A DNA stretch of 64,000 nucleotides from assembly GCF_044647545.1 (NCBI RefSeq), contig NZ_CP172818.1; one strand, written 5' to 3'. Shown one piece after another: positions 1-64,000 of this stretch; positions within the stretch are counted from its first letter, which is position 1; the number at the start of each line of letters is the position of its first letter. A program made the translations under genes and the position numbers. Source of the DNA: Escherichia coli. GTDB lineage: Bacteria > Pseudomonadota > Gammaproteobacteria > Enterobacterales > Enterobacteriaceae. The notes beneath the pieces were generated by a model. The model was not told the DNA's origin, did no database searches, and saw only the letters and a program-made list of their open reading frames with translations.

Positions 1-216
1 ACTCGCTGGCAACAGGCCGGGCAAAAGGTGAAGCCTGGTTTCAAATTAGCAGGCAAGCTGGTACTTCTTACCGCACTGCGCTATGGCCCGGCGGGTGTGG
101 CGGGCTGGGCGATAAAATCAGTTGCTCGCCGACCGCTGAAAATGTTGCTGGCTGTGGCGCTGGAACCGCTGTTAAGTCGGGCTGCCAATAAACTGGCGCA
201 GCGTTATAAAAGGTGA
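1..216 (+). CDS. pspD: phage shock protein D, 3' portion (start codon lies upstream of window)
   Basis: Frame 1 open from position 1 to TGA at 214-216; translation ...[47 protein letters not shown]... matches recalled PspD; directly upstream of pspE as in the psp operon. Confidence 0.8.
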
Positions 217-290
217 GGGGAGTTTCGCAAAAATTGTTAAAGCTAAGGCGTATTATGGATGGCAATTTTCATCCATAGAAGGACGCTTAC

Positions 291-605
291 ATGTTTAAAA
301 AAGGCTTACTTGCTCTGGCACTGGTGTTTTCACTGCCCGTTTTCGCCGCTGAACACTGGATCGATGTTCGTGTTCCTGAGCAGTATCAGCAAGAGCACGT
401 TCAGGGGGCCATCAATATTCCCCTGAAGGAAGTGAAAGAGCGCATTGCCACCGCCGTTCCGGATAAAAACGACACCGTGAAAGTGTATTGCAATGCCGGA
501 CGCCAGTCAGGGCAGGCAAAAGACATCCTTAGCGAGATGGGATATACCCACGTTGAGAACGCCGGCGGCCTGAAAGACATCGCAATGCCGAAGGTCAAAG
601 GTTAA
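291..605 (+). CDS. pspE: periplasmic rhodanese (thiosulfate sulfurtransferase) PspE
   Basis: 104 aa ORF with signal peptide (MFKKGLLALALVFSLPVFA) and rhodanese active-site region (VYCNAGRQS); position after pspD. Confidence 0.9.
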   Translation: MFKKGLLALALVFSLPVFAAEHWIDVRVPEQYQQEHVQGAINIPLKEVKERIATAVPDKNDTVKVYCNAGRQSGQAKDILSEMGYTHVENAGGLKDIAMPKVKG

Positions 606-618
606 AAGAATCCACCCT

Positions 619-648
619 AAGCGGCGCTTATGCGCCGTTTACTTTTTC
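619..648 (+). terminator. intrinsic terminator downstream of pspE
   Basis: GC-rich hairpin aagcggcgc-ttat-gcgccgttt followed by T-rich run, 14 nt after pspE stop. Confidence 0.5.
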
Positions 649-818
649 TGTCACACCTTATTTACATCCCCATAGATTATTTGCGTCAGCTCACAAATAC
701 GCTTTTTCCCTGGTAAAAAATGATTTCCTGCGTGACTAAAACCCTTGTGCTCAATTGACAGTTTATTTTCTGCGGAGTAGTCTCTCGCTTCATGGGACCG
801 CTACCACGGAAAGGCAAC

Positions 819-2498
819 ATGAAACAGAAAATTACGGATTACCTGGACGAAATCTACGGTGGAACATTTACCACAACTCATTTACAGAAACTTGTAACGC
901 GTCTTGAGAGTGCGAAACGATTAATTACACTGCGACGTAAAAAACACTGGGATGAAAGTGATGTCGTGTTAATCACCTATGCCGATCAATTTCACAGTAA
1001 TGATTTAAAACCACTACCCACATTTAATCAGTTTTACCCTCAATGGCTGCAAAGCATTTTTTCACATGTTCATTTATTACCTTTTTATCCATGGTCATCT
1101 GATGATGGCTTTTCGGTAATTGATTATCAACAGGTCGCTAGTGAAGCGGGGGAGTGGCAGGATATTCAGCAACTCGGTGAATGCAGTCATTTAATGTTTG
1201 ATTTTGTCTGCAACCATATGTCGGCAAAAAGTGAATGGTTTAAAAACTATTTACAACAGCAGCCAGGTTTTGAAGATTTTTTTATTGCCGTTGACCCGCA
1301 AACCGATCTCAGCGTCGTCACTCGCCCGCGTGCGTTACCGTTATTAACGCCATTCCAGATGCGCGATCATTCAACGCGCCATTTATGGACCACCTTTAGT
1401 GACGATCAAATTGACCTGAATTACCGTAGCCCTGAAGTGTTACTGGCGATGGTGGATGTATTGCTGTGCTACCTGGAAAAGGGCGCAGAATATGTCCGTC
1501 TGGATGCCGTTGGCTTTATGTGGAAAGAGCCGGGAACAAGCTGCATCCATCTGGAAAAAACACATCTGATTATCAAACTGTTACGGTCGATTATTGATGA
1601 CGTAGCACCAGGTACAGTGATCATTACCGAGACCAATGTTCCGCACAGAGACAACATTGCTTACTTTGGCAACGGTGATGACGAAGCGCATATGGTGTAC
1701 CAGTTCTCGCTGCCGCCGCTGGTGCTGCATGCGGTGCAAAAACAGAACGTTGAGGCGCTTTGTGCGTGGGCGCAAAACCTGACACTACCTTCCAGCAACA
1801 CCACCTGGTTTAACTTCCTCGCCTCTCACGATGGCATCGGGCTTAACCCACTGCGTGGCTTGCTACCCGAAAGCGAAATATTAGCGCTGGTCGAGGCATT
1901 ACAGCAGGAAGGGGCATTAGTTAACTGGAAAAATAATCCCGACGGTACGCGTAGCCCGTATGAAATGAATGTCACTTATATGGATGCGTTAAACCGCCGC
2001 GAGAGTAGCGATGAAGAACGTTGCGCCAGGTTTATCCTTGCCCATGCGATTTTGTTAAGTTTCCCCGGTGTGCCAGCGATATATATTCAAAGTATTCTGG
2101 GCTCGCGTAATGATTACGCAGGTGTCGAAAAACTGGAATATAACCGTGCGATTAACCGTAAAAAATATTACAGTGAAGAGATCACGACCGAACTGAACAA
2201 TAAAACGACGTTAAGGCACGCGGTATATCATGAATTGTCGCGACTAATTAAAATTCGTCGAAGTCATAACGAGTTTCATCCAGATAATGATTTTACCATC
2301 GACACGGTTAATTCATCCGTAATGTGTATTCAAAGAAGCAACGCGGATGGTAATTGTCTGACAGGATTGTTTAATGTCAGTGAAAATATTCAGCATATAA
2401 ATATTACTGGCCTGCACGGTCGGGATCTGATTAGTGAAGTTGATATAGTGGGTAATGAAATAACGCTGCGCCCCTGGCAGGTTATGTGGATTAAATAA
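819..2498 (+). CDS. ycjM: sucrose-phosphorylase-family glycoside phosphorylase (glucosylglycerate phosphorylase-like)
   Basis: ORF 792-2498; likely ATG at 819 (MKQKITDYL...); GH13-like motifs; first gene of ycjM-V cluster. Confidence 0.85.
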   Translation: MKQKITDYLDEIYGGTFTTTHLQKLVTRLESAKRLITLRRKKHWDESDVVLITYADQFHSNDLKPLPTFNQFYPQWLQSIFSHVHLLPFYPWSSDDGFSVIDYQQVASEAGEWQDIQQLGECSHLMFDFVCNHMSAKSEWFKNYLQQQPGFEDFFIAVDPQTDLSVVTRPRALPLLTPFQMRDHSTRHLWTTFSDDQIDLNYRSPEVLLAMVDVLLCYLEKGAEYVRLDAVGFMWKEPGTSCIHLEKTHLIIKLLRSIIDDVAPGTVIITETNVPHRDNIAYFGNGDDEAHMVYQFSLPPLVLHAVQKQNVEALCAWAQNLTLPSSNTTWFNFLASHDGIGLNPLRGLLPESEILALVEALQQEGALVNWKNNPDGTRSPYEMNVTYMDALNRRESSDEERCARFILAHAILLSFPGVPAIYIQSILGSRNDYAGVEKLEYNRAINRKKYYSEEITTELNNKTTLRHAVYHELSRLIKIRRSHNEFHPDNDFTIDTVNSSVMCIQRSNADGNCLTGLFNVSENIQHINITGLHGRDLISEVDIVGNEITLRPWQVMWIK

Positions 2499-2511
2499 AA
2501 AGGAACATCTC

Positions 2512-3804
2512 ATGATTAAATCAAAAATCGTGCTGTTATCAGCACTGGTTTCCTGCGCCCTGATTTCAGGTTGTAAAGAAGAAAATAAAACGAATGTCTC
2601 CATTGAGTTTATGCATTCTTCGGTGGAACAGGAACGCCAGGCGGTAATTAGTCAGTTAATTGCGCGTTTTGAAAAAGAAAACCCGGGCATCACCGTTAAA
2701 CAAGTGCCCGTGGAAGAAGACGCCTATAACACCAAAGTCATTACCCTTTCACGTAGTGGTTCGCTGCCGGAAGTGATCGAAACCAGCCATGACTACGCCA
2801 AAGTTATGGACAAAGAGCAGCTTATCGATCGCCTGGCGGTTGCCACGGTCATCAGCAACGTCGGTGAAGGCGCGTTCTACGATGGCGTTCTGCGGATTGT
2901 GCGCACCGAAGATGGTAGCGCATGGACCGGTGTTCCTGTCAGCGCCTGGATTGGCGGCATCTGGTATCGCAAAGATGTGCTGGCAAAAGCCGGGCTGGAT
3001 GAGCCGAAAAACTGGCAACAGTTGCTGGATGTCGCACAGAAACTGAACGATCCGGCGAATAAAAAATACGGTATTGCACTGCCGACGGCAGAAAGCGTGC
3101 TGACGGAGCAATCTTTCTCCCAGTTTGCGTTATCCAATCAGGCTAACGTCTTTAACGCCGAAGGCAAAATCACCCTTGATACCCCAGAGATGATGCAGGC
3201 GCTGACCTATTACCGCGACCTTGCTGCCAACACCATGCCGGGTTCTAACGACATTATGGAAGTGAAAGACGCCTTTATGAACGGCACCGCGCCGATGGCG
3301 ATTTACTCCACCTATATCCTTCCGGCTGTGATTAAAGAAGGCGACCCGAAAAATGTCGGTTTCGTGGTGCCAACCGAGAAAAACTCGGCGGTCTACGGCA
3401 TGTTGACCTCGCTAACCATTACCGCCGGGCAAAAGAGCGAAGAGACGGAGGCGGCGGAAAAATTTGTCACCTTTATGGAGCAGGCGGACAACATTGCCGA
3501 CTGGGTGATGATGTCGCCAGGCGCGGCGCTGCCGGTGAACAAAGCGGTTGTGACGACTGCCACCTGGAAAGATAACGACGTGATTAAGGCGCTGGGAGAC
3601 TTGCCGAATCAGTTGATTAGCGAACTGCCAAATATTCAGGTCTTTGGCGCAGTAGGGGATAAAAACTTTACCCGCATGGGCGATGTGACGGGGTCTGGCG
3701 TGGTGAGTTCAATGGTGCATAACGTCACCGTGGGGAAAGCCGATCTCCCTGGCACGCTGCAAGCGAGCCAGAAAAAGCTGGATGAACTGATCGAACAGCA
3801 CTAA
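2512..3804 (+). CDS. ycjN: ABC transporter periplasmic sugar-binding lipoprotein
   Basis: 430 aa ORF, N-terminal lipoprotein signal (LLSALVSCALISGC), family 1 solute-binding protein features, operon context. Confidence 0.85.
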   Translation: MIKSKIVLLSALVSCALISGCKEENKTNVSIEFMHSSVEQERQAVISQLIARFEKENPGITVKQVPVEEDAYNTKVITLSRSGSLPEVIETSHDYAKVMDKEQLIDRLAVATVISNVGEGAFYDGVLRIVRTEDGSAWTGVPVSAWIGGIWYRKDVLAKAGLDEPKNWQQLLDVAQKLNDPANKKYGIALPTAESVLTEQSFSQFALSNQANVFNAEGKITLDTPEMMQALTYYRDLAANTMPGSNDIMEVKDAFMNGTAPMAIYSTYILPAVIKEGDPKNVGFVVPTEKNSAVYGMLTSLTITAGQKSEETEAAEKFVTFMEQADNIADWVMMSPGAALPVNKAVVTTATWKDNDVIKALGDLPNQLISELPNIQVFGAVGDKNFTRMGDVTGSGVVSSMVHNVTVGKADLPGTLQASQKKLDELIEQH

Positions 3805-3824
3805 ACCCAGGACAGGAATCCGCA

Positions 3825-4706
3825 ATGAACAGGCTTTTTTCAGGTCGTTCCGATATGCCTTTTGCACTGCTGCTTCTCGCGCCCAGCTTATTACTGCTGG
3901 GCGGTCTGGTGGCGTGGCCGATGGTGTCGAATATCGAAATCAGTTTTTTACGTCTGCCGCTCAATCCCAACATCGAGTCAACCTTTGTTGGGGTGAGTAA
4001 CTATGTGCGTATTCTCTCCGATCCCGGCTTCTGGCACTCGCTGTGGATGACGGTCTGGTATACCGCGCTGGTGGTGGCGGGCAGCACCGTGCTCGGGCTG
4101 GCCGTGGCGATGTTTTTCAACCGCGAGTTCCGCCTGCGCAAAACCGCGCGTTCGCTGGTGATCCTCTCCTACGTAACGCCGTCTATTTCGCTGGTGTTCG
4201 CCTGGAAATACATGTTCAACAACGGTTACGGCATTGTGAACTACCTCGGCGTCGATCTTCTGCATCTCTATGAGCAGGCACCGCTGTGGTTCGATAATCC
4301 GGGCAGTAGCTTTGTGCTGGTGGTGCTGTTCGCCATCTGGCGCTACTTCCCCTATGCCTTTATTTCGTTTCTGGCGATTTTGCAGACCATCGACAAATCG
4401 CTGTACGAAGCGGCAGAGATGGATGGCGCTAATGCCTGGCAACGGTTTCGTATCGTCACGCTGCCCGCGATTATGCCGGTCCTGGCGACGGTGGTGACCC
4501 TGCGCACCATCTGGATGTTCTACATGTTCGCGGATGTTTATCTGCTGACGACCAAGGTCGATATTCTCGGTGTCTATCTCTACAAAACCGCCTTTGCCTT
4601 TAATGACTTAGGGAAAGCGGCGGCGATCTCGGTGGTGCTCTTCATCATTATTTTCGCTGTCATTCTGCTGACCAGGAAACGGGTGAACCTCAATGGCAAC
4701 AAATAA
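3825..4706 (+). CDS. ycjO: ABC transporter permease (MalF-like)
   Basis: 293 aa multi-TM ORF with permease EAA-like loop; overlaps ycjP start by 14 nt (translational coupling). Confidence 0.85.
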   Translation: MNRLFSGRSDMPFALLLLAPSLLLLGGLVAWPMVSNIEISFLRLPLNPNIESTFVGVSNYVRILSDPGFWHSLWMTVWYTALVVAGSTVLGLAVAMFFNREFRLRKTARSLVILSYVTPSISLVFAWKYMFNNGYGIVNYLGVDLLHLYEQAPLWFDNPGSSFVLVVLFAIWRYFPYAFISFLAILQTIDKSLYEAAEMDGANAWQRFRIVTLPAIMPVLATVVTLRTIWMFYMFADVYLLTTKVDILGVYLYKTAFAFNDLGKAAAISVVLFIIIFAVILLTRKRVNLNGNK

Positions 4707-5535
4707 ACGCACACTCAGTCGCATCGGTTTTTACTGCGGGCTGGCGCTGTTTCTCATCATCACGCTGTTTCCGTTTTTTGTGATGCTGATGACCTCGTTC
4801 AAGAGCGCAAAAGAGGCGATCTCGCTGCATCCTACGCTGCTGCCGCAGCAGTGGACGCTGGAGCATTATGTCGACATTTTTAACCCGATGATTTTCCCGT
4901 TTGTCGATTATTTCCGTAACAGCATGGTGGTGTCGGTAGTTTCATCCGTGATAGCAGTATTTCTCGGCATTCTCGGGGCTTACGCGCTTTCCCGCCTGCG
5001 CTTTAAAGGGCGAATGACCATCAACGCCAGCTTCTACACGGTGTACATGTTCTCCGGCATTTTGCTGGTGGTGCCGCTGTTCAAAATCATCACCGCGCTT
5101 GGCGTTTACGACACCGAGATGGCGCTGATCATCACCATGGTTACGCAAACCCTGCCTACCGCCGTGTTTATGCTGAAAAGCTACTTCGACACCATCCCCG
5201 ATGAAATCGAAGAAGCGGCGATGATGGATGGCCTCAACCGGCTGCAAATCATCTTCCGCATCACGGTACCGCTGGCGATGTCCGGGCTGATATCCGTATT
5301 CGTCTACTGCTTTATGGTGGCATGGAACGACTATCTGTTTGCGTCGATTTTCCTCTCCAGCGCCAGCAATTTCACCTTACCAGTCGGCCTGAACGCGCTG
5401 TTCAGTACGCCTGATTACATCTGGGGACGGATGATGGCGGCCTCGCTGGTGACCGCATTGCCGGTGGTGATTATGTATGCGCTTTCGGAGCGTTTTATTA
5501 AGAGTGGTTTGACCGCCGGTGGCGTGAAGGGCTAA
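4693..5535 (+). CDS. ycjP: ABC transporter permease (MalG-like)
   Basis: 280 aa multi-TM ORF with EAAxxDG motif (EEAAMMDGLNRLQIIFRITVP). Confidence 0.85.
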   Translation: MATNKRTLSRIGFYCGLALFLIITLFPFFVMLMTSFKSAKEAISLHPTLLPQQWTLEHYVDIFNPMIFPFVDYFRNSMVVSVVSSVIAVFLGILGAYALSRLRFKGRMTINASFYTVYMFSGILLVVPLFKIITALGVYDTEMALIITMVTQTLPTAVFMLKSYFDTIPDEIEEAAMMDGLNRLQIIFRITVPLAMSGLISVFVYCFMVAWNDYLFASIFLSSASNFTLPVGLNALFSTPDYIWGRMMAASLVTALPVVIMYALSERFIKSGLTAGGVKG

Positions 5536-5565
5536 AGCGGCCAGTTTCTTGACAAGGAGTTTTAC

Positions 5566-6618
5566 ATGAAAAAGTTAGTAGCCACAGCACCGCGCGTTGC
5601 CGCGCTGGTTGAGTATGAAGATCGGGCGATTTTAGCCAATGAAGTGAAGATCCGCGTGCGTTTCGGCGCACCGAAACACGGAACGGAAGTGGTCGACTTC
5701 CGCGCCGCCAGCCCGTTTATCGATGAAGACTTTAACGGCGAGTGGCAGATGTTCACCCCGCGTCCCGCAGATGCGCCGCGCGGCATTGAGTTTGGCAAAT
5801 TCCAGCTTGGCAACATGGTGGTTGGCGACATTATCGAGTGCGGCAGCGACGTTACCGACTACGCGGTGGGCGACAGCGTATGCGGCTACGGCCCGCTCTC
5901 CGAGACGGTCATCATTAACGCAGTGAATAACTACAAGCTGCGCAAAATGCCGCAAGGCAGCTCCTGGAAAAACGCCGTCTGTTACGACCCGGCGCAGTTT
6001 GCCATGAGCGGCGTGCGCGATGCCAACGTACGCGTAGGGGATTTTGTCGTGGTGGTAGGGCTTGGCGCGATCGGTCAAATTGCCATCCAACTGGCAAAAC
6101 GCGCTGGCGCGTCGGTGGTAATTGGCGTCGATCCTATTACCCGTCGTTGTGAGATTGCCCGTCGCCACGGTGCGGATTTCTGTCTTAACCCCATTGGCGC
6201 TGACGTAGGTAAAGAGATCAAAACGCTGACCGGCAAGCAGGGTGCCGATGTGATTATCGAAACCAGCGGCTACGCCGACGCGCTGCAATCGGCACTTCGC
6301 GGCCTGGCATATGGCGGCACCATCTCGTATGTCGCATTTGCCAAACCATTTGCCGAAGGTTTCAACCTCGGACGTGAAGCCCATTTCAACAACGCCAAAA
6401 TTGTCTTCTCTCGTGCGTGCAGTGAACCGAACCCGGATTATCCGCGCTGGAGTCGCAAGCGTATTGAAGAAACCTGCTGGGAATTGCTGATGAACGGTTA
6501 TCTCAATTGTGAAGATTTGATCGACCCGGTGGTGACCTTTGCCAATAGCCCGGAAAGCTACATGCAGTATGTCGATCAGCATCCGGAACAGAGCATCAAA
6601 ATGGGCGTTACGTTTTAA
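5566..6618 (+). CDS. ycjQ: Zn-dependent medium-chain dehydrogenase (sugar 3-dehydrogenase family)
   Basis: 350 aa ORF with Rossmann GLGAIG motif; RBS aaggag upstream; operon context. Confidence 0.85.
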   Translation: MKKLVATAPRVAALVEYEDRAILANEVKIRVRFGAPKHGTEVVDFRAASPFIDEDFNGEWQMFTPRPADAPRGIEFGKFQLGNMVVGDIIECGSDVTDYAVGDSVCGYGPLSETVIINAVNNYKLRKMPQGSSWKNAVCYDPAQFAMSGVRDANVRVGDFVVVVGLGAIGQIAIQLAKRAGASVVIGVDPITRRCEIARRHGADFCLNPIGADVGKEIKTLTGKQGADVIIETSGYADALQSALRGLAYGGTISYVAFAKPFAEGFNLGREAHFNNAKIVFSRACSEPNPDYPRWSRKRIEETCWELLMNGYLNCEDLIDPVVTFANSPESYMQYVDQHPEQSIKMGVTF

Positions 6619-6635
6619 TTCAAAGGAATGAAAAA

Positions 6636-7424
6636 ATGAAAATAGGCACACAGAATCAGGCATTCTTTCCGGAAAATATTCTGGAGAAATTTCGTTATAT
6701 CAAAGAGATGGGCTTCGATGGTTTTGAGATTGACGGCAAACTGCTGGTCAACAACATCGAAGAAGTCAAAGCGGCAATCAAAGAAACCGGCTTACCGGTG
6801 ACCACCGCCTGCGGCGGCTATGACGGCTGGATTGGCGACTTTATCGAAGAGCGTCGTCTTAATGGCTTAAAGCAGATCGAACGCATTCTTGAAGCGCTGG
6901 CCGAAGTGGGCGGTAAAGGTATCGTCGTTCCTGCTGCATGGGGCATGTTTACCTTCCGTTTACCGCCGATGACCTCGCCGCGCAGCCTGGATGGCGACCG
7001 CAAAATGGTGAGTGATTCCCTGCGCGTACTGGAGCAGGTGGCAGCGCGTACCGGAACCGTGGTGTATCTCGAACCGTTAAACCGTTATCAGGATCACATG
7101 ATCAACACCCTCGCCGATGCCCGCCGTTACATCGTCGAAAACGATCTTAAACATGTACAGATTATCGGCGATTTCTATCACATGAATATCGAAGAAGATA
7201 ACCTGGCGCAGGCGTTGCACGACAACCGCGACTTGCTCGGTCATGTGCATATTGCCGATAACCATCGTTACCAGCCGGGCAGCGGCACCCTCGATTTCCA
7301 CGCGCTGTTTGAACAGCTGCGCGCCGATAACTATCAGGGTTATGTGGTGTATGAAGGGCGTATCCGGGCAGAAGATCCTGCCCAGGCGTACCGTGATTCT
7401 TTGGCCTGGGTGCGTACCTGCTAA
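6636..7424 (+). CDS. ycjR: sugar phosphate isomerase/epimerase (xylose isomerase-like TIM barrel)
   Basis: 262 aa ORF, TIM-barrel epimerase family features, operon context. Confidence 0.85.
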   Translation: MKIGTQNQAFFPENILEKFRYIKEMGFDGFEIDGKLLVNNIEEVKAAIKETGLPVTTACGGYDGWIGDFIEERRLNGLKQIERILEALAEVGGKGIVVPAAWGMFTFRLPPMTSPRSLDGDRKMVSDSLRVLEQVAARTGTVVYLEPLNRYQDHMINTLADARRYIVENDLKHVQIIGDFYHMNIEEDNLAQALHDNRDLLGHVHIADNHRYQPGSGTLDFHALFEQLRADNYQGYVVYEGRIRAEDPAQAYRDSLAWVRTC

Positions 7425-7433
7425 GAGGTCTTT

Positions 7434-8489
7434 GTGAAAAGTGCAATGACAAGCTCTCCGCTGCGAGTCGCGATCATAGGCGCGGGCCAGGTGGCGGATA
7501 AAGTTCATGCTTCGTACTACTGCACCCGCAACGATCTGGAACTGGTGGCTGTCTGTGACAGCCGCCTTTCCCAGGCGCAGGCGCTGGCAGAAAAATACGG
7601 GAATGCATCCGTGTGGGACGATCCGCAGGCCATGCTGCTGGCGGTGAAACCTGATGTGGTTAGCGTCTGCTCACCTAACCGTTTTCATTACGAACATACC
7701 CTGATGGCGCTGGAAGCGGGCTGCCATGTGATGTGCGAAAAACCGCCCGCCATGACGCCAGAACAAGCGCGGGAAATGTGCGATACCGCGCGCAAACAGG
7801 GCAAGGTGCTGGCCTACGACTTTCACCATCGTTTTGCACTCGATACGCAACAGCTGCGTGAACAGGTGACCAACGGCGTTTTGGGAGAGATTTACGTTAC
7901 CACCGCCCGCGCCCTGCGTCGCTGCGGTGTTCCCGGCTGGGGTGTCTTTACTAATAAAGAATTGCAGGGCGGCGGGCCGCTTATTGACATCGGCATTCAT
8001 ATGCTGGATGCGGCGATGTATGTACTGGGCTTTCCGGCGGTGAAAAGCGTGACCGCGCATAGCTTTCAAAAGATCGGAACGCAAAAGAGCTGCGGTCAAT
8101 TTGGCGAGTGGGACCCGGCAACCTACAGCGTCGAAGATTCGCTGTTTGGCACCATTGAATTTCATAACGGCGGCATTCTGTGGCTTGAGACCTCATTTGC
8201 ACTCAACATCCGCGAACAGTCGATTATGAACGTCAGCTTTTGTGGTGATAAAGCCGGGGCGACGCTGTTTCCAGCACATATCTACACCGATAACAACGGT
8301 GAGTTAATGACGCTGATGCAACGGGAAATGGCAGACGACAACCGTCATCTGCGCAGTATGGAAGCCTTTATCAACCACGTACAAGGTAAGCCCGTGATGA
8401 TAGCCGACGCCGAGCAGGGGTACATCATCCAGCAACTGGTGGCGGCGTTGTATCAATCCGCAGAAACAGGAACGCGTGTGGAATTATGA
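7434..8489 (+). CDS. ycjS: Gfo/Idh/MocA family NAD-dependent oxidoreductase
   Basis: 351 aa ORF starting at GTG; N-terminal Rossmann (VAIIGAGQVA); operon context. Confidence 0.85.
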   Translation: MKSAMTSSPLRVAIIGAGQVADKVHASYYCTRNDLELVAVCDSRLSQAQALAEKYGNASVWDDPQAMLLAVKPDVVSVCSPNRFHYEHTLMALEAGCHVMCEKPPAMTPEQAREMCDTARKQGKVLAYDFHHRFALDTQQLREQVTNGVLGEIYVTTARALRRCGVPGWGVFTNKELQGGGPLIDIGIHMLDAAMYVLGFPAVKSVTAHSFQKIGTQKSCGQFGEWDPATYSVEDSLFGTIEFHNGGILWLETSFALNIREQSIMNVSFCGDKAGATLFPAHIYTDNNGELMTLMQREMADDNRHLRSMEAFINHVQGKPVMIADAEQGYIIQQLVAALYQSAETGTRVEL

Positions 8490-10752
8490 CCAGGCCAGTA
8501 ACGTTAACGGAACCCCATTTCAGCCAGCATACCCTGAACAAGTATGCTTCGCTGATGGCGCAGGGGAACGGCTATCTTGGGCTTCGCGCCAGCCATGAAG
8601 AAGATTATACGCGCCAGACACGCGGTATGTATCTGGCGGGGCTTTATCATCGCGCGGGGAAAATGACATCAACGAACTGGTGAACCTGCCTGACGTCATA
8701 GGGATGGAGATTACCTTGAATGGTGAACTTTTTGCGCTATCCCGCGAAACGTGGCAGCGCGAGCTTGACTTCGCCAGTGGTGAATTACGTCGCAATGTCG
8801 TCTGGTCTTCAGCCAGCGGCGCACGTTATGCCATTGCCAGCCGTCGCTTTGTTTCGGCAGAACAACTGCCGCTGATGGCGCTGGAAATCAGCATTACGCC
8901 GCTGGACGCTGACGCGTCAGTGCTGATTTCAACAGGCATTGACGCCACGCAAACCAACCACGGACGACAACATCTCGACGAAACCCAGGTGCGGGTGTTT
9001 GGTCAGCATTTGATGCAGGGGATCTATACCACTCAGGATGGACGCAGTGATGTGGCCATCAGCTGTTGCTGCCAGGTGAGCGGTGACGTGCAGCAATGCT
9101 ATACCGCCAAAGAGCGCCGCTTGCTGCAACATACCAGTGCACAACTACCTGCGGGCAAAACGCTGACGCTGCAAAAACGGGTGTGGATCGACTGGCGGGA
9201 CGACAGACACGTCGCTTTAGACGAGTGGGGTAGTGCATCGCTTCGTCAGCTTGAAATGTGTGTACAGCAGAGTTACGACCAACTTCTTGCAGCATCCACA
9301 GAAAACTGGCGTCAATGGTGGCAGAAACGTCGTATCACGGTAAACGGTGGCGATGCGCACGATCAGCAAGCGTTAGATTATGCGCTTTATCACCTACGCA
9401 TCATGACGCCTGCTCACGACGAGCGCAGCAGTATTGCGGCAAAAGGTTTGACCGGGGAAGGCTACAAAGGCCACGTTTTCTGGGATACGGAAGTATTTTT
9501 ACTGCCGTTCCATCTGTTTAGCGAACCGACGATTGCCAGAAGTTTACTGCGTTATCGCTGGCACAACTTGCCAGGCGCGCAGGAGAAAGCGCGACGCAAC
9601 GGCTGGCAGGGCGCGCTATTTCCGTGGGAAAGCGCGCGCAGCGGCGAAGAAGAGACGCCGGAATTTGCCGCCATTAACATTCGCACCGGGCTGCGGCAAA
9701 AAGTGGCCTCGGCGCAGGCGGAACATCATCTGGTCGCCGATATCGCCTGGGCGGTTGTTCAATACTGGCAGACCACGGGGGATGAAAGTTTCATTGCTCA
9801 TGAAGGCATGGCGCTACTTCTGGAAACTGCAAAGTTCTGGATTAGCCGCACGGTGAGGGTTAACGACCGTCTGGAAATTCATGATGTTATTGGGCCAGAC
9901 GAATATACCGAACATGTCAATAATAACGCCTTCACCAGCTATATGGCGTATTACAACGTCCAGCAGGCGCTGAACATCGCTCGTCAATTTGGCTGTAGCG
10001 ACGATGCGTTTATCCATCGCGCCGAAATGTTCCTTAAAGAACTGCGGCTGCCAGAAATTCAGCCCGACCGCGTTTTGCCGCAGGATGATTCGTTTATGGC
10101 GAAACCAGCGATTAATCTGGCGAAATACAAAGCGGCGGCGGGGAAGCAAACCATTCTGCTGGATTATTCACGCGCAGAAGTGAACGAGATGCAGATCCTC
10201 AAACAAGCTGATGTGGTGATGCTCAATTACATGCTGCCGGAGCAGTACTCAGCGGCATCGTGTCTTGCCAATCTGCAATTTTATGAACCGCGCACCATTC
10301 ACGACTCTTCACTGAGTAAAGCGATCCACGGCATTGTTGCCGCACGCTGTGGCCTGTTGGCGCAAAGTTATCAGTTCTGGCGGGAGGGGACTGAAATCGA
10401 TCTTGGTGCTGATCCGCATAGCTGTGATGACGGTATCCACGCTGCCGCAACTGGCGCAATCTGGTTGGGGGCGATTCAGGGTTTTGCCGGGGCGAGCGTG
10501 CGCAACGGTGAATTACATCTCAATCCGGCGTTACCTGAGCAGTGGCAACAGTTGTCTTTCCCTCTGTTCTGGCAGGGCTGTGAATTACAGGTCACTCTTG
10601 ACGCGCAGCGCATTGCGATTCGGACTTCTGCGCCAGTTTCACTGCGTTTGAACGGTCAGCTTATTTCAGTCTCTGAAGAATCTGTTTTCTGTTTAGGGGA
10701 TTTTATTTTGCCCTTCAATGGGACCGCTACCACGCATCAGGAGGGTGAATGA
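8486..10752 (+). pseudogene. ycjT: kojibiose phosphorylase (GH65) with reading frame interrupted by a 1-nt frameshift near 8665-8680
   Basis: Two consecutive ORFs (8486-8683 and 8680-10752) together give a GH65-like protein of about 755 aa; frame changes inside the A-run ggggaaaatgac (restoring one A gives ...HRAGKNDINELVNLPDVIGMEITLNG...). Confidence 0.7.
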
Positions 10753-11408
10753 AACTGCAAGGGGTAATTTTCGATCTGGATGGAGTAATCACCGATACCG
10801 CACATCTGCATTTCCAGGCGTGGCAGCAGATTGCCGCTGAAATTGGCATCAGCATTGATGCGCAGTTTAACGAATTCCTAAAAGGGATCAGCCGCGATGA
10901 GTCCCTGCGGCGAATTCTGCAGCACGGGGGTAAAGAGGGCGATTTTAACCCACAGGAACGGGCGCAACTGGCGTATCGCAAAAATCTGCTTTACGTCCAC
11001 TCACTGCGCGAACTGACGGTTAATGCTGTGCTGCCTGGCATTCACAATTTGCTGGTAGAGCTCCGAGCACAGCAGATTCCGGTTGGGCTGGCTTCTGTCT
11101 CCCTGAATGCGCCGACGATTTTAGCAGCGCTGGAGCTGCGCGAGTTTTTCACCTTCTGCGCGGACGCTTCCCAACTCAAAAATTCGAAACCGGACCCGGA
11201 AATCTTTCTCGCCGCCTGTGCAGGGCTGGGCGTGCCGCCACAGGCATGTATCGGCATTGAAGATGCGCAGGCGGGCATTGAAGCCATTAACGCCAGCGGT
11301 ATGCGCTCGGTGGGGATCGGCGCGGGCTTAACCGGGGCGCAATTGCTGTTGCCCTCAACGGAATCTCTCACATGGTCGCGGTTATCGGCCTTCTGGCAAA
11401 ACGTATAG
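10749..11408 (+). CDS. ycjU: beta-phosphoglucomutase (HAD superfamily)
   Basis: 219 aa ORF with HAD motif I ([12 protein letters not shown]); start overlaps ycjT stop. Confidence 0.9.
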
Positions 11409-11421
11409 CAAAGGAATCAAC

Positions 11422-12504
11422 ATGGCTCAGCTTTCGTTACAACATATTCAAAAAATCTACGATAACCAGGTGCATGTGGTGAAGGACTTCAACCTGGAAA
11501 TTGCCGATAAAGAGTTCATTGTCTTTGTCGGTCCGTCAGGCTGCGGTAAATCGACTACGCTGCGCATGATTGCCGGGCTTGAGGAGATCAGCGGTGGCGA
11601 TCTGTTGATCGACGGCAAACGAATGAATGACGTTCCAGCCAAAGCGCGCAATATCGCGATGGTGTTCCAGAACTACGCGCTGTATCCGCATATGACGGTC
11701 TACGACAACATGGCGTTTGGCCTGAAGATGCAAAAAATCGCCAAAGAGGTGATTGATGAGCGGGTTAACTGGGCGGCGCAAATCCTCGGCCTGCGTGAGT
11801 ACCTGAAACGCAAGCCGGGCGCGCTTTCTGGCGGGCAACGCCAGCGTGTGGCGCTCGGACGGGCGATTGTGCGCGAAGCGGGCGTGTTTTTAATGGATGA
11901 ACCGCTCTCTAACCTTGATGCCAAGCTGCGCGTACAAATGCGCGCAGAGATCAGCAAGCTGCATCAGAAACTGAACACCACCATGATCTACGTGACCCAC
12001 GATCAGACCGAAGCGATGACCATGGCGACGCGGATTGTGATTATGAAGGATGGGATTGTTCAGCAGGTCGGTGCGCCGAAAACGGTTTATAACCAACCTG
12101 CGAATATGTTTGTTGCCGGATTTATTGGATCGCCTGCGATGAATTTTATTCGCGGCACGATCGATGGCGATAAATTCGTTACGGAAACGCTTAAATTAAC
12201 CATACCCGAAGAGAAATTAGCGGTTCTGAAAACACAGGAAAGTTTGCATAAGCCCATCGTGATGGGAATACGCCCGGAAGATATTCATCCGGACGCGCAA
12301 GAGGAAAATAACATTTCCGCCAAAATTAGCGTGGCAGAATTAACCGGTGCGGAATTTATGCTCTACACCACGGTTGGGGGGCACGAGTTAGTGGTCCGTG
12401 CTGGTGCGTTAAATGATTATCATGCAGGAGAAAATATCACTATTCATTTTGATATGACTAAATGTCATTTCTTTGATGCAGAAACGAAAATAGCAATTCG
12501 CTAA
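11422..12504 (+). CDS. ycjV: ABC transporter ATP-binding protein (MalK-like)
   Basis: 360 aa ORF with Walker A (GPSGCGKST), ABC signature (LSGGQRQRV) and Walker B (FLMDEPLSNLD). Confidence 0.85.
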   Translation: MAQLSLQHIQKIYDNQVHVVKDFNLEIADKEFIVFVGPSGCGKSTTLRMIAGLEEISGGDLLIDGKRMNDVPAKARNIAMVFQNYALYPHMTVYDNMAFGLKMQKIAKEVIDERVNWAAQILGLREYLKRKPGALSGGQRQRVALGRAIVREAGVFLMDEPLSNLDAKLRVQMRAEISKLHQKLNTTMIYVTHDQTEAMTMATRIVIMKDGIVQQVGAPKTVYNQPANMFVAGFIGSPAMNFIRGTIDGDKFVTETLKLTIPEEKLAVLKTQESLHKPIVMGIRPEDIHPDAQEENNISAKISVAELTGAEFMLYTTVGGHELVVRAGALNDYHAGENITIHFDMTKCHFFDAETKIAIR

Positions 12505-12548
12505 ATACAGGGGGAAGGCATTCCCCCAGAATAATACAAGGAACAATA

Positions 12549-13454
12549 ATGAAAAAGTTATTACCCTGTACCGCACTGGTGATGTGTGCGGGAATGGCTT
12601 GCGCACAGGCCGAGGAAAAGAACGACTGGCACTTTAATATCGGCGCGATGTACGAAATAGAAAACGTCGAAGGTTATGGCGAAGATATGGATGGGCTCGC
12701 GGAGCCTTCTGTCTATTTTAATGCCGCCAACGGGCCGTGGAGAATTTCTCTGGCCTATTATCAGGAAGGGCCGGTAGATTATAGCGCGGGTAAACGTGGA
12801 ACGTGGTTTGATCGCCCGGAGCTGGAGGTACATTATCAGTTCCTCGAAAGCGATGATTTCAGTTTCGGTCTGACTGGTGGTTTCCGTAATTATGGTTATC
12901 ACTACGTTGATGAACCGGGTAAAGACACGGCGAATATGCAGCGTTGGAAAATCGCGCCAGACTGGGATGTGAAACTGACTGACGATTTACGTTTCAACGG
13001 TTGGTTATCGATGTATAAATTTGCCAACGATCTGAACACGACCGGTTACGCTGATACCCGAGTCGAAACGGAAACAGGTCTGCAATATACCTTCAACGAA
13101 ACGGTTGCTTTGCGAGTGAACTATTATCTCGAGCGCGGCTTCAATATGGACGACAGCCGCAATAACGGTGAGTTTTCCACGCAAGAAATTCGTGCCTATT
13201 TGCCGCTGACGCTCGGCAACCACTCGGTGACGCCGTATACGCGCATTGGGCTGGATCGCTGGAGTAACTGGGACTGGCTGGATGATATTGAACGTGAAGG
13301 CCATGATTTTAACCGTGTGGGGTTATTTTACGGTTATGATTTCCAGAATGGTCTTTCCGTTTCGCTGGAATACGCGTTTGAGTGGCAGGATCACGACGAA
13401 GGCGACAGCGATAAATTCCATTATGCAGGTGTCGGCGTAAATTACTCGTTCTGA
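12549..13454 (+). CDS. ompG: outer membrane porin OmpG
   Basis: 301 aa ORF with signal peptide and C-terminal aromatic residue (..GVNYSF); sequence matches recalled OmpG. Confidence 0.9.
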   Translation: MKKLLPCTALVMCAGMACAQAEEKNDWHFNIGAMYEIENVEGYGEDMDGLAEPSVYFNAANGPWRISLAYYQEGPVDYSAGKRGTWFDRPELEVHYQFLESDDFSFGLTGGFRNYGYHYVDEPGKDTANMQRWKIAPDWDVKLTDDLRFNGWLSMYKFANDLNTTGYADTRVETETGLQYTFNETVALRVNYYLERGFNMDDSRNNGEFSTQEIRAYLPLTLGNHSVTPYTRIGLDRWSNWDWLDDIEREGHDFNRVGLFYGYDFQNGLSVSLEYAFEWQDHDEGDSDKFHYAGVGVNYSF

Positions 13455-13503
13455 TAATGGGTTAAATTGCCGGATGCGGCGCGAGCGCTAAATCGGCATA
13501 CAT

Positions 13504-14502
13504 TTATTTCAACGACATATGCGTAGCAACGGTAATATTTTGTGGTGACGGTTTTCCGGCAATTAGCTGGAATAATAACTCGCAGCTTTGTTGACCTAAC
13601 TCCTGCGTCGGAACATCGATGCCGCCTGGTGCAGGCGTTAATATAAACGACAGCGTTTCATTACTATAACCCACCACCGCTAACTGCTGCGGAATAGCAA
13701 TGTTTTTCTCTGCCGCCGCACGATAAATACTCATTAATTTCAGGCTGTCAGTAGCAAACACTGCCTCAGGCAACGGTGACTGGCTTAATAATTCCCGTGC
13801 GGCTTGCAAGGCTGTTTCATGGGTATAACCGCCGTCAACAATCCATTCATCACGCACTGCAATATTATGCGTAGCCAGGCTTTGCTTATAACCATTTACC
13901 CGATCCACTGAAACATGAACATCAAGCGGCGCATGCAGGCAGGCAATATTCTTATGCCCGCTTTCAATTAACGCATTGGTCAGCGCAATACTGTCGCCAT
14001 AATTATCGGTATCGACGGAATAAACATGGCTGTATTGACCTTCAACTTTGCCAATTACCACTACCGGGATCTCGTATTTGTCGAGTTGTGCAAAGAAGGA
14101 TTCATCGGCAGGCGAACTTAGCATAATAATGCCTTTAATCATTTTCTGCTTAATTTTGCTTTCGCATTTTTGCAGATCTTCTGCCGGATTGTGCGACGTT
14201 TGTAATATCACGTCGAAACCTTCTTCTTCCGCTTTGGCGGTGATGGCATGCAAAACTTCAGAGAAAAACGGATTACCCGCCGTAGTTTTGGTCGAACGGG
14301 TAGAAATCACCATAATGGCATCAAAACCCGAAGAGGTCAGCGCGCGTGCCAGCTTGTTTGGTTGATACTGTAATTCTTCAATGGCCCGTAACACTTTTTC
14401 GCGCGCTTCCGGGGAGATATTGGTTTGCTTATTCAGCACGCGTGATACGGTGGATTTTGATACGCCTGCAACCCTGGCAATATCATAAATAGTAGGGGAC
14501 AT
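13504..14502 (-). CDS. ycjW: LacI-family transcriptional repressor
   Basis: 332 aa ORF, N-terminal HTH ([24 protein letters not shown]), periplasmic-binding-like C-domain. Confidence 0.9.
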
Positions 14503-14656
14503 AGGTCAGGAACTCCGTCCGAACGTGAATGTTGCACATCTTATGGAGTTCGCCCGTCGATGACAACACGGGCAGTTGATAATCAATGGCCTGGCCCCCA
14601 CATTCATATTCTTACGAATGATTTTTTTCTGGTCTTCAGAGCAGCACAGGACAGCA

Positions 14657-16054
14657 ATGAAGCGACTTAAAAATGAACTTAATGCGCTGGTGAATCGGGG
14701 TGTCGACAGACATCTGCGCCTCGCCGTAACCGGACTTAGCCGCAGCGGCAAAACGGCGTTTATCACTGCGATGGTCAATCAGTTGCTCAATATTCACGCC
14801 GGAGCAAGGTTGCCGCTGTTAAGCGCGGTGCGTGAAGAACGGCTGCTGGGCGTAAAACGCATTCCCCAGCGTGACTTTGGCATTCCGCGCTTCACCTATG
14901 ATGAAGGGCTGGCGCAGTTATATGGCGATCCACCCGCCTGGCCAACGCCAACGCGCGGCGTCAGCGAAATTCGCCTGGCGCTACGTTTTAAATCGAACGA
15001 TTCGCTGCTACGCCACTTTAAGGATACCTCCACGCTGTATCTGGAGATTGTGGATTATCCCGGCGAATGGTTGCTCGACCTGCCGATGCTGGCGCAGGAC
15101 TATTTAAGCTGGTCGCGCCAGATGACGGGCTTACTTAATGGTCAGCGCGGCGAATGGTCGGCGAAATGGCGAATGATGTGCGAAGGGCTGGACCCGCTAG
15201 CGCCTGCCGACGAAAACCGGCTGGCAGACATTGCCGCCGCGTGGACCGATTATCTCCACCACTGTAAACAGCAGGGGCTGCACTTTATTCAGCCTGGGCG
15301 CTTTGTCTTGCCGGGAGATATGGCAGGTGCGCCCGCGCTGCAATTCTTCCCGTGGCCAGATGTTGATGCCTGGGGCGAGTCCAAACTGGCGCAGGCCGAT
15401 AAGCACACCAATGCCGGAATGTTGCGCGAGCGGTTTAATTATTACTGCGAGAAAGTGGTGAAGGGGTTCTATAAGAATCATTTTCTGCGCTTTGACCGCC
15501 AGATTGTGCTGGTGGACTGCCTGCAACCTCTCAACAGTGGGCCACAGGCATTTAATGATATGCGTCTGGCGCTGACGCAACTGATGCAAAGTTTTCACTA
15601 CGGGCAGCGAACCCTGTTCCGGCGTTTGTTTTCACCGGTTATCGATAAGCTATTGTTTGCTGCCACTAAAGCAGACCATGTGACCATCGATCAGCACGCC
15701 AATATGGTTTCATTACTGCAACAACTGATTCAGGATGCCTGGCAAAATGCGGCGTTCGAAGGGATCAGCATGGACTGCCTGGGGCTGGCGTCAGTTCAGG
15801 CGACCACCAGCGGCATTATTGATGTTAACGGTGAGAAAATCCCGGCGCTGCGCGGTAATCGACTCAGCGATGGCGCACCGCTCACTGTTTATCCTGGCGA
15901 AGTTCCCGCTCGTTTGCCCGGTCAGGCGTTCTGGGATAAGCAAGGCTTCCAGTTTGAGGCGTTTCGTCCGCAGGTGATGGATGTTGACAAACCGCTGCCG
16001 CATATTCGCCTTGATGCTGCGCTGGAATTTTTAATAGGAGATAAATTGCGATGA
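14657..16054 (+). CDS. ycjX: conserved P-loop NTPase of unknown function (YcjX family)
   Basis: ORF 14576-16054; likely ATG at 14657 (MKRLKNEL...); Walker A-like GLSRSGKT; stop overlaps ycjF start (ATGA). Confidence 0.85.
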
Positions 16055-17112
16055 CCGAACCGTTAAAACCACGTATTGATTTCGACGGTCCGCTGGATGT
16101 CGATCAGAATCCTGAATTCAGGGCGCAGCAGACCTTTGACGAAAATCAGGCGCAAAATTTTGCCCCGGCCACGCTCGACGAAGCGCAGGAAGAAGAGGGG
16201 CAAGTTGAAGCGGTGATGGACGCAGCGTTACGTCCGAAACGCAGCCTGTGGCGCAAAATGGTGATGGGCGGGCTGGCTCTGTTTGGCGCAAGCGTTGTCG
16301 GGCAGGGGGTACAGTGGACAATGAATGCCTGGCAAACCCAGGACTGGGTAGCGCTGGGTGGATGTGCCGCAGGGGCATTGATTATCGGCGCTGGCGTAGG
16401 TTCTGTGGTAACAGAGTGGCGGCGCTTATGGCGCTTGCGACAGCGCGCCCATGAACGCGACGAAGCGCGTGATTTATTGCACAGCCATGGCACCGGCAAA
16501 GGCCGCGCATTTTGCGAAAAACTGGCGCAGCAGGCGGGCATCGATCAGTCACATCCGGCGCTGCAACGCTGGTATGCCTCAATCCATGAAACGCAAAACG
16601 ACCGTGAAGTGGTCAGTTTGTATGCGCATTTGGTCCAGCCAGTTTTAGATGCCCAGGCACGGCGCGAAATCAGCCGTTCGGCAGCGGAATCAACATTGAT
16701 GATTGCGGTCAGCCCGCTGGCGCTGGTGGATATGGCATTTATCGCCTGGCGCAATCTGCGTTTGATTAATCGCATCGCCACGCTGTATGGCATTGAACTG
16801 GGGTATTACAGCCGTTTGCGCCTGTTCAAGCTGGTATTGCTGAATATCGCTTTCGCCGGAGCCAGCGAACTGGTGCGCGAAGTGGGGATGGACTGGATGT
16901 CGCAAGATCTCGCTGCTCGTTTGTCTACCCGCGCAGCTCAGGGGATTGGTGCAGGACTTCTGACGGCACGACTGGGGATTAAAGCTATGGAGCTTTGCCG
17001 CCCGCTGCCGTGGATTGACGATGACAAGCCACGCCTCGGGGATTTCCGTCGTCAGCTTATCGGTCAGGTGAAAGAAACTCTGCAAAAAGGCAAAACGCCC
17101 AGCGAAAAATAA
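16051..17112 (+). CDS. ycjF: conserved inner-membrane protein of unknown function (YcjF family)
   Basis: 353 aa ORF with hydrophobic segments; translationally coupled to ycjX. Confidence 0.85.
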
Positions 17113-17171
17113 TGCAATATCGGGTGCTGACCGGATATCTTTACGCCGAAGTGCCCGTTTTTCCGTCTTTG

Positions 17172-17189
17172 TGTCAATGATTGTTGACA
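17172..17189 (+). promoter_or_regulatory. TyrR-box-like palindrome upstream of tyrR (candidate autoregulatory site)
   Basis: tgtcaa-tgattg-ttgaca, fits TGTAAA-N6-TTTACA class, about 70 bp upstream of tyrR start. Confidence 0.5.
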
Positions 17190-17259
17190 GAAACCTTCCT
17201 GCTATTCAAATAGTGTCATATCATCATATTAATTGTTCTTTTTTCAGGTGAAGGTTCCC

Positions 17260-18801
17260 ATGCGTCTGGAAGTCTTTTGTGAAGACCGACTCGGTCTGAC
17301 CCGCGAATTACTCGATCTACTCGTGCTAAGAGGCATTGATTTACGCGGTATTGAGATTGATCCCATTGGGCGAATCTACCTCAATTTTGCTGAACTGGAG
17401 TTTGAGAGTTTCAGCAGTCTGATGGCCGAAATACGCCGTATTGCAGGTGTTACCGATGTGCGTACTGTCCCGTGGATGCCTTCCGAACGTGAGCATCTGG
17501 CGTTGAGCGCGTTACTGGAGGCATTGCCTGAACCTGTGCTCTCTGTCGATATGAAAAGCAAAGTGGATATGGCGAACCCGGCGAGCTGTCAGCTTTTTGG
17601 GCAAAAATTGGATCGCCTGCGCAACCATACCGCCGCGCAATTGATTAACGGCTTTAATTTTTTACGCTGGCTGGAAAGCGAACCGCAAGATTCGCATAAC
17701 GAGCATGTCGTTATTAATGGGCAGAATTTCCTGATGGAGATTACGCCTGTTTATCTTCAGGATGAAAATGATCAACACGTCCTGACCGGTGCGGTGGTGA
17801 TGCTGCGATCAACGATTCGTATGGGCCGTCAGTTGCAAAATGTCGCTGCCCAGGACGTCAGCGCCTTTAGTCAAATTGTCGCCGTCAGCCCGAAAATGAA
17901 GCATGTTGTCGAACAGGCGCAGAAACTGGCGATGCTAAGCGCGCCACTGCTGATTACGGGTGATACCGGCACCGGAAAAGATCTCTTTGCCTACGCCTGT
18001 CATCAGGCAAGCCCCAGAGCGAGCAAACCTTACCTGGCGCTGAACTGTGCGTCTATACCGGAAGATGCGGTCGAGAGTGAACTGTTTGGTCATGCTCCGG
18101 AAGGGAAGAAAGGGTTCTTTGAGCAGGCGAACGGTGGTTCGGTGCTGTTGGATGAAATAGGGGAAATGTCACCACGGATGCAGGCGAAATTACTGCGTTT
18201 CCTTAATGATGGCACCTTCCGTCGGGTTGGCGAAGACCATGAGGTGCATGTCGATGTGCGGGTGATTTGTGCTACGCAGAAGAATCTGGTCGAACTGGTG
18301 CAAAAAGGCGTGTTCCGTGAAGATCTCTATTATCGTCTGAACGTGTTGACGCTCAATCTGCCGCCGCTACGTGACTGTCCGCAGGACATCATGCCGTTAA
18401 CCGAGCTGTTCGTCGCCCGCTTTGCCGACGAGCAGGGCGTGCCGCGTCCGAAACTGGCCGCTGATCTGAATACTGTACTTACGCGTTATGCGTGGCCGGG
18501 AAATGTGCGGCAGTTAAAGAACGCTATCTATCGTGCACTGACACAACTGGACGGTTATGAGCTGCGTCCACAGGATATTTTGTTGCCGGATTATGACGCC
18601 GCAACGGTAGCCGTGGGCGAAGATGCGATGGAAGGTTCGCTGGACGAAATCACCAGCCGTTTTGAACGCTCGGTATTAACCCAGCTTTATCGCAATTATC
18701 CCAGCACGCGCAAACTGGCAAAACGTCTCGGCGTTTCACATACCGCGATTGCCAATAAGTTGCGGGAATATGGTCTGAGTCAGAAGAAGAACGAAGAGTA
18801 A
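17260..18801 (+). CDS. tyrR: sigma-54-family-type transcriptional regulator TyrR
   Basis: ORF 17233-18801; likely ATG at 17260 (MRLEVFCEDRLGLT...); AAA+ domain with GDTGTGKDLFA, C-terminal HTH. Confidence 0.9.
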   Translation: MRLEVFCEDRLGLTRELLDLLVLRGIDLRGIEIDPIGRIYLNFAELEFESFSSLMAEIRRIAGVTDVRTVPWMPSEREHLALSALLEALPEPVLSVDMKSKVDMANPASCQLFGQKLDRLRNHTAAQLINGFNFLRWLESEPQDSHNEHVVINGQNFLMEITPVYLQDENDQHVLTGAVVMLRSTIRMGRQLQNVAAQDVSAFSQIVAVSPKMKHVVEQAQKLAMLSAPLLITGDTGTGKDLFAYACHQASPRASKPYLALNCASIPEDAVESELFGHAPEGKKGFFEQANGGSVLLDEIGEMSPRMQAKLLRFLNDGTFRRVGEDHEVHVDVRVICATQKNLVELVQKGVFREDLYYRLNVLTLNLPPLRDCPQDIMPLTELFVARFADEQGVPRPKLAADLNTVLTRYAWPGNVRQLKNAIYRALTQLDGYELRPQDILLPDYDAATVAVGEDAMEGSLDEITSRFERSVLTQLYRNYPSTRKLAKRLGVSHTAIANKLREYGLSQKKNEE

Positions 18802-18807
18802 GCGTGA

Positions 18808-18840
18808 ATATGCCTGATGGTGCAACACCATCAGGCATAT
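18808..18840. terminator. bidirectional intrinsic terminator between convergent tyrR and tpx
   Basis: Perfect 15-bp inverted repeat atatgcctgatggtg-caa-caccatcaggcatat between the two stop codons. Confidence 0.55.
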
Positions 18841-18844
18841 TAAC

Positions 18845-19351
18845 TTATGCTTTCAGTACAGCCAGAGCTGCTTCGTAATCCGGCTCGGTGGTGATTTCAT
18901 CCACCAGCTGGCTGAAAATCACATTGTCATTTTCATCAATAACCACAACGGCACGCGCTGCCAGACCTTTCAGTGGGCCATCAGCAATTGCCACACCGTA
19001 GGCTTGCAGGAATTCAGCGTTACGGAAAGTGGAGAGGGTGATAACGTTGTTCAGACCTTCTGCGCCGCAGAAACGAGACTGGGCGAATGGCAGATCGGCA
19101 GAGATACACAGCACAACGGTGTTGTCGATCTCGGTTGCCAGTTGGTTAAACTTACGTACTGATGCGGCGCAAACACCGGTATCAATACTCGGGAAAATGT
19201 TCAGCACTTTGCGTTTACCCGCAAACTGACCGAGGGTGACGTCAGACAGATCTTTTGCCACGAGAGTAAAAGTCTGCGCTTTGCTACCCGCCTGCGGGAT
19301 GGAATTGGCGACTGTAACCGGGTTGCCCTGGAAATGAACGGTTTGTGACAT
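18845..19351 (-). CDS. tpx: thiol peroxidase
   Basis: 168 aa ORF, peroxiredoxin family with catalytic Cys context (DTGVCAASV); matches recalled Tpx. Confidence 0.9.
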
Positions 19352-19469
19352 GATTATCTTTCCTGTTTACATATAGTTAACGTCACACCTAGTTTATGCT
19401 AACTGTCAATAACACAGCAAACGCTATTTGCGCTTAATCCGCAGACCACCGCGACAACAAGGAGTAAAG

Positions 19470-20435
19470 ATGAGAACCGTTAAGGTATTTGAGGAGGCCT
19501 GGCCCTTACATACCCCGTTTGTGATTGCCCGGGGAAGTCGCAGTGAAGCGCGCGTGGTGGTGGTTGAACTGGAAGAAGATGGCGTCAAAGGTACGGGCGA
19601 ATGTACGCCTTATCCGCGCTATGGCGAAAGTGATGCCTCGGTAATGGCGCAAATTATGAGCGTCGTGCCGCAATTAGAGAAAGGGCTGACACGGGAGGAG
19701 TTGCAAAAAATCCTCCCTGCCGGCGCAGCACGTAATGCGCTGGATTGTGCATTGTGGGATCTGGCGGCGCGAAAACAGCAGCAATCGCTGGCTGATTTGA
19801 TCGGCATAACGCTTCCCGAGACAGTCACCACGGCACAGACGATAGTCATCGGTACGCCTGATCAGATGGCCAATAGTGCATCAACACTCTGGCAGGCAGG
19901 CGCGAAATTACTGAAAGTGAAGCTGGATAACCATCTTATCAGTGAGCGGATGGTGGCAATTCGCACAGCTGTGCCCGATGCGACGCTGATCGTTGATGCA
20001 AATGAATCCTGGCGTGCAGAAGGGTTGGCGGCGCGTTGCCAGCTATTGGCAGATTTAGGCGTTGCGATGCTTGAACAACCGCTTTCTGCGCAGGACGATG
20101 CGGCGCTGGAGAATTTTATTCATCCGTTACCGATTTGTGCTGATGAAAGTTGTCATACTCGTAGCAATCTGAAGGCGCTGAAAGGGCGCTATGAGATGGT
20201 TAACATTAAGCTTGATAAAACCGGTGGTCTGACGGAAGCGCTGGCGCTGGCGACTGAAGCGCGTGCACAAGGTTTTCGTCTGATGCTGGGCTGCATGTTG
20301 TGTACCTCTCGGGCCATTAGCGCCGCTTTACCGCTGGTGCCGCAGGTCAGTTTCGCCGATCTTGACGGACCGACCTGGCTGGCGGTAGATGTGGAACCGG
20401 CGCTTCAGTTCACAACGGGCGAATTGCATCTTTAG
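19470..20435 (+). CDS. ycjG: L-Ala-D/L-Glu epimerase (enolase superfamily)
   Basis: ORF 19428-20435; likely ATG at 19470 (MRTVKVFEEAWPL...); enolase-superfamily features. Confidence 0.85.
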   Translation: MRTVKVFEEAWPLHTPFVIARGSRSEARVVVVELEEDGVKGTGECTPYPRYGESDASVMAQIMSVVPQLEKGLTREELQKILPAGAARNALDCALWDLAARKQQQSLADLIGITLPETVTTAQTIVIGTPDQMANSASTLWQAGAKLLKVKLDNHLISERMVAIRTAVPDATLIVDANESWRAEGLAARCQLLADLGVAMLEQPLSAQDDAALENFIHPLPICADESCHTRSNLKALKGRYEMVNIKLDKTGGLTEALALATEARAQGFRLMLGCMLCTSRAISAALPLVPQVSFADLDGPTWLAVDVEPALQFTTGELHL

Positions 20436-21138
20436 GATGCCAGCGCAGCAAGTTTGCCATCGCAAAGAGATATTTTTCGCTGGCTTCGTCGGAGGAGATG
20501 GGCGGAAACTCTGCGGTGATGCAATGCAGGTTGAGATCCGCACACCAACTGCCGAAAGAGCCAGGCGTTTCATAACCGACGCTGGTTACCAGTGGCAATT
20601 CAAACGCCTGGGCCAGCCATTCACCTAATTCGCTGTGTCTGGGGTCTTCAATACAGGCCAGTGGATCGTGGAATGAGACCACCCAGGCAGGTTGAATGCG
20701 GTGTATAAGCTGGCACAGCGCCTGAGTTTCAGGTTCGGAGCCAGGTTTGTCACCTGTCAGTAAAACGACATCACGTTCTTCAGCGGTGCTGTTCCAGCGA
20801 TAAACTGTTTCACCTTCCTTCCAGTTCGCTGCCGGAAAGTTTCGGTTTAAATCCACACCATTAGCATTGGCCCGTAACCCTAACTGGCAGCCGTCAGGAT
20901 TCACACACAGCACCACATGATGGCGGCGCAAAGACGGTGTCAAAGTCCGCAGAGCACAGGAGAGCGTGACGATCGAAGAGTTTTCATCACCGTGAGTGCC
21001 AGCCAGAATCAAACCACTTTCGTGACTGGCGGCTGGGGCCGGAAACCAGATCAAAGGCGCGCCCAATAATGAACGTCCGTAATGTTCTGTACCGGGCGGA
21101 AATGCGCCGCGTTCGGCGCGTGGGCGAGTTACGGTCAT
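20410..21138 (-). CDS. mpaA: murein peptide amidase A (gamma-D-Glu-Dap amidase, M14-like)
   Basis: ORF 20410-21198; likely start MTVTRPRAERG at 21138; zinc carboxypeptidase-like HGDEN motif. Confidence 0.85.
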   Translation of the reverse strand: MTVTRPRAERGAFPPGTEHYGRSLLGAPLIWFPAPAASHESGLILAGTHGDENSSIVTLSCALRTLTPSLRRHHVVLCVNPDGCQLGLRANANGVDLNRNFPAANWKEGETVYRWNSTAEERDVVLLTGDKPGSEPETQALCQLIHRIQPAWVVSFHDPLACIEDPRHSELGEWLAQAFELPLVTSVGYETPGSFGSWCADLNLHCITAEFPPISSDEASEKYLFAMANLLRWHPKDAIRPL

Positions 21139-21318
21139 GATCGTCTCTGGTTCAGGAAGTATTACAGGCAGTGTTGTGCAAATTTTGCGGATTATCAAAT
21201 CCTTTTCTTCAACGCTATGTTATCGATCTTTTCACTTTTTTGCCGGAAGTTGTTTGCATTTCTTTAAGGCGAAACAAATAATTACGCATCAATTTTAATG
21301 TCGGTTAGAGGGAAACTT

Positions 21319-22932
21319 ATGAAGCACTCTGTTTCAGTCACGTGTTGTGCGCTGTTGGTCAGCAGCATTTCTCTTTCGTATGCTGCTGAAGTTCCGAGCG
21401 GCACAGTACTGGCAGAGAAGCAGGAGCTGGTGCGCCACATTAAAGATGAGCCTGCGTCGCTGGATCCCGCTAAAGCCGTGGGCCTGCCAGAGATTCAGGT
21501 CATTCGCGATCTGTTTGAAGGACTGGTGAATCAGAACGAGAAAGGGGAGATTGTCCCCGGCGTTGCGACTCAGTGGAAAAGTAATGACAACCGTATCTGG
21601 ACATTTACCCTGCGCGATAACGCAAAATGGGCGGATGGCACTCCGGTAACGGCGCAAGATTTTGTCTACAGCTGGCAACGTCTGGTGGACCCAAAAACAT
21701 TGTCGCCATTTGCATGGTTTGCCGCGCTGGCGGGAATCAACAACGCACAGGCGATTATTGATGGTAAAGCCACGCCTGACCAGCTTGGCGTCACCGCAGT
21801 TGATGCCCATACTTTGAAAATCCAGCTTGATAAACCGTTGCCGTGGTTTGTGAATTTAACCGCTAACTTTGCCTTCTTCCCGGTGCAAAAAGCCAACGTA
21901 GAAAGCAGTAAAGAGTGGACGAAACCCGGAAATCTGATCGGCAATGGCGCTTATGTTCTTAAAGAGCGCGTAGTCAATGAAAAACTGGTCGTAGTGCCGA
22001 ATACCCATTATTGGGATAACGCCAAAACGGTACTGCAAAAAGTGACCTTCCTGCCAATTAATCAGGAATCCGCAGCCACTAAGCGTTACCTCGCGGGGGA
22101 TATTGATATCACTGAATCCTTCCCGAAAAATATGTATCAGAAGCTGTTGAAGGATATTCCGGGGCAGGTTTATACGCCGCCGCAGCTCGGGACCTATTAT
22201 TATGCGTTTAACACGCAAAAAGGGCCGACGGCAGATCAGCGCGTTCGCCTGGCATTAAGTATGACGATAGATCGCCGCCTGATGACCGAAAAAGTATTAG
22301 GGACGGGCGAAAAGCCAGCGTGGCATTTTACACCAGATGTTACCGCGGGATTTACGCCGGAACCTTCGCCGTTTGAACAAATGAGTCAGGAAGAACTGAA
22401 TGCGCAGGCAAAAACTTTGTTGAGCGCAGCTGGTTATGGTCCGCAAAAACCGCTGAAGCTGACGCTTTTGTATAACACTTCAGAAAACCATCAAAAAATT
22501 GCGATTGCTGTAGCATCAATGTGGAAAAAGAACCTTGGCGTAGATGTTAAATTGCAAAATCAGGAATGGAAAACCTATATCGATAGCCGTAACACCGGCA
22601 ATTTTGATGTTATCCGCGCCTCGTGGGTAGGGGATTATAATGAACCCTCCACTTTCCTGACATTATTAACGTCAACGCATTCCGGGAATATTTCACGCTT
22701 TAACAATCCGGCATATGACAAAGTTCTGGCCCAGGCATCGACGGAAAATACCGTTAAAGCGCGTAATGCCGATTACAACGCGGCAGAAAAAATCCTCATG
22801 GAGCAAGCACCGATTGCACCAATTTATCAATATACCAATGGACGATTAATCAAGCCGTGGCTGAAAGGTTATCCCATTAATAACCCTGAAGATGTGGCGT
22901 ACAGTCGGACTATGTATATTGTGAAGCATTGA
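21319..22932 (+). CDS. mppA: periplasmic murein tripeptide-binding protein
   Basis: ORF 21298-22932; likely ATG at 21319 (MKHSVSVTCC...); family 5 solute-binding protein with signal peptide. Confidence 0.9.
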   Translation: MKHSVSVTCCALLVSSISLSYAAEVPSGTVLAEKQELVRHIKDEPASLDPAKAVGLPEIQVIRDLFEGLVNQNEKGEIVPGVATQWKSNDNRIWTFTLRDNAKWADGTPVTAQDFVYSWQRLVDPKTLSPFAWFAALAGINNAQAIIDGKATPDQLGVTAVDAHTLKIQLDKPLPWFVNLTANFAFFPVQKANVESSKEWTKPGNLIGNGAYVLKERVVNEKLVVVPNTHYWDNAKTVLQKVTFLPINQESAATKRYLAGDIDITESFPKNMYQKLLKDIPGQVYTPPQLGTYYYAFNTQKGPTADQRVRLALSMTIDRRLMTEKVLGTGEKPAWHFTPDVTAGFTPEPSPFEQMSQEELNAQAKTLLSAAGYGPQKPLKLTLLYNTSENHQKIAIAVASMWKKNLGVDVKLQNQEWKTYIDSRNTGNFDVIRASWVGDYNEPSTFLTLLTSTHSGNISRFNNPAYDKVLAQASTENTVKARNADYNAAEKILMEQAPIAPIYQYTNGRLIKPWLKGYPINNPEDVAYSRTMYIVKH

Positions 22933-22982
22933 TGTGATGAGAACTGGCGTTACCCTTGTGGATAACGCCAGTGATGTCTGAT

Positions 22983-24014
22983 TTAGCGACCCTGGTCCGG
23001 CGGTGTAATGTTATCCATATACAGCGTCTGGCTGGGGAAGGCAAAGTCCGCACCGTGTGACTGTACAATATCGATAATCTTCAAATAAACGTCTTGCTGT
23101 GCAGCAAGCCATTCAGCCCATACCGTGGTTTTGGTAAAGCAATAAACCATAATATTCAATGAGGAGTCAGCAAACTGGTTGAAATAAACCAGTAAGGTTT
23201 GTCGCTGGTCGATGGCCGGGTGATTTTTCAGCATCTCACGTACGGCTTCGACAATAACGCCCACTTTTGCCGCATCCTCATAACGTAAACCAATGGTCGT
23301 GGTAATGCGCCGGTTGGTCATTCGTCCTGGGTTTTCTACGCTGATTGACGAAAACAACGAGTTCGGTACGTACAACGGACGATTATCAAAAGTCGTAATT
23401 TTGGTAATTCGCCAGCCAATTTCCGCTACTGTACCTTCGATATTTCTGTCCGGTGAACGGATCCAGTCGCCAATACTAAAAGGACGGTCGAAATAGAGCA
23501 TAATCCCGGAAAAGAAGTTACTCAAAATATCTTTACCGGCCATACCGACAGCCAGACCACCAATACCACCAAAGGTCAACAAGCCAGAAAGGCTCATGCC
23601 GAAATGTTCGCCATAAAGCAGAACAAGCACCACAATAATGGTGATTTTGATAATGCGCGACATGATCCGCGCACTGGTGATATCGCGACCTTTTTTAATC
23701 TGCTGTTTTTCAAACTGATTAATCAGCAGAAATAGCTTAATCGTCAGAATAACCGCAATCAGGGACGTACAGATAAAATCGATAACGCCTGGGGTGATAA
23801 ATTTGAGTTTATAGTTTTCTATAACATAGTTAATGATGCTACCAACAGCACTAATAATTATGGTGTAGATTAAAAATTGCACCGCATGGAATAAAAATCC
23901 TTTTCTTTTACGATTTCCACGGCGAAACCAAAAGCTCATCAGAATCAATGCTGCGCAGCTACCGAAAATAATGACCAGATTAAGCGCATTATTTGTAAAC
24001 AGTTCAGCGATCAT
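22983..24014 (-). CDS. ynaI: MscS-family mechanosensitive channel
   Basis: 343 aa ORF with N-terminal TM helices and MscS-like core. Confidence 0.85.
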
Positions 24015-24253
24015 TGTTTTATCAGGCTCCTCCAGATAATTGTCGTCATGCCGGAAACCCCTGGCGGGACTATTTTACCGCGACAATTCATTCAGATCAT
24101 CAATAGTCAGGGAAGGAAGTAGCAACTCTAACTAATCAATACGTTGATTGTAAATCCAGCTAAGAGGTGAGGTTTTCAGAGCAGACAACGGTGAAATGTC
24201 ATGGTATTGTTACGTTTAGGTAACAAGAAATTTGTCTGCACAAGGATTACATC

Positions 24254-24511
24254 ATGATTATGGCGAAACTGAAGTCAGCGAAAGGGAAGAAATTTCTCTT
24301 TGGTTTGTTGGCGGTTTTCATTATTGCGGCGTCGGTTGTGACTCGCGCGACCATCGGCGGCGTTATAGAACAGTACAATATTCCGCTGTCTGAGTGGACG
24401 ACATCAATGTATGTGATTCAGTCATCGATGATTTTTGTTTATAGCCTGGTCTTTACTGTGTTGCTGGCAATACCGTTGGGAATTTATTTTCTTGGCGGCG
24501 AAGAGCAGTAA
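24254..24511 (+). CDS. ynaJ: small inner-membrane protein (DUF2534)
   Basis: 85 aa ORF with two hydrophobic helices; conserved position upstream of uspE. Confidence 0.7.
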   Translation: MIMAKLKSAKGKKFLFGLLAVFIIAASVVTRATIGGVIEQYNIPLSEWTTSMYVIQSSMIFVYSLVFTVLLAIPLGIYFLGGEEQ

Positions 24512-24545
24512 GTAAAAAATAGGCCCGATAACTCGGGCCTTGTCA
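24512..24545 (-). terminator. intrinsic terminator downstream of uspE (minus strand)
   Basis: Hairpin aggcccg-ataactc-gggcct followed on the minus strand by a T-run. Confidence 0.45.
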
Positions 24546-24560
24546 GTTATTGAAGAGTCG

Positions 24561-25511
24561 TTAATCGTCTTCTTCGTCATCCAGTTCAACGGGTGTCTGA
24601 TACTGGTCAGGTTTAATGACCAGCAGGTCGCAGCGAAGATGATCAATCACCTGTTCCGCCGTGTTGCCAAGGAATGCTGCTGAAATACCGGTGCGTCCGA
24701 CCGTGCCCAGAACCACAATCCCCGCCTGTAAGTGCTCCGCCAAATCAGGAATCACCTCTTCGGGCAGACCTTTTTCTACGTGCGTCATGTTTTCATTAAT
24801 GCCGAATTTCTGCCGCAGGGCTTTCATTGCCAGCAAATGTTGCCCACGAATGGCATCGTTATAAACGCTCGGATCAAATTCCGGCAGTTCAATCGCGATA
24901 TTAATTGGCGTTACCGGATAAGCGCCAACCAGATGAACTTCGGTATGGTTGACTTGTTCCGCCAGTTCGATCGTCTCTTTGACCAGTTTTTCATTGAGCG
25001 CATTATGGTACGGCTCTTCACTGGCGAGATTCACCGCCACCAGCGCCTTACCCCCTTCCGGCCACGGCTGGTCTTTCACCATCCACACGGGGCTTGGGCA
25101 TTTGCGTAACAGATGCCAGTCCGTTGGCGTAAAAATCACCGCTTCCAGACGGTCATGTTGGTGCGCCATTTTTAGCACCAAATCGTGCCCGCCGCTGATC
25201 ACTTCCTGAATGATGGCTTCGAAAGGACGGTTATGCCAGACCACTTTAATTTCAATGGGAACGCCAGCATTGAGATAATATTTTGCCTGCTCGTGGATCC
25301 AGGCTGTACGCTGGCTGATGACGCCCTGACGCATAGCGGTACGTTCGTCCGGAGAGAGCAGGGTGGTCATTTCGTATGAGAAGTCATAGATCGGCAAAAA
25401 GGCTTTAATTTTGCCACCAATCCGTTGATGTAAATAAACAGCTCGCCGCAATGCTGGTTGGTCGTCCTGGTTAGGATCGATAACAACGAGCATGTTCTGA
25501 TACATAGCCAT
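24561..25511 (-). CDS. uspE: tandem-domain universal stress protein E
   Basis: ORF 24561-25538; likely start [15 protein letters not shown] at 25511; two Usp domains. Confidence 0.85.
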
Positions 25512-25662
25512 ACAGGGTCTCCTTACAACAACTGTCAACGCAGTTTGTAATTAAAAGATTAACCCATATCTGGTGAATGAAACAGTGATGAACCTTCTGT
25601 CAGATCAATAAATCAGAAAAATTTAATGATATGACAGAAGGATAGTGAGTTATGCGGAAGAA

Positions 25663-26415
25663 TCAGGCAACGTTACGCGTGTGACCAGCAAGCTGGGCCA
25701 GCGCATCGTTATTTTCGATAGTGATGTATTTACCTTTGACTGCCAGCATACCGCTTTTCTGGAAGCGACCCAGCAGACGGCTGATGGTTTCAACTGTCAG
25801 GCCCAGATAGTTACCGATATCACCACGAGTCATCGTCAGGCGGAATTCACGAGGGGAGAAGCCGCGTTGGGCAAAACGACGGGACAGGTTGTAGATGAAT
25901 GCAGCCAGACGTTCCTCGGCATTTTTCTTCGACAACAGCAGGATCATGTCCTGATCGCCTTTGATTTCACCGCTCATCAGACGCATCATCTGCTGACGCA
26001 GATTCGGCATTTTACCGGACAAATCGTCCAGCGTTTCGAACGGGATTTCACATACCATCGAGGTTTCCAGCGCCTGAGCGAAGCTCGGGTGATGACCGCT
26101 GCCGATAGCGTCAAATCCCACCAGGTCGCCTGCTAAATGGAAACCAGTGATTTGCTCGTCGCCTTGCTCAGTGATGGTATAACTTTTAATCGTACCGGAG
26201 CGGATGGCATAAAGCGATTTAAGTTCATCACCAGCCTTAAACAGCGTCTGGCCTTTCTGAATAGGCTTCTTCCGCTCAATGATATTATCAAGCTGATCAA
26301 GCTCATGTTCGTTGAGTGTGAACGGGATGCAAAGCTGGCTGATGCTGCAATCCTGGCAATGGATAGCACAACCGCCAGACTGAATGCGCCGTATAATTCG
26401 CTTTTCCGGGATCAT
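25663..26415 (-). CDS. fnr: global anaerobic regulator FNR (CRP/FNR family)
   Basis: ORF 25663-26472; start [29 protein letters not shown] at 26415; N-terminal Cys cluster and C-terminal HTH. Confidence 0.9.
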
Positions 26416-26434
26416 AGGTCTGCTCAAGCCGTAA

Positions 26435-26448
26435 TTGATATTTGTCAA
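26435..26448. promoter_or_regulatory. FNR-box in fnr promoter region (candidate autoregulatory site)
   Basis: ttgat-attt-gtcaa fits TTGAT-N4-ATCAA, 20 bp upstream of the fnr start codon. Confidence 0.5.
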
Positions 26449-26609
26449 TTTTAACATCTTTTTAGGGAGCAAGTAAGTCTAAGCAAACCTTAACAGCAGA
26501 GAATTCCGATATTAGATGTAAATATATGTCTATCTATTTGAAAACCCTTAAGTTGTTAAGGGTAACTTTACATAAAAGTGTGAACAAGCTGGCACAAATT
26601 GTTTAATGT

Positions 26610-27125
26610 TTACAGCAAAAGATAACCTTCGTGGCGCAATAACCACTCTTTTCGCTGAACTCCGCCTGCATATCCGGTCATGGTACCGTTTCTGCCAATG
26701 ACCCGATGACAAGGCACAACAATGCTGATGGGATTCGATCCATTTGCCGCACCTACGGCACGCGCCGCACCGGGGCGGCCCAATTGTTCAGCCAGTTGGC
26801 CGTAATGCATTACCTGCCCGCAGGGGATTGTGCGTAATGTTTTCCAGACTTCGCGCTGAAATGGCGTCCCCCCCGTGGCAGTGGGAAGCGTATCAATAAT
26901 GCTAAGATTACCGGCAAAATATTCACGAAGCTTGTCGCTTAAACCACCTGGGTTGGTGGCAGAAATGCGCTCATAGCCTTCTTTGCGATAATGGATGTCC
27001 AGCAGCTGCACCATGCGTTCGCTGTACTCTTCCCATTCAACCGCCCGCAGGCGAAATTGCTCATCGCAAATCACCCACAGTGGACCCAGTGGCGTGACAA
27101 TTTTTTCTTCAAGTAATCTCAGCAT
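26610..27125 (-). CDS. ogt: O6-alkylguanine-DNA alkyltransferase
   Basis: 171 aa ORF with active-site PCHRV motif ([10 protein letters not shown]). Confidence 0.9.
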
Positions 27126-27135
27126 CCGTTCTCTC

Positions 27136-28668
27136 TTAAGACAAACGTGGGTAAATCCCCGGACCTATCGGCAGACCAACAAGATACCACGCCAGCAACA
27201 TCAGCAGCCATACCACCAAAAAGATAAGTGGATAGGGCAAAACTAACGAATAGTAAGTACCCAGTTTCGCGTCTGGTTTGTAACGTTGCAGGAATCCAAG
27301 AAACAGTGGAACAAAAGGAGATACCGGCGCTAAAGGCAATACGGATGAGTCGGCAATACGAAAGAGGATTTGCGCAAATGCCGGGTGAAAGCCAAGTAGC
27401 ATAAACATTGGTACGAAAATGGGGGCCAGAATCGACCAGATTGCGGAACCGCTGGCGATAAACATGCATAAGAAAGAGGAAAGCAACGCCAGACCGACAA
27501 ACGCCGGGATGCCGCTAAGCCCTGAACTTTCCAGTATATCGGTCAGCCCCACGGCGATGAATTTCCCCATGTTGCTCCAGTTAAACATGGCGACAAACTG
27601 GGCGAGGGGAAAAACCATCACGATAAATCCCGCCATCTCTTTCATCGGTTCAATCATTAAATGCGGTAAATCCGCCTGACGTCGAATTGTGCGGGTAGCG
27701 ATGCCATAAGCCAGCGAGACCACAAAGAAAAAAAGAATGATCAGTGGCACGATACCTTTAATAAAGGGTGATGGCATCACGGTGTGATTAATCGGATCGC
27801 GCAATATCCCGTTTTCCGGGATCACCATCAGCGCAATCGCAGCAATAAAAAGTAGCGATACGACACCTGCTATGTGTAAACCAAAACGCTGACTTTCGGT
27901 CAATGTCTGCAGTTTCTCATCGCTGTTTCCCTGCCATTGACCTAAACGTGGCTCAATGATTTTGTCGGTTATCAGGCCGCCAACAATCGTCAGTACGACT
28001 ACGGAGCTGGCCATAAAATACCAGTTATCAATTACACTGACGTGCATTTGCGGATTGAACGCAGCCGCAGCCTCCGTGCTGATCCCCGACAGCAACACGT
28101 CGGTTGTGACAATCAGTAAATTAGCCGTAAAGCCGCAACCTACGCCTGCAATGGCGGCAAGTAAACCTGCAACTGGATGCCTGCCCACCGCCAGAAAAAT
28201 TAGCGCACCCATCGGTGGCATGATCACTAACGCCGCATCGGAAGAAATGTGGCTGAAAAAAGCAATAAACAGCACCATATAACTGGCGTAGCGGGCATTC
28301 ACATGCGATGCCATTTTAACCATCAACGCTGGCAGTAAGCCGACGCGCTCCGCCAGACCGGCACCTAAAACCAGCGCCAGGATCGCGCCAAGTGGAGCAA
28401 AACCGCTAAAGTTTTTAATAACATTGGGTAAAAACCAGTGTAATCCTTCCACACTGAGCAGGTTTTTCACGACCACTGGCGTACCATCGGTCGGGTTTTT
28501 CGCACTGACGCCAAAGGCCGACAAAATTGCCGTCGTCACCATGAGTACGATAATCAAATAGATAAAGAGCAAAAAAGGATGGGGAACCTTGTTACCAATT
28601 CTTTCGACCCAGCCATAGAGCTTCCCGGATTGGGAGGACGACGGTATGGATGACATACTCATGGGCAT
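27136..28668 (-). CDS. abgT: p-aminobenzoyl-glutamate transporter (AbgT family)
   Basis: 510 aa polytopic membrane ORF; operon with abgA/abgB. Confidence 0.85.
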
Positions 28669-28698
28669 TCCTCGTTTGTTGTGTTTGCGTTGTTGTTG

Positions 28699-30144
28699 TT
28701 ATTTTAAAGGTGACGGTGTCACGTTTTTCGGGATAGGGCAGTGATACGGTTGCGTGTCCGTAACTTGCTGATGCTCTTGTTGGCATTCTTGCAATAGCCC
28801 TGAATCAATGAAGAGATTAAGTGTGGTTGCTGCCATAGTTTTCGCCGCCAGCAGCATTCCTTTATGAGCAATAGATGTTCGCCCCTGGCTAACCAGTTGC
28901 CACGTATGTAGCGGGGTACCGACGGCAAAGCAGGGGCTGAAACACTGGGCAACAGGCAGTTTCCAACTGACGTCGCCGACATCAGTCGATGCCGCAAGCA
29001 CGTTATCGGTGGCGGCATATGGAGCGACTTCATTCGCCAGTACCGTTTCACGATGACGTAGTGCAAAAGCCTTGCCGTTTTCGCCACCGGTTGCAGCGAT
29101 ATTGTTCAAACTGTTTTGCCGATCGTTGGGGGTGAGCGTAGCCTGAATTTGTTTCGCAAAAGCCAGTTCTTCGCAGTTCCATTCCGGGGTACCAAAATGG
29201 GATAGGGCTCGGTACATGGCATTTTCTAAGGTGCGATTCGGGAGATAACTGGAACAGGCTTTGTCGAAGCGGCATTCAACCGTGGTTTCGGTCATCAATG
29301 CCGCACCTTCGGCGATTTTGGCGACCCGATCATAAATATGCTGCACATCGGTCATTTCGGGGGCGCGGATAAGATAAAGCACTTCTGCCTGCGCCTGGAC
29401 CACGTTGGGCGAGATCCCGCCGCTATCTGTGATGGCATAGTGTACGCGCGCTTTTTCAATAATATGTTCGTTGAGGAAGTTGGTGCCAGTGGTCATCAAC
29501 GTTACGGCATCAAGGGCGCTGCGTCCCAAATGAGGGGAATTCGCGGCATGTGCTGCGATCCCTTTAAAGCGCCATGATGCCTGAATGTTTGCCAGCGTGC
29601 GGGTATTGAACATACCGGCAAAGGCTTCCGGGTGCCAGGTGAGTGCCGCATCCACATCATCAAATACCCCCTCGCGGACCATGAACGTTTTACCCGAGCC
29701 GCCTTCTTCGCCAGGACAACCATAAAAGCGCACCGTGCCGCCTTGCCCATATTGTTCCAGCCATTTCTTGACGGCTATTGCAGCGGCAAAGGCGGCGGTT
29801 CCCAGCAAATTGTGTCCGCAACCGTGACCATTTTCACCGGGCGTCGCGGATGTAGGTTGCGCGCAACTTGCTTGCTGACTTAAACCTGCCAGGGCGTCAT
29901 ATTCCCCCAGCAGGGCGATAACCGGTTTGCCTTGACCAAACGAAGCAATAAAGGCATTTGGGATATTGCCTACGTTGCGGGTAACGATGAAGCCTGAAGA
30001 TTCCAGCGCCGAAGCCAGATGCTCCGCTGACCAGAACTCTTCAAAACGTGTTTCTGGATGATCCCAGATTTGATCGGCAATATCGGTATAACGTTGGCGA
30101 TCGGCTTCAATCGCATCGTCGATAAAACGATAGATTTCCTGCAT
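28699..30144 (-). CDS. abgB: p-aminobenzoyl-glutamate hydrolase subunit B (M20 peptidase)
   Basis: 481 aa ORF, M20 metallopeptidase features. Confidence 0.85.
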   Translation of the reverse strand: MQEIYRFIDDAIEADRQRYTDIADQIWDHPETRFEEFWSAEHLASALESSGFIVTRNVGNIPNAFIASFGQGKPVIALLGEYDALAGLSQQASCAQPTSATPGENGHGCGHNLLGTAAFAAAIAVKKWLEQYGQGGTVRFYGCPGEEGGSGKTFMVREGVFDDVDAALTWHPEAFAGMFNTRTLANIQASWRFKGIAAHAANSPHLGRSALDAVTLMTTGTNFLNEHIIEKARVHYAITDSGGISPNVVQAQAEVLYLIRAPEMTDVQHIYDRVAKIAEGAALMTETTVECRFDKACSSYLPNRTLENAMYRALSHFGTPEWNCEELAFAKQIQATLTPNDRQNSLNNIAATGGENGKAFALRHRETVLANEVAPYAATDNVLAASTDVGDVSWKLPVAQCFSPCFAVGTPLHTWQLVSQGRTSIAHKGMLLAAKTMAATTLNLFIDSGLLQECQQEHQQVTDTQPYHCPIPKNVTPSPLK

Positions 30145-30158
30145 CAGATACCTCGCGT

Positions 30159-31469
30159 TCAGGGAAAATTGAGCGCGGTGCGCGCCAGCGTTTCGACGGC
30201 AATAGTGAGAACCTGCTCGTCAAAATCGAATTTTTCGTTGTGGTGACCTGCCGCCAGCTGTGTGCCAAACACCATATAGGAGGCTTGCCCTTGATGTTGC
30301 TGCACGCGGGCCATCATTAATGTGGCATCTTCGGAACCCGCAGGCGCTTCAACACGTTCAATTGCCTGATTGACCCCCGCGACCTGAGCTGCCTGACTTT
30401 GCAACCATGCGACCCATTGCGGCGAAGGAGAACTGGCGGTAGCTGCACCCATCAGACGAGTTTCAACGCCGACACCATACATGGTTGCTGCGCCCTGAAT
30501 CGCTTGTTGTGCACGGTCAAAAACATATTGATTAATGACGTCGCTGGCCCCGCGTGTTTCCACTTTCAGCAACGCTGAGGCGGGAACAACATTACGACCG
30601 CTTCCTGCCTGCATAACGCCCACGTTTACTCTGGAAGCGCCTTCGCTGTGCGGGGCGATTGCATGCAGTGCAAGAGTTGCTTGTGCTGCAGCCAACAAGG
30701 CATTGTGACCGTCTTCTGGTTTTGCGCCTGCGTGAGCGGCGGTCCCGGTGAAGTGCGCGTCAAATTTGGTGGTTGCCATAAAATTATCACTGCCGCACAC
30801 CACGGTGCCCGCAGGTACGCCAGTGCCAATGTGAACGGCAGTAAAATAATCAACATCATCCACTACTCCTGCATCGACCATCGCCCGCGCGCCACGCGTA
30901 CCTTCCTCTGCAGGTTGAAAAATCAGTTTGATGACGCCATGTAGTCCGGACTCGAACTGTTTAAGGGTATGCGCCAGCCCAAGCCCAATGGCGGTATGTC
31001 CATCATGACCACAGGCATGCATCATTCCGGCGTTACATGACGCAAAACCGTCGCGGTAGGGGCGATGGCTGACATCTTGCTCTTCACTGAGATCCAGCGC
31101 GTCCATATCGACACGGAAAGCCATCACCGGACCGGGGCGACCAGTATCCAGGGTAGCGACGATGCCAGTGAAACCGCCTTCAAAAGCCGCAATCCATTGT
31201 TCTAGCGCCCCCTGTTGACGAGCGCGCTCGAATTCGCGTTGTAGAGTGAATTCATCAGGTAATCCCATCCGGCTACTTTCATTAACGACTTCGCGGCCCA
31301 GCGCCAGTGAATAACCGAGCTGGTGCAATTCTTCCGCAACAACGGTGGCAGTGCGGAATTCCACCCAGCCAGACTCTGCATAGTGGTGAAAATCACGTCG
31401 CCAGTGCGATAATTTTGGGGCAAGCGAATTAATAAATTGATTCAAAGACTCCATAACCTTTCCCGTCAT
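30159..31469 (-). CDS. abgA: p-aminobenzoyl-glutamate hydrolase subunit A (M20 peptidase)
   Basis: 436 aa ORF, M20 family, adjacent to abgB. Confidence 0.85.
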   Translation of the reverse strand: MTGKVMESLNQFINSLAPKLSHWRRDFHHYAESGWVEFRTATVVAEELHQLGYSLALGREVVNESSRMGLPDEFTLQREFERARQQGALEQWIAAFEGGFTGIVATLDTGRPGPVMAFRVDMDALDLSEEQDVSHRPYRDGFASCNAGMMHACGHDGHTAIGLGLAHTLKQFESGLHGVIKLIFQPAEEGTRGARAMVDAGVVDDVDYFTAVHIGTGVPAGTVVCGSDNFMATTKFDAHFTGTAAHAGAKPEDGHNALLAAAQATLALHAIAPHSEGASRVNVGVMQAGSGRNVVPASALLKVETRGASDVINQYVFDRAQQAIQGAATMYGVGVETRLMGAATASSPSPQWVAWLQSQAAQVAGVNQAIERVEAPAGSEDATLMMARVQQHQGQASYMVFGTQLAAGHHNEKFDFDEQVLTIAVETLARTALNFP

Positions 31470-31629
31470 CAGTAAAAAGTGTGACCCGGTTCACGTAGCG
31501 ATAGTTTTTACTTATCACTAACTGATTTTTCACAGTTTTAACCGTTCATAAATTACCCTGACACAATCATCTGCATTAAAGTAGATGCCAGTTTCTTTGG
31601 TCTGATAAATAACGGTTATCGGTGGCGTC

Positions 31630-32538
31630 ATGGCTTTTCAGGTAAAAATTCATCAAATTCGGGCTTTTGTTGAAGTGGCTCGTCAGGGCAGCATTCGCGG
31701 AGCGAGCCGAATGTTGAATATGTCGCAACCGGCACTGAGTAAATCTATTCAGGAACTGGAAGAAGGGTTGGCGGCACAACTCTTTTTTCGCCGTAGTAAA
31801 GGCGTGACGTTAACTGATGCCGGTGAAAGTTTTTATCAGCACGCCAGTCTTATTCTTGAAGAGCTGCGCGCAGCGCAAGAGGATATTCGCCAACGACAAG
31901 GGCAACTGGCAGGGCAAATTAATATCGGCATGGGGGCCAGTATTTCCCGCAGTCTGATGCCAGCTGTCATATCTCGTTTTCATCAGCAGCATCCGCAGGT
32001 AAAAGTACGCATTATGGAAGGGCAACTGGTGTCGATGATTAATGAATTGCGCCAGGGAGAACTGGATTTCACCATCAATACCTATTATCAGGGACCCTAC
32101 GACCACGAATTTACTTTTGAGAAATTACTGGAAAAGCAATTCGCGATCTTTTGCCGCCCGGGACATCCCGCCATTGGTGCCCGTTCGATCAAACAGTTAC
32201 TGGACTACAGCTGGACAATGCCGACGCCACACGGCAGCTACTACAAACAGTTGAGTGAATTGCTTGACGATCAGGCGCAAACGCCACAGGTCGGCGTAGT
32301 CTGCGAGACGTTCTCAGCCTGTATCAGTCTGGTGGCAAAAAGCGATTTTCTCAGCATACTACCTGAAGAAATGGGCTGCGATCCCTTGCACGGACAGGGG
32401 CTGGTGATGTTGCCGGTTAGCGAAATTTTACCGAAAGCGGCCTATTATTTGATTCAGCGGCGTGATAGTCGCCAGACACCACTGACCGCGTCATTAATCA
32501 CGCAATTCCGGCGAGAATGCGGCTATCTGCAAAGTTAA
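31630..32538 (+). CDS. abgR: LysR-family transcriptional regulator
   Basis: 302 aa ORF with N-terminal HTH (SIRGASRMLNMSQPALSKSIQELE), divergent from abgABT. Confidence 0.85.
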   Translation: MAFQVKIHQIRAFVEVARQGSIRGASRMLNMSQPALSKSIQELEEGLAAQLFFRRSKGVTLTDAGESFYQHASLILEELRAAQEDIRQRQGQLAGQINIGMGASISRSLMPAVISRFHQQHPQVKVRIMEGQLVSMINELRQGELDFTINTYYQGPYDHEFTFEKLLEKQFAIFCRPGHPAIGARSIKQLLDYSWTMPTPHGSYYKQLSELLDDQAQTPQVGVVCETFSACISLVAKSDFLSILPEEMGCDPLHGQGLVMLPVSEILPKAAYYLIQRRDSRQTPLTASLITQFRRECGYLQS

Positions 32539-32544
32539 AACTGC

Positions 32545-32640
32545 ATAAAAAAATAGAGTCTGTCGACATCCGCCAGACTCTACAGTACACACAGCAGTGC
32601 ATCCGCGTCTTAAATCCGGCATGGTCTCCTCTGCGCCGGT
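32545..32640 (-). ncRNA. mcaS: small regulatory RNA McaS (IsrA)
   Basis: Reverse complement reads ACCGGCGCAGAGGAGAC...GAGTCTGGCGGATGTCGACAGACTCTATTTTTTTAT, matching the recalled McaS sequence including terminator hairpin and U-tail; abgR-smrA intergenic location. Confidence 0.8.
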
Positions 32641-32867
32641 GACTGTGTTATAACGGTTTTAACCTTTAGTTGCCAATTTTCTTCAGTGACAGATTTCACG
32701 AAAATATAAGTTACATTATTAATATCGTGAATGAATAATCATGCATAAGCATTTTGCTTAAAATATCGGCAACATTTGGAACTTATTACTGGAAATTTGG
32801 GTAATACGTTGTTGGACCAGCCCGGTCTGGTTATCATATCGCGCTCTTAATTGCGGGAGGATGTAAC

Positions 32868-33431
32868 ATGAACCTTGACGACAAATCGCTGTTTCTTGAC
32901 GCCATGGAAGATGTCCAGCCGCTGAAACGTGCTACAGATGTCCACTGGCATCCAACGCGTAACCAACGTGCGCCGCAGCGTATCGACACGCTGCAACTTG
33001 ATAATTTCCTCACCACTGGATTTCTCGACATCATCCCGCTAACTCAGCCGCTGGAGTTTCGGCGGGAAGGGTTGCAACATGGGGTGCTGGATAAGCTGCG
33101 CAGTGGTAAATACCCGCAACAGGCGAGCCTGAATCTTTTGCGCCAGCCGGTGGAAGAGTGCCGCAAAATGGTGTTCAGTTTCATTCAACAAGCCCTGGCG
33201 GATGGTTTGCGTAATGTGCTGATTATTCATGGTAAAGGGCGGGAAGATAAATCGCATGCCAATATTGTCCGCAGCTATGTGGCGCGCTGGTTGACCGAAT
33301 TTGATGATGTCCAGGCATATTGTACCGCGCTACCGCATCATGGCGGCAGCGGGGCGTGTTACGTCGCACTACGTAAAACGGCACAGGCAAAGCAAGAAAA
33401 CTGGGAGCGCCACGCTAAGCGCAGTCGTTGA
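32868..33431 (+). CDS. smrA: Smr-domain DNA endonuclease
   Basis: 187 aa ORF with C-terminal Smr domain (LIIHGKG...). Confidence 0.8.
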   Translation: MNLDDKSLFLDAMEDVQPLKRATDVHWHPTRNQRAPQRIDTLQLDNFLTTGFLDIIPLTQPLEFRREGLQHGVLDKLRSGKYPQQASLNLLRQPVEECRKMVFSFIQQALADGLRNVLIIHGKGREDKSHANIVRSYVARWLTEFDDVQAYCTALPHHGGSGACYVALRKTAQAKQENWERHAKRSR

Positions 33432-33451
33432 TCTCGAGACGCATCCGCGGC

Positions 33452-34684
33452 TTATGCCGCCAGCACGCGGTTGCGTCCATCATTTTTCGCCCGATACAAA
33501 GCATCATCAACGCGTTTAAACAGCTCATCGATGCTTTCATTTCCTTCGTGATGCGCCACACCAATGCTGACGGTAAAGCGTGGTAAGCCCGAAATACTCA
33601 CTTTTGCCACGCTTACGCGGATAGTTTCAGCCAGCGAAAGCGCGGTATCCAGTGGGGTTCTTGGTAGCAATAAGACAAACTCTTCGCCTCCCCAACGAAA
33701 CACCAAATCGCCTTTGCGAGCGCAACTTTCGAGGGTGCGGGCGAGGGCGCATAACACCTCATCACCTTTAGAATGCCCATAGAGATCGTTAATGTGTTTA
33801 AAACGATCGGTGTCGATGAGCAATAAGCTGTAATCCTGAGCGATGGCGAGGTGCTGCATTTGGCCAGGCTCGGTAATGTGATAAAACTGTCGCCGATTCA
33901 GTAATCCGGTCATCGCGTCATGGTGGGCAGCATGTTCCAGCTGCTCCTCCAGCCGTTTTTGCTCAGTAATATCATGCACAATACATAACATGAGCTTGTC
34001 GCCATAAATTTCAATCGGCCCAGCATAGGTCTGCACATGACGAGTCGAACCATCCGCCAATTTATGAACAAAATTCAAAGGCTTATGGCCACCGGGTAAA
34101 TGCGAAATTTCATGCATGATAGGCATGACGCGTCGCCCGAGCATATTTATTTCCCAGGTATGTTTCTGGCACATCGTTTCATGGTTATAACCATAGAAAT
34201 TGAGCGCGGCGAGGTTAGCATCAACGATTTGGCCATCTCGTGAGGGGTCAATCAACAACATTGGTGCAGAGTTAGTCAGAAAAAAGCGCGCATAAAAACC
34301 TTGTTTTTTGCGCTGATAATTTGCCGAGCGACTGGCTTTTAAACCCAGCGTTGCCGGCGCTTCGATACCTTCGAAAATAATCACCGGTTCTGTTTCTGTC
34401 AGCTCTCGCAAAACAAGCCGACAGCTTAATGCTGTTTCCTCTTCTTTACGTTGAACGGTGAGGATTTCGATAATATCGTGTTGGTTTTGCAGATCGGAGA
34501 GGTATTTCGGCAGTTCTTTTTGTGAGGAGACGGAATAGGGACCGGTTCGTAGCTGACTAAACGTGAGGTCTTGCATCAACAGTCGCGCCGCGCTGTTGGC
34601 ATAAATTAACTGTTCCTCAAAGGGCGAAACGATCCAGACAGGACTGGTGAGTAAGTCCAGGGTATTGAAGTTGTGCGTAATCAT
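33452..34684 (-). CDS. dgcM: diguanylate cyclase with PAS and GGDEF domains
   Basis: ORF 33452-34744; likely start MITHNFNTL at 34684; GGEEF motif (FRWGGEEFVLLLP). Confidence 0.8.
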   Translation of the reverse strand: MITHNFNTLDLLTSPVWIVSPFEEQLIYANSAARLLMQDLTFSQLRTGPYSVSSQKELPKYLSDLQNQHDIIEILTVQRKEEETALSCRLVLRELTETEPVIIFEGIEAPATLGLKASRSANYQRKKQGFYARFFLTNSAPMLLIDPSRDGQIVDANLAALNFYGYNHETMCQKHTWEINMLGRRVMPIMHEISHLPGGHKPLNFVHKLADGSTRHVQTYAGPIEIYGDKLMLCIVHDITEQKRLEEQLEHAAHHDAMTGLLNRRQFYHITEPGQMQHLAIAQDYSLLLIDTDRFKHINDLYGHSKGDEVLCALARTLESCARKGDLVFRWGGEEFVLLLPRTPLDTALSLAETIRVSVAKVSISGLPRFTVSIGVAHHEGNESIDELFKRVDDALYRAKNDGRNRVLAA

Positions 34685-34917
34685 TGAGATCCCGTTATTT
34701 TTATCAATTTTTGTTGCTATCCGATCGCAAAAAAGCCACGTCATATGATCAGATAATTCTGATAATGATAGACGCTATTTAACACTTCACACGGTTTGTA
34801 TACGGAAAAGCATTTTGCTTTTTGTATTCAATTTAGACAGAATTTTATTAATCATTTCAGGGTAATGGGGTGATGAGATGTTGCGTAACAGGGCCAGAAG
34901 GCTAGACTACAAAATAA

Positions 34918-35922
<1,005 letters not shown>

Positions 35923-35968
35923 CAAAAGCAATTTCTCCGGGATTCTGTATACAAAAACGCCGTAAAGT

Positions 35969-35982
35969 TTGAGCGAAGTCAA
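35969..35982 (+). promoter_or_regulatory. FNR-box-like site upstream of fnrS
   Basis: ttgag-cgaa-gtcaa fits TTGAT-N4-ATCAA, centred about 42 bp upstream of the inferred FnrS 5' end. Confidence 0.5.
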
Positions 35983-36017
35983 TAAACTCCCTACCTATTC
36001 AGGGCAATATCTCTCTC

Positions 36018-36139
36018 GCAGGTGAATGCAACGTCAAGCGATGGGCGTTGCGCTCCATATTGTCTTACTTCCTTTTTTGAATTACTGCATAGCACAATTG
36101 ATTCGTACGACGCCGACTTTGATGAGTCGGCTTTTTTTT
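36018..36139 (+). ncRNA. fnrS: FNR-activated small RNA FnrS
   Basis: Sequence GCAGGTGAATGCAACGTCAAGCGATGGGCG...CGACGCCGACTTTGATGAGTCGGCTTTTTTTT matches recalled FnrS, ending in a terminator hairpin plus 8 Ts; zntB-dbpA intergenic location. Confidence 0.8.
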
Positions 36140-36196
36140 GCCTGTTATTTATCAGCGTCTACCCTTTAAGAGTCCACCCAATGACCGGAGGGAAAT

Positions 36197-36370
36197 ATGA
36201 CGACACTTATTTATTTGCAAATTCCTGTCCCTGAACCGATTCCTGGCGATCCTGTTCCAGTACCAGATCCGATCCCTCGCCCGCAACCCATGCCTGACCC
36301 ACCACCCGATGAAGAACCGATTAAATTGTCGCATCGTGAGCGTAGATCTGCGAGGATACGCGCCTGCTAA
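36197..36370 (+). CDS. hypothetical 57-aa proline-rich small protein
   Basis: ATG preceded by ggaggg Shine-Dalgarno; translation MTTLIYLQIPVPEPIPGDPVPVPDPIPRPQPMPDPPPDEEPIKLSHRERRSARIRAC; lies between fnrS and dbpA; below the 60-aa ORF-track cutoff. Confidence 0.35.
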   Translation: MTTLIYLQIPVPEPIPGDPVPVPDPIPRPQPMPDPPPDEEPIKLSHRERRSARIRAC

Positions 36371-36399
36371 CTTTGCGTCGATGACCACGAGAATAGATT

Positions 36400-37773
36400 G
36401 TGACCGCTTTTTCTACCCTGAATGTTTTGCCTCCCGCCCAACTCACGAACCTTAATGAGTTGGGTTATTTAACTATGACGCCGGTGCAGGCTGCCGCGCT
36501 TCCGGCGATCCTTGCCGGAAAAGATGTTCGCGTGCAGGCGAAAACCGGCAGCGGCAAAACGGCGGCTTTTGGCCTCGGCTTGTTACAGCAAATTGATGCG
36601 TCGCTATTTCAAACCCAGGCTTTAGTGCTGTGTCCTACGCGTGAACTGGCGGATCAGGTGGCAGGTGAATTGCGTCGGCTGGCGCGTTTTCTGCCAAATA
36701 CCAAAATTTTGACGTTGTGCGGTGGTCAACCGTTCGGTATGCAGCGTGATTCGTTGCAACATGCGCCGCATATTATCGTGGCAACGCCGGGCCGTTTGCT
36801 GGATCACTTGCAAAAAGGCACGGTATCACTGGATGCGCTGAATACTTTGGTGATGGATGAGGCCGACCGCATGCTGGATATGGGATTTAGCGATGCCATT
36901 GATGATGTCATCCGTTTTGCGCCTGCATCTCGACAGACGCTTCTGTTTTCGGCAACCTGGCCGGAAGCCATCGCCGCAATCAGCGGAAGAGTGCAGCGCG
37001 ATCCTTTAGCGATTGAAATTGACTCAACAGATGCTCTGCCACCTATTGAACAACAATTTTATGAGACATCCAGCAAAGGCAAAATTCCGTTGTTGCAACG
37101 GTTATTAAGTTTGCATCAGCCATCCTCTTGCGTGGTGTTTTGCAATACCAAAAAAGATTGCCAGGCTGTCTGCGACGCGCTGAATGAAGTAGAGCAAAGT
37201 GCATTGTCGTTACACGGCGATCTGGAGCAACGTGATCGCGATCAGACCCTGGTACGTTTTGCTAACGGTAGCGCCCGTGTACTGGTTGCGACTGATGTTG
37301 CTGCGCGTGGTCTGGATATTAAATCGCTTGAGCTGGTGGTGAACTTTGAGCTGGCGTGGGACCCTGAAGTTCATGTACATCGCATCGGCCGTACAGCGCG
37401 TGCAGGAAATAGCGGTCTGGCGATCAGTTTCTGTGCCCCGGAAGAAGCACAGCGGGCCAATATCATTTCTGACATGTTGCAGATAAAACTTAACTGGCAA
37501 ACGCCGCCAGTTAATAGTTCCATTGTGCCGCTGGAAGCAGAAATGGCAACGTTATGTATCGATGGCGGGAAAAAAGCCAAAATGCGCCCGGGTGATGTAT
37601 TAGGTGCGCTGACAGGAGACATCGGGCTTGATGGCGCAGATATTGGCAAAATCGCCGTGCATCCGGCGCATGTCTATGTCGCGGTGCGTCAGGCTGTTGC
37701 TCATAAAGCATGGAAACAGTTACAGGGCGGGAAGATTAAAGGAAAAACGTGCCGGGTGCGGTTATTAAAATAA
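36400..37773 (+). CDS. dbpA: ATP-dependent RNA helicase DbpA (DEAD-box)
   Basis: 457 aa ORF starting at GTG; DEAD-box motifs (AKTGSGKT, DEAD, SAT, HRIGRTARAG). Confidence 0.9.
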   Translation: MTAFSTLNVLPPAQLTNLNELGYLTMTPVQAAALPAILAGKDVRVQAKTGSGKTAAFGLGLLQQIDASLFQTQALVLCPTRELADQVAGELRRLARFLPNTKILTLCGGQPFGMQRDSLQHAPHIIVATPGRLLDHLQKGTVSLDALNTLVMDEADRMLDMGFSDAIDDVIRFAPASRQTLLFSATWPEAIAAISGRVQRDPLAIEIDSTDALPPIEQQFYETSSKGKIPLLQRLLSLHQPSSCVVFCNTKKDCQAVCDALNEVEQSALSLHGDLEQRDRDQTLVRFANGSARVLVATDVAARGLDIKSLELVVNFELAWDPEVHVHRIGRTARAGNSGLAISFCAPEEAQRANIISDMLQIKLNWQTPPVNSSIVPLEAEMATLCIDGGKKAKMRPGDVLGALTGDIGLDGADIGKIAVHPAHVYVAVRQAVAHKAWKQLQGGKIKGKTCRVRLLK

Positions 37774-37785
37774 TGAAATGTTGAA

Positions 37786-37896
37786 TTGCCGGGTGCAAGA
37801 GTAAACATCTTATTCGGGATTGCCGGATGCGACGCTGGCCGCGTCTTCTCCGGCCTCCATAAGAGTAGCCCGATAAGCTTGCGCATCGGGCGCTAT
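37786..37896. repeat. REP/BIME-like palindromic elements between dbpA and ttcA
   Basis: tgccggatgcgacgctggccgcgtcttctccggcctcc and gcccgataagcttgcgcatcgggcgctatccggg, REP-like GC-rich imperfect palindromes between convergent genes. Confidence 0.45.
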
Positions 37897-37901
37897 CCGG
37901 G

Positions 37902-38837
37902 TTATTTCACTTCAACCACATTCAGTCGTAACTCATCCAACTGATTTTCATCTTCTTCAGGCTGCCAACCCGCCGGTTGTAGAGGGATCTCTTCGCGATC
38001 AAACGCCAGATCACCCCCGTTAACCACTTCAGAACCGTGGGTAATGCCTTTGAAATCGAACAGGTTGGTATCGCACAGATGCGACGGCACCACATTCTGC
38101 ATCGCGCTGAACATCGTCTCGATACGCCCCGGATAACGTTTATCCCAGTCACGCAACATGTCAGCAATCACCTGACGTTGCAGGTTAGGCTGTGAACCGC
38201 ACAGGTTGCACGGAATAATCGGGAACGCTTTTGCATCGGCAAAGCGCTGAATATCTTTCTCGCGGCAGTAGGCCAGCGGACGAATAACGATATGTTTGCC
38301 ATCATCGCTCATCAGTTTCGGAGGCATACCTTTCATCTTGCCGCCGTAGAACATATTTAAGAACAACGTTTGCAGGATATCGTCACGATGGTGACCCAGC
38401 GCGATCTTCGTCGCTCCCAGTTCCGTTGCGGTACGGTAAAGAATTCCGCGACGAAGACGAGAACACAGTGAGCAAGTGGTTTTGCCCTCCGGAATCTTCT
38501 CTTTCACGATACCGTAAGTGTTCTCTTCCACAATCTTGTACTCAACGCCCAGTTTTTCAAGATACTCGGGCAGAACGTGTTCCGGGAAGCCCGGTTGTTT
38601 TTGATCGAGGTTGACAGCCACCAGCGAAAAATTGATTGGCGCGCTTTGCTGCAAATTGCGCAGAATCTCCAGCATGGTATAGCTGTCTTTACCCCCTGAG
38701 AGGCAAACCATGATGCGATCGCCTTCTTCAATCATATTGAAGTCAGCAATGGCTTCGCCCACATTACGACGCAGACGTTTTTGTAATTTGTTCAGGTTGT
38801 ATTGTTCTTTCTTACTAATTTCTTGATTTTCTTGCAT
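37902..38837 (-). CDS. ttcA: tRNA 2-thiocytidine synthase TtcA
   Basis: 311 aa ORF with PP-loop SGGKDS motif and paired CxxC motifs; its 5' end overlaps the prophage attachment repeat. Confidence 0.85.
38788..38830. repeat. prophage attachment-site direct repeat (attL copy)
   Basis: ttgttcaggttgtattgttctttcttactaatttcttgatttt, identical to 61887-61929. Confidence 0.75.
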
Positions 38838-38888
38838 TATTTCAGTTCTCTGGTACTAAATGGGGCAAATTGGGGGCAAACTTTGCAA

Positions 38889-40119
38889 CTACGATAACCG
38901 CGCATTCAACATGGCTATCTGTTCGTCGTTCATGTCATCAATCCACATACCGTAAATTTCATACACCATCTGCGCAGTTTCATGCCCCATTTGGCTGGCT
39001 ATAAATGCCGGGTTCGCTCCTGCCGTCAACAGCCAGCAGGCAAAAGTATGCCGCGTATGGTACGGATTACGGCGGCGAATACCAGCACGTTTTACTGCTG
39101 CATTCCACCTTGCCCCCAAACTGCTTACCGAGTAATAAGGTTTTTGTTTTCCGTTACACACCCTGGGCATGAAAACAAAATGCAGTTTTTGCTTTTCGGT
39201 TCTGCATACTGCCGATAATAAAAGGTGACGACTTTTGCGATGATGCCCGGTCAGTTTGTATTGCTCCTTCAGTGCTTCAAGAGCAGGCTGCAGTAGTGTT
39301 ACTGTTCGGATCCCGGCATTTGTTTTTGGGGGACCGAACATATCGAGCCCTCGTCAGGTTTCTTCTGACATTCACTATTCCCTTTTCGAGATCCACATCC
39401 TCCCACGCCAGAGCTGCCAGTTCCCCGTGACGAAGTCCTGAGTAAACGGCAAAGTTCCACAAGTTCTCGCTATCTCCTTTTTCACTTTCCATTAATGCAT
39501 TGAATTCTGTTTTAGATAACGGATCAGGCTTTATTCTGTTCGCTGTAATTTTTTTACTCCTTCAAATGGTTTGGTTGATATAAATCCGACTGATACGCAA
39601 AACGCAACAGCGAACAGAGCAAGGCAATATCGTATCAACTGTGCGCACGGTTCTTCCTTTTTTGTTGGATCTTGGATTATCCAGGTAAAGCGTTTCTCCA
39701 TGCAGCAGTTCATTCCGGTAGTTTAAGATATCGCTATAACGAATATGTGATATCGGGGTACTTTCACAAATTATTATTCTGAGTGTTTTTAATTGTGATT
39801 TCGTTTTCTTCATTGTGTTTGTTGTTAACTCTGTCTCTTTAATTTTTGTCCAGATATCACAAAGCTCTCCGAACGTTTTTATGACTCTCGTTGTCACCAT
39901 TTTTGCCCCAGTGCTGGACTGGGGAAAACGTCTTAAATACTCAAATTCACCGGAGTTTATTTCATGAACTATCAGCGCTCTTAAATTTCCGGCCTTTTTA
40001 ATATTACTGTTTGTAATCTCCCAGCCTTTTAATGTTTCCCGACATCGTTTTCCTCGAAACATGAACCAGATGCGAATGTATCTACCTCTAATCTCGACAC
40101 CTGTTGGTAATTTAGACAT
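38889..40119 (-). pseudogene. intR: prophage tyrosine integrase, reading frame broken by at least two frameshifts
   Basis: Three consecutive minus-strand ORF fragments (39562-40119, 39277-39492, 38889-39341) together resemble one tyrosine recombinase (MSKLPTGVEIRGRYIRIWF...; ...LRHGELAALAWEDVD...; ...RHTFACWLLTAGANPAFIASQMGH...EIYGMW). Confidence 0.75.
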
Positions 40120-40120
40120 A

Positions 40121-40336
40121 TCATGAGTCTTTGATAAACTGATTTATCTTTGGATAGTTGTACCAGATAATCCCTCGTTTGCTGTCTGGCTTACCTAAAG
40201 GAGATACTCGTTTGAAGTGGAAGCCCTCCACCCAACAGTTCTGGCGGTATGCTTCAATTTGTCTGGCCCCCAGACCAGTGCGAAGCATCAGGCCGTATTC
40301 AACCATCCACTCTTCATTAAAGATTACTTGTGCCAT
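40121..40336 (-). CDS. xisR: excisionase-like protein
   Basis: ORF 40121-40360; likely 71-aa product from [15 protein letters not shown]...; immediately upstream of the integrase as in lambdoid int-xis modules. Confidence 0.7.
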
Positions 40337-40414
40337 CGCATCACCTCTGGCAGGCGCCAATGTTAGACTGAAATTGACGCCCGATGTTGATTATTAATAA
40401 TCAGCTATGAAGTT

Positions 40415-40696
40415 TTAATTTGAATACAATGCAATTCTCGAGGACTGAAGTTTCTCGCAATTAAAATTTATCAGTTTTACTTTCTGCTCTCTGGAAACGC
40501 CTGCTTCTTTTTTACCTGAGAGCATTTTTTCGCATTCTGATTTCGTTAGTTTAGATTTTGAATATCTTGTCCAGTTAGTAGGAGTGCCACCTTCCTTTTC
40601 AATAGTGGCGGTAATTTTATACATGAACACCTCCATTATTATTTCCAGTGGTTCGTTTATTCCATCTTTCGAGTGCTTCTTTTTCACTTCCACCAT
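40415..40696 (-). CDS. ydaC: prophage protein of unknown function (alternative internal starts give a 69-73 aa product)
   Basis: 93 aa maximal ORF; internal Met candidates (MEVFMYKITATIEKEGG...); overlaps the 3' end of ralR. Confidence 0.6.
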   Translation of the reverse strand: MVEVKKKHSKDGINEPLEIIMEVFMYKITATIEKEGGTPTNWTRYSKSKLTKSECEKMLSGKKEAGVSREQKVKLINFNCEKLQSSRIALYSN

Positions 40697-40811
40697 AACC
40701 GGTTCGGGATTCGCATCCGTTACACTTCGCTCGGTAATATCCTGAAATGGCTTTCACCGTTACTGATGGACAACCACAAAATGGACATGGTTTAACATTG
40801 TCATATCTCAT
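40617..40811 (-). CDS. ralR: restriction alleviation protein RalR (Lar-like), toxin of a type I toxin-antitoxin pair
   Basis: ORF 40617-40850; likely 64-aa product MRYDNVKPCPFCGCPSVTVKAISGYYRAKCNGCESRTGYGG... with Cys4 zinc-ribbon pattern. Confidence 0.7.
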   Translation of the reverse strand: MRYDNVKPCPFCGCPSVTVKAISGYYRAKCNGCESRTGYGGSEKEALERWNKRTTGNNNGGVHV

Positions 40812-40867
40812 AATTTTTCTCATAAAAAATATTTCAAGTTGGCGGTGCATTACACCGCCAGGCTGAA

Positions 40868-41677
40868 TTATTCCTCTGAATTATCGATTACACTGTATTC
40901 CCCGGTTAATACAGAGGAATCTGCAGGATCGATTGTCAGTGGTTCCTTTTCATCCATTGATACTGCACGCTGGATCTCAATTGATACGGGCAAATATTTG
41001 AACAGGCGACGAATAGCCGTTTTCTTTGCCATTTCTTCCCAGTGAGTTACCCACGGCCCGTTATTACCAGCTTTACTCAGGCTGCGCACCAGCTCAATCT
41101 GTTTGCGCGTCATAACTTCAAACTGAGTACCTCCGTCTTTCAGTCTTGCGACAGCATAGACGTGGGTAACCGGGGCATCTTCGTTTTCTCCCGGGCGGTG
41201 TATTAACTTTTCATCAAGGCCAAATTCGAAGCTAAACTCGTCACCTTCACGGACAACACGGGCTGACAGGCTGGCGATTTGACCAGAACGGCGAGCCAGA
41301 TCAATCATGCCGCGATAGCCAATGATTAGCTGAACGTTCTTTTTACCGCTCTTTTCGTTTTTATTACCAAAAGGCAGTAAATATGCATGACCGAGGGCGC
41401 TACCTGGCTCAAGTCCGAGCTGTGAACACTGTACGATCGCACTGACAAAACTCATAGTGTCACAGTTTCCTAACGCCGGAACTTTACGAATTTCTGTGGT
41501 GGCGATACGGATCATACGTTCAGCCGTCATATGGCGTGGAAGAGCTGCTGCCAGTTGCTCTTTCATTGATGGCTGGTTAATAAAACTAATCACGTCGCTA
41601 TTTTTAACTGCTGCTGGTGCACGGTTTCCCTGAGTTTTTTGCAGATCGGCTTTTGCGATTGGTGGTTGCTTAGTCAT
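40868..41677 (-). CDS. recT: single-strand annealing recombinase RecT
   Basis: ORF 40868-41734; likely start [16 protein letters not shown] at 41677; matches recalled RecT. Confidence 0.9.
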
Positions 41678-44312
41678 TTGCATATTCCTTAGCCCAGCGG
41701 GGCAGTGATAATGTCTTAATAGCTGGCCATTCATCGGTATTCAGGCAGTCAGACAGGGTTCGCAGATTGCGGTGATATTCCTGTTGACCTGCCAGTTTTG
41801 CTTCTTCGCCCATCATGAAAATTTCAACCGGATAACGTCCGCATTCAATAGTTGTGCTGGCAACCAGAAAAACGAAAGTTGGCTGCACTCCAAACTGTGC
41901 TTCATAACCGTCACTGTAGAATGCATCCTGAACGTGATAGCGGTAGTCGTAATAAGCGGTTTTGAATCGTTGAATATCCGCCGTAGTTTTCACGTCCATG
42001 ATCCAGTGAAATTCAGGGATAATTTTGTCCGGACGGCACCGACACAAAATTCCTGTTTCAGGATCTTCCCAGTAAATTGATGATTCAGCGTGTCCGGCGC
42101 TTTCAACAAGCCATTGCCCCAGCGGCAAAGCCATAACGCTTTGATACATGAGTTCAATTTTCCGGCCTTCTTCCGCAGTGATAACCGTTTTTCCTGTGCT
42201 TGCGCATTCCATCAGAAACGCTTTCTCTTCTTCTTTTCCGGCGTTTGTACGGCGGTTAAATTCAGGTGCTACGATAAAGCGGTTACTGAATTCTTCCGGT
42301 TCAAGTACCCGGCAGTGGAAAGCAGTTCCTAAATCGAGCGTTTTTGTCTTTGTGGTGTCCACGGGGGCATTTTTACGCCACAAATATAGTGCCGGAGTAT
42401 CAGCAATGTCATCGAGCTGAGACTTACTGATACCGGGACCCGCGTGGTAATTCTCATTCGAAATTCCGTAATAAATACCTGGCTCTATGTCTTCTACGAT
42501 TAAGGGATCTGACGCCTCGCCAGTTTCACTATCGCTGGCATGATGCTGATTGCTGCCAGTGTTCTCCTTGTGCTGATGCGCAGTGCCTTCCATTTCCTCC
42601 AGATCATTTTTCTGAACTTCAGGCTGATTCTCTCCATCGAATATTTCCTGGTATGTTGCGTCACCCATCACCGCACCACAATCAGGGCAGTTGCCGCCAC
42701 CGCTCTGACCGCAGGCGGTGCAGATCTTTTCCGGTTCCTGTTGCACTACTGGTTCAGGTTGTTTCGTTTCTGGCTCGTTTTGTTGCGTATTTGGGCTGTT
42801 TTGTTCCGCTTTCTGGTCGTTCTGTTCCGTTTCTTGCTGGTTCTGGTTCACAGAATCGCGGGTCTGGATCCCCTTAATCCATTTCGGATCATTCGGGTCG
42901 CTAATCCCTTCAACAAATTCACCACGTGATACTGCAAGCAGTTCATCGTCATCGACAGGATTTTTTGATGGAATGTTTTTCCGGGCTTCATGGAGTTCTG
43001 CCCGCAGTTCCTGATATTTCGCATCAACAGAATTTACCTGTGACTGAGCATCCAGCGGCTGCGTGTCCTGATGATGTTCAGTTGCGTCCGGTTCCATTGT
43101 TTCAGCCTCTCCCTGTTCAACTGCCGTTGTTCCAGATGGTTGCGGTTTTTCTTCATCATCCTGTTTTCCTTCTTCTGTTACTCGCTGCGGCATCGGGGCA
43201 GAGGAGCGACCGCAGGCAATATCCACGATTTCCGGATCAGGGTTGGCATGATCGGTTTCAGTCAGTACTTTGTTCAGATATTCAGTGACGTGCGCGGGGA
43301 TGACCTCGATCCCAATTGGTGCTTCTTTTACGGACGCAACCACGATGGCGCGGGAATAATCCAGCCCGCCAGGCATGGTGATGAATTTGTCGCGGAAAAC
43401 AGAAAAGGGCGGTTTATTTTCAGCGATAATTTCCTCAATGCGTTTAGCGTGTGCCGGATGAAGGTTATAGATGTCCAGATCCATTGAACGGGCCAGTACG
43501 CCAGTGGCTACGTCGCGCGCCAGTGACGTCAGATCGTGTACGAAACCTTCGCCGCGATCGGTGAGGTTTCCGCCGCCAGCATTAGCACCGGAAGCCGTGC
43601 GAGTGATGTGTGAAACACGATTACCCTTCATCCACTCTTTTGTCAGCAGTCCTCGATCGGTGTAGTCAGCGTTCAGGTATGCTTCGAAAAAAGCAGTTAT
43701 CAGTCCCAGGTTTGAATTACCAGGATTAGGGAAAACTTTGTCAGTGTCACGAACCAGTTTGTGGAGTTCGCGAATTTCCAGCGGGTCGAGCAGGCTGGTT
43801 TTGTGGGAAACAGCCAGGGCAGTAACAGCCGGTAGTTCTTCAGCCCGAGCAATGTGTAATGCCTGGAGTCCGTCGCGTGAAACGTGCGTTACCGGTTTTT
43901 CGCTGCCGTGTTGAGCAAGCCAACGAATGGGCAGTTCCTGGCCAGAAATTGGGAGTAGCATATTCTCCTCAATCTCAGTCATGTCTTCGCCGTTGACGTT
44001 GGTATTGCCTTGATAGTGAGCGTTGTCTGGTGCTGCTCCCGGTTTTAGTTCCCATGTCATGGAGTCTTTGCTGAGTTGATAGCGTTCACTCCAGGTAAAA
44101 TCGATCTCACCTTCAGCGGGCAGGTCATTAACGACAGGAAAATTCGTGGCAACAGCTTTAAAATAGCTGCTCAGTTTTTTACCTGACTTAACGATCAGGT
44201 AGTCCAGAGTGGCACAGGTCGATTCAAAATCGTTGCTTGCCCACAGGACGACGTCAGGTTCACCGGATGATTTTTTCGCTTTCCGTAACAGGAAGAGTGG
44301 TTTTGTGCTCAT
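41670..44312 (-). CDS. recE: exonuclease VIII (RecE)
   Basis: 880 aa ORF beginning [24 protein letters not shown]; Q/E/P-rich central linker; overlaps recT start by 8 nt. Confidence 0.9.
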
Positions 44313-44413
44313 TGTTTTTTAACCTCAACTCAGATTAAAATTCGTTTTGTTCAGTGAATGATCTTGCCGGATACACACTGTTCATAGCCTGCGCCATACG
44401 CAGGCTATTTCTT

Positions 44414-44689
44414 TCAGATTTCACCTTTTAATTTCATTGCAATTAGAGTTGCCAGAAATTCGGCTTTTTTTTCTGCGGGCAGATTCTTTCCGATATGCAC
44501 CAGGCACATTTTTTTGACACCTTCATCAAGTGTTTTTACGTTGCCTGATGGACCATCGATATCAACCACAGTGAATGGGGTTTCTTTATTTTCTGTTTTA
44601 ATTACGTAGCCAATGCGCTTTCCTTCCAGATTCACCTCGTGAACAATGTCATCGGTAGTTACAACAGTGGCTTCATAATTGGTAATCAT
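44414..44689 (-). CDS. racC: prophage protein RacC
   Basis: ORF 44414-44737; likely 91-aa product MITNYEATVVTTDDIVHEV...; upstream of recE. Confidence 0.7.
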   Translation of the reverse strand: MITNYEATVVTTDDIVHEVNLEGKRIGYVIKTENKETPFTVVDIDGPSGNVKTLDEGVKKMCLVHIGKNLPAEKKAEFLATLIAMKLKGEI

Positions 44690-44763
44690 GTTTTTCTCCT
44701 TAATTAAGGTTGAGCGAATACCTGCCATTTCTGGCATAAATTCAGTTTCGAATAGTCAATTAA

Positions 44764-44934
44764 TTAAAGTTCATGTGCCATCTGGTCTTTTTCGGCACAA
44801 GCTTCACTGCAATATTTTCTCGGTTCGTCTTTTGATAAAATCCCGTGCATGAAGTGAAGCATTCTTTCAATAGCTTTGCTTTCTTCAACGTCTTTTTTGC
44901 AAAGGTGGTAAGCACATTTTATTTTCTTAGTCAT
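44764..44934 (-). CDS. ydaE: small prophage protein YdaE (Cys-rich)
   Basis: 56-aa minus-strand [59 protein letters not shown]; start overlaps kilR stop; below ORF-track cutoff. Confidence 0.55.
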   Translation of the reverse strand: MTKKIKCAYHLCKKDVEESKAIERMLHFMHGILSKDEPRKYCSEACAEKDQMAHEL

Positions 44935-45155
44935 CACCATGACTCCGCCTTTACAGGTAAACCATCACGACCGAGGAAGACTTTAATCATGCGGTCAGTA
45001 ATGAATGTTTTTGTGGTCAGGTTACGAATATATAGTTTTCGCTTTTTAATATTGTTTGCCGAGGCAATATATGTCCGGCCTTCATGAAGAACATAATCGC
45101 CAGGAGTCACACACTGACGTGGTATTTCATCAGTTCCGAAGTGATGTGCAATCAT
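44934..45155 (-). CDS. kilR: cell-division inhibitor KilR
   Basis: ORF 44934-45167; 73-aa product [40 protein letters not shown]... matches recalled KilR. Confidence 0.8.
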
Positions 45156-45596
45156 AATTATCTCCATTTTTACAAATGAACTTTGTTGATGCGGTGTCTG
45201 GTGCCTCCAGGTGACTGCAACCAGTTAACAATTACAGTCGGCTTTCCCACCCAAACCAATAAGGACTAACATGACTTTTAACTGTGCCACGTGCGCTTAG
45301 CCGCATTCACCGCATCACAAAATTCACTTTAAAAAGGGCGGACATCAGCCGAACTTCAAGAAAAAAACTGATGCCGCCAGGACTACACACAGCAATGTCG
45401 TTATTTACAACCGGAGGCGCACTCCCACCATTTAAATTTAACAGACAAGACCGACTCTTTATGGATATCGGAAATGCGCCTTCGTGTTGTGCCCGGTTTT
45501 ATTTCACCACCTCCGGGCTTCGGTGGTCTCGGCTATACCCCTACAGCGAGAGCTTGTGTTAACATTTCAATACCCTTACAGTTGAGAGTTATTGAT

Positions 45597-46085
45597 ATGT
45601 TGGATGTATTTACTCCATTGTTGAAACTTTTTGCTAACGAGCCACTCGAAAGACTTATGTATACGATTATCATTTTTGGTCTCACTCTCTGGCTGATACC
45701 GAAAGAGTTTACTGTCGCATTCAATGCTTATACTGAAATACCTTGGCTCTTTCAGATTATCGTTTTTGCCTTTTCTTTCGTGGTCGCCATTTCCTTCTCA
45801 AGATTGCGAGCACATATTCAAAAGCATTATTCATTACTACCAGAGCAACGAGTATTGCTTCGTTTATCTGAGAAAGAAATCGCTGTATTTAAAGATTTCC
45901 TTAAAACAGGAAATCTTATTATCACTTCTCCTTGCCGTAACCCGGTTATGAAAAAATTAGAACGGAAGGGCATCATTCAACATCAGAGTGATAGCGCAAA
46001 CTGTTCTTATTATCTCGTCACCGAAAAATACTCCCATTTTATGAAGTTATTCTGGAACAGCAGGAGTAGACGTTTTAATCGTTAG
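45597..46085 (+). CDS. sieB: superinfection exclusion protein SieB
   Basis: ORF 45474-46085 without upstream in-frame start signal context; likely ATG at 45597 (MLDVFTPLLKLFANEPLERLMYTIIIFGLTLWLIP...), membrane-anchored N-terminus. Confidence 0.8.
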   Translation: MLDVFTPLLKLFANEPLERLMYTIIIFGLTLWLIPKEFTVAFNAYTEIPWLFQIIVFAFSFVVAISFSRLRAHIQKHYSLLPEQRVLLRLSEKEIAVFKDFLKTGNLIITSPCRNPVMKKLERKGIIQHQSDSANCSYYLVTEKYSHFMKLFWNSRSRRFNR

Positions 46086-46237
46086 CTTACTGTGTGCTTC
46101 TCCAACCATCGGCGCGCACCAGTTTCGGTTTTAAATGTTTTGCTTTTGGTATACGTCATGGCAGTGAACGTTCCATCCTGGTTGGGGAACACGCCGCACA
46201 CCAGGGATTCGTTGTTGCCGAGGTCGATTTTTTGCAT
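46082..46237 (-). CDS. ydaF: small prophage protein YdaF
   Basis: 51-aa minus-strand ORF MQKIDLGNNESLVCGVFPNQDGTFTAMTYTKSKTFKTETGARRWLEKHTVS; below ORF-track cutoff. Confidence 0.5.
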   Translation of the reverse strand: MQKIDLGNNESLVCGVFPNQDGTFTAMTYTKSKTFKTETGARRWLEKHTVS

Positions 46238-46247
46238 TTTGCGAATC

Positions 46248-46382
46248 TCACATCTTGTTGCTACGTATAGCGACTTCTGCCTGCCAGAGATCCCAGTCGT
46301 TGCTGCGTAAAGCCTGCACAGCCTGGTTGTAAGTGATACCGCAACAATCCATCAAATACTGAACTACTTCGTAATGCACCAT
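46248..46382 (-). CDS. ydaG: small prophage protein YdaG
   Basis: 44-aa minus-strand ORF MVHYEVVQYLMDCCGITYNQAVQALRSNDWDLWQAEVAIRSNKM; below ORF-track cutoff. Confidence 0.5.
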   Translation of the reverse strand: MVHYEVVQYLMDCCGITYNQAVQALRSNDWDLWQAEVAIRSNKM

Positions 46383-46551
46383 CTTATCTCTCCCCTTAAC
46401 GCCGGGTGGCGGAACTAACTGCTGCACTGCAAAATTTGAATCCCGCCGTCATGTTCATACGCCTCGGGCTGGCTACTTAACCCCTTACCACTGCCTGGTA
46501 ACTCGAAGTATTGCCCGGCGTTCTGTGGGGCGGGGTGGGTGGTATGCTGGA

Positions 46552-46596
46552 ACTATAGGTAATGCCTAATTGATTGTCAATAGGCTATGCCTAATG
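46552..46596 (-). promoter_or_regulatory. leftward early promoter (PL-like) with overlapping operator half-sites, downstream of racR
   Basis: Minus strand reads cctaTTGACAat-17 bp-TATAGT; TGCCTAA/TTAGGC half-sites at 46563-46570 and 46581-46595 (taggc-tat-gccta inverted repeat). Confidence 0.4.
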
Positions 46597-46690
46597 TTTT
46601 GAGCGTAACCTAATAGGTGATGGCGACAGCAGAAAGTGATGGGGGGGTTAAATAACGGAATCCAGGAGTTTTCCGTCAGACCATATAAGT

Positions 46691-47167
46691 TTAAGTTCCA
46701 GTTTTTGTGATGTTCTGGCTTTTCCGTTCAGATTCAAGAGCTTTCAGATACTTACCCACTTTCATTTCCATCGCTGCTATGTAGGCGCGAACATCGTGGT
46801 CAACCCAATCTGGTTCTGTAGCATTTCCAGATAACAGGAAAGCTACAATCGCTCTTATTTCATCAGAGGCTGCTTGATAAAGGTTGTTTATATCTAAAAG
46901 TTCACTTTTTGTATCTGAATTGGTGGGGGTTGGTATGGGGTATTCGTTAAGCCCCCAATGCTCTGGACCAACAACATCAGAAAAGAAACGCCATAATTCT
47001 GGAAGTTTATCTTTACTTATAGAGCCTTTCTTAATCCAGTCATAAATTGATGGTGGTTGGACTTTAAAGTGGCGTGCGACCTCCGCCTTTGATTTGACGG
47101 ATCCCGATGCGATTTTTTTGTTAATGGCCTGCTCTATCGCTCGGCCTAAGTCTTTACCACTAAGCAT
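46691..47167 (-). CDS. racR: prophage repressor RacR (cI-like role)
   Basis: 158 aa ORF with N-terminal HTH-like region; divergent from ydaS; flanked on both sides by operator-like repeats. Confidence 0.8.
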   Translation of the reverse strand: MLSGKDLGRAIEQAINKKIASGSVKSKAEVARHFKVQPPSIYDWIKKGSISKDKLPELWRFFSDVVGPEHWGLNEYPIPTPTNSDTKSELLDINNLYQAASDEIRAIVAFLLSGNATEPDWVDHDVRAYIAAMEMKVGKYLKALESERKSQNITKTGT

Positions 47168-47194
47168 TGCTTAATATTCTCCTATGCGCATTAC

Positions 47195-47264
47195 ATTAGG
47201 CAATCCCTACCCTTACTGCATTAGGCACAGCCTATTGACAATTGCGTTAGGCGTCGCCTAATAT
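47195..47264 (+). promoter_or_regulatory. rightward early promoter (PR-like) with operator repeats between racR and ydaS
   Basis: attaggca at 47195-47202 and 47220-47227; cctaTTGACAat at 47231-47242; perfect palindrome ttaggcg-t-cgcctaa at 47247-47261 in the spacer; TAATAT -10 at 47259-47264. Confidence 0.45.
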
Positions 47265-47290
47265 TTCTGTGTGTTTTTGGAGTTCATTCG

Positions 47291-47587
47291 ATGAAAAAAG
47301 AGAACTATTCATTCAAGCAAGCTTGTGCTGTTGTCGGTGGGCAATCAGCAATGGCTAGGCTTTTAGGTGTATCACCTCCAAGCGTAAATCAATGGATCAA
47401 AGGGGTACGTCAATTGCCTGCCGAGAGATGTCCAGCAATTGAACGTGCAACAAGAGGTGAGGTTCTGTGCGAAGAACTTCGTCCTGATATTGACTGGTCA
47501 TATTTACGACGTTCGGCATGTTGTTCGCAGAATATGTCAGTGAAGCAACTAAATGACAGTAACAAATCCTCATTTGATCATACCTGA
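47291..47587 (+). CDS. ydaS: Cro/HTH-like small DNA-binding protein YdaS
   Basis: 98 aa ORF with HTH (FKQACAVVGGQSAMARLLGVSPPSVNQWIKG); first gene of rightward operon. Confidence 0.8.
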   Translation: MKKENYSFKQACAVVGGQSAMARLLGVSPPSVNQWIKGVRQLPAERCPAIERATRGEVLCEELRPDIDWSYLRRSACCSQNMSVKQLNDSNKSSFDHT

Positions 47588-47609
47588 AACATCAAGAGGC
47601 AAATGATTC

Positions 47610-48032
47610 ATGAAAATCAAGCATGAGCACATCGAATCAGTGTTGTTTGCCCTAGCAGCCGAAAAAGGGCAGGCATGGGTAGCCAATGCAATTACTGAAG
47701 AATATCTGCGCCAGGGGGGCGGCGAATTGCCCCTGGTTCCAGGCAAGGACTGGAACAATCAGCAGAATATCTATCACCGTTGGTTGAAAGGTGAAACGAA
47801 AACGCAAAGAGAAAAAATTCAGAAGCTGATCCCAGCAATTCTGGCAATCCTTCCGCGCGAGCTGCGTCACCGACTCTGCATCTTCGATACCCTGGAACGC
47901 CGTGCATTACTGGCGGCGCAGGAAGCGTTAAGTACGGCAATTGATGCGCATGATGATGCAGTCCAAGCCGTTTACCGGAAAGCGCATTTCAGCGGCGGCG
48001 GTTCTTCCGACGATTCTGTCATTGTTCATTAA
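47610..48032 (+). CDS. ydaT: prophage protein YdaT (cII-position protein)
   Basis: 140 aa ORF immediately downstream of ydaS. Confidence 0.8.
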   Translation: MKIKHEHIESVLFALAAEKGQAWVANAITEEYLRQGGGELPLVPGKDWNNQQNIYHRWLKGETKTQREKIQKLIPAILAILPRELRHRLCIFDTLERRALLAAQEALSTAIDAHDDAVQAVYRKAHFSGGGSSDDSVIVH

Positions 48033-48044
48033 GCAAAAGTTTCC

Positions 48045-48902
48045 ATGCTGTTTGTGCTTATTCTAAGCCACCGGGCAGCATCATACGGGGCAATTATGGC
48101 CGCATTACCATACATGCAACTGTACATAGCTGATTACCTGGCTGACACCATGCATTTGTCAGCAGAGGAGCATGGTGCGTATTTGTTGCTGATGTTCAAT
48201 TACTGGCAAACAGGAAAGCCAATACCTAAAAACAGGCTGGCAAAAATTGCCCGTCTGACTAACGAGCGATGGGCTGATGTTGAACCATCCTTGCAGGAGT
48301 TTTTTTGCGATAACGGCGAGGAATGGGTGCATCTTCGGATTGAGGAAGATCTGGCATCAGTCAGGGAAAAATTAACCAAAAAATCAGCCGCAGGAAAAGC
48401 ATCTGTTCAGGCCAGAAGAAGCAGAAAGGAAGCAGATGTTCAAACAAAACAAGAGAGAAATTTAACAGGTGTTCAAACAGATGTTGAAGTGGTGTTTGAA
48501 CATGATGTCAACACAAAGGCAACTAATAAAGATACAGATAAAGATCTAAAAACAGATCCCCCCCTAAATCCCCCCCGGGGGAATCGAGGTGTCAAAAAGT
48601 TTGACCCTCTGGATATTACTTTGCCGAACTGGATTTCTGTCTCGCTTTGGCGTGAGTGGGTTGAATTTCGCCAGGCATTGCGAAAACCGATTCGAACGGA
48701 GCAGGGCGCTAACGGGGCGATACGGGAGCTGGAAAAATTCCGCCAGCAGGGTTTTTCACCTGAGCAGGTGATTCGACACAGCATCGCCAATGAATACCAG
48801 GGCTTGTTCGCGCCGAAAGGTGTTCGACCTGAGACGTTACTCCGACAGGTTAACACCGTCTCGTTACCGGATAGTGCGATCCCGCCAGGCTTCAGGGGGT
48901 AA
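48045..48902 (+). CDS. ydaU: replication-initiation-like protein YdaU (lambda O position)
   Basis: 285 aa ORF preceding a DnaC-like gene, lambdoid O-P arrangement. Confidence 0.75.
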   Translation: MLFVLILSHRAASYGAIMAALPYMQLYIADYLADTMHLSAEEHGAYLLLMFNYWQTGKPIPKNRLAKIARLTNERWADVEPSLQEFFCDNGEEWVHLRIEEDLASVREKLTKKSAAGKASVQARRSRKEADVQTKQERNLTGVQTDVEVVFEHDVNTKATNKDTDKDLKTDPPLNPPRGNRGVKKFDPLDITLPNWISVSLWREWVEFRQALRKPIRTEQGANGAIRELEKFRQQGFSPEQVIRHSIANEYQGLFAPKGVRPETLLRQVNTVSLPDSAIPPGFRG

Positions 48903-48908
48903 CTGACC

Positions 48909-49655
48909 ATGAAAAATATTGCGACAGGCGATGTTCTTGAACGTATCCGCAGACTGGCCCCGTCACATGTAACCGCGCCATTCAAGACGGTAGCGGAGTG
49001 GCGCGAGTGGCAACTTTCCGAAGGCCAGAAACGTTGTGAGGAGATCAACCGTCAGAATCGTCAGTTGCGGGTGGAAAAAATTCTGAATCGCTCTGGCATC
49101 CAGCCATTGCACCGCAAATGCTCGTTTTCGAATTACCAGGTGCAGAACGAAGGGCAGCGATACGCGTTGAGTCAGGCGAAATCCATCGCTGATGAACTGA
49201 TGACCGGGTGTACAAATTTTGCGTTCAGCGGAAAACCTGGTACCGGGAAGAACCACTTAGCGGCAGCTATCGGGAATCGCCTGCTGAAAGACGGTCAGAC
49301 AGTGATTGTGGTTACCGTGGCTGATGTTATGAGTGCCCTGCACGCCAGCTATGACGATGGGCAGTCAGGCGAAAAATTTTTGCGGGAACTGTGCGAAGTG
49401 GATCTGCTGGTTCTTGATGAAATTGGCATTCAGCGCGAGACGAAAAACGAGCAGGTGGTACTGCACCAGATTGTTGATCGCCGGACAGCGTCGATGCGCA
49501 GCGTGGGGATGCTGACAAACCTGAACTATGAGGCCATGAAAACATTGCTCGGCGAGCGGATTATGGATCGCATGACCATGAACGGCGGGCGATGGGTGAA
49601 TTTTAACTGGGAGAGCTGGCGTCCGAATGTCGTCCAGCCAGGAATTGCGAAGTAA
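48909..49655 (+). CDS. ydaV: DnaC/IstB-like AAA+ replication protein (helicase loader)
   Basis: 248 aa ORF with Walker A ([15 protein letters not shown]) and Walker B (LLVLDEIG). Confidence 0.8.
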
Positions 49656-50199
49656 TTTTTACCGGGAGAAAAATTTAATGGAGACTGTTTTTGACGCACT
49701 GAAAGCAATGGGAAAAGCCACATCCATAGAACTTGCTGCGCGACTTGATATCAGTCGTGAAGAAGTGCTGAACGAACTATGGGAACTGAAAAAGGCTGGT
49801 TTTGTTGATAAAAGCGCGTACACCTGGCGTGTGGCTGATAACAATGTTCAGCAGGAACAGCCAGCGCAGGCAGAACTGCCGGAAGAAATCACCACAGCAA
49901 CAGTAGCGAAAATCTCAGAGTGCGATTTAACCGCGACGATTGAACAACGAGGACCACAAACGGCTGATGAGCTGGCTACATTGTTTGGTACCACATCACG
50001 CAAAGTGGCTTCAACGCTGGCAATGGCAATCAGCAAAGGTCGTCTGATTCGCGTAAATCAGGGCGGTAAATTTCGTTACTGCATACCGGGCGATAATTTA
50101 CCAGCAGAGCCGAAAGCAGCATCGGTATCTCCGCTCTGGTTATCTGCATCATCGTCTGCCTGTCATGGGCTGTTAATCATTACCGTGATAACGCCATGA
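49627..50199 (+). CDS. ydaW: prophage protein YdaW, probably a remnant; 3' end runs out of frame over the Rz N-terminal coding region
   Basis: 190 aa ORF; N-terminal winged-helix-like region; its last ~33 codons overlap sequence that encodes an Rz transmembrane segment in another frame. Confidence 0.5.
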
Positions 50200-50570
50200 C
50201 CTACAAAGAGCAGCGCGATAAAAAAGTCAGTGAGCTGAAGCAGGCGACTGCCACCATTACTGACATGCAGCAGCGCCAGCGTACTGCTGATGCACTTGAT
50301 GCTAAATACACGAAGGAGTTAGCTGATGCGAAAGCTGAAAATGATGCTCTGCGTGATGATGTTGCCGCTGGTCGTCGTCGGTTGCACATCAAAGCAGTCT
50401 GTCAGTCAGTGCGTGAAGCCACCACCGCCTCCGGCGTGGATAATGCAGCCTCCCCCCGACTGGCAGACACCGCTGAACGGGATTATTTCACCCTCCGGGA
50501 ACGACTGGTAATGATGCAGGCCCAACTTGAAGGTGCTCAGCAATACATAACCGAGCAGTGTTTAAAGTAA
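50097..50570 (+). pseudogene. rzpR: Rz-like i-spanin lacking a start codon
   Basis: Frame open from 50097; encodes ...[34 protein letters not shown]... (Rz-like TM helix plus coiled-coil domain) but the first ATG (50196) lies after the TM segment. Confidence 0.65.
50326..50511 (+). CDS. rzoR: Rz1-like o-spanin lipoprotein embedded in the +1 frame of rzpR
   Basis: 61 aa ORF with lipobox ([11 protein letters not shown]) and proline-rich tail ([18 protein letters not shown]), fully nested in rzpR. Confidence 0.7.
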
Positions 50571-50707
50571 AATCTTAACTACAATATGATTCATTTTGAT
50601 GATTGTTTCATAAGGAACAGTGAAGTAAGATCTAAGAGGAGTTAAATTTTATACAGTATAATCATAATATTGCAGCAAGGTGGTTATAATTGAAAGAATA
50701 TTTAGAT

Positions 50708-52165
50708 ATGAATACATCTCATGTAAGAGTTGTTACTCATATGTGTGGGTTCCTGGTTTGGCTCTATAGTCTTTCAATGTTGCCACCAATGGTTGTAGCA
50801 TTGTTTTATAAAGAAAAAAGCCTGTTTGTTTTCTTTATAACTTTCGTTATATTTTTTTGCATTGGTGGCGGAGCGTGGTATACAACTAAGAAATCTGGCA
50901 TTCAATTACGTACCCGTGATGGGTTTATTATAATTGTAATGTTTTGGATTTTGTTTTCTGTTATTAGTGCATTCCCTTTATGGATTGACTCAGAACTTAA
51001 TTTAACGTTCATTGATGCTCTGTTTGAAGGGGTTTCTGGAATAACAACAACAGGAGCAACTGTAATTGATGATGTTAGTTCATTACCTCGGGCATATTTG
51101 TACTATCGGTCACAGTTAAATTTTATAGGTGGTTTAGGAGTTATTGTTCTGGCGGTTGCTGTATTGCCATTATTGGGTATTGGTGGTGCAAAGCTTTATC
51201 AGTCAGAAATGCCGGGGCCATTTAAGGATGACAAACTCACTCCCCGCCTGGCCGATACGTCACGGACACTGTGGATAACTTATTCTTTATTAGGTATTGC
51301 TTGTATTGTCTGTTATAGACTTGCAGGAATGCCTTTGTTTGATGCTATTTGTCACGGGATTTCCACAGTTTCGCTTGGTGGTTTCTCAACTCATAGCGAG
51401 AGTATCGGATATTTTAATAACTATTTGGTTGAGCTGGTGGCTGGTTCTTTTTCCCTGCTATCGGCTTTCAACTTCACTCTTTGGTATATTGTTATTAGCA
51501 GGAAAACGATAAAACCTTTAATCAGAGATATTGAACTTCGTTTCTTTCTGTTAATAGCCTTAGGGGTGATCATTGTTACCTCTTTCCAGGTCTGGCATAT
51601 AGGTATGTATGACTTGCATGGAAGTTTTATTCATTCGTTTTTTCTTGCCAGCTCCATGCTCACTGATAATGGTTTAGCTACGCAGGATTATGCAAGTTGG
51701 CCCACGCACACGATAGTGTTTTTGCTGTTGTCAAGTTTCTTTGGGGGATGTATAGGTTCAACTTGTGGTGGAATTAAGTCACTTCGATTTCTTATACTTT
51801 TCAAACAAAGCAAACACGAGATAAATCAGCTTTCTCATCCCAGAGCGTTGTTGAGTGTAAATGTAGGAGGGAAGATAGTTACAGATCGTGTAATGAGGTC
51901 TGTATGGAGTTTCTTTTTTCTTTATACTCTCTTCACGGTGTTTTTTATACTGGTGTTAAATGGTATGGGATATGATTTTCTTACATCATTTGCAACAGTG
52001 GCTGCATGTATTAATAATATGGGATTAGGTTTTGGGGCTACTGCATCGTCATTCGGAGTGCTTAATGACATTGCAAAATGCTTAATGTGCATAGCTATGA
52101 TTCTTGGTCGCCTTGAAATTTATCCTGTTATTATATTGTTTTCAGGTTTTTTTTGGCGCTCCTAA
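50708..52165 (+). CDS. trkG: Trk-family potassium uptake membrane protein
   Basis: ORF 50690-52165; likely ATG at 50708 (MNTSHVRVVTHMCGF...); polytopic; AT-rich relative to its flanks by eye. Confidence 0.85.
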   Translation: MNTSHVRVVTHMCGFLVWLYSLSMLPPMVVALFYKEKSLFVFFITFVIFFCIGGGAWYTTKKSGIQLRTRDGFIIIVMFWILFSVISAFPLWIDSELNLTFIDALFEGVSGITTTGATVIDDVSSLPRAYLYYRSQLNFIGGLGVIVLAVAVLPLLGIGGAKLYQSEMPGPFKDDKLTPRLADTSRTLWITYSLLGIACIVCYRLAGMPLFDAICHGISTVSLGGFSTHSESIGYFNNYLVELVAGSFSLLSAFNFTLWYIVISRKTIKPLIRDIELRFFLLIALGVIIVTSFQVWHIGMYDLHGSFIHSFFLASSMLTDNGLATQDYASWPTHTIVFLLLSSFFGGCIGSTCGGIKSLRFLILFKQSKHEINQLSHPRALLSVNVGGKIVTDRVMRSVWSFFFLYTLFTVFFILVLNGMGYDFLTSFATVAACINNMGLGFGATASSFGVLNDIAKCLMCIAMILGRLEIYPVIILFSGFFWRS

Positions 52166-52302
52166 TATATGGCTGATTTATAATTGTGAGTTTAATATTA
52201 TGTTGACTCACTCATTGATCCAATACCTAACTTTACCAGCAACACCTCCGTCCCCAGTAGCACTGGCTGCTGGGGTGCGTTTTATTCATAAAGCAAGGCT
52301 GT

Positions 52303-52566
52303 ATGAGCGAGAAATTAAAGATAGTCTATCGCCCATTACAAGAATTGTCACCGTATGCGCACAACGCCAGGACGCACAGTACTGAGCAGGTGGCACAACT
52401 GGTAGAAAGTATTAAGCAATTCGGCTGGACTAATCCGGTGCTGATTGACGAAAAGGGCGAAATTATTGCGGGTCACGGTCGTGTTATGGCGGCTGAAATG
52501 CTCAAAATGGATTCTGTTCCGGTCATTGTTCTGTCTGGCCTGACGGATGAGCAGAAGCAGCGATAA
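52303..52566 (+). CDS. ynaK: ParB-like nuclease-domain protein fragment
   Basis: 87 aa ORF (MSEKLKIVYRPLQELSPYAHNARTHSTEQV...IAGHGR) resembling the N-terminal ParB/Srx domain; overlaps ydaY by 20 nt in another frame. Confidence 0.65.
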   Translation: MSEKLKIVYRPLQELSPYAHNARTHSTEQVAQLVESIKQFGWTNPVLIDEKGEIIAGHGRVMAAEMLKMDSVPVIVLSGLTDEQKQR

Positions 52567-52906
52567 CGATCAGTATCGCTCCCGTAATGCATTAATCCGT
52601 CGCCACATTGAGAAAATGGATGCCAGTTTGCACGTCGGAACGAAGGAGTTTGATATTTCAAAGGTTTCCGAGGTGGATTCTGTTGATGATTTACTCATTG
52701 ATAATGCCGCTCGTTATCTGCTGAAAGACTGGAAAGGGGTTGGTGAACTGGTTAATGGTGTTGAGGTTGCACTGGAATATACGGCAGAACGAGGGATCGC
52801 GCTGCTTAAGCAGAATCCAGAGTTGTACTGGCAGATCCTTGCAGAAGCAGCCAGCATCGCCCAGGGTAAAGAGCAGCAGAAGCAGGATACGATAAAAAAG
52901 CCATAG
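52547..52906 (+). CDS. ydaY: prophage protein YdaY (probable remnant)
   Basis: 119 aa ORF overlapping the end of ynaK in a different frame, suggesting a split ancestral gene. Confidence 0.55.
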   Translation: MSRSSDNDQYRSRNALIRRHIEKMDASLHVGTKEFDISKVSEVDSVDDLLIDNAARYLLKDWKGVGELVNGVEVALEYTAERGIALLKQNPELYWQILAEAASIAQGKEQQKQDTIKKP

Positions 52907-52980
52907 CTGCCCAGCGGTGGTTATCGGAGTTCGGGGGAGAAAGGGGGGAAAAGGCAAGATGGAAGCGAGAAAAACTCAGG

Positions 52981-53214
52981 TTGCCACCGATACCGGAACC
53001 AGAAATAGACCCGGTGCTTAAGGAGTTGTTGTACGCCTATTCGGTAATATCCCGTGCCCGACGTTATGCTGGAATGGCTGGGGTGCCTTTGCCTTTATCT
53101 CTGACAGAGATAAATGAATATTTAGCCACTCATCCGGTATTGATTGAGCGCGATGAATTTGAAGCAGTGATCTTTGCACTGGATGACCAGTATTTTCAGG
53201 AGCAGTGTGTGTAG
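52981..53214 (+). CDS. hypothetical 77-aa ORF (TTG start), possible tail-assembly chaperone remnant
   Basis: ORF directly upstream of the tape-measure fragment, the position occupied by G/GT chaperones in lambdoid tail modules; weak start context. Confidence 0.3.
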   Translation: MPPIPEPEIDPVLKELLYAYSVISRARRYAGMAGVPLPLSLTEINEYLATHPVLIERDEFEAVIFALDDQYFQEQCV

Positions 53215-53332
53215 TTGTTAATTACGTACACTCTGTTACAGAGATGTGATGGTGTCTTTAATTAAATCGATGATGCTCCTGGAGAAAAGCATTGCGTGGC
53301 CTCGTAATCGCTATATCTACTATTATGTCGCC

Positions 53333-53362
53333 TGAAACCCACTTCGCGGTGGGTTTTTTGTT
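53333..53362 (+). terminator. intrinsic terminator-like hairpin upstream of tmpR
   Basis: gaaacccac-ttcgc-ggtgggttt followed by tttttgttg. Confidence 0.45.
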
Positions 53363-53379
53363 GTCAGGAGTTTTAATAA

Positions 53380-54408
53380 ATGGCAGAGCAAACCTCGCGT
53401 CTCGCAATAATTATTGATAGCACTGGAGCGAAAAATAATGCTGACAATCTGACCTCCTCATTAGTCAAAATGACGCAGGCTGGGGAAACTGCTGCAAATA
53501 GCGCAGGGAAAGTGACTAAGGCAACAGAAGATGAGAAGAACGCGCTCGCAAAATTAAAAGCAGCTATTGATCCAGTTGGTGCCGCAATTGATACTGTCGG
53601 TCGACGCTATTCTGAATTAAAGAAATTTTTCGATAAAGGGCTTATTGATAAAGAAGAATATGAATTTCTTGTCCGTAAACTTAATGAAACCACAGAGGAA
53701 TTGAGCGGGGTTGCGCAAGCGCAGAGAGAAGCCGAGAAGGCCGGAAAACTTGCTGCCGCTCAGCAGGAAGCGCAGGCTCAGGCCTTTCAAAGAATGCTGG
53801 ACAAGATCGACCCTCTGGCTGCGGCGCTAAGAAATCTTGAACAACAGCATGATGAACTTAATGCTGCGTTTGCATCCGGGAAAATAAATGGTTCTCAGTT
53901 TGAGAATTATAGCCGAAAAATACAGGAAACACGGCGAGAGCTTACCGGAGAGGCTCAGGCAGAGCGAGAAGCAGCAAAAGCGCATGATGAACAGGTTGTT
54001 GCTTTGCAACGTCTGATTGCTCAACTTGATCCTGTCGGAACTGCTTTTAATCGTCTGGTAGAACAACAGAAACAGCTCAATGAAGCAAAAGCTAAGGGGA
54101 TGCTTTCTCCTGAAATGTATGAGGAGCTTTCTGGAAAACTTCGTGCTATGCGGAGTGAGCTTGAGGTTACTCAATCACAATTAAGCAAAACCGGAATGTC
54201 GGCAAAACAAACGGCTTTTGCTATGCGCATGTTGCCTGCACAAATGACGGATATTGTTGTTGGGTTGTCCACTGGTCAGTCGCCATTTATGGTGTTAATG
54301 CAGCAGGGCGGCCATTCAGCTATGCAGGAGACAAGAATCGCCAGCTTACCCGTTACAGCGATACCCGCTGGCATGAAGATTCAGTGCGTAACCGCTGGTT
54401 CAGCATGA
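53380..54408 (+). CDS. tmpR: tail tape-measure protein fragment (N-terminal coiled-coil part)
   Basis: 342 aa ORF, highly alpha-helical A/E/K/Q-rich sequence; C-terminal ~35 codons overlap lom-frame sequence, indicating a deletion junction. Confidence 0.7.
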
Positions 54409-54524
54409 TGGCGGGGCCATCTGTACGCGTGAATGAATGGTTCAGTGCTTATGCGATGGCGGGTGTGGCTTACAGCCGTGTTTCGACGTTCTCCGGGGAT
54501 TATCTCCGCGTAACTGACAACAAG

Positions 54525-55720
<1,196 letters not shown>

Positions 55721-55935
55721 CAAGGGGAAAACGCACGATGTGCTGACCGGAAGTGATGACGATCGCCACAGCAACACGTCTCTGGCGTGGGGAGCTGGCG
55801 TGCAGTTTAACCCGACCGAATCCGTGGCCATTGACATTGCTTATGAAGGCTCCGGCAGTGGCGACTGGCGCACTGACGGTTTCATCGTGGGTGTCGGTTA
55901 TAAATTCTGATTAGCCAGGTAACACAGTGTTATGA

Positions 55936-55963
55936 CAGCCCGCCGGTTCAGGCGGGCTTTTTT
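55936..55963 (+). terminator. intrinsic terminator downstream of lomR
   Basis: agcccgcc-ggttca-ggcgggct followed by tttttt. Confidence 0.45.
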
Positions 55964-55968
55964 GTGGA

Positions 55969-58900
55969 GTGGATATGGCAGCAGTAAAAATCTCAGGTGT
56001 GCTGAAAGATGGTGCGGGAAAACCAATACAGAACTGCACTATTCAACTGAGGGCAAAGCGTAACAGCACCACGGTACTGGTGAACACGGTGGCCTCTGAA
56101 AATCCGGATGAAGCCGGGCGTTACAGCATGGATGTTGAGTATGGCCAGTACAGCGTCACCCTGCTGGTTGAAGGTTTTCCGCCTTCACATGCCGGAACCA
56201 TTACCGTCTATGAAGGTTCCAGACCAGGTACGCTGAATGATTTTCTCGGTGCCATGACGGAAGATGATGTCATGCCGGAGGCATTGCGTCGTTTTGAGGC
56301 AATGGTGGAAGAAGCGGCACGCAACGCGTCCGCGGTGGCACAGAACACGGCAGCCGCGAAGAAGTCAGCCAGTGATGCCAGCACATCAGCCCGTGAGGCG
56401 GCAACCCATGCGGCTGATGCTGCGGACTCAGCACGCGCAGCCAGCACGTCAGCCGGACAGGCCGCGTCGTCGGCTCAGTCAGCGTCTTCCAGCGCAGGAA
56501 CGGCATCAACAAAGGCCACTGAAGCATCAAAAAGTGCTGCCGCTGCAGAGTCCTCAAAAAGCGCGGCGGCCACCAGTGCCGGTGCGGCGAAAACGTCAGA
56601 AACGAATGCTTCAGCGTCACTACAATCAGCAGCCACATCTGCATCCACCGCGACCACGAAGGCATCAGAAGCTGCGACCTCGGCCCGGGATGCGGCGGCC
56701 TCAAAAGAAGCGGCAAAATCATCAGAAACGAACGCATCATCAAGCGCCAGTAGTGCAGCTTCCTCGGCAACGGCGGCAGGAAATTCCGCGAAGGCGGCAA
56801 AAACGTCCGAGACGAACGCCAGGTCTTCTGAAACGGCAGCGGGACAGAGCGCCTCGGCTGCGGCAGGCTCAAAAACAGCGGCTGCGTCGTCTGCCAGTGC
56901 AGCGTCAACAAGTGCCGGGCAGGCCTCAGCCAGTGCCACCGCCGCCGGAAAATCGGCAGAAAGCGCCGCATCGTCTGCTTCAACAGCCACAACGAAGGCT
57001 GGCGAAGCCACTGAACAGGCCAGCGCAGCAGCGAGGTCTGCTTCCGCAGCGAAGACATCCGAAACGAACGCGAAAGCGTCGGAAACAAGCGCAGAATCCT
57101 CAAAAACGGCTGCCGCATCGTCAGCCAGTTCGGCGGCGTCATCGGCATCATCGGCGTCTGCTTCAAAAGATGAGGCGACCAGACAAGCGTCAGCAGCGAA
57201 GAGCAGCGCCACGACGGCATCCACGAAGGCGACAGAGGCTGCTGGCAGTGCGACGGCGGCAGCTCAGAGCAAAAGTACGGCGGAATCCGCGGCAACGCGC
57301 GCCGAGACAGCAGCTAAACGGGCAGAGGATATTGCATCCGCCGTGGCGCTTGAGGATGCAAGTACGACGAAAAAGGGGATAGTACAGCTCAGCAGTGCGA
57401 CCAACAGTACGTCTGAAACGCTGGCGGCAACGCCAAAGGCAGTAAAATCAGCCTATGACAATGCAGAGAAACGTCTGCAGAAAGACCAGAACGGCGCTGA
57501 TATACCCGATAAGGGATGCTTCCTGAACAACATTAACGCGGTCAGTAAAACAGACTTTGCTGATAAGCGTGGTATGCGTTATGTGCGGGTTAACGCTCCT
57601 GCAGGTGCAACATCTGGAAAATATTACCCTGTTGTTGTTATGCGTTCTGCTGGCTCAGTAAGCGAACTGGCATCAAGAGTCATTATCACCACGGCAACGC
57701 GAACCGCAGGCGATCCGATGAATAACTGCGAGTTTAACGGATTTGTTATGCCTGGTGGCTGGACTGACAGGGGGCGTTATGCTTATGGCATGTTCTGGCA
57801 ATATCAAAACAATGAACGAGCCATTCACTCAATAATGATGAGTAATAAGGGCGATGATTTGCGCTCTGTGTTCTATGTTGATGGCGCTGCTTTCCCTGTT
57901 TTTGCGTTTATTGAAGATGGCCTGTCAATATCCGCACCTGGTGCTGATCTCGTTGTTAATGATACGACCTATAAGTTTGGGGCAACAAATCCGGCGACTG
58001 AATGTATCGCGGCGGACGTTATCCTTGATTTTAAGAGTGGGCGTGGTTTTTATGAGTCTCATTCGTTAATCGTTAACGATAACTTGTCGTGCAAAAAACT
58101 TTTTGCCACAGACGAAATTGTAGCGCGTGGTGGTAATCAGATTCGAATGATAGGTGGGGAGTATGGTGCATTATGGCGTAATGATGGCGCTAAAACTTAC
58201 CTGCTGCTTACCAATCAAGGTGATGTTTATGGTGGCTGGAATACATTAAGACCGTTTGCTATTGATAACGCAACCGGCGAACTGGTTATTGGAACCAAAC
58301 TGTCCGCAAGTCTGAACGGTAATGCATTAACAGCAACAAAGCTGCAAACGCCAAGACGGGTTTCTGGTGTTGAGTTTGATGGTTCCAAAGATATTACTTT
58401 AACCGCCGCGCATGTGGCTGCTTTTGCCAGAAGGGCAACGGATACATATGCCGATGCGGATGGTGGCGTTCCATGGAATGCCGAATCTGGCGCTTACAAT
58501 GTCACCCGCTCTGGCGACAGCTATATTCTGGTTAACTTCTATACCGGAGTCGGAAGTTGCCGGACCCTGCAGATGAAGGCGCATTACAGAAATGGTGGTC
58601 TGTTCTACCGTTCTTCAAGAGACGGTTATGGTTTTGAGGAAGACTGGGCAGAAGTTTATACCTCGAAAAATCTTCCACCAGAAAGCTACCCAGTCGGCGC
58701 ACCAATCCCGTGGCCATCAGATACGCCACCTGCAGGTTATGCAATCATGCAGGGGCAGACGTTTGATAAGGCAGCATATCCGAAACTGGCTATTGCCTAT
58801 CCTTCTGGTGTTATTCCAGATATGCGCGGCTGGACAATCAAGGGCAAACCCGCCAGTGGTCGGGCCGTATTGTCTCAGGAACAGGATGGCATTAAATCGC

Positions 58901-59340
58901 ACACCCACAGTGCCAGCGCATCCAGTACGGATTTGGGTACGAAAACCACATCGTCGTTTGATTACGGTACTAAATCAACGAATAACACAGGTGCACATAC
59001 CCACAATGTATCTGGTACTGCAAATAGTGCTGGCGCACATACTCATACCGTTCCATTAAGGAGACCAAACAGTGGCGGTATGAATTTCGACTGGCTGGAT
59101 GGTTCATCAAGTGGCACGGTGGTGGGGAATGGAACTGTGCCTTCTTCTGGCGCACATACCCACTCAGTATCAGGTACCGCTACAAGTGCTGGGGCACATG
59201 CACACACTGTTGGTATTGGCGCTCATACGCACTCTGTTAAGATTGGTTCACATGGACACACCATCACCGTTAACGCTGCTGGTAACGCGGAAAACACCGT
59301 TAAAAACATCGCATTTAATTATATTGTGAGGCTTGCATAA
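55969..59340 (+). CDS. stfR: side tail fibre protein
   Basis: 1123 aa ORF (GTG at 55969; ATG at 55975); long Ala/Ser/Thr-rich low-complexity central region and C-terminal His-rich repeats (GAHTHxVSGTA). Confidence 0.85.
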
Positions 59341-59915
59341 TGGCATTCAGAATGAGTGAACAATCACGTACCGTAAAAATTTATAACCTGCTGGCCGGAA
59401 CTAATGAGTTTATTGGTGAAGGTGACGCATATATTCCACCTCATACAGGGCTGCCAGCTAATTCTACAGATATCGCCCCACCGGAAATTCCTGCTGGCTT
59501 TGTGGCAGTTTTTAACAGTGAAAATGAATCGTGGAATATTGTTGAAGACCATCGTGGTAAAACGGTCTATGACGTGGCGTCGGGGGACGCATTGTTTATT
59601 TCTGAACTCGGACCGCTACCAGAGAATGTCACCTGGTTGTCGCCAGCAGGGGAGTATCAGAAGTGGGACGGCGTATCCTGGGTGAATGATGAGGAAGCAG
59701 AAAAACTGTTTCGGATACGGGAAGCGGAAGAAAGAAAAAGCAACCTGATGCAGGTAGCCAGTGAGCATATTGCGCCGCTTCAGGATGCTGCAGATCTGGA
59801 AATTGCAACGGAGGAAGAAACCCCGTTGCTGGAAGCATGGAAAAAGTATCGGGTATTGCTGAACCGTGTTGATACGTCAACTGCACAGGATATTGAATGG
59901 CCAGCACTGCCGTAG
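59340..59915 (+). CDS. tfaR: tail fibre assembly protein
   Basis: 191 aa ORF whose ATG overlaps the stfR stop (TAATG); Tfa family. Confidence 0.85.
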
Positions 59916-60012
59916 GGTAAAACATATAAATTCTATAATTAGATGTATCTTTCCATTTACGGCAAGGAAGGGGGCTTGGAAGACGTAAAGCATCTCACAC
60001 CGAGATTATTTT

Positions 60013-60603
60013 TTATATGTCAGGTGTCTGAAGTTTTGCTTTGGCTCTTAAAATGGTTTGCCGCGAGGTTTTGAATTCCCGGGCAATGGCACTTATACTT
60101 ACACCTGACTTAATTCGTTCGAATACCACCTGTTTCTGTTCTTCATTTAACACAGGTGGTCGACCAAAACGTTTCCCTGCGCCGCGGGCTCTTACTATCC
60201 CGGAATGAGTGCGTTCAAGTAAAAGGTCTCGTTCAAATTCAGCGACTGCTGAAATTACTTGCATCATCATTTTTCCTGTTGGACTGGTCAGGTCAATGCC
60301 ACCCAATGCTAAGCAATGCACTCTGATACCTGTTTCGGTCAGTTGTTCCACTGTTTTCCTGATATCCATTGCATTACAACCAAGGCGATCCAGTTTTGTC
60401 ACAATCAATTGATCACCACATTTCAGGCGAGCAAGCAACCGGTTAAAACCAGGACGCTCACTGGTTGCTGCTGAGCCGCTAATGTGTTCTTCGATTATTT
60501 GCTGAGGTTTGATTTTAAAACCTGCACTTTCGATTTCCCGGCGTTGATTTTCGGTGGTCTGATCCAGCGTTGATATCCGACAGTAAGCAAAAATTCGAGA
60601 CAT
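60013..60603 (-). CDS. pinR: serine-recombinase DNA invertase (Pin/Hin/Gin family)
   Basis: 196 aa ORF with N-terminal resolvase catalytic region ([15 protein letters not shown]) and C-terminal HTH. Confidence 0.85.
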
Positions 60604-60919
60604 AGTGAGACTCTATACGAAATTGGTGTTCATATCATAATGCATCTCAGAAAATAATTATGATTATTTTTGTGCATATTTGTATGTACACGTTCGAAAA
60701 TAAACGAATGCGTATGCAACCCCGTAATTTTGGTGAGACCCAAAATCGATTTTGTGAAAAAAGGCTTTAACTCGGTTTGTTTTTCGAGTTCCGGGCGGAC
60801 TCAAGGAAGAAGAATAGTGTTGCGTGTTATTTTAACCAGATTTCAAGTTGTTTGGTCGTGGAAAAGTGGAGCAAAATGTTGTTAAAGTGGAAAAATGATA
60901 AAAAAGTAAGTTTATTATA

Positions 60920-61153
60920 TTACATTTTACCATTTAAATTTTGGTTGTCTTTAAGAACTGATATCGCTGTTTGTAATAATTCTTTGTTATCCAGCCATGA
61001 TTTTTTCTTTATGTTTCCTTCAATGTAATCAAGCAATGTTCTGGTATTGATAGGTCTTCCCTGTTTTGCTACTTCCACTACAGCATCCCCTAGGATAATT
61101 CTTACTTCAGGAAGCTGCGCAGGGAACCACTTTAGGGTGTCTTTTGATTTCAT
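60920..61153 (-). CDS. ynaE: prophage protein YnaE (YdfK-like)
   Basis: ORF 60920-61258; likely 77-aa product MKSKDTLKWFPAQLPEVRIILGDAVVEVAKQGRPINTRTLL... Confidence 0.65.
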   Translation of the reverse strand: MKSKDTLKWFPAQLPEVRIILGDAVVEVAKQGRPINTRTLLDYIEGNIKKKSWLDNKELLQTAISVLKDNQNLNGKM

Positions 61154-61882
61154 GAAGATATTCCTTAAAATATTATTGATTTTCATTGCGATATTGTATG
61201 TCTGATTCAGGATATGTTGACTTATACATCGGTTTTGTCTGGTTATTGGATATGCCAATCCCTAATTTTATTAGAGCATGACTAAAAATGCTGAATATGA
61301 TAAGGAGCGAAGTGATTATCAGTATGCTGTTCATATAGCCTCGAATTAGTAATGTGTTATATATGATATAGTTGACAATTTTTATCCTGGGTGTTCTTAA
61401 AGTTCGTAGATAAACATTGTCGTTTCAGGTATACAGGAATGCTAACAGGTGGCGGCAAAAATCAGGCGGTTTATGGCGCAAGCTGAAGTGGCAACTGCAA
61501 ACTATCTTATGCAGAGACTCTACACGGATTGGGTTTAAAAGTATACATAGATAACAGTTTTTATCTGAAGAAGAAAAATATCAAGGTGATATAGCCTATA
61601 TGCCTTTGATGCGGAGGAATGAATGTGATGGGAGTGATGTATCTGAATAGTTGAAAAACCGCAGTCACGTCGTATGCAAGAACGTGCTGCGGTTGGTTTG
61701 ACTTTGATTGAGACGTTTTGGAATTTTTTTCGGTGGCAAAAATGGGGCAAAACGCTGCAAAAGGGGCAAAAAAGGGGCAAAAAAAGAGTGGATTATCGTA
61801 GCTTATTGTTGTCGCTGATGATATTTAACACATTGAAAAATAAGTAAAATACTTATGAGTCAGAGAGTTGTGATTTTTGCCC

Positions 61883-61936
61883 TTACTTGTTCAGGTTGTA
61901 TTGTTCTTTCTTACTAATTTCTTGATTTTGCGACAT
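61883..61936 (-). pseudogene. ttcC: displaced N-terminal fragment of ttcA (17 codons)
   Basis: Minus-strand ATG at 61934-61936 encodes [17 protein letters not shown] then stop; parallels ttcA N-terminus [17 protein letters not shown]. Confidence 0.5.
61887..61929. repeat. prophage attachment-site direct repeat (attR copy)
   Basis: Identical 43-bp copy of 38788-38830. Confidence 0.75.
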
Positions 61937-62111
61937 TTAAAAGCGACTCAATTCGTTATATGGCATCAGAAGAGTATGCGTCATGCCGGAACGCCCAGCA
62001 TAAGAAATCTGATATAAAAACTGTGGCGTGTATGGTACGGATTAGAGGGGAAAATGTCAGCACATTTGCGAAATGAATCAAAAAGCCCGCAGCAATGTGC
62101 GGGCGTTAGTG

Positions 62112-62627
<516 letters not shown>

Positions 62628-62686
62628 TTAGATCAAAGGAGGAAGAATAAGCAGAAAAAGCCCGCCATAACAGCGGGCAGGAGGAT

Positions 62687-63820
62687 TTAGAACTGATAAA
62701 CCAGACCTAAAGCGACAATATCATCGGTAGAGATGCCGTTGGCAGCGTAGAAGCTGTCATCTTCATCCAACAGGTTGATTTTATAGTCAACGTAGGTGGA
62801 CATATTTTTGTTGAAATAGTAAGTCGCGCCAACATCGGCGTATTTAACCAGATCTTTATCATCAACACCTGCCGGGTTGTCTGCACCACCGGCAGCGTGA
62901 AGGTCACGGCCTTTAGACATCAGGAAAGAGACTGCCGGACGCAGACCAAAATCAAACTGGTACTGTGCAGTAACTTCAAAGTTCTGGGTTTTGTTCGCAA
63001 CTGCATAATCGCTGTCGCCAAACGGGGTCATGTTACGCGTTTCTGAATACATGGTTGCCAGGTAAATATTGTTAGCATCGTATTTTAGCCCAGCAGTCCA
63101 CGCGTCTGCTTTATCACCACCTGCCGCAGTATGGTTAACCTGGTCATTGGTGCGGTCAGATGAGGTGTATGCCGCACCAGCGCTAAAGCCCATGCCTAAA
63201 TCATATGTTGTGGAAAGACCCCAGCCGTCACCGTTTTCATGGCGAACATCACGTCCGTTGTTGGTGCCTTCCTGACCATTACTGGCACCTTCGTTGTTAC
63301 CTTGATACTGCACCGCGAAGTTCAGACCATTTACCAGACCGAAGAAATCAGTATTACGATAAGTCGCGACGCCGTTGGCACGACCAGTCATAAAGTTGTC
63401 TGCATTGGTATAAGAGTCACCGCCAAATTCAGGCAGCATATCGGTCCAGCCTTCGATGTCGTACATTACGCCATAATTACGTCCGTAATCGAAAGAACCG
63501 TAATCTGCAAATTTCAGTCCGGCAAATGCCAGACGGGTCCATGACTGGTTTGTTGAAGATTCAGTGTTGTTTGCCTGAATATTGTATTCCCATTGACCGT
63601 AGCCAGTGAGTTGATCGTTAATTTGGGTTTCGCCTTTAAAACCCAGACGCGCATAGCTCTGGTCGCCATCTTTCGCTGAATTATCAGAAAAATAATGCAG
63701 GCCATCAACTTTGCCATACAGATCCAATTTGTTGCCGTCTTTATTATAAACTTCGGCTGCATGTGCAGCACCTGCGGCGAGCAGGGCAGGAATTAAAAGT
63801 GCCAGTACTTTGCTTTTCAT
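62687..63820 (-). CDS. ompN: outer membrane porin OmpN (OmpC/OmpF family)
   Basis: 377 aa ORF with signal peptide ([21 protein letters not shown]) and C-terminal ...LGLVYQF. Confidence 0.85.
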
Positions 63821-64000
63821 TGAATAAATCCTTTAGTTATTTTATTTGCCTTTTATCCCCATTTCGGGGAGTGAAAACATCCTAAAGGAGAAGTTCAGTT
63901 AGCCGATAAATATCATTTGTTACGCCTTAAGTAAAACCTTAATCAAATAATTCTACGGAAATGATAATAAGTTTGGTGAATATATTGTTGGCGACATATA

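Follow-up and report, generated by a model that had tools for sequence, protein, structure and literature searches.

Why would a prophage keep an Rz reading frame that has nowhere to begin, wrapped around an Rz1 gene that is intact? The locus lies within a stretch of 64,000 nucleotides of Escherichia coli DNA (the window), and a first-pass annotation described it as a spanin pair in which the Rz-like gene had lost its start codon. We consider it very likely that an internal deletion in the defective lambdoid prophage Rac left this segment as its scar. Illegitimate recombination at a 2-nt TA microhomology removed all DNA from about ydaW codon 151 through Rz codon 7, which amounts to 8.2 kb in one intact relative (WP3-W18-ESBL-08) and varies in length among relatives, and fused the 5′ 60% of ydaW to Rz codon 8. 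The leftovers of this event are a ydaW′ fragment whose open reading frame (ORF) runs out of frame into Rz, an Rz frame that has its helix and no initiation codon or ribosome-binding site, and a complete rzoR with a strong ribosome-binding site. The start codon is indeed absent, as first described, but the description missed the cause: rather than being lost by point mutation, the start went with the deleted segment.

The 5′-truncated i-spanin frame (′rzpR, 50097 to 50570, + strand) is closed upstream by TAA at 50094 to 50096 and, according to the sequence and a six-frame ORF list, stays open until TAA at 50568 to 50570, giving 474 nt free of stops and frameshifts. It matches PHROG 13 (“Rz-like spanin”) with an E value of 4.6e-74 over profile positions 7 to 154 of 154, and homology to Rz extends from 50126 (residue 8 of the lambda protein) to the stop. 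A codon scan found no in-frame ATG, GTG, or TTG between 50097 and 50195; the only candidates there are the near-cognate codons ATC (50121, 50127, 50142, 50148, and 50151) and CTG (50136 and 50160). The earliest canonical start is ATG 50196, which lies 3′ of the transmembrane helix. The coding sequence of the N-terminal transmembrane domain (50118 to 50174, + strand) aligns with lambda Rz residues 8 to 24 and holds the 19-residue hydrophobicity peak of the frame (mean Kyte-Doolittle value, 2.5), all of it upstream of ATG 50196. The 124-aa product of that ATG contains no hydrophobic segment (maximum, 0.36 on the same scale). The ORF list, codon scan, and hydropathy profile thus bear out the first-pass description of a frame open from 50097 that encodes the helix, with no start before it and the first ATG after it. 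An i-spanin gene combines a start codon, an N-terminal transmembrane domain, and periplasmic coiled coils; here, the coding sequences of the transmembrane domain and the coiled coils are present and homologous from residue 8, and the start and codons 1 to 7 are gone.

ATG 50196 overlaps the stop codon of the ydaW′ ORF (TGA, 50197 to 50199) in an ATGA arrangement. We considered whether this overlap represents designed translational coupling and rejected it as incidental, because the product from ATG 50196 would be without a membrane anchor; the ATG is an internal methionine codon of the allele that donated this sequence. Coupled reinitiation, even if it occurs, would yield an anchorless cytoplasmic product. 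Exact-product look-ups returned no record for the 124-aa ORF or for the 173- and 190-aa ydaW′ fusion ORFs.

Upstream of the Rz homology lies the front of a different gene. The ydaW′ fragment (49678 to 50127, + strand), recognized by tblastn, PHROG, and DNA homology, comprises the N-terminal ~150 codons of a 253-aa DUF1627 (PHROG 630) replication-region gene. When the full-length DUF1627 protein of UTAK-23 was compared with the window by tblastn, residues 1 to 151 of 253 aligned at 49678 to 50130 with 94.7% identity, and the PHROG 630 match covers profile positions 1 to 154 of 253. The ORF runs from ATG 49678 to the TGA ending at 50199 (the listed ORF spans 49627 to 50199), and its tail (50128 to 50199, + strand) reads across the Rz transmembrane-helix region, so that its final 23 to 24 codons are Rz sequence in the wrong frame. 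The earlier statement that the upstream sequence is occupied out of frame by the end of ydaW was correct as to the out-of-frame overlap, but ydaW is itself incomplete, and what had been taken for its end is Rz.

The two homologies meet within 2 nt. DNA homology to ydaW stops at 50127 and that to Rz starts at 50126, and both the overlap of BLAST segments and a three-way alignment place the deletion junction at the TA (50126 to 50127, + strand) common to both parental sequences. In a megablast search of 49600 to 50700 against 5,426 complete E. coli genomes, those with an intact DUF1627 gene matched query positions 1 to 528, and those with an intact Rz matched from query position 527. The junction is spanned in about 335 complete genomes, and among the matches listed, 60 of 60 are of the K-12 type; an exact 35-mer across the junction is absent from GTDB species-representative genomes. 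Directly downstream of Rz, trkG (50708 to 52165, + strand) is placed as in intact Rac-type prophages, which indicates that the right side of the scar is original. Scanned against Rfam, the scar and its vicinity matched no RNA family. Elsewhere in the window, the same scan gave gathering-level hits to the RalA antitoxin sRNA (40440 to 40618, +), IS009 (59683 to 59881, +), FnrS (36018 to 36135, +), and McaS (32545 to 32640, −).

The missing interval can be read from the essentially complete Rac-type prophage of WP3-W18-ESBL-08, in which 8,200 bp separate the two breakpoints. Its gene order is recE-racC-ydaE-kilR-ydaF-racR and ydaS-ydaT-ydaU-ydaV-DUF1627 (762 nt)-DUF977 on the left, then iteA-iteS-DUF1367-DUF1364-DUF1133, tRNA-Thr, and tRNA-Gly, and then essD (holin)-rrrD (endolysin)-Rz (465 nt)-trkG-ParB/Srx on the right; terminase, portal, head, and tail genes follow, and then ydaY and the tape measure gene. 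The 8,200 bp therefore hold the rest of ydaW, DUF977, the iteA/iteS defense genes, DUF1367/1364/1133, the tRNAs, essD, rrrD, and Rz codons 1 to 7. The equivalent interval measures about 11 kb in UTAK-23 and about 6.7 kb in FDAARGOS_497, with different cargo (FDAARGOS_497 combines a P-loop ATPase with a holin of the lambda type and an endolysin of the GH24 family). XJ6-3 has the order essD-rrrD-Rz-trkG, and FDAARGOS_497 likewise has holin-endolysin-Rz-trkG. The length of what was lost is uncertain, but the class of its content is certain: a late regulator region, a holin, and an endolysin.

The intact Rac-type prophages of WP3-W18-ESBL-08, FDAARGOS_497, and XJ6-3 share with the window the backbone recE...racR-ydaSTUV-DUF1627 ... 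Rz-trkG-ynaK, and their DNA is 97.5 to 98.7% identical to it on either side of the scar. Unlike the window, they keep a full-length DUF1627 gene, DUF1367/1364/1133, both holin and endolysin, and a 154-aa Rz that has retained its ATG, together with the terminase-to-tail genes. Their defense-type cargo after DUF1627/DUF977 is variable: WP3-W18-ESBL-08 has iteA/iteS (an antiphage ATPase and an S8 peptidase; segment positions 8755 to 12148), and FDAARGOS_497 has an Sll1717-family P-loop ATPase (segment positions 12653 to 14722). The interval between the replication genes and DUF1367/1364/1133 looks like a hotspot for morons and defense genes.

The window aligns with the WP3-W18-ESBL-08 segment in three collinear blocks (46103 to 50127 with 3777 to 7802, 50126 to 52556 with 16001 to 18431, and 52555 to 54314 with 29992 to 31749). 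The second gap between blocks is a further deletion scar at 52555 to 52556, where ynaK′ (52303 to 52566) meets ydaY (52547 to 52906) at a 2-nt AA microhomology. Compared with WP3-W18-ESBL-08, it lacks 11,562 bp: the rest of the ParB/Srx gene ynaK, terminase, portal, and the head genes up to the tail tube gene, the gap ending just short of ydaY. A second scar of like kind indicates that the Rac prophage decayed by such deletions.

No partner genes for lysis were found within the window. With three holins (EssD, class II, and lambda S-like), two endolysin families (RrrD and GH24/lambda R-like), and two Q antiterminators as tblastn queries, no homologue was detected in the 64 kb (best E = 0.17), and Rz and DUF1627, used as positive controls, matched at 1e-58 to 1e-93. 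Holin, endolysin, and Q are also not listed in the curated MG1655 annotation of Rac, which is collinear with the prophage in the window. The 64 kb thus lack a late-controlled lysis cassette in which holin and endolysin would accompany the spanins, in agreement with the first impression of a cassette reduced to a spanin remnant. The first-pass annotation had named a functional upstream start for Rz or a flanking holin-endolysin pair as what would speak against its reading; we found no canonical start and, in the 64 kb, no such pair. Spanins complete lysis once holin and endolysin have acted, and they need both subunits to do so (PMC6139136, PMC5295617). The locus would therefore have no lysis function, and membrane-anchored Rz is probably not made.

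Alignment with lambda Rz/Rz1 and with intact homologous prophages, which had been proposed as a check, defines how much of the pair is left. Lambda Rz consists of an N-terminal transmembrane domain (residues 1 to 24) and coiled coils (27 to 87 and 121 to 150) with functional C99 and C152, and lambda Rz1 has signal residues 1 to 19, a lipoylated C20, C29, and a proline-rich region (PMC5295617). The lambda arrangement (NC_001416) is preserved in the window: Rz1 lies inside Rz in the +1 frame, Rz has kept C99 and C152, and Rz1 has kept C20, C29, and the penta-proline. Identity between the Rz frame and lambda Rz is 83% over an alignment whose first seven columns are nonhomologous ydaW-derived residues in place of MSRVTAI; the match proper starts at I8. 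All Rz/Rz1 domain features other than Rz residues 1 to 7 are present. In contrast to lambda, the pair has neither the Rz start with codons 1 to 7 nor an S, R, Q, or pR′ upstream of it, and the C termini of both proteins are of the Rac type, Rz1 ending in SGNDW. The essD-rrrD-rzpD/rzoD genes of DLP12, another cryptic prophage of K-12, likewise include a lambdoid spanin pair, and RzoD and RzoR are near-identical. Presumably, DLP12 of K-12 differs in keeping its holin, endolysin, and full-length RzpD.

In contrast to the rest of the scar, part of the Rz frame does not resemble K-12. All 27 differences from K-12 within 49600 to 50700 lie between 50151 and 50303 (+ strand), and this patch relative to K-12 rzpR agrees base for base with Rz from a P22-like prophage: positions 50128 to 50330 of the window are 100% identical to the Rz of WCHEC050613, the matched portion being its N-terminal half, and at least 17 more genomes are found among the matches listed. 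The patch creates ATG 50196 and TGA 50197, where K-12 reads ATC GCC; because of this, the K-12 ydaW ORF is 39 nt longer, and the rzpR remnant annotated in MG1655 has 99 codons. We initially took two K-12 amino acid differences in the transmembrane region (50151 and 50170) for pseudogene decay and dropped this reading because the intact Rz of WP3-W18-ESBL-08 has the same base as K-12 at 50151. The tract begins no more than 25 bp from the start of Rz homology, which suggests that, once the deletion had occurred, the scar received a copy of a phage Rz allele. The simplest reading would be gene conversion of the remnant, in that order. The Rac sequence around the scar shows 0 mismatches to K-12, and the 27-SNP patch derives from Rz of a P22-like phage; an open and undegraded Rz frame would therefore reflect a recent deletion and later gene conversion rather than selection. 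Such exchange raises the possibility that the remnant has a continuing use, either as an active recombination partner from which infecting lambdoid or P22-like phages could pick up rzoR and most of Rz or through RzoR alone as a RacR-controlled outer membrane lipoprotein with a role in the host. We regard this continuing use as unlikely.

The nested gene is complete. As the first-pass annotation had it, rzoR (50326 to 50511, + strand) lies in the +1 frame with an intact lipobox; its 61-aa product has the lipobox VVGC with Cys20 behind a signal peptide, as well as Cys29 and a penta-proline stretch, and it matches the o-spanin family PHROG 3198 over essentially its full length (E = 2.3e-29). It therefore has what defines an o-spanin, that is, a small outer membrane lipoprotein with a lipobox cysteine encoded in the +1 frame inside an i-spanin gene. 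The Shine-Dalgarno (SD) sequence AAGGAG at 50313 to 50318 is identical to that upstream of lambda Rz1, and rzoR has all that translation requires. RzoR is identical to K-12 RzoR (b4528) and to Rz1 of the intact XJ6-3 cassette, and it is 93% identical to lambda Rz1.

Transcription through rzoR would have a single plausible source, a consensus-like promoter between racR and ydaS (47235 to 47264, + strand; TTGACA-18-TAATAT, 10 of 12 matches) that reads through ydaSTUVW′. A scan found no convincing plus-strand terminator between this promoter and 50570; the promoter and terminator counts are near, or within about 1.6 standard deviations of, those of shuffled sequence and serve as weak context only. 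RacR represses ydaS-ydaT from the racR-ydaS intergenic region (PMC5700373). RzoR can probably still be made at a low level by read-through of the RacR-repressed early-right operon ydaS-ydaW′, and it would probably be sorted to the outer membrane without a partner. Published evidence of expression is weak: one report describes a MALDI mass, induced by eugenol treatment, that is consistent with RzoR (PMC6115441), and ribosome-profiling reads of rzoR are indistinguishable from those of rzoD. The nested rzpR/rzoR pair is mentioned in PMC9431181.

An intact ORF, SD sequence, and lipobox, a possible response to eugenol, and the survival of rzoR in all K-12-type Rac copies would all suit a domesticated gene, retained through an acquired host function such as one in envelope stress or vesiculation. 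However, rzoR is identical in K-12, the window, and the intact cassettes, which leaves no divergence from which selection could be inferred, and with 0 mismatches per kb between K-12 and the prophage around rzoR, the intactness of the gene needs no selection. The eugenol evidence is a mass match only. We know of no phenotype for rzoR and consider domestication improbable.

It is more doubtful still that the Rz remnant is a working i-spanin gene, whose RzpR would start at ATC 50121 or arise by a ribosome shift from the ydaW′ frame and pair with RzoR. Automated annotation takes this view: in K-12 derivatives, PGAP calls a nonpseudo 149-aa “lysis protein” (WP_024262039.1) whose first codon is an ATC equivalent to 50121 and whose frame corresponds to 50121 to 50570 in the window. 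This call alone supports an upstream start. In favor of a working gene, the helix, the two coiled coils, and the cysteines C99 and C152 are all conserved in an open frame, and 474 nt without a stop or frameshift could on their own suggest continued use. However, the frame has no ATG, GTG, or TTG before the helix, and pairing with the anti-SD sequence is negligible at ATC 50121 (−2.1 kcal/mol, compared to −8.3 kcal/mol for rzoR, −5.4 kcal/mol for the intact Rz start of WP3-W18-ESBL-08, and +0.5 kcal/mol for ATG 50196). ATC 50121 also lies inside the translated ydaW′ ORF, and the curated MG1655 record holds rzpR to be a pseudogene. Furthermore, a spanin that lacks holin and endolysin would find nothing to act on (PMC6139136, PMC5295617), and the open frame is accounted for by recent deletion and gene conversion from a functional allele. 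An error of sequencing or assembly, or a point mutation confined to this strain, in an otherwise normal cassette is conceivable only a priori as the reason for the missing start and is already refuted by the identical junction in about 335 independent complete assemblies, by an upstream sequence that before 50126 is unambiguously ydaW and not endolysin, and by the absence of holin and endolysin from the whole window.

The deletion scar is already known; the E. coli reference genome carries it in its annotation, and cryptic prophages typically decay in this way. At the junction, MG1655 lists ydaW (b1361), rzpR (b1362, pseudogene), and rzoR (b4528, CDS), and the breakpoint in the window is the same ydaW/Rz breakpoint as in K-12-type deleted Rac, matching the ydaW/rzpR boundary of MG1655. 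Base for base, the window equals the K-12 derivative ER1709 over 49600 to 50150, junction included. Like K-12 Rac, it has the order ydaV-ydaW′-′rzpR/rzoR-trkG and 100% identical DNA on both sides of the scar, and it shares the other scars of the K-12-type backbone (the ynaK′-ydaY fusion, IS5 in lomR, and the location beside ttcA). Unlike in the window, no 27-SNP patch is found in any K-12 genome, and identity falls to 90.7% over 50040 to 50330. The value of the locus is mainly one of correct annotation, given that rzpR is a pseudogene in MG1655 and an ATC-started 149-aa “lysis protein” according to PGAP. In addition, ydaW is a normal CDS in NC_000913.3 despite its being a fusion fragment. The locus also shows the disarmament of a lambdoid prophage at base resolution: two microhomology-mediated deletions took the genes for lysis, late regulation, and morphogenesis, and host-useful cargo such as trkG and recET was kept. 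In a small but concrete way, the imported Rz patch illustrates how a defective prophage exchanges sequence with other phages.

The surroundings of the prophage are not those of K-12. We first took the window for MG1655 and rejected this because its flanks diverge and its Rz patch differs. The window is collinear with MG1655 positions 1411899 to 1434958 and has 0 mismatches per kb outside four patches, but the chromosomal background differs, the flanks at 3.6 to 40 kb diverging by 1 to 7% from MG1655. Diverged flanks around a prophage interior with 0 mismatches per kb to K-12 Rac suggest either that another lineage recently acquired the K-12-type deleted Rac or that the strain is a hybrid. No complete E. 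coli genome in the collection has this combination of flank and Rac (best, 98.4%). Across positions 1 to 64000, the window is a mosaic with switch points near 39 to 40 kb and 62 kb. Over positions 25000 to 39000, identity is 100% with wild isolates, among them FDAARGOS_497, which has a nearly intact Rac of its own; over positions 40000 to 62000, mismatches to K-12 Rac are confined to the four patches (0 per kb elsewhere). Compared with MG1655, the window is without some DNA around ycjY/pgrR (about 2.4 kb, between mppA and the mpaA/ymjC region) and without the IS5F copy between ynaI and ynaJ, the window sites for these two differences being 21228 to 21261 and 24126 to 24128. Besides the Rz patch, three more patches are 10 to 20% diverged from K-12, at ~42500 to 43000 (recE), 54000 to 56500 (lomR/IS5/stfR 5′ end), and 58500 to 60000 (stfR 3′ end/tfaR). 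The recE patch differs also from FDAARGOS_497 and WP3-W18-ESBL-08, and all three are presumably further recombination imports like that in Rz.

Follow-up and report, generated by a model that had tools for sequence, protein, structure and literature searches.

We report that trkG of the defective lambdoid prophage Rac, found in a 64,000-nucleotide stretch of Escherichia coli DNA (the window), is most likely a cargo insert of one gene and about 1.7 kb, which was acquired by Rac at the junction of its lysis and packaging genes from a TrkG lineage; we put the probability of this reading at about 0.92. The gene has two hallmarks of a moron, a slot that is filled differently in related prophages and a composition unlike that of the flanking phage genes. 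The separate acquisition and AT-richness of trkG have been known since 1991. Tanudjaja et al. 2022 (PMC9898762) describe trkG, at 38% vs 53% GC, as a foreign gene in rac, and the low GC, the location in Rac and the foreign origin are there credited to Schlosser et al. 1991, as cited in that paper. With composition, location and foreign origin already published, our finding is a correct rediscovery.

Identity and layout of the locus

A single long open reading frame in the list of frames spans the AT-rich stretch at 50571-52302. It runs on the + strand from 50690 to 52165 and encodes the membrane subunit of a Trk K+ uptake system. The product is 491 aa long if translated from the TTG at 50690 and 485 aa long if translated from the annotated ATG at 50708. 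In a megablast search of 5,426 complete E. coli genomes the region is recognised as trkG of Rac. The gene is identical to the K-12-type trkG (b1363) at 1458 of 1458 nucleotides, and rzoR, ynaK and ydaY likewise show 100% DNA identity to the K-12-type genome. The gene order is that of K-12 throughout: ttcA, then intR, xisR, ralR, recT, recE, racC, kilR, sieB and racR, followed by ydaS, ydaT, ydaU, ydaV, ydaW', rzpR'/rzoR, trkG, ynaK and ydaY, and then by a tape-measure remnant, lomR::IS5, stfR, tfaR and pinR, with uspF and ompN beyond. The window also shares with K-12 the deletion joints on either side of trkG, the IS5 in lomR and the integration beside ttcA. By its sequence and its genomic context, both the neighbouring genes and the adjacency to ttcA, the stretch is the K-12-type Rac trkG.

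The preliminary description had placed trkG between a lysis remnant and the tail genes, and this is borne out: an Rz/Rz1 remnant lies 5' of it, and ynaK, ydaY, the tape-measure remnant and tail-fibre genes lie 3'. On the 5' side, ydaW' (49627-50126, + strand) is annotated as an incomplete DUF1627 gene and has a deletion joint at its 3' end. It abuts rzpR' (50127-50570, + strand), the Rz i-spanin gene without about its first 20 nt, which is 98.8% identical to the Rz gene of the phage records ON470595 and ON470614, starting at the 21st base of that frame, and 80-93% identical to the Rz genes of lambda and many other lambdoid phages. Embedded in it is the Rz1 o-spanin lipoprotein gene rzoR (50326-50511, + strand), an intact frame of 61 aa whose counterpart in the K-12-type genome is annotated as a prophage lysis lipoprotein. 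An AT-rich spacer (50571-50689) with a Shine-Dalgarno-like AAGGTGG at 50677-50683 then leads into trkG on the same strand. On the 3' side, a terminator-like hairpin (52252-52285, + strand), with a 10-bp stem of which 7 pairs are G-C followed by TGCGTTTTAT, marks the right edge of the AT-rich block. The next gene, ynaK (52303-52566, + strand), retains the N-terminal 87 of the 263 aa of a ParB/Srx-like gene and gives a weak match to the ParB N-terminal domain; its full-length counterpart stands 5' of the terminase genes in intact relatives. The remnant ydaY' (52547-52906, + strand) comes from a gene situated, in intact relatives, between the major-tail (BIG2-domain) and tape-measure genes. Homology to the intact phage stops at 54314, which is also the end of the tape-measure remnant, and the fragments of lomR in the region 54314-55969 are split by an IS5-family element (54672-55652, - strand), as in K-12.

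Unlike the prophage locus, the host chromosome is not that of K-12. In positions 1-38000 of the window, the ycj genes show 93-98% identity to those of K-12 and match ST648-type strains at 100%; the one ST648-type strain inspected (strain ST648) has an empty Rac site, with ttcA directly beside uspF. The Rac of the window (38800-62000) has K-12-type joints and several K-12-identical genes despite its non-K-12 host, and its identity to the K-12 copy is mosaic, from 89.8% (tfaR) to 100%. All 18 of the 18 differences from K-12-type Rac in 50100-52700 are substitutions packed into 185 bp (50118-50302) at the ydaW'/rzpR' junction, and no match better than 96.3% to 49600-50330 was found among complete E. 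coli genomes. This segment looks, by its sequence, like a short tract of recombination or gene conversion, perhaps with the Rz gene of another prophage as its source. Four frames mapped from the K-12 annotation are unclean, being off in length by 1-5 nt or carrying stop codons: ycjT (8486-10752), abgA (30144-31454), the Rac integrase gene intR (38889-40119) and 40436-40624. They may be frameshifted pseudogenes or allelic indels. Relative to K-12, the window also lacks ycjY and pgrR between mpaA and mppA (21138-21319) and the IS5 copy between ynaI and ynaJ (24014-24254).

Position in intact phages and deletion joints

Ten records of a phage collection carry trkG, with 99.6-100% protein identity. 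The gene order was inspected in two of them, ON470595 (which includes ttcA) and ON470614. Both read Q, holin, endolysin, Rz, trkG and the ParB-like gene (263 aa), followed by two small genes, terS, terL, portal, coat and tail genes, YdaY and tape measure. Lying between Rz and the ParB-like gene, trkG is therefore at the lysis/packaging junction and on the strand of the late genes. The earlier suggestion that trkG occupies the place of the head genes in a lambdoid map must be given up, as these fuller Rac-like phages carry it upstream of the terminase; the head genes are missing through a separate deletion of 11.6 kb downstream of trkG.

Two joints account for the present layout. At the left joint (50126/50127) the alignment to a fuller Rac-like phage (L003) skips from 11802 to 20001, so that 8.2 kb are gone, comprising the C-terminus of ydaW, Q, two tRNAs, the holin and lysozyme genes and the first 20 nt of Rz. 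At the right joint (52555/52556) it skips from 22431 to 33992, a loss of 11.6 kb that extends from about codon 85 of the ParB-like gene through the terminase, portal, coat and tail-tube genes and into ydaY. Between the two joints trkG stands intact on a remnant of 2,431 bp. About 1,510-1,617 of the 5,426 complete E. coli genomes have trkG; at least seven distinct downstream truncation end-points occur among E. coli genomes, all of which spare the gene, and one loss of trkG, mediated by IS1, was seen. A tRNA-Thr/tRNA-Gly pair lies between Q and the lysis genes in intact Rac-like and related prophages (L003 18344-18494, L016 1997-2150 and L017 2367-2517) and belongs to the stretch deleted from the window.

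The late-gene strand and the position between Rz and the ParB-like/terminase genes, together with 100% identity of the TrkG protein across nine deposited phage records from E. coli isolates, could point to a gene that serves the phage itself, besides or instead of lysogenic conversion, and that could restore K+ uptake late in infection. Against this stand the promoter of its own from which trkG is expressed in a prophage without Q and the late promoter (PMC5811629; PMC9898762), and its persistence in many decayed prophages, where it is useless to a phage. We regard a role in the phage life cycle as unlikely.

Protein family, translation start and expression

The TrkG sequence scores 415.4 bits against the TrkH family model TIGR00933 (cut-off 331.15), and the cluster representative P0001, a protein with 100% identity, is recorded as containing PF02386. 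Its score against the TrkH equivalog model NF008020, 449.7 bits, is below the cut-off of 866. Judged by these models, the product is a TrkG paralogue of the TrkH/TrkG family and not a TrkH orthologue. The solved TrkH structures, 3pjz and 4j9u, match TrkG at E = 1.2e-120 over residues 7-485 vs 4-485. Both the TrkG and the TrkH sequence show what we take to be the four glycine motifs of the pore loops and the GGCxGSTxGGxK loop. TrkG thus resembles the TrkH proteins of E. coli and Vibrio parahaemolyticus (PDB 3pjz, 4j9u) in its PF02386/TIGR00933 assignment, its equal length and its full-length match, and differs from TrkH in sequence, with 41% identity, and in the composition of its gene, with 38% GC against 53%. 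Na+ dependence and H-NS control have been reported for TrkG only, and not for TrkH (PMC9898762).

The annotated start of trkG is probably mis-assigned. A TTG or GTG codon 18 nt 5' of the annotated ATG is conserved in Rac, E. fergusonii, Citrobacter, Pectobacterium and E. cloacae, and in the same five genera it is preceded by a Shine-Dalgarno-like GGAG/GGTGG motif. At the position of the K-12 ATG, Citrobacter has CTG, Pectobacterium ATT and E. cloacae TTA, none of which is a standard start (ATG, GTG or TTG). Many TrkG homologues are 491 aa long, and translation from the TTG at 50690 would give the same length.

Published work on the identical K-12 gene shows that TrkG together with TrkA forms a functional Na+-dependent K+ uptake system, and that its transcript level is similar to that of trkH and is partially repressed by H-NS/StpA (PMC9898762). 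A constitutive sigma-70 (RpoD) promoter was found at trkG by genomic SELEX, and the gene has been described as inserted along with its own promoter (PMC5811629). It also belongs to the H-NS regulon, and its transcript rises 3.8-fold on over-expression of SlyA (PMC5797941). In the window, a scan around trkG for consensus promoters and for terminators gave sites in numbers no higher than shuffled sequence does, the promoter candidates (e.g. 50561-50590) being weak, and a search around the gene for the high-affinity H-NS motif with up to two mismatches found none. The upstream spacer is presumed to hold both the promoter of trkG and an H-NS binding site.

Limits of the insert

A three-segment maximum-likelihood split of 49000-54000 places change points in GC content at 50560 and 52235, with values of 0.513, 0.365 and 0.470 for the successive segments. 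Homology to other Rz genes stops between 50495 and 50548, depending on the relative, or 75 to 22 bp short of the Rz stop codon, and homology to relatives that lack trkG restarts 23-42 bp 5' of the ynaK start. The upstream spacer has homology neither to phages without trkG nor to the flanks of TrkG homologues. The coincidence of the homology limits with the composition change points indicates an insert of about 1.7 kb with one gene, bounded roughly by 50550/50570 and 52235/52260.

Three prophages, STEC276, ETEC L7_E1373 and PapRG-04-4, have the ParB-like-terS-terL module without trkG. Their slot, which lies between different lysis genes and the ParB-like gene, holds other small ORFs; in one it is a KTSC-domain gene on the opposite strand. 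In the STEC276 relative, genes for a scabin-related ADP-ribosyltransferase and a subtilase-family AB5 toxin B-subunit (L002 5901-7119) lie just 5' of the lysis genes of that prophage. A clean empty site was sought with an artificial query that joins the 3' end of Rz to the 5' end of ynaK, counting places that cover at least 80% of the junction, and 0 adjacent occurrences were found in complete E. coli genomes. In the phage collection no packaging module without trkG was found, as 10 of the 10 records with the module also have the gene. A search for an insertion scar, in the form of direct or inverted repeats flanking trkG, returned nothing beyond the 9-bp TTATAATTG at 50684 and 52178, a repeat that is reached by chance in about 10% of shuffles. 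A hairpin and T-run comparable to that at 52252-52285 stand 5' of the ParB-like gene in relatives without trkG; the hairpin is thus probably part of the phage backbone rather than of the insert, which may have no terminator of its own.

The capture of trkG by imprecise excision of a prophage beside a chromosomal trkG, in the manner of specialised transduction, would dispense with an insertion into the phage. 'Bacteriophage transduction' is mentioned in PMC9898762, and TrkG-clade genes are chromosomal in other genera. Captures of this kind end beside the attachment site, whereas trkG lies mid-prophage, flanked by Rz and the packaging genes and about 11.8 kb from the int end in the decayed copy, or about 19.5 kb in a fuller relative; furthermore, what the homologues share with the Rac copy is the ORF alone, plus about 25 bp on its upstream and 4 bp on its downstream side. 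With no relative seen that carries trkG at a prophage end, we reject this route as very unlikely.

A separate paralogue clade as the probable source of trkG

TrkG is 41% identical to E. coli TrkH. A homologue search that covered 5.8 billion proteins recovered a clade of TrkG proteins that are 61-84% identical among themselves and about 40% identical to TrkH. Identity to Rac TrkG declines from E. fergusonii (79%) through Citrobacter (77%), Pectobacterium (75%), Pantoea (73%), Enterobacter (70%), Buttiauxella (68%) and Serratia (66%) to Xenorhabdus (61%). No full-length protein outside the E. coli cluster that might mark a donor closer than the 79% of E. fergusonii was found in this search; a partial protein of E. 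albertii is 88% identical. In each of the five genera examined the TrkG-clade gene has a distinct locus, usually lower in GC than its surroundings. The E. fergusonii homologue lies between porin genes and an hchA-like (DJ-1/PfpI-family) gene, that of Pectobacterium 3' of pth and ychF, and that of E. cloacae between ygiQ and ftsP, while those of Serratia and Citrobacter lie in islands with AlpA/primase or dynamin/RHS genes. The DNA similarity of the homologues to the Rac copy is limited to the ORF (50685-52169).

These comparisons uphold the earlier proposal that trkG is separately acquired cargo. The composition breaks sharply at the limits of homology, related prophages lack the gene and have its slot filled otherwise, TrkG-clade genes at unrelated loci elsewhere share the ORF only, and TrkG is just 41% identical to TrkH. 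They point to the TrkG paralogue lineage of the Enterobacterales, and not to E. coli trkH, as its source. A duplicate of the host trkH, taken up by the prophage and later drifted towards AT, might be suspected from the interchangeability of TrkG and TrkH, both of which use TrkA (PMC9898762), and from the likening of trkG to the argF/argI duplication (PMC5811629). The identity matrix contradicts such an origin, since a separate 61-84% clade exists elsewhere in the Enterobacterales with each member at about 40% to TrkH, and the TrkH equivalog score of 450 bits against a cut-off of 866 speaks against it also. We reject it as having hardly any likelihood.

Base composition and codon usage

The window as a whole has a GC content of 0.489. 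For 50571-52302 the value is 0.373, which is nearly the lowest for any segment of its 1732-bp length: the minimum (0.3695) starts at 50501, and 0.24% of such segments are equal or lower. The flanks of the gene differ, with a GC of 0.256 upstream (50571-50707) and 0.409 downstream (52166-52302). The gene itself has a GC of 0.381 and a GC3 of 0.324, with A or T as the last base of 68% of its codons. With the window's own 31 chromosomal genes as the reference set, the codon adaptation index of trkG is 0.534; both this index and GC3 are the lowest among genes of at least 100 codons. The classical rare codons of E. coli account for 9.1% of the codons in trkG, whereas the chromosomal genes average 3.7%. 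Relative to the 31 chromosomal genes, trkG has z-scores of -4.3 for GC, -3.6 for GC3 and -3.8 for the codon adaptation index.

The impression, first gained by eye, that trkG and its flanks are markedly richer in AT than the rest of the window, with codons ending mostly in A or T, is thus given numbers. Equality with the neighbouring prophage genes, the observation that the preliminary description had set against its own reading, does not hold, because the immediate neighbours are 9-15 GC points above trkG (ydaV 0.527, rzpR' 0.525, ynaK 0.481 and ydaY 0.472), with a GC3 of 0.50-0.61 against 0.324. When the other Rac genes are taken as the reference group, trkG has z-scores of only -1.4 to -2.0, which places it at the low end of their range and not as a lone outlier; sieB, racR, pinR and ynaE of Rac are likewise AT-rich.

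The homologues span a GC3 from 0.43 to 0.72, and the Rac copy is the most AT-rich of them; even the nearest full-length relative outside E. coli (79% identical) has a GC3 of 0.43, above that of Rac trkG. The E. cloacae homologue, with 70% protein identity, reaches 0.72, so that the low GC is not imposed by the protein sequence. E. coli trkH has a GC of 0.529 and a GC3 of 0.621. Low GC as a mere outcome of the amino-acid content of a highly hydrophobic membrane protein, uninformative on origin, would fit a TrkG composition in which F, Y, M, I, N and K amount to 30.9% and the low GC1 (0.42) and GC2 (0.40) of trkG, but it is contradicted by an AT bias that is strongest at synonymous third positions, by a non-coding upstream spacer that is AT-richer still and by the GC3 values of the E. 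cloacae homologue and E. coli trkH, and we reject it as exceedingly improbable.

Comparison with known cargo genes

The moron concept for lambdoid phages is reportedly that of Juhala and Hendrix, with bor and lom of lambda as examples. Like these, trkG is one extra gene of deviant composition between conserved modules, near the lysis genes and expressed from the prophage. It differs from bor and lom in encoding a housekeeping-type ion transporter and not a surface or virulence protein, in lying on the strand of the late operon, and in that a terminator of its own could not be demonstrated. A second parallel is argF in the cryptic prophage CP4-6 of K-12: like trkG, it is the paralogue of a core gene, has a metabolic or transport function and brings a constitutive promoter of its own (PMC5811629). 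While argF is regarded as derived from argI by duplication or transposition (PMC5811629), trkG is a distant paralogue of trkH, at 41% identity.

Model for the acquisition and retention of trkG

Our comparisons, coupled with the published expression and transport data, suggest a model in which an ancestor of the Rac-like phages gained trkG after Rz/Rz1 and before the ParB-like and terminase genes, at a slot that holds different small genes in related phages. The intact TrkG would pair with host TrkA, giving the lysogen a second, Na+-dependent Trk system, as the activity reported for the K-12 gene suggests. The AT-rich upstream spacer would provide the promoter known from the literature, and trkG would therefore be expressed from a repressed, even decayed prophage; its low GC would make it a target of the partial silencing by H-NS/StpA described in published work. 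In the window, two later deletions stripped the phage genes from either side and left trkG intact on the 2.4-kb remnant. We infer that trkG has been kept by selection, and infer likewise the direction of transfer.

In intact Rac-like phages trkG is collinear with the Q-dependent late operon and might sustain K+ uptake late in infection, and the TrkG clade may itself be a cassette of one gene that roams among the Enterobacterales. These readings, in which trkG would be a phage auxiliary gene in addition to its role in the lysogen and the Rac copy would have a low-GC, unsampled donor, seem to us rather unlikely.

The value of these results as a discovery is small. They make minor additions in the exact lysis/packaging slot and the two deletion joints that isolate trkG, in the description of TrkG as a separate paralogue clade dispersed across loci of the Enterobacterales, and in the probable mis-annotation of the start codon. 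Rac trkG is a textbook example of how a host adopts a foreign gene from a prophage, here one that is rich in AT and targeted by H-NS.

Follow-up and report, generated by a model that had tools for sequence, protein, structure and literature searches.

The segment between trkG and the tape measure fragment in the Rac prophage of Escherichia coli K-12 is very probably a deletion scar in a defective prophage, joined to a 1.76-kb intact island of the tail module that holds a fossil, frameshifted pair of tail assembly chaperone genes. Within it, ynaK and ydaY are what is left of two unrelated phage genes, fused by a deletion of 11,561 bp, and the G gene of the chaperone pair is ydaY itself. From strong comparative evidence we infer that the 149-aa protein encoded by the complete form of this gene is a G-type tail assembly chaperone in intact phages, and that the sequence A_AAA_AAG near its end is a candidate programmed -1 frameshift site.

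Identity of the region and the deletion junction

The window, a stretch of 64,000 nucleotides, is from the E. coli K-12 Rac prophage. Positions 52170-53400 are 100% identical to BW25113, ER1709 and other K-12 strains, in which the RefSeq gene names for the segment are ynaK, ydaY and ynaA (Table 1). The same arrangement occurs in 350 of 5,426 complete genomes, the matches listed all being K-12 or laboratory derivatives; matches to this segment of any kind occur in 1,591 E. coli genomes.

Homology to other E. coli stops abruptly at 52555/52556, where the dinucleotide AA is common to both parental sequences, i.e., a microhomology of 2 nt. At this point 11,561 bp of intact Rac are absent (coordinates 2172586 and 2184147, NZ_CP061185.1). 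Strain LD67-1 has an intact Rac at the identical ttcA-side integration site; there the ParB-like gene and the chaperone gene are 11,561 bp apart, with terminase, portal, capsid and tail genes between them. Since the segment from 52555 to 54314 matches intact Rac at 1759 of 1760 positions, the deletion is recent and retention of the island does not need selection. The island ends at a second deletion junction, 54314/54315, where the tape measure fragment meets lomR sequence. The 11,561-bp deletion took out part of the late operon, beginning in a 263-aa ParB-like gene, of which the distal two thirds were lost, and ending after codon 33 of the chaperone gene; terminase, portal, capsid, head-tail connector and tail tube genes went with it. 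It gave rise to the two chimeric ORFs, ynaK and ydaY, the latter with a fortuitous ATG.

Table 1. Features of the trkG to tape measure segment, in window coordinates
Feature	Position	Strand	Basis or remarks
Terminator-like hairpin	52252..52275	+	Consensus scan: 10 pairs, 7 G-C, T-rich tail TGCGTTTTAT
ynaK, chimeric 87-aa ORF	52303..52566	+	ParB_N, PHROG 620; alignment ends after 52556
ydaY as annotated, 119 aa	52547..52906	+	52555-52906 are chaperone codons 34-149
Deletion junction	52555..52556	.	Megablast breakpoint (query 386/387), three-way alignment, exact identity runs
Candidate slippery heptamer A_AAA_AAG (ATA AAA AAG in the ydaY zero frame)	52894..52900	+	Sequence, conserved in relatives
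T segment, 104 codons and stop, -1 frame relative to ydaY	52900..53214	+	Open frame, codon bias, PHROG
Non-coding spacer, 165 bp, T stop to tape measure start	53215..53379	+	Identical in intact Rac
Intrinsic-terminator-like hairpin GAAACCCAC-TTCG-CGGTGGGTTTT and T-run	53334..53363	+	Some 20 nt ahead of the tape measure ATG
Tape measure fragment (ynaA/tmpR), codons 1-311 of a 1077-aa protein	53380..54314	+	Pfam TMP_2, E 4e-17

The ParB-like gene fragment ynaK

Positions 52303-52556 are codons 1-85 of the 263-aa ParB-like gene, which in intact Rac lies directly upstream of the terminase genes. The remainder of ynaK, 52557-52566 including the TAA stop, is chaperone gene sequence read out of frame, and adds two codons and a stop after ParB codon 85. 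Pfam ParB_N (PF02195) matches YnaK at 31.0 bits against a cut-off of 26.3 (E 2.7e-7), aligning residues 23-77 with profile positions 20-78 of 95, and PHROG 620, 'ParB-like partition protein', matches it at E 2.7e-43 over positions 3-88 of 217. The intact 263-aa homologue covers PHROG 620 end to end, from position 3 to 217 (E 1e-90); such full-length genes are present at L002:6134-6925 and in LD67-1. As a member of this family, whose proteins are about 217-263 aa, YnaK is incomplete and its ORF ends at the deletion junction. Like phage proteins with a ParB/Srx-like N-terminal domain, YnaK can be aligned, through its residues 1-85, with the N-terminal half of the ParB_N domain family, but it differs from them in holding only 85 of 263 codons and in its last two residues and stop, which are foreign. 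The earlier note, made from the sequence alone, had described ynaK as a remnant with a ParB-type N-terminal domain, overlapping ydaY in another frame; both observations are upheld, the overlap being 20 nt (52547-52566).

ydaY as a probable tail assembly chaperone gene

The ATG and first 8 bases of the annotated ydaY derive from ynaK-side sequence. No Shine-Dalgarno sequence precedes this ATG in K-12; the native start is preceded by GAGG. The native chaperone is a 149-aa gene with the tail tube gene upstream and the tape measure gene downstream in the intact Rac of LD67-1, and of this neighbourhood K-12 retains the tape measure side only. PHROG 313, 'Tail assembly chaperone', matches K-12 YdaY at E 6.9e-37 (profile positions 47-149 of 258) and the native 149-aa protein at E 4.9e-46 (positions 15-149). 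All homologues carry the precomputed Pfam assignment PF27119, 'Phage_YdaY'; YdaY had no match among the Pfam and NCBIfam models scanned, of which PF27119 was not one. Erwinia and Klebsiella phages share the tube, G, -1 ORF, tape measure order of intact Rac, as do four distant metagenomic relatives.

The AlphaFold model of the G part (28-sequence alignment) reached a pLDDT of 89, and almost every structural match in BFVD that bears a name is a tail assembly or tape measure chaperone. The first protein of the pair has the tail assembly chaperone fold. The K-12 version has lost the two N-terminal beta strands of this fold as well as the ribosome binding site. A profile search of the PDB with the fusion of both parts returned a proteasome match only (E 0.017), which we judged to be chance. 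In the literature on ydaY, ynaK and Rac prophage chaperone frameshifting we found no description of the present reading.

The candidate slippery site and the T segment

The heptamer A_AAA_AAG stands one codon ahead of the ydaY stop and opens onto the T segment, of which the 77-aa ORF with a TTG start at 52981-53214 is the 3' part, about its distal three quarters. In intact phages some ribosomes would slip by -1 on the heptamer and add a T domain of 104 residues to G. The product would be a 252-aa GT-type fusion with the predicted junction peptide ...QDTIKKAIAAQR, and T would be made only as a YdaY-T fusion. In the records examined no annotation of a GT frameshift product was found.

Conservation of the site argues for this mechanism. 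The heptamer at the homologous codon, together with an extension of 100-116 aa, is present in 79 of 80 related viral contigs, among which the zero-frame stop falls 1, 7 or about 35 codons past the heptamer. More distant relatives have G_GGA_AAG, G_GAA_AAG or C_GCA_AAG at the site, and in two of them, the Erwinia phage (C_GCA_AAG) and L096 (G_GAA_AAG), the A_AAG tetramer only is retained. At 24-34% identity, relatives carry G_GGA_AAG at the homologous ..TVGK codons, followed by a homologous -1 extension of 106-117 aa, and the Lys at the shift site is one of only four family columns conserved at 90% or more. Over the 84 nt past the heptamer, all 35 unique sequences keep the -1 frame open, and 33 of them have a stop in the zero frame; variable sites make up 11/28, 10/28 and 25/28 of the first, second and third codon positions of the -1 frame. 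This third-position bias begins at the heptamer, upstream of any start codon.

The T segment itself is matched by PHROG 1189 (E 1.4e-36), weakly by PHROG 313 over positions 173-246 (E 0.0097), and below threshold by Pfam PF23812, Phage_TAC_18 (21.2 bits against a cut-off of 27, E 3.2e-4, profile positions 14-78 of 79). In K-12 it is undegraded and identical to the copy in intact prophages. Modelling of the 252-aa fusion in AlphaFold (16-sequence alignment) was poor, with a pLDDT of 59.6 overall and below 50 in the G part, and a Foldseek search of the PDB with this poor model gave noise only (E at least 1.4).

RNAalifold, run to look for a frameshift-stimulating structure, detected no common helix in the sequence past the heptamer across 37 unique sequences (-2.6 kcal/mol). 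A 9-11 bp hairpin directly 3' of the heptamer occurs in E. coli-type sequences only (-11.8 to -16.8 kcal/mol), and the K-12 fold over 90 nt downstream is no better than that of shuffled sequences (z -0.24). An AGGA stands 6 nt upstream of the heptamer, but its conservation need not mean that it is a stimulator, because the same bases encode a conserved Gln-Glu/Asp.

The 77-aa ORF had been put forward in the earlier note as a possible tail chaperone relic. The ORF does belong to the chaperone system and lies at the expected place; it is no separate gene started at TTG, the T part is not degraded, and its G partner is ydaY, which that note had given to the ParB gene. Homology was detected to both the ParB and the tail chaperone families, and ynaK, ydaY and the 77-aa ORF are genuine genes or gene remnants rather than chance ORFs.

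Hairpins, spacer and tape measure fragment

Two terminator-like hairpins flank the remnant genes. The first falls between the trkG stop (52165) and ynaK, and is likely the 3' boundary of the trkG moron. The other, which had been noticed before the tape measure fragment from the sequence alone, is confirmed at 53334-53357 and is also present in intact prophages. Its stem has 10 pairs, with a 3' arm ending in TTTT and followed by TTGTTGTCAG; the RNA fold is -16.1 kcal/mol, with z = -2.6 against shuffles. With a G+C-rich hairpin followed by a U-run it has the sequence features of a Rho-independent terminator and is predicted to be one.

The spacer that holds this hairpin varies from 38 to 1371 bp at the same position in relatives, often with extra ORFs, and in most relatives T-run hairpins with unrelated stems precede the tape measure start. 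The spacer with its hairpin matches no Rfam family: a scan of 52100-53500 gave nothing above noise (the sole hit, sroH, scored 14.7 bits against a cut-off of 80). No sigma-70-like promoter was found on the + strand in 52000-54600, and a moron-type promoter in the spacer is therefore without support. The spacer hairpin would most likely mark the 3' boundary of a moron insertion slot, through which antiterminated late transcription would read. Beyond it, identity of the tape measure fragment to the intact gene (L001:6826-10059) stops at offset 935.

State of the chaperone pair in K-12

The slippery site, T frame, spacer and terminator-like hairpin are unchanged in K-12. Of the neighbouring genes, the tube gene has been lost and the tape measure gene breaks off at codon 311. 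Because, in addition, the G part is truncated and has no ribosome binding site, we infer that the K-12 chaperone pair is a non-functional fossil. ydaY is transcribed in K-12 (PMC5811629), and re-initiation after the overlapping ynaK stop may still yield YdaY.

Alternative explanations

Two alternatives concern what the genes are. The earlier note read ynaK and ydaY as halves of one ParB-like gene, parted by a frameshift mutation, a view to which the 20-nt overlap in different frames lends a resemblance and for which one protein, P0043, with a ParB_N and a YdaY domain in a single chain, might seem to speak. It is almost certainly wrong. Aligned to intact prophages, the left side leads to the 263-aa ParB-like ORF and the right side to the 149-aa gene; past residue 85 the ParB-like protein is unrelated to YdaY, which aligns instead to the gene beside the tape measure gene, 11.6 kb off in intact Rac. 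P0043 stems from a second, independent deletion in another degraded Rac, which joined ParB codon 150 to chaperone codon 44, and in distant phages YdaY-family genes lie without exception behind the tube gene and never include a ParB domain. It is also quite improbable that the 77-aa ORF is an independent T-like gene, started from its TTG or from an internal ATG at 53089 and involving no frameshifting. The ORF does have a possible start codon, RefSeq places a start at the ATG at 53089 in some genomes and lists a 41-aa 'hypothetical protein' in the T frame of ER1709, and gene callers give 66-aa ORFs here in relatives. However, the 81 nt between heptamer and TTG are under coding constraint in the -1 frame, with no stops in 35 of 35 sequences; the TTG is replaced by CTC in Klebsiella-type sequences that still conserve the peptide; the heptamer is kept though the zero-frame stop shifts by up to 35 codons; and PHROG 313 is one 258-position family across both parts.

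The other alternatives concern how the fusion is made and whether the remnants still matter. The six consecutive A residues at the site could instead allow RNA polymerase to slip and so produce the G-T fusion, and variants in A-run length that fuse or shift the frames are known from P0002 and P0027. These variants are single Logan or ENA assemblies, possibly with sequencing errors; six As fall short of the approximately 8-9 usually needed for efficient slippage (PMC3711429), and the G_GGA_AAG of distant members has no long homopolymer and is the classical ribosomal shift site of lambda, which leaves transcriptional slippage very improbable. Under domestication, K-12 would express truncated YnaK, and perhaps YdaY'-T, to the benefit of the host, which would account for their retention. 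Overexpression of ynaK reportedly raised the MICs of six antibiotics 3- to 6-fold (PMC12924614), ydaY mRNA is detectable and higher in an rpoZ mutant (PMC5811629), and a second lineage has independently retained a ParB::YdaY fusion beside trkG. Against this, the overexpression phenotypes were obtained by screening a plasmid library and are uninformative on native expression, YdaY has lost part of its fold and has no Shine-Dalgarno sequence, the matches listed among the 350 genomes with the arrangement are K-12 or laboratory derivatives, and the near-identity of the island to intact Rac speaks for a recent deletion; we consider domestication very unlikely. We likewise give little credence to the broader reading in which the scar is active, YnaK and possibly a frameshifted YdaY'-T act on the host, and ParB::chaperone junctions recur beside trkG through selection or a hotspot. 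A possible host effect under such a reading is perturbation of the nucleoid or of stress physiology by YnaK, raising multi-antibiotic tolerance.

Implications for annotation

In K-12, ydaY is labelled only 'protein YdaY' or 'pseudogene', and its Pfam family is named 'Phage_YdaY'. The YdaY family can now be described as a G-type tail assembly chaperone whose conserved, predicted -1 frameshift leads to a T domain that annotations omit. Intact prophages are being given the truncated 119-aa model of K-12: the RefSeq 'YdaY' of LD67-1 starts at a TTG, 30 codons into a 149-aa ORF with a good ATG and Shine-Dalgarno sequence of its own. ynaK was called the 'most interesting' multi-antibiotic survival gene in a 2026 screen (PMC12924614); readers of that study should bear in mind that YnaK is chimeric and holds just one third of a phage ParB-like protein, cut off at a deletion scar. 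With the junctions placed exactly, at 52555/6 and 54314/5, and the 11,561 bp accounted for, the way in which K-12 Rac lost its virion genes can be traced precisely. The region reflects ordinary prophage decay, with its annotation corrected; the chaperone pair is a system of known kind, fossilised in K-12, and our findings leave knowledge of how G/GT-type systems work unchanged.

Comparison with known systems

G/GT chaperone pairs with a programmed -1 frameshift reportedly form the class treated by Levin in 1993 and by Xu, Hendrix and Duda in 2004. Members of this class are expected to produce the fusion in a small, constant proportion, with G binding to the tape measure protein and T to the tube protein, and with neither product present in virions. 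By analogy with lambda, G and the G part of GT would coat the Rac tape measure protein, and T would recruit the tube protein. Lambda gpG and gpGT are produced by a programmed -1 frameshift at G_GGA_AAG (PMC5009743). Like them, the Rac-type pair has the major tail or tube gene upstream and the tape measure gene downstream, with a first ORF of roughly 140-150 aa, a slippery heptamer at most a few codons away from the stop of this ORF, and a -1 extension of roughly 100 aa without a start of its own; distant YdaY-family members even use the identical G_GGA_AAG, whereas the Rac-type heptamer is A_AAA_AAG. The two systems also differ in spacing, as T abuts H in lambda and is separated from the tape measure gene in Rac by the 165-bp spacer with its terminator-like hairpin. 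No sequence similarity between the YdaY family and lambda gpG could be detected (hhalign probability 0.2%). In Pfam, lambda G is PF06894 (Phage_TAC_2) and T is PF06223 (Phage_tail_T), against PF27119 for YdaY; these two lambda models match lambda G and T strongly and match none of YdaY, native G or the fusion. The Rac pair appears to work like G/GT but lies outside the lambda gpG and gpT sequence families.

The HK97 tail assembly chaperone (PDB 2OB9) is a moderate structural match, over about 55% of the model at 8% identity; the YdaY-family protein is the longer of the two and has an extended C-terminal helix leading to the shift site. A further E. coli prophage tail assembly chaperone that uses A_AAA_AAG for -1 frameshifting, encoded between major tail protein and tape measure genes, is ECs1801 of O157 Sakai, whose cluster 'A_AAA_AAG_25' is listed as a tail assembly chaperone and marked true in Table S4 of Sharma et al. 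2014. Membership of this cluster in the YdaY family was ruled out, as it belongs to PHROG 344 and gives no BLASTP alignment with the Rac protein. Neither ydaY nor b1366 appears in Sharma et al. 2014 or in two of its supplement files.

Sites of the dnaX and IS3/IS911 type have the same heptamer as ydaY, decoded by the single E. coli tRNA-Lys. The AGGA 6 nt upstream of the ydaY heptamer and, in E. coli-type sequences, the hairpin directly downstream are further likenesses, but across the YdaY family there is no conserved downstream structure and the upstream AGGA is confounded with coding. The outcome of the shift also differs, in that it leads to a shorter product in dnaX and would lead to a longer one in YdaY-type genes.

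Identity and state of the region

Positions 52170-53400 matched E. coli K-12 strains at 100% identity (BW25113, ER1709 and others; 99.9% for one MG1655 record), and by sequence the region is the defective Rac prophage. RefSeq annotates trkG, ynaK ('ParB/Srx family N-terminal domain-containing protein'), ydaY ('protein YdaY') and ynaA ('phage tail length tape measure family protein', pseudogene) in these matches. The ORFs, overlap, TTG-start ORF and hairpin listed in an earlier note were all found in the sequence. The full K-12 arrangement was present in 350 of 5,426 complete E. coli genomes, those listed being K-12 or laboratory derivatives.

Features of the remnant module (window coordinates)
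Feature	Position	Strand	Description
Hairpin	52252-52275		10 pairs, 7 G-C, terminator-like, tail TGCGTTTTAT
ynaK	52303-52566	+	87-aa ORF
ydaY	52547-52906	+	119-aa ORF; 20-nt overlap with ynaK, in another frame
Slippery heptamer	52894-52900		A_AAA_AAG
TTG-start ORF	52981-53214	+	77 aa
Spacer hairpin	53334-53357		10 pairs, T-rich tail; -16.1 kcal/mol, z = -2.6
Tape measure ORF	start 53380	+	
Second junction	54314/54315		tape measure gene cut at codon 311, joined to lomR
IS5 transposase gene	54672-55652	-	interrupts Lom-like sequence past 54315

Origin of ynaK and ydaY

YnaK exceeded the threshold for Pfam ParB_N (31 bits; threshold 26.3) and matched PHROG 620 (E 2.7e-43), bearing out the ParB-like N-terminal domain proposed in the earlier note. 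That note further proposed that ynaK and ydaY were one ancestral gene split by a frameshift. In a megablast of the region against the 5,426 genomes, many aligned to query positions 1-387 only and many others to 386-1231 only, and this clean split places a breakpoint at 52555/52556. To its left, strain ETEC1739 has an unbroken 263-aa ParB-like ORF (L002:6134-6925) matching PHROG 620 end to end (E 1e-90). To its right, strain LD67-1 (locus L001, from NZ_CP061185.1) has a gene flanked by those for the tail tube and a 1077-aa tape measure protein. The Rac prophage of LD67-1 is complete and adjoins ttcA, in the order int, xis, recET, lysis genes, trkG, the 263-aa ParB-like gene, two unnamed genes, small and large terminase, portal, head genes, tail terminator, tube, ydaY homologue, tape measure and tail tip genes. 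By exact identity runs, K-12 sequence follows the ParB-like gene as far as 52556 and the chaperone gene from 52555, with the dinucleotide AA at the junction common to both parents. The frameshift proposal is refuted because the halves map to separate genes, with 11,561 bp of LD67-1 Rac lost between them; judged from these alignments, ynaK and ydaY are what a deletion left of two unrelated genes when it brought them together. Since the ATG of ydaY falls left of the junction, in ynaK-side DNA, it is fortuitous; the ynaK stop (52564-52566) falls to the right, on the ydaY side.

Right of the junction, 52555-54314 was identical to intact Rac at 1759 of 1760 positions. Identity to the intact tape measure gene stops at codon 311/312, after which the ORF enters Lom-like sequence (to 54539). 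The tube gene and remaining virion module are absent from K-12, and the K-12 chaperone is missing its ribosome binding site and some of its fold, with the slippery site and T frame (the -1 frame extension) unchanged. The simplest reading is that the K-12 chaperone pair is a recent, non-functional fossil.

LD67-1 served as a sequence reference only; RefSeq flags its tail tube gene (L001:4881-5842) as frameshifted, and the prophage may itself be defective. In another E. coli lineage, a separate Rac deletion placed chaperone codon 44 after ParB codon 150 in the same reading frame; the resulting ParB_N::YdaY fusion (P0043) has 246 aa and adjoins trkG (L091:5001-5741, L092:4795-5535, L093:2977-3717). 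Further chimeras are joined at chaperone codons 26-38, i.e., terminase-like::G in proteins P0012, P0013 and P0016 and tube(1-7)::G in P0025, G being the first chaperone ORF. These chimeras may mark a deletion hotspot, or simply reflect ascertainment, since the search that yielded them used the G protein.

ydaY as a probable tail assembly chaperone

The native LD67-1 ORF (L001:5903-6352; ATG with GAGG 6 nt upstream) encodes 149 aa and phage relatives encode 149-164 aa, therefore the first 33 codons are absent from K-12 YdaY. The K-12 protein matched PHROG 313 'Tail assembly chaperone' from profile position 47 (E 6.9e-37) and the native form from position 15 (E 4.9e-46). An AlphaFold model of the G part (28-sequence alignment) was confident (pLDDT 89, pTM 0.80), and its named matches among viral predicted structures were nearly all 'tail assembly chaperone' or 'tape measure chaperone'; two N-terminal strands (E13-16, E29-33) fall within the 33 residues missing from K-12. 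Searching 1.84 billion representative proteins with a profile returned a family of only 64 members. For distant members placed on contigs, a Phage_tube_2 gene preceded the chaperone in 4/4 and a tape measure gene was identifiable downstream in 3/4, the fourth contig being too short to tell.

Evidence for a programmed -1 frameshift

The final ydaY codons, ATA AAA AAG CCA TAG, place the heptamer in the correct X_XXY_YYZ register. The -1 frame that starts at its G has 104 open codons and ends at 53214; the TTG-start ORF is the last 77 of these codons. The earlier note regarded that ORF as a possible tail chaperone relic; it does belong to a chaperone system, as the distal part of the -1 extension and not as a separate gene.

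Comparative evidence argues that T is the product of programmed -1 frameshifting rather than a gene of its own. The heptamer at the homologous codon, followed by a 100-116 aa extension, was found in 79 of 80 related loci (viral contigs), the exception being a degraded copy. The zero-frame stop lies 1, 7 or ~35 codons past the heptamer, and despite this movement the -1 peptide is conserved from its first residue on (AIAAQRWLSEFGG... and AIEAQKWLKEFAG...). Over the 84 nt past the heptamer in 35 unique sequences, 11/28 first, 10/28 second and 25/28 third positions of the -1 frame were variable; this frame contained no stop in any of the 35, and the zero frame was stopped in 33/35. Klebsiella-type sequences have CTC in place of the TTG codon. 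Relatives at 24-34% protein identity carry G_GGA_AAG at homologous ..TVGK codons and, after it, a -1 extension of 106-117 aa that is likewise homologous; two other distant relatives have only an A_AAG tetramer at the shift position. The shift-site Lys is one of only four columns at least 90% conserved across the whole family. The T segment matched PHROG 1189 (E 1.4e-36) and the distal part of PHROG 313, and scored 21.2 bits against Pfam Phage_TAC_18, below its threshold of 27. No conserved stimulatory RNA structure was found in the family, and conservation of an AGGA upstream of the heptamer is confounded with coding.

In P0009 (5 member sequences), a deletion fuses G and T in frame and so would make the fusion protein only. 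A-run length differs in P0002 and P0027 (Logan assemblies), which could reflect sequencing error or real slippage.

The spacer and hairpins

The terminator-like hairpin that the earlier note placed at 53333-53362 is retained, along with the 165-bp spacer, identically in intact Rac, so neither is a decay product. Among relatives (L005, L007, L008, L010-L089), the spacer from T stop to tape measure ranges from 38 to 1371 bp, often with extra small ORFs (e.g., a membrane protein in L005), and it usually closes with a hairpin plus T-run ~20 nt upstream of the tape measure ATG. Because the hairpin stems are unrelated in sequence, the spacer resembles a terminator-bounded slot for repeated moron insertion; late transcription under antitermination would read through the terminator. 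No Rfam family matched the spacer/hairpin region. The other hairpin lies 87 nt past the trkG stop and 28 nt ahead of the ynaK ATG, a placement consistent with trkG as a self-contained moron (promoter, gene, terminator) inserted in the late operon.

Discussion

RefSeq starts 'protein YdaY' in LD67-1 at a TTG (L001:5993), which gives 119 aa, within the ORF that begins at ATG 5903 and has the length of its phage homologues; it appears that intact prophages have been named with the truncated K-12 protein as template. The -1 extension or frameshift product is annotated in neither LD67-1 nor K-12, and the homologue in Erwinia phage Gungnir39 is already named 'putative tail assembly chaperone'. Full-text literature searches found no paper with this reading of ydaY/ynaK.

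A 2026 study (PMC12924614) reports 3- to 6-fold higher MICs of six antibiotics on ynaK overexpression and ranks ynaK the most interesting gene of its screen, treating YnaK as a normal ParB-like protein, with the truncated chimeric ORF unremarked. The ynaK of this antibiotic survival screen is a chimera retaining one third of a phage ParB-like protein. In intact Rac the ParB-like gene is followed by a 310-aa gene, lost from K-12 (L002:6897-7568, L009:23119-24051), which matched PHROG 842 'beta-glucosyl-HMC-alpha-glucosyltransferase' (E 5.5e-67). Directly upstream of terminase, the ParB-like and glycosyltransferase-like proteins may form a DNA-modification or anti-defence pair.

Frameshifted tail assembly chaperone pairs are a well-known kind of system. 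A published genome-wide survey of frameshift motifs in E. coli (Sharma et al. 2014) describes one A_AAA_AAG prophage chaperone cluster, ECs1801; the paper and two of its supplement files make no mention of ydaY. ECs1801 was ruled out as a member of the YdaY family, since it falls in PHROG 344 and shares no similarity with YdaY; it is a prophage chaperone with the same heptamer as the Rac pair from an unrelated sequence family. In lambda, G and GT (the frameshift fusion) form a coat on the tape measure protein, tube protein is brought in through the T domain, and the frameshift sets the G to GT ratio (PMC5009743); by analogy, the Rac pair would have the same roles. No sequence similarity of the YdaY family to lambda gpG was detected (hhalign probability 0.2%; Pfam families differ); by analogy, the YdaY-family protein would work like gpG but lies outside the gpG sequence family. 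The lambda heptamer, G_GGA_AAG, is identical to that of the distant YdaY relatives, whereas the Rac type is A_AAA_AAG.

Follow-up and report, generated by a model that had tools for sequence, protein, structure and literature searches.

The window analysed here, a stretch of 64,000 nucleotides of Escherichia coli DNA (contig NZ_CP172818.1), carries a prophage side tail fibre gene of the stfR type whose extended Ala/Ser/Thr-rich tract raises the question of what such a tract contributes to the fibre and whether its repetitive appearance makes it prone to changes in length. The tract very probably forms the proximal part of the shaft in a side tail fibre of the lambda type, a coiled-coil rigid spacer whose DNA is not slippage-prone and whose length is changed by in-register exchange.

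The fibre gene and its prophage setting

The features of the locus are collected in Table 1. The stfR open reading frame opens at a GTG codon (55969); the ATG at 55975 (MAAVKISG...) agrees with the starts of annotated homologues, and the K-12 stfR annotation begins at the equivalent of this codon. From the N-terminus, StfR comprises a PF08400 domain, the heptad tract, a gp34-like domain, a collar domain and a gp37-like tip. The PF08400 match is strong (E = 1.4e-67; 226 bits against a Pfam cut-off of 26.6), and residues 5-97 match the lambda "Tail fiber protein" chains 9e7m/9mgh of the PDB (E = 4.2e-48). 9e7m is the solved N domain of lambda Stf, and the domain acts as a collar around the tail (PMC12617516). 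These matches bear out the original prediction of an Ala/Ser/Thr tract in a side tail fibre gene, and the interval that it gave, 56250-57400, brackets the tract (56296-57345) correctly. At the distal end, 2xgf matches residues 905-1123 (E = 1.3e-84, PDB sequence search), and the GAHTH repeats of the tip appear in the DNA as repeat families D4/D6 at 58971-59211. The region of the junction motif that closes the tract aligned, over residues 443-524, to Mu tail fibre S (5yvq) in the same type of search. An NCBIfam scan of StfR matched no family.

Directly upstream of stfR lies a 3' fragment of lom and directly downstream tfaR. The prophage is defective, with a truncated tape-measure gene and a lom interrupted by IS5; this copy of StfR may therefore never enter a virion. 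J, which precedes lom-stf-tfa in intact relatives, is missing owing to the deletion that this prophage has suffered, its tape-measure gene being cut short. The features of lambda-type Stf proteins found in StfR are the PF08400 domain, the lom-stf-tfa gene order, the heptad shaft and the gp37-type tip.

Table 1. Coordinates of features in and around stfR (positions in the window; residues numbered from the GTG)
Feature	Position	Strand	Basis
stfR-type side tail fibre gene	55975..59340	+	ORF list; annotated homologues
N-terminal collar/anchor domain, residues 5-97	55981..56259	+	PF08400, 9e7m/9mgh
Spurious 372-aa ORF, frame +2	56264..57382	+	ORF list
Spurious 341-aa antisense ORF	56270..57295	-	ORF list
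Probable coiled-coil proximal shaft, 50 heptads	56296..57345	+	Heptad phase, AF2 monomer, lambda equivalent
Mosaic boundary at 5' edge of tract	56322..56328		Three-way alignment
Spurious 249-aa antisense ORF	56475..57224	-	ORF list; relative frame of lambda "orf206b"
Conserved junction motif closing heptad tract	57367..57447	+	Homologue alignments
T4 gp34-like trimerisation domain, residues 666-765	57964..58263	+	PF21446, E = 3.4e-27; PDB 4uxe/5nxf
T4 gp37-like receptor-binding tip with collar domain, G-A-H-x-H repeats	58681..59337	+	2xgf, PF07484, PF03335
tfaR, tail fibre assembly chaperone gene	59340..59915	+	Overlaps stfR stop codon

Heptad periodicity and the shaft it would form

Residues 110-459 of StfR (GTG numbering; 1050 nt) are 50 consecutive heptads with no phase break and the consensus x-[T/S]-S-A-[S/T]-x-A. 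Position 7 is Ala in 48 heptads and Val in the other two, position 4 is Ala in 35 of the 50, and position 3 is Ser in 37. Ala (132), Ser (85) and Thr (40) make up 73% of the 350 residues, with ten Gly and no Pro. The residue autocorrelation has its only peaks at lags 7, 14, 21, 28 and 35 (z = 7.7-10 against 500 shuffles), and its flat profile over lags 7-35 (0.38-0.42) reveals no super-period, unlike that of the related tracts of STEC-type prophages described below. The "quasi-repetitive" units of the original prediction are thus truly periodic, with a strict period of seven residues (21 nt), but at the level of the protein and not as a tandem repeat in the DNA. The "low-complexity" label undersells what is a phase-perfect coiled-coil heptad array, and masking under that label conceals it. 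A heptad tract serving as a coiled-coil shaft is itself an already known, ordinary structural element that leaves the current understanding of tail fibres unchanged.

In Ur-lambda, gpStf residues 102-393 are reported to form the proximal coiled coil of the trimeric fibre, on the basis of cryo-EM/ET and AlphaFold3 (PMC12617516). An AF2 monomer model of the StfR segment shows helix at fragment residues 16-306 and 315-399 (approximately protein residues 102-485), with a kink at residues 307-314; built on a shallow alignment, it has a pLDDT of about 80 over the first 150 residues and a mean of 62. That the tract might instead be an intrinsically disordered, flexible Ala/Ser/Thr linker with no folded rod is suggested by its strongly biased composition, by the moderate to low AF2 confidence in its second half, and by a PDB sequence search that returned no structure, and hence no solved homologue, matching residues 110-440. 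A disordered linker, however, would need neither to hold a strict seven-residue phase for 350 residues and place Ala at 48 of 50 d-type positions nor to confine insertions and deletions to whole heptads, as diverged homologues do. The lack of Pro and scarcity of Gly likewise speak against it, as does the straight rod that the proximal part of the lambda side fibre forms in cryo-ET (PMC12617516), and we regard this alternative as very improbable.

In the favoured coiled-coil arrangement, three StfR chains would each contribute an alpha-helix of about 350 residues to a parallel coiled coil, whose trimeric state we carry over from the lambda literature. Its core (heptad positions 4 and 7) would be filled almost exclusively with Ala, with Ser beside it. 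With the N-terminal domain clamping the fibre onto the tail, such a rigid shaft may act as a spacer that keeps the gp34-like, collar and gp37-like receptor-binding modules apart from that domain. At about 0.148 nm per residue, we infer a length of some 52 nm for the 50 heptads, compared with about 37 nm for the 36 heptads of lambda.

DNA repetition and alternate reading frames

The tract stands out from its flanks in base composition (62% GC and 11% T overall; GC 0.59-0.64 against about 0.45-0.52 outside; AT skew +0.33 to +0.47). Its codons are almost exclusively GCN, TCN, ACN, AGY, AAR and GAR, which accounts for the GC richness, the poverty in T and TA, and the open alternate frames. Repetition is present at the protein level only, the 21-nt periodicity of the DNA being that of synonymous-codon shuffles. 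Tandem Repeats Finder (minimum score 30) detected no array in the tract, its sole match being a 22-nt unit, CGGCATCAT, in 2.4 copies; the longest exact direct repeat within the 1050 nt is 12 nt, a length equalled or exceeded in 67-78% of shuffles; and adjacent heptads are about 45% identical in DNA, lag-21 identity being 0.456 against 0.441 in synonymous shuffles. Slippage of the repeats, put forward in the original prediction, is therefore unsupported. No change in tract length was seen among K-12 genomes, the 1151-nt query aligning as a single ungapped 1151-nt piece in each of the 30 best-matching genomes (mostly K-12 laboratory or evolved strains).

A DNA-level contingency locus, in which slippage or intragenic unequal crossover often alters fibre length within a strain, would sit well with a 21-nt periodicity exceeding that of codon shuffles (z = 3-6), with the 12 of 19 degenerate direct-repeat spacings in the tract that are multiples of 21, and with a relative (L031) in which a 189-nt unit, with exact repeats of 85 nt, is present three times, showing that expansion takes place in its lineage. 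Against it, besides the repeat statistics and ungapped alignments above, the tract is that of K-12 base for base from 56328 to about 58500 even though both sides have recombined. This reading is largely refuted for the present copy, and we consider it highly unlikely.

The original prediction also listed ORFs of 372, 341 and 249 aa in other frames as spurious; all three are present as described and are by-products of the T/TA poverty of the tract, without conservation. Frame +2, that of the 372-aa ORF, has hardly any room for a stop, as just 6 of the 350 codons have T in second position; nonetheless, 1-3 stops are found there in K-12, Turner, A34, AF16 and lambda. The 341-aa antisense frame owes its openness to the scarcity of C-T|A at codon junctions. 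The protein sequence by itself predicts about one stop in the 249-aa frame, and 1-4 occur in every homologue. Overall, homologues have 1-9 stops in the alternate frames, the number varying with lineage, and the frames are not kept open.

The case for a real overlapping gene, with selection for an open antisense frame shaping codon choice, is most apparent in the 341-aa frame, where one stop is found against 7.9 under synonymous shuffling (P ~0.001), and in lambda, where the same frame has none against 5.0 expected; moreover, orf206b is annotated in the lambda reference record as a "hypothetical protein" running antisense within the equivalent tract. However, lambda and Rac, with 83% identity between their tracts, are not independent tests, and the missing stops are explained by a general depletion of T|A at codon junctions; STEC-type tracts, likewise depleted, nevertheless have 5-9 stops in this frame. 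orf206b sits in the other antisense frame, for which few stops would be predicted in any case, and a CRISPRi screen in lambda (PMC10695390) scored it as non-essential. It shares with the 249-aa ORF the frame whose third codon position lies opposite that of stf, and both arise from the same composition; the two differ in length (206 aa in lambda), and evidence of function was found for neither. The putative antisense products are Trp/Arg/Leu/Pro-rich or plain mirror images of the Ala/Ser/Thr tract. Substitutions cluster at the third codon positions of stfR (73 of 129 differences between the window and lambda). Counts of synonymous and nonsynonymous changes are uninformative for the wobble-overlap antisense frame, which scores 53:52 because its third position coincides with that of stfR. 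An overlapping gene thus appears extremely improbable, and the three ORFs are best left as products of composition.

The scarcity of TA itself goes beyond what protein sequence and codon usage require (5 dinucleotides against 31.6 expected; 4 T|A at codon junctions against 14.2). It could conceivably, although this strikes us as a long shot, reflect selection at the nucleic-acid level, either for protection of a long and highly repetitive mRNA, or of a single-stranded DNA intermediate in recombination, from a TA/UA-specific nuclease or, in the lambda/Rac lineage, for an open antisense frame; if so, a constraint at the DNA or RNA level would act on the heptad shaft in addition to protein structure.

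Length variation, mosaicism and comparison with known fibres

Fibre length does vary among stfR homologues, and nearly always by whole heptads, with counts of 20-21, 33, 34, 35, 36, 44 and 51. Among 27 representatives (50%-identity clusters carrying both anchors), the anchor-to-anchor distance differs from that of the window by an exact multiple of seven residues in 24, where one in seven would be expected by chance; the other three break the rule. Heptads were counted with a phase-walking counter (51 in the window, 36 in lambda), which replaced the motif GIVQL as the mark of the tract end, as this anchor failed on STEC-type proteins, whose distal module differs. A protein search with the N-terminal 137 aa returned almost exclusively partial fragments of 120-240 aa, unusable for lengths, and the comparison was drawn instead from viral contigs, phage records and a representative library.

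Recombination has left a mosaic boundary at the 5' edge of the tract. From about 55835 to 56322 the window follows the allele of an STEC-type prophage (L002), and downstream of the boundary that of K-12 Rac; three further matches, 98-99% identical to the window (H34-H36), all stop at query 359, that is, at window position 56327. At the other end, many homologues cease to resemble the window just past the junction motif, and the matches H25-H27 stop near it, at query 1469-1491. Strain cS100a has a chimeric tract in which Rac-type and STEC-type heptads are joined in register. Lambda x Rac recombinants have been selected with a cat cassette, the right homology arm of which corresponds to window 56469-56510 (PMC3945230); the forward stfR::cat primer (De Paepe et al.) found no match in the window at up to three mismatches because the 5' end follows another allele. 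Chi sites were rejected as a recombination hotspot, none lying within stfR. A fibre switched by an invertase of the Mu Gin, P1 Cin or e14 Pin type was likewise considered, as pinR adjoins at 60013-60603, and was set aside: no site with the crossover core AAACCnnGGTTT occurs within stfR-tfaR-pinR, and the interval 57400-61200 has only weak inverted repeats (16-21 nt, 76-88% complementarity).

Recombination as a source of length variation, also proposed originally, holds for exchange between paralogous copies on prophages and for STEC-type relatives, in which the 189-nt higher-order unit has been duplicated, but not inside the degenerate repeats of this copy. Shaft length probably shifts over evolutionary time through in-register homologous exchange among the several prophage-borne stf copies and, in some relatives, also through unequal crossover between long higher-order repeats, with selection maintaining the heptad phase.

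The main value of these observations lies in annotation: the 372-, 341- and 249-aa ORFs should not be called, and lambda orf206b is an artefact of the same origin. Assemblies from short reads may be interrupted within the tract or close to it, probably on account of sequence common to several prophages per genome. For phage engineering, shaft length is probably tunable in steps of seven residues, since natural shafts with the same flanking modules differ by whole heptads (from about 20 to 51), and the conserved tract ends offer natural splice points for exchanging receptor-binding modules.

Among known fibres, K-12 Rac StfR (b1372) and the tail fibre of phage Turner share the 51 heptads of the window and a tract identical from 56328 on. 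The window and K-12 Rac also have in common the order tape-measure fragment, lom split by IS5, stfR, tfaR and pinR; at 94.7% identity over the gene, they differ in two patches, the 5' end as far as 56322, where the window has the STEC-type allele, and 58500-59750, comprising the receptor-binding tip and tfaR. The STEC-type prophage Stf proteins (785-855 aa; IMG/VR loci L002-L081, phage PhiR46_1) have an N-terminal domain 97-100% identical to that of StfR and, after it, an uninterrupted heptad shaft of Ala/Ser/Thr/Lys/Glu, but one of different heptad sequence with 33-35 heptads and an unrelated distal domain. In contrast to the window, their DNA contains a true higher-order repeat of nine heptads (189 nt) with exact copies of 29-85 nt, one three-copy variant of which reaches 44 heptads. 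Lambda Stf resembles StfR in its N-terminal collar domain, in its heptad tract (252 residues align at 82% protein identity), in the tract-closing motif and gp37-like tip, and in the tfa chaperone gene downstream. It differs in that the tract of the window is longer by 15 heptads (51 against 36; 105 residues or 315 nt) in a single indel, in that StfR, at about 1121 aa against 774 aa, has a gp34-like trimerisation domain mid-protein, and in that the StfR copy resides in a defective prophage.

Heptad periodicity and alternate reading frames of the stfR tract

Written in sevens, residues 110-459 of the stfR product (DNA 56296-57345) form 50 consecutive heptads with zero phase shifts. Of the 50, 48 have Ala at position 7 and two have Val there; Ala also fills position 4 in 35, and Ser position 3 in 37. 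Ala, Ser and Thr make up 73% of the residues, Pro is absent and Gly occurs only 10 times. Relative to 500 shuffles, residue autocorrelation reached z = 7.7-10 at lags 7, 14, 21, 28 and 35, and was at or below background at every other lag. The GC content is 0.59-0.64, compared with ~0.5 in the flanks, and A is far more abundant than T (11%). All features described in the original prediction, including internal repeat periodicity, were thus found in the tract, and an ORF listing returned the 372-, 341- and 249-aa alternate-frame ORFs at the sizes claimed.

These extra ORFs, which had been proposed to be spurious, are artefacts of composition. Codon position 2 is T in just 6 of the 350 tract codons, so that frame +2 is hardly able to hold a stop. 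Among the antisense frames, the in-phase frame has 29 stops, 28 of them from the Ser codon TCA; about one stop is expected in the wobble-overlap frame; and a stop in the third requires C-T|A across a codon junction. Stop counts in homologues show none of the alternate frames to be conserved as open: frame +2 contains 1-3 stops in K-12, phage Turner, strains A34 and AF16 and lambda, the 341-aa frame 5-9 in the tracts of the lambdoid prophage Stf group referred to here as STEC-type, and the 249-aa frame 1-4 in all homologues compared. Differences between the window and lambda favour third codon positions of stfR (73 of 129). Lambda itself carries an annotated counterpart, the 'hypothetical protein' orf206b (NC_001416, 4995-5615, minus strand), which lies antisense inside the stf heptad tract in the same frame as the 249-aa ORF and is the same artefact; a CRISPRi screen scored orf206b as non-essential.

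One stop interrupts the 341-aa antisense frame, where synonymous shuffles give 7.9 (P ~0.001). The shortage comes from the scarcity of T|A across codon junctions (4 versus 14.2 expected), where T|G is over-represented (36 versus 25.3). TA dinucleotides are likewise scarce across the tract (5 versus 31.6 expected). T|A depletion at junctions is far milder in other window genes (observed/expected ~0.9) and in the remainder of stfR (68 versus 73.5). It is common to lambda and STEC-type tracts, and the STEC-type frame is nonetheless closed, for which reason we read it as a nucleotide-level bias rather than as evidence of an antisense gene.

Shaft length, slippage and exchange between prophages

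Heptads were counted, uninterrupted, from a fixed N-terminal anchor. By this rule there are 51 in K-12 Rac, phage Turner, strains A34 and AF16 and the window, 36 in lambda, 20-21 in E. coli 536, 33 in strain cS100a, and 33, 34, 35 or 44 in 80 viral contigs whose N-terminal domain is 97-100% identical. Searched exhaustively with HMMER, 1.84 billion cluster representatives yielded 692 relatives of this domain, 27 of which contain both anchors, GTLNDFL and KG[ILV]V[QKR]LS. The anchors are 67, 129, 158, 165, 174, 179, 270, 277 or 382 residues apart, the window being at the top of this range, and for 24 of these 27 representatives the difference from the window's 382 is exactly divisible by 7 (chance, 1/7). 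Homologues thus do vary in length, as had been suspected, and the variation is quantised in whole heptads. In the protein search, database proteins with the N-terminal domain were mostly 'partial' (120-240 aa) and from short contigs; plausibly, the tract, which several prophages in one genome have in common, interrupts short-read assembly close to its start.

Recombination or slippage had been put forward as the source of such variation. The tract DNA offers little for slippage or RecA-type intragenic exchange to act on, being repetitive merely as a shadow of the protein. Although its 21-nt autocorrelation exceeds that of codon shuffles (z = 3-6), DNA identity at lag 21 (0.456) is indistinguishable from that of protein-preserving synonymous shuffles (0.441), and at greater lags it is equal to or below theirs. 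Tandem Repeats Finder detected no array in the tract, and the longest exact direct repeat in its 1050 nt is 12 nt, the means being 13.2 in synonymous and 12.2 in codon shuffles. Seed extension revealed degenerate repeat families of 63-83% identity; 12 of 19 spacings within the tract are multiples of 21, which is the heptad again. In line with these results, the 30 best-matching genomes, mostly K-12 laboratory or evolved strains, all matched the 1151-nt query over 1151 nt without a gap.

STEC-type tracts do possess a true higher-order DNA repeat of nine heptads (189 nt; exact copies of 29-47 nt), which has no equivalent in the window. One contig of this group, L031 (IMGVR_UViG_2541047862_000009, ~2505-3602), has three 189-nt copies, with an exact repeat of 85 nt, and reaches 44 heptads (855 aa); the third copy is a classical unequal crossover. 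It is the single clear intragenic expansion among the relatives.

Recombination between prophage copies is what changes shaft length among homologues, in whole heptads; the tract is not a slippage-prone DNA repeat, and the original interpretation is partly supported. The tract of cS100a is a mosaic of 26 Rac-type heptads, a shared KTSETNA heptad and then STEC-like heptads in register. The window allele is itself STEC-type up to 56322 and K-12 from 56328, switching within the first two heptads, and 98-99% matches from several genomes (H34-H36 of the stfR genome search) stop exactly at that switch. Partners for ectopic exchange are abundant, the tract being present in 4,670 of 5,426 genomes and occupying two places per genome at the median and seven at most. 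With stfR carrying a cat cassette, De Paepe et al. (PLoS Genet 2014, PMC3945230) selected for lambda x Rac recombinants; the cassette's right homology arm maps to window 56469-56510. Crossovers fell mostly in adjacent regions of 88% identity; they depended chiefly on Red-beta and had no hotspot (PMC3945230). Where the primer lies and how far lambda and Rac are similar lead us to infer that the right-hand crossovers lay inside the tract.

Prophage setting

In E. coli K-12 the region corresponds to the right end of the Rac prophage; with 97.7% identity over 14 kb, it is not K-12 itself. The prophage is defective (53380-55910), its tape-measure ORF being truncated at 54408 and lom being broken by an IS5-family element at the same position as in K-12. 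Differences from K-12 are concentrated in two places, the 5' end of stfR and a stretch made up of the gene's 3' end and tfaR, with zero between ~56500 and 58500; when stfR was compared over its full length with 5,426 complete E. coli genomes, the highest identity was 94.8%. A mechanical ORF call begins stfR with GTG 55969 (MDMAAVK...), whereas annotated homologues use the ATG that corresponds to 55975 (MA(A)VKISG); relative to K-12, the window has one additional Ala codon (55978-55980). The 3' lom fragment and first ~120 stfR codons (55739-56328) are a non-K-12-Rac allele nearly identical to STEC-type contig L002, and look like gene conversion from another prophage. A second patch (58500-59750; ~200 differences from K-12) spans the gp37-like receptor-binding tip and most of tfaR. 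The final 633 nt of stfR also occur with 100% identity in the record of a 47-kb E. coli plasmid (NZ_CP115826.1, match H32), which suggests that this host-range module was exchanged with a phage-plasmid or another prophage. A motif search found no AAACCnnGGTTT-type crossover site in or around stfR/tfaR, nor was there a convincing inverted repeat flanking them in 57400-61200; pinR appears to be an orphan invertase without an invertible fibre segment here.

Features of the stfR region and domains of its product
Feature	Window position	Residues	Strand	Basis or remark
Tape-measure gene, truncated	53380-54408
IS5-family transposase (element splitting lom)	54672-55652		minus
stfR	55969/55975-59340		plus
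tfaR	59340-59915
pinR, Pin-family DNA invertase gene	60013-60603		minus	adjoins tfaR
Prophage tail fibre N-terminal domain		5-137		Pfam, E = 1.4e-67
T4 gp34-like trimerisation domain		666-765		Pfam
Tail-collar domain		910-957		Pfam
Phage-fibre repeats				Pfam; follow tail-collar domain in domain order
Lambda 'tail fiber protein' chains 9e7m/9mgh		5-97		solved structure, E = 4.2e-48
Mu fibre protein S		443-524		solved structure
T4 gp37 receptor-binding tip 2xgf		905-1123		solved structure, E = 1.3e-84

The tract as a side-fibre shaft

In the search against solved structures, coverage of the tract was zero. Direct repeats at 58971-59211 (33-63 nt, 61-78% identity) encode G-A-H-x-H motifs of the distal tip, which align to T4 gp37 (tip structure 2xgf). 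An AlphaFold2 monomer built from an 11-sequence alignment predicts helix at fragment residues 16-306 and 315-399 (approximately protein residues 102-485), with pLDDT ~80 over the first 150 residues and lower past them. The gpStf of Ur-lambda is described as a trimer with a proximal coiled coil at residues 102-393 (Yu et al., Sci Adv 2025, PMC12617516), and the tract aligns with that lambda segment at 82% protein identity across 252 shared residues, the sole gap being one 105-residue block, exactly 15 heptads. From the lambda trimer, this alignment and the predicted helix, the tract is very probably the coiled-coil shaft of a side tail fibre of lambda type, its core filled by Ala and flanked by Ser. 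Such a shaft is already known from lambda-type fibres, and that of the window lies near the upper limit of natural lengths.

Follow-up and report, generated by a model that had tools for sequence, protein, structure and literature searches.

The pinR gene of a Rac-type prophage of Escherichia coli as the probable relic of a Tn3-family resolvase cassette

Based on the comparison of pinR and its surroundings with homologous loci, the pinR gene in a 64-kb stretch of Escherichia coli DNA (64,000 nucleotides, here called the window) is very probably the fossil tnpR of a decayed, non-autonomous Tn3-family cassette, and the inversion site proposed inside it very probably arose by chance. The original prediction had taken PinR for an orphan invertase of the Pin/Gin family, with a weak crossover site in its own 3' end and with a neighboring tail-fiber segment that may no longer be invertible. 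The premise fails on family grounds: PinR is a Tn3-family TnpR resolvase, not a Gin/Pin-type invertase.

From 54 to 64 kb, the window covers the right-hand end of a lambdoid prophage of the Rac type, located at uspF/ompN. The side tail-fiber gene stf (55969-59340, plus strand, 1,123 codons) is followed by the ORF of the tail-fiber assembly gene tfa (59340..59915, plus strand; Pfam Caudo_TAP, E = 2.5e-42), which serves here only as context, by pinR (60013-60603, minus strand), which is an intact ORF of 196 codons, and by a ydfK/ynaE-like gene in the ORF list (60920-61153, minus strand). As had been noticed earlier, pinR converges on tfa, with a gap of 97 bp between the two ORFs. Judging from the window ORFs, stf and tfa exist in one copy each, both on the plus strand, and a second, inverted stf'/tfa' set is absent; this situation is different from the S-U/U'-S' arrangement of D108 and its equivalents in P1. 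The PinR protein is identical to that of K-12, and the 210-bp region upstream of the gene matches K-12 at 209 of 210 positions. The tfa gene is a mosaic (89% identity overall to K-12 tfaR): its last ~190 bp are near-identical to tfaR, the 5' part shows 77-92% identity, and recurrent mosaic breakpoints lie at ~59804 and ~59861. At the 3' end of the tail-fiber gene (58990-59211), repeated GAHTH-type units form 63-nt direct repeats that are 78% identical and match the Pfam Phage_fiber repeat. On its upstream side, the same gene adjoins a lom-like outer-membrane gene interrupted by an IS5-type transposase ORF (54672-55652, minus strand, 326 aa).

PinR consists of the Pfam domains Resolvase and HTH_7 and is a small serine recombinase. 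Its identity to both Gin and Cin is 36%, whereas Gin and Cin are 75% identical to each other, so that the high mutual identity of the Gin/Hin/Cin/Pin group does not extend to PinR. Gamma-delta resolvase itself shows 37-38% identity to Gin and Cin, and so PinR is no closer to the invertases than a resolvase is. By contrast, PinR reaches 78-84% identity with resolvases whose genes adjoin those of Tn3-family transposases, and this close homology to transposase-linked recombinases is what places it with the TnpR proteins. The TnpR of three such loci (L117-L119) is 78% identical to PinR and is encoded 159 bp from a divergent transposase of 994 aa (DDE_Tnp_Tn3), and a copy on ColV plasmids is 83% identical. 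A tblastn search with this 994-aa transposase as the query recognized a Tn3-family transposase adjoining the recombinase gene, in divergent or co-directional orientation, in at least 23 of 80 genome loci, and none in the 64-kb window. The family is very large: proteins 63-86% identical to PinR occur on plasmids of enterobacteria and across many Proteobacteria; of the 8,000 candidates scored, 7,951 match PinR at E <= 1e-20, and 1,835 plasmid records contain a relative. Because the identity of PinR to gamma-delta resolvase is only 32%, the PinR group is a separate subfamily. The Tn5403 group was considered as the possible source of the parent transposon; a literature search gave no sequence-level link, and this candidate was dropped. 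In the literature searched, we could not find any report linking pinR to Tn3-type resolvases. An exact-protein look-up of a Methylovulum relative returned no record.

The 125 nt upstream of the recombinase gene have one common architecture in 73 distinct relatives. Site I (26 bp) reads TGTCCGAAA-CCGACCGG-TTTCGTACA and is followed by a 14-bp spacer; site II (32 bp) has the same half-sites spaced wider and is followed by a TATAAT box; site III (~20 bp) ends ~12 nt ahead of the start codon. Such a layout is that of a res site; on the model of Tn3 and gamma-delta, crossover would take place at site I, and sites II and III would have accessory roles. The corresponding stretch of the window, 60614-60716, is collinear with and homologous to the family res and retains 35 of its 43 best-conserved columns, with site I at 60691..60716, site II at 60645..60676 and site III at 60614..60633, all on the minus strand. 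When scored with leave-one-out matrices made from the relatives, however, the three sites of the window fall far below those of the family: site I reaches -2.7 bits (family 33.7 ± 7.1, minimum 13.7; 5.1 sd below), site II 12.1 bits (39.5 ± 6.3, minimum 24.8; 4.3 sd below) and site III 13.1 bits (27.2 ± 4.4, minimum 19.1; 3.2 sd below), and no family member is as low as the window at any of the three. Site I differs from the consensus TGTCCGAAACCGACCGGTTTCGTACA at 13 of 26 positions, and its center has changed from CCGACCGG to TCGTTTAT. No site I-like sequence exists elsewhere in the 64 kb, where the best score is 5.3 bits. In short, the res of the window is an eroded relic and probably not a working site. 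The outer triplets of the six relic half-sites are CAT, CGT, TGC, TCT, TGA and TAT, against TGT in the family; each half-site has lost TGT in a different way, which argues for drift and not for a new specificity. Prophage copies also diverge from each other more in the res sites than in the gene. Where the family has its conserved TATAAT, between sites II and III, the window has TATGAT (60634..60639, minus strand), which is likely to be the -10 element of the pinR promoter.

Together with the gene and the relic res, two relic 38-bp terminal repeats make up a cassette of 834 bp (59970-60803). The repeat at the tnpR end (59970..60007, plus strand) has its outer GGGG at 59970 and matches an intact repeat downstream of the plasmid gene L004 at ~36 of 46 positions in an alignment with a single 3-nt gap. 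Its counterpart at the res end (60766..60803, minus strand, outer end 60803) lies in a collinear position with the repeat upstream of the same plasmid copy and matches it at 26 of 38 positions. Homology to the plasmid copies in BLAST ends at window position 59974, at the outer end of the repeat. Both relic repeats are degenerate, and the outer GGGG of one of them reads TGAG; nevertheless, the cassette has the 38-bp terminal repeats and the 5-bp duplication of a Tn3-family insertion. The duplication is AGGAA, found just outside one relic repeat at 59965..59969 and, in identical form, just outside the other at 60804..60808; it is embedded in an 8-nt direct repeat, CAAGGAAG. A target duplication of 5 bp is typical of Tn3-family transposition. 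An empty target site, in which one copy of AGGAA would connect tfa to ydfK, was present in none of 5,426 E. coli genomes and 50,697 phage records; it is the repeats and the duplication that suggest transposition as the means of insertion.

The plasmid copy L004 (plasmid pEc45-2020-190kb, ~4844-5700) is an apparently intact cassette of ~860 bp that contains no transposase and is ordered terminal repeat, res, tnpR, terminal repeat; it adjoins the sit iron-uptake operon of ColV-type plasmids. Each of its ends is an intact 38-bp terminal repeat of the Tn3 type (GGGGTC...TAAG), and the downstream one matches the transposase-end repeat of a complete transposon (L118) at 37 of 38 positions. The two repeats of L004 match each other at only 29 of 38 positions and are not flanked by a target duplication, which suggests that this copy is a hybrid produced by recombination between two res sites.

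The stretch between the relic terminal repeat and the relic res site I of the window (60729-60760) contains a perfect 14-bp palindrome, CAAAATCGATTTTG (60741-60754), with a third copy of ATTTTGG alongside. The prophage copies conserve the palindrome and the plasmid relatives lack it; within the window it occurs once, with seven near-matches where 6.5 are expected. We considered it as a crossover site of PinR and rejected it, as it falls outside the res of the family. A direct repeat, GCATCTCA, was spotted by eye on either side of pinR. A search for inverted and direct repeats around pinR gave only short matches of chance quality.

The string ggtttgccgcgaggttttgaattcc, on which the predicted recombination site was based, does exist in the window, at 60055..60079 (plus strand), 3 nt away from the 60058-60082 first given, and it does lie inside the 3' end of pinR, where it occupies the codons for residues ~175-183 in the helix-turn-helix region. 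It had been regarded as a partial match to the gix/hix core, and this is where the idea breaks down. We scored the window with a half-site matrix of 12 nt derived from D108 gix and P1 cix (both read from genomes), e14 pix (PMC12529663) and hix. Real gix, cix, pix and hix sites score 28.1-32.4 bits with this matrix, whereas the 26-mer at 60053-60078 scores -8.0 bits (left half -16.6, right half +8.5), a chance-level value that ranks 846th among 63,975 window positions, and about 691 equally good 26-mers are found in simulated 64-kb sequence of the same length and dinucleotide make-up. Because of this score, this rank and this number of random equals, the candidate crossover site is noise: a chance half-match produced by the coding sequence. 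For the right half taken by itself, the window contains 44 equals (~26 expected), and the 10-mer CGAGGTTTTG is one of 11 window ten-mers shared with known crossover sites, where 7.4 ± 3.1 are expected. Nine-mers in common with invertase sites are in excess (47, against 30 in simulation) and none of them combine into a site; the excess is probably an effect of composition outside the first-order model. The sequence AAACCNNGGTTT, with one mismatch at most, has four matches in the window (2.5 expected), none of them near pinR.

No gix-like site was found by the matrix scan anywhere in the 64-kb window. The systematic scan of 55900-60700 gave no 26-mer above 3.6 bits, and so the earlier statement that stf and tfa hold no inverted partner stands. 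The best gix-like 26-mer of the whole window, TCAGCCCATACCGTGGTTTTGGTAAA (23113-23138; 14.2 bits), has no partner and lies far from pinR; the random maximum is 10.3 ± 2.5 bits, and we regard this score as within random expectation.

The arrangement of the locus in other genomes agrees with these scans. The order tfa-pin-ydfK is collinear in 2,052 genomes, and a flipped cassette junction was recognized in 0 of 5,426 complete E. coli genomes. A published BLAST survey likewise found no inversions in Rac or Qin, and inversions in e14 only (PMC12529663). In strain TUM13867 and phage HannyBb, a different fiber cassette replaces the fiber genes in the same orientation, and where the fiber cassette differs, a 111-bp remnant of the tfa 3' end (L003, 6002-6112) adjoins pin; the replacement is a mosaic exchange and not an inversion. 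Thus, there is no usable PinR recombination site near stf and tfa, and the segment is not invertible. The prediction was right in that the tail-fiber segment cannot be inverted now, but nothing suggests that it was ever invertible by PinR.

The catalytic set of the Tn3 resolvases (Tn3 numbering) is Y6, R8, S10, D36, R68 and R71. PinR retains Tyr7, Arg9, Ser11 and Arg73 but not the complete set: codon 76 (60376-60378) encodes Cys, in a column that aligns with R71 of the gamma-delta and Tn3 resolvases and is the catalytic Arg in 79 relatives, with the motif DRLGRN in 72 loci and DRLGRD in seven. The motif DRLGCN is exclusive to E. coli prophage-type copies (nine loci), both diverged alleles included. 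In Tn3 resolvase, the changes R71A and R71K abolish recombination and lower cleavage ~1000-fold, while DNA binding is kept, although the mutants are described as "not inert" (PMC2794168). PinR would therefore be expected to have lost catalysis, and it is most likely, on the sequence evidence, a recombinase with no substrate in cis and with strongly reduced chemistry; residual DNA binding and autorepression may persist.

The constraint on PinR is strongly relaxed, though present. Of 105 positions with at least 95% conservation among 72 distinct relatives, PinR departs from nine (family mean 0.64), none of the changes being at conserved positions of the helix-turn-helix. The dN/dS ratio is 0.04-0.06 within the family, 0.14 between PinR and a plasmid copy and 0.35 between the two prophage alleles; since 0.35 is below 1, the gene probably still has some constraint or function. 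Thousands of genomes carry the ORF intact, as do plaque-forming phages such as HannyBb and Turner. A prophage at another locus (L009, E. coli GCA_910593615.1, 4386-5922) shares the ynaE-pin-tfa arrangement. For the most part its pin allele resembles the plasmid type, with Arg76 and intact res sites II and III, but it keeps the destroyed site I of the prophage type, which suggests a recombinant of prophage and plasmid copies.

That pinR is instead a Pin/Gin-family invertase gene which at one time inverted part of stf-tfa, and whose gix-like sites then decayed to leave the half-site at 60055-60079, is scarcely credible. The protein does have serine-recombinase domains, the gene is beside tail-fiber genes as gin, cin and pinE are, and ten nucleotides are identical to the gix core. 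However, the identity to Gin and Cin is only that of a resolvase, the candidate site scores at chance level, and a second inverted fiber set is missing. Canonical sites, moreover, lie upstream of the invertase gene or flank its 5' end (the gix repeat of D108 is 55 bp upstream of gin), whereas it is the 3' end of pinR that faces tfa, and the region upstream of pinR is homologous to a res array instead. We likewise consider it highly improbable that PinR still works as a resolvase, for example in the resolution of phage or prophage dimers, on a res that has acquired a new sequence by co-evolution. The open ORF, the conserved columns retained upstream and the unchanged conserved positions of the helix-turn-helix would agree with this; yet the six relic half-sites share no new consensus, the center of site I has been replaced, the catalytic Arg is lost and prophage copies differ more in their res sites than in the gene. 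A new specificity is also not expected when the recognition helix is unchanged.

A published explanation is that PinR and PinQ are active invertases that act in trans on the pix sites of e14, which lies outside the 64-kb window, as a phage-defense switch. Over-production of PinQ brought the inverted fraction of the e14 P segment to 88%, against 30% in the wild type, T2-resistant survivors carried the inversion, deletion of pinQ lowered survival, and PinQ, 99% identical to PinR and treated as its equivalent, was named with it as the dominant invertase (PMC12529663, NAR 2025). Against this stand the qPCR values of Table S4 in the same report, in which the inverted fraction is 22% after deletion of pinQ, compared with 30% in the wild type, and only 1.5% after deletion of pinE with pinQ and pinR intact; neither a catalytic-mutant control nor an assay of PinQ in a pinE-deletion background is described (PMC12529663). 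At native levels, PinE and not PinQ/PinR accounts for the inversion of the P segment. PinR and PinQ are without the R71-equivalent Arg, and the half-site of their family, TGTCCGAAA, is unlike that of pix, TTCTCCCAAACC, so that direct catalysis looks doubtful; it could still occur, since mutation of R71 does not make the enzyme completely inert and the experiment used over-produced protein. The value of 88% also exceeds the ~50% equilibrium that a simple reversible invertase would be expected to reach, and this points to selection or to an indirect effect. Altogether, we judge action in trans as an invertase to be unlikely. It is tentatively conceivable that PinR and PinQ are exapted, catalytically crippled resolvases kept for binding DNA or other serine recombinases, the effect on e14 and T2 then arising through modulation of PinE or through gene regulation; if this were true, a domesticated transposon resolvase would be a regulator in a phage-defense circuit.

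As a fossil tnpR, pinR would have the following history. A cassette of terminal repeat, res, tnpR and terminal repeat would have transposed into the intergenic region between tfa and ydfK of an ancestral lambdoid phage, leaving the AGGAA duplication, and would since have been carried by Rac- and Qin-type prophages and their active relatives. In the working relatives, the protein would bind the three sites upstream of its own gene, with crossover at site I and with the accessory sites II and III flanking the -10 box of the promoter, and would resolve cointegrates or dimers between two directly repeated copies of res. Because a resolvase acts on direct res repeats, it never needs an inverted partner, and for a relic of a Tn3-family resolvase no inversion site is to be expected in the tail-fiber genes. 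The system has decayed in the prophage lineage: site I can no longer be recognized, erosion has affected sites II and III as well as the two terminal repeats, the transposase is gone, and Cys occupies the position of the catalytic Arg.

For decades, pinR and pinQ have been annotated as putative DNA invertase genes in the best-studied bacterial genome. One RefSeq protein, WP_000086527.1 (the record of K-12 PinR), serves genes annotated as "pinR" and as "pinQ", and the conclusions on PinR should apply also to PinQ. The status of a fossil resolvase explains why both genes are orphans with no inversion site beside them, removes the expectation of tail-fiber switching in Rac and Qin, and gives a testable reason to re-examine the 2025 report of an e14 inversion catalyzed by PinQ/PinR as an anti-phage switch. 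The locus also illustrates cleanly how a fragment of a transposon can become fixed in a phage module that is widely shared. Otherwise, the result is a correction of annotation with no new mechanism, and the gene itself is ordinary.

Among known systems, the closest likeness is to Tn3 and gamma-delta. Like TnpR, PinR is a small serine recombinase in which a helix-turn-helix follows the catalytic domain, and three differently spaced sites, eroded to relics in the window, immediately precede the gene and enclose its promoter, as in their res. Its 78-84% identical relatives adjoin Tn3-family transposases and lie between 38-bp GGGG...TAAG repeats, and a 5-bp duplication flanks the pinR cassette likewise. 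The half-site TGTCCGAAA and the site lengths of 26, 32 and ~20 bp distinguish the PinR family from Tn3 and gamma-delta, and the window further departs from the Tn3 family in having no transposase, a destroyed site I and a Cys as the R71 equivalent. The Gin, Hin, Cin and PinE systems have gix, hix, cix and pix sites with a Fis-bound enhancer within the 5' portion of the recombinase gene, the crossover sites being two inverted 26-bp sequences of the form 12-2-12 with the core AAACC NN GGTTT. PinR shares with them the protein superfamily, the adjoining tail-fiber genes and the historical name "Pin"; however, it has no inverted pair of 26-bp sites, no alternative fiber set and no orientation polymorphism, and the 3' end of its gene, not the 5' end, faces the fiber genes. 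Non-autonomous derivatives of the Tn3 family include miniature elements and insertion cassettes bounded by Tn3-type repeats. The pinR cassette resembles these in its Tn3-type repeats, its 5-bp duplication and the absence of a transposase, and differs in carrying only res and tnpR, in being decayed and in being probably immobile. PinQ of the Qin prophage of E. coli K-12 has the same context of tfa, pin and ydfK at a different chromosomal locus.
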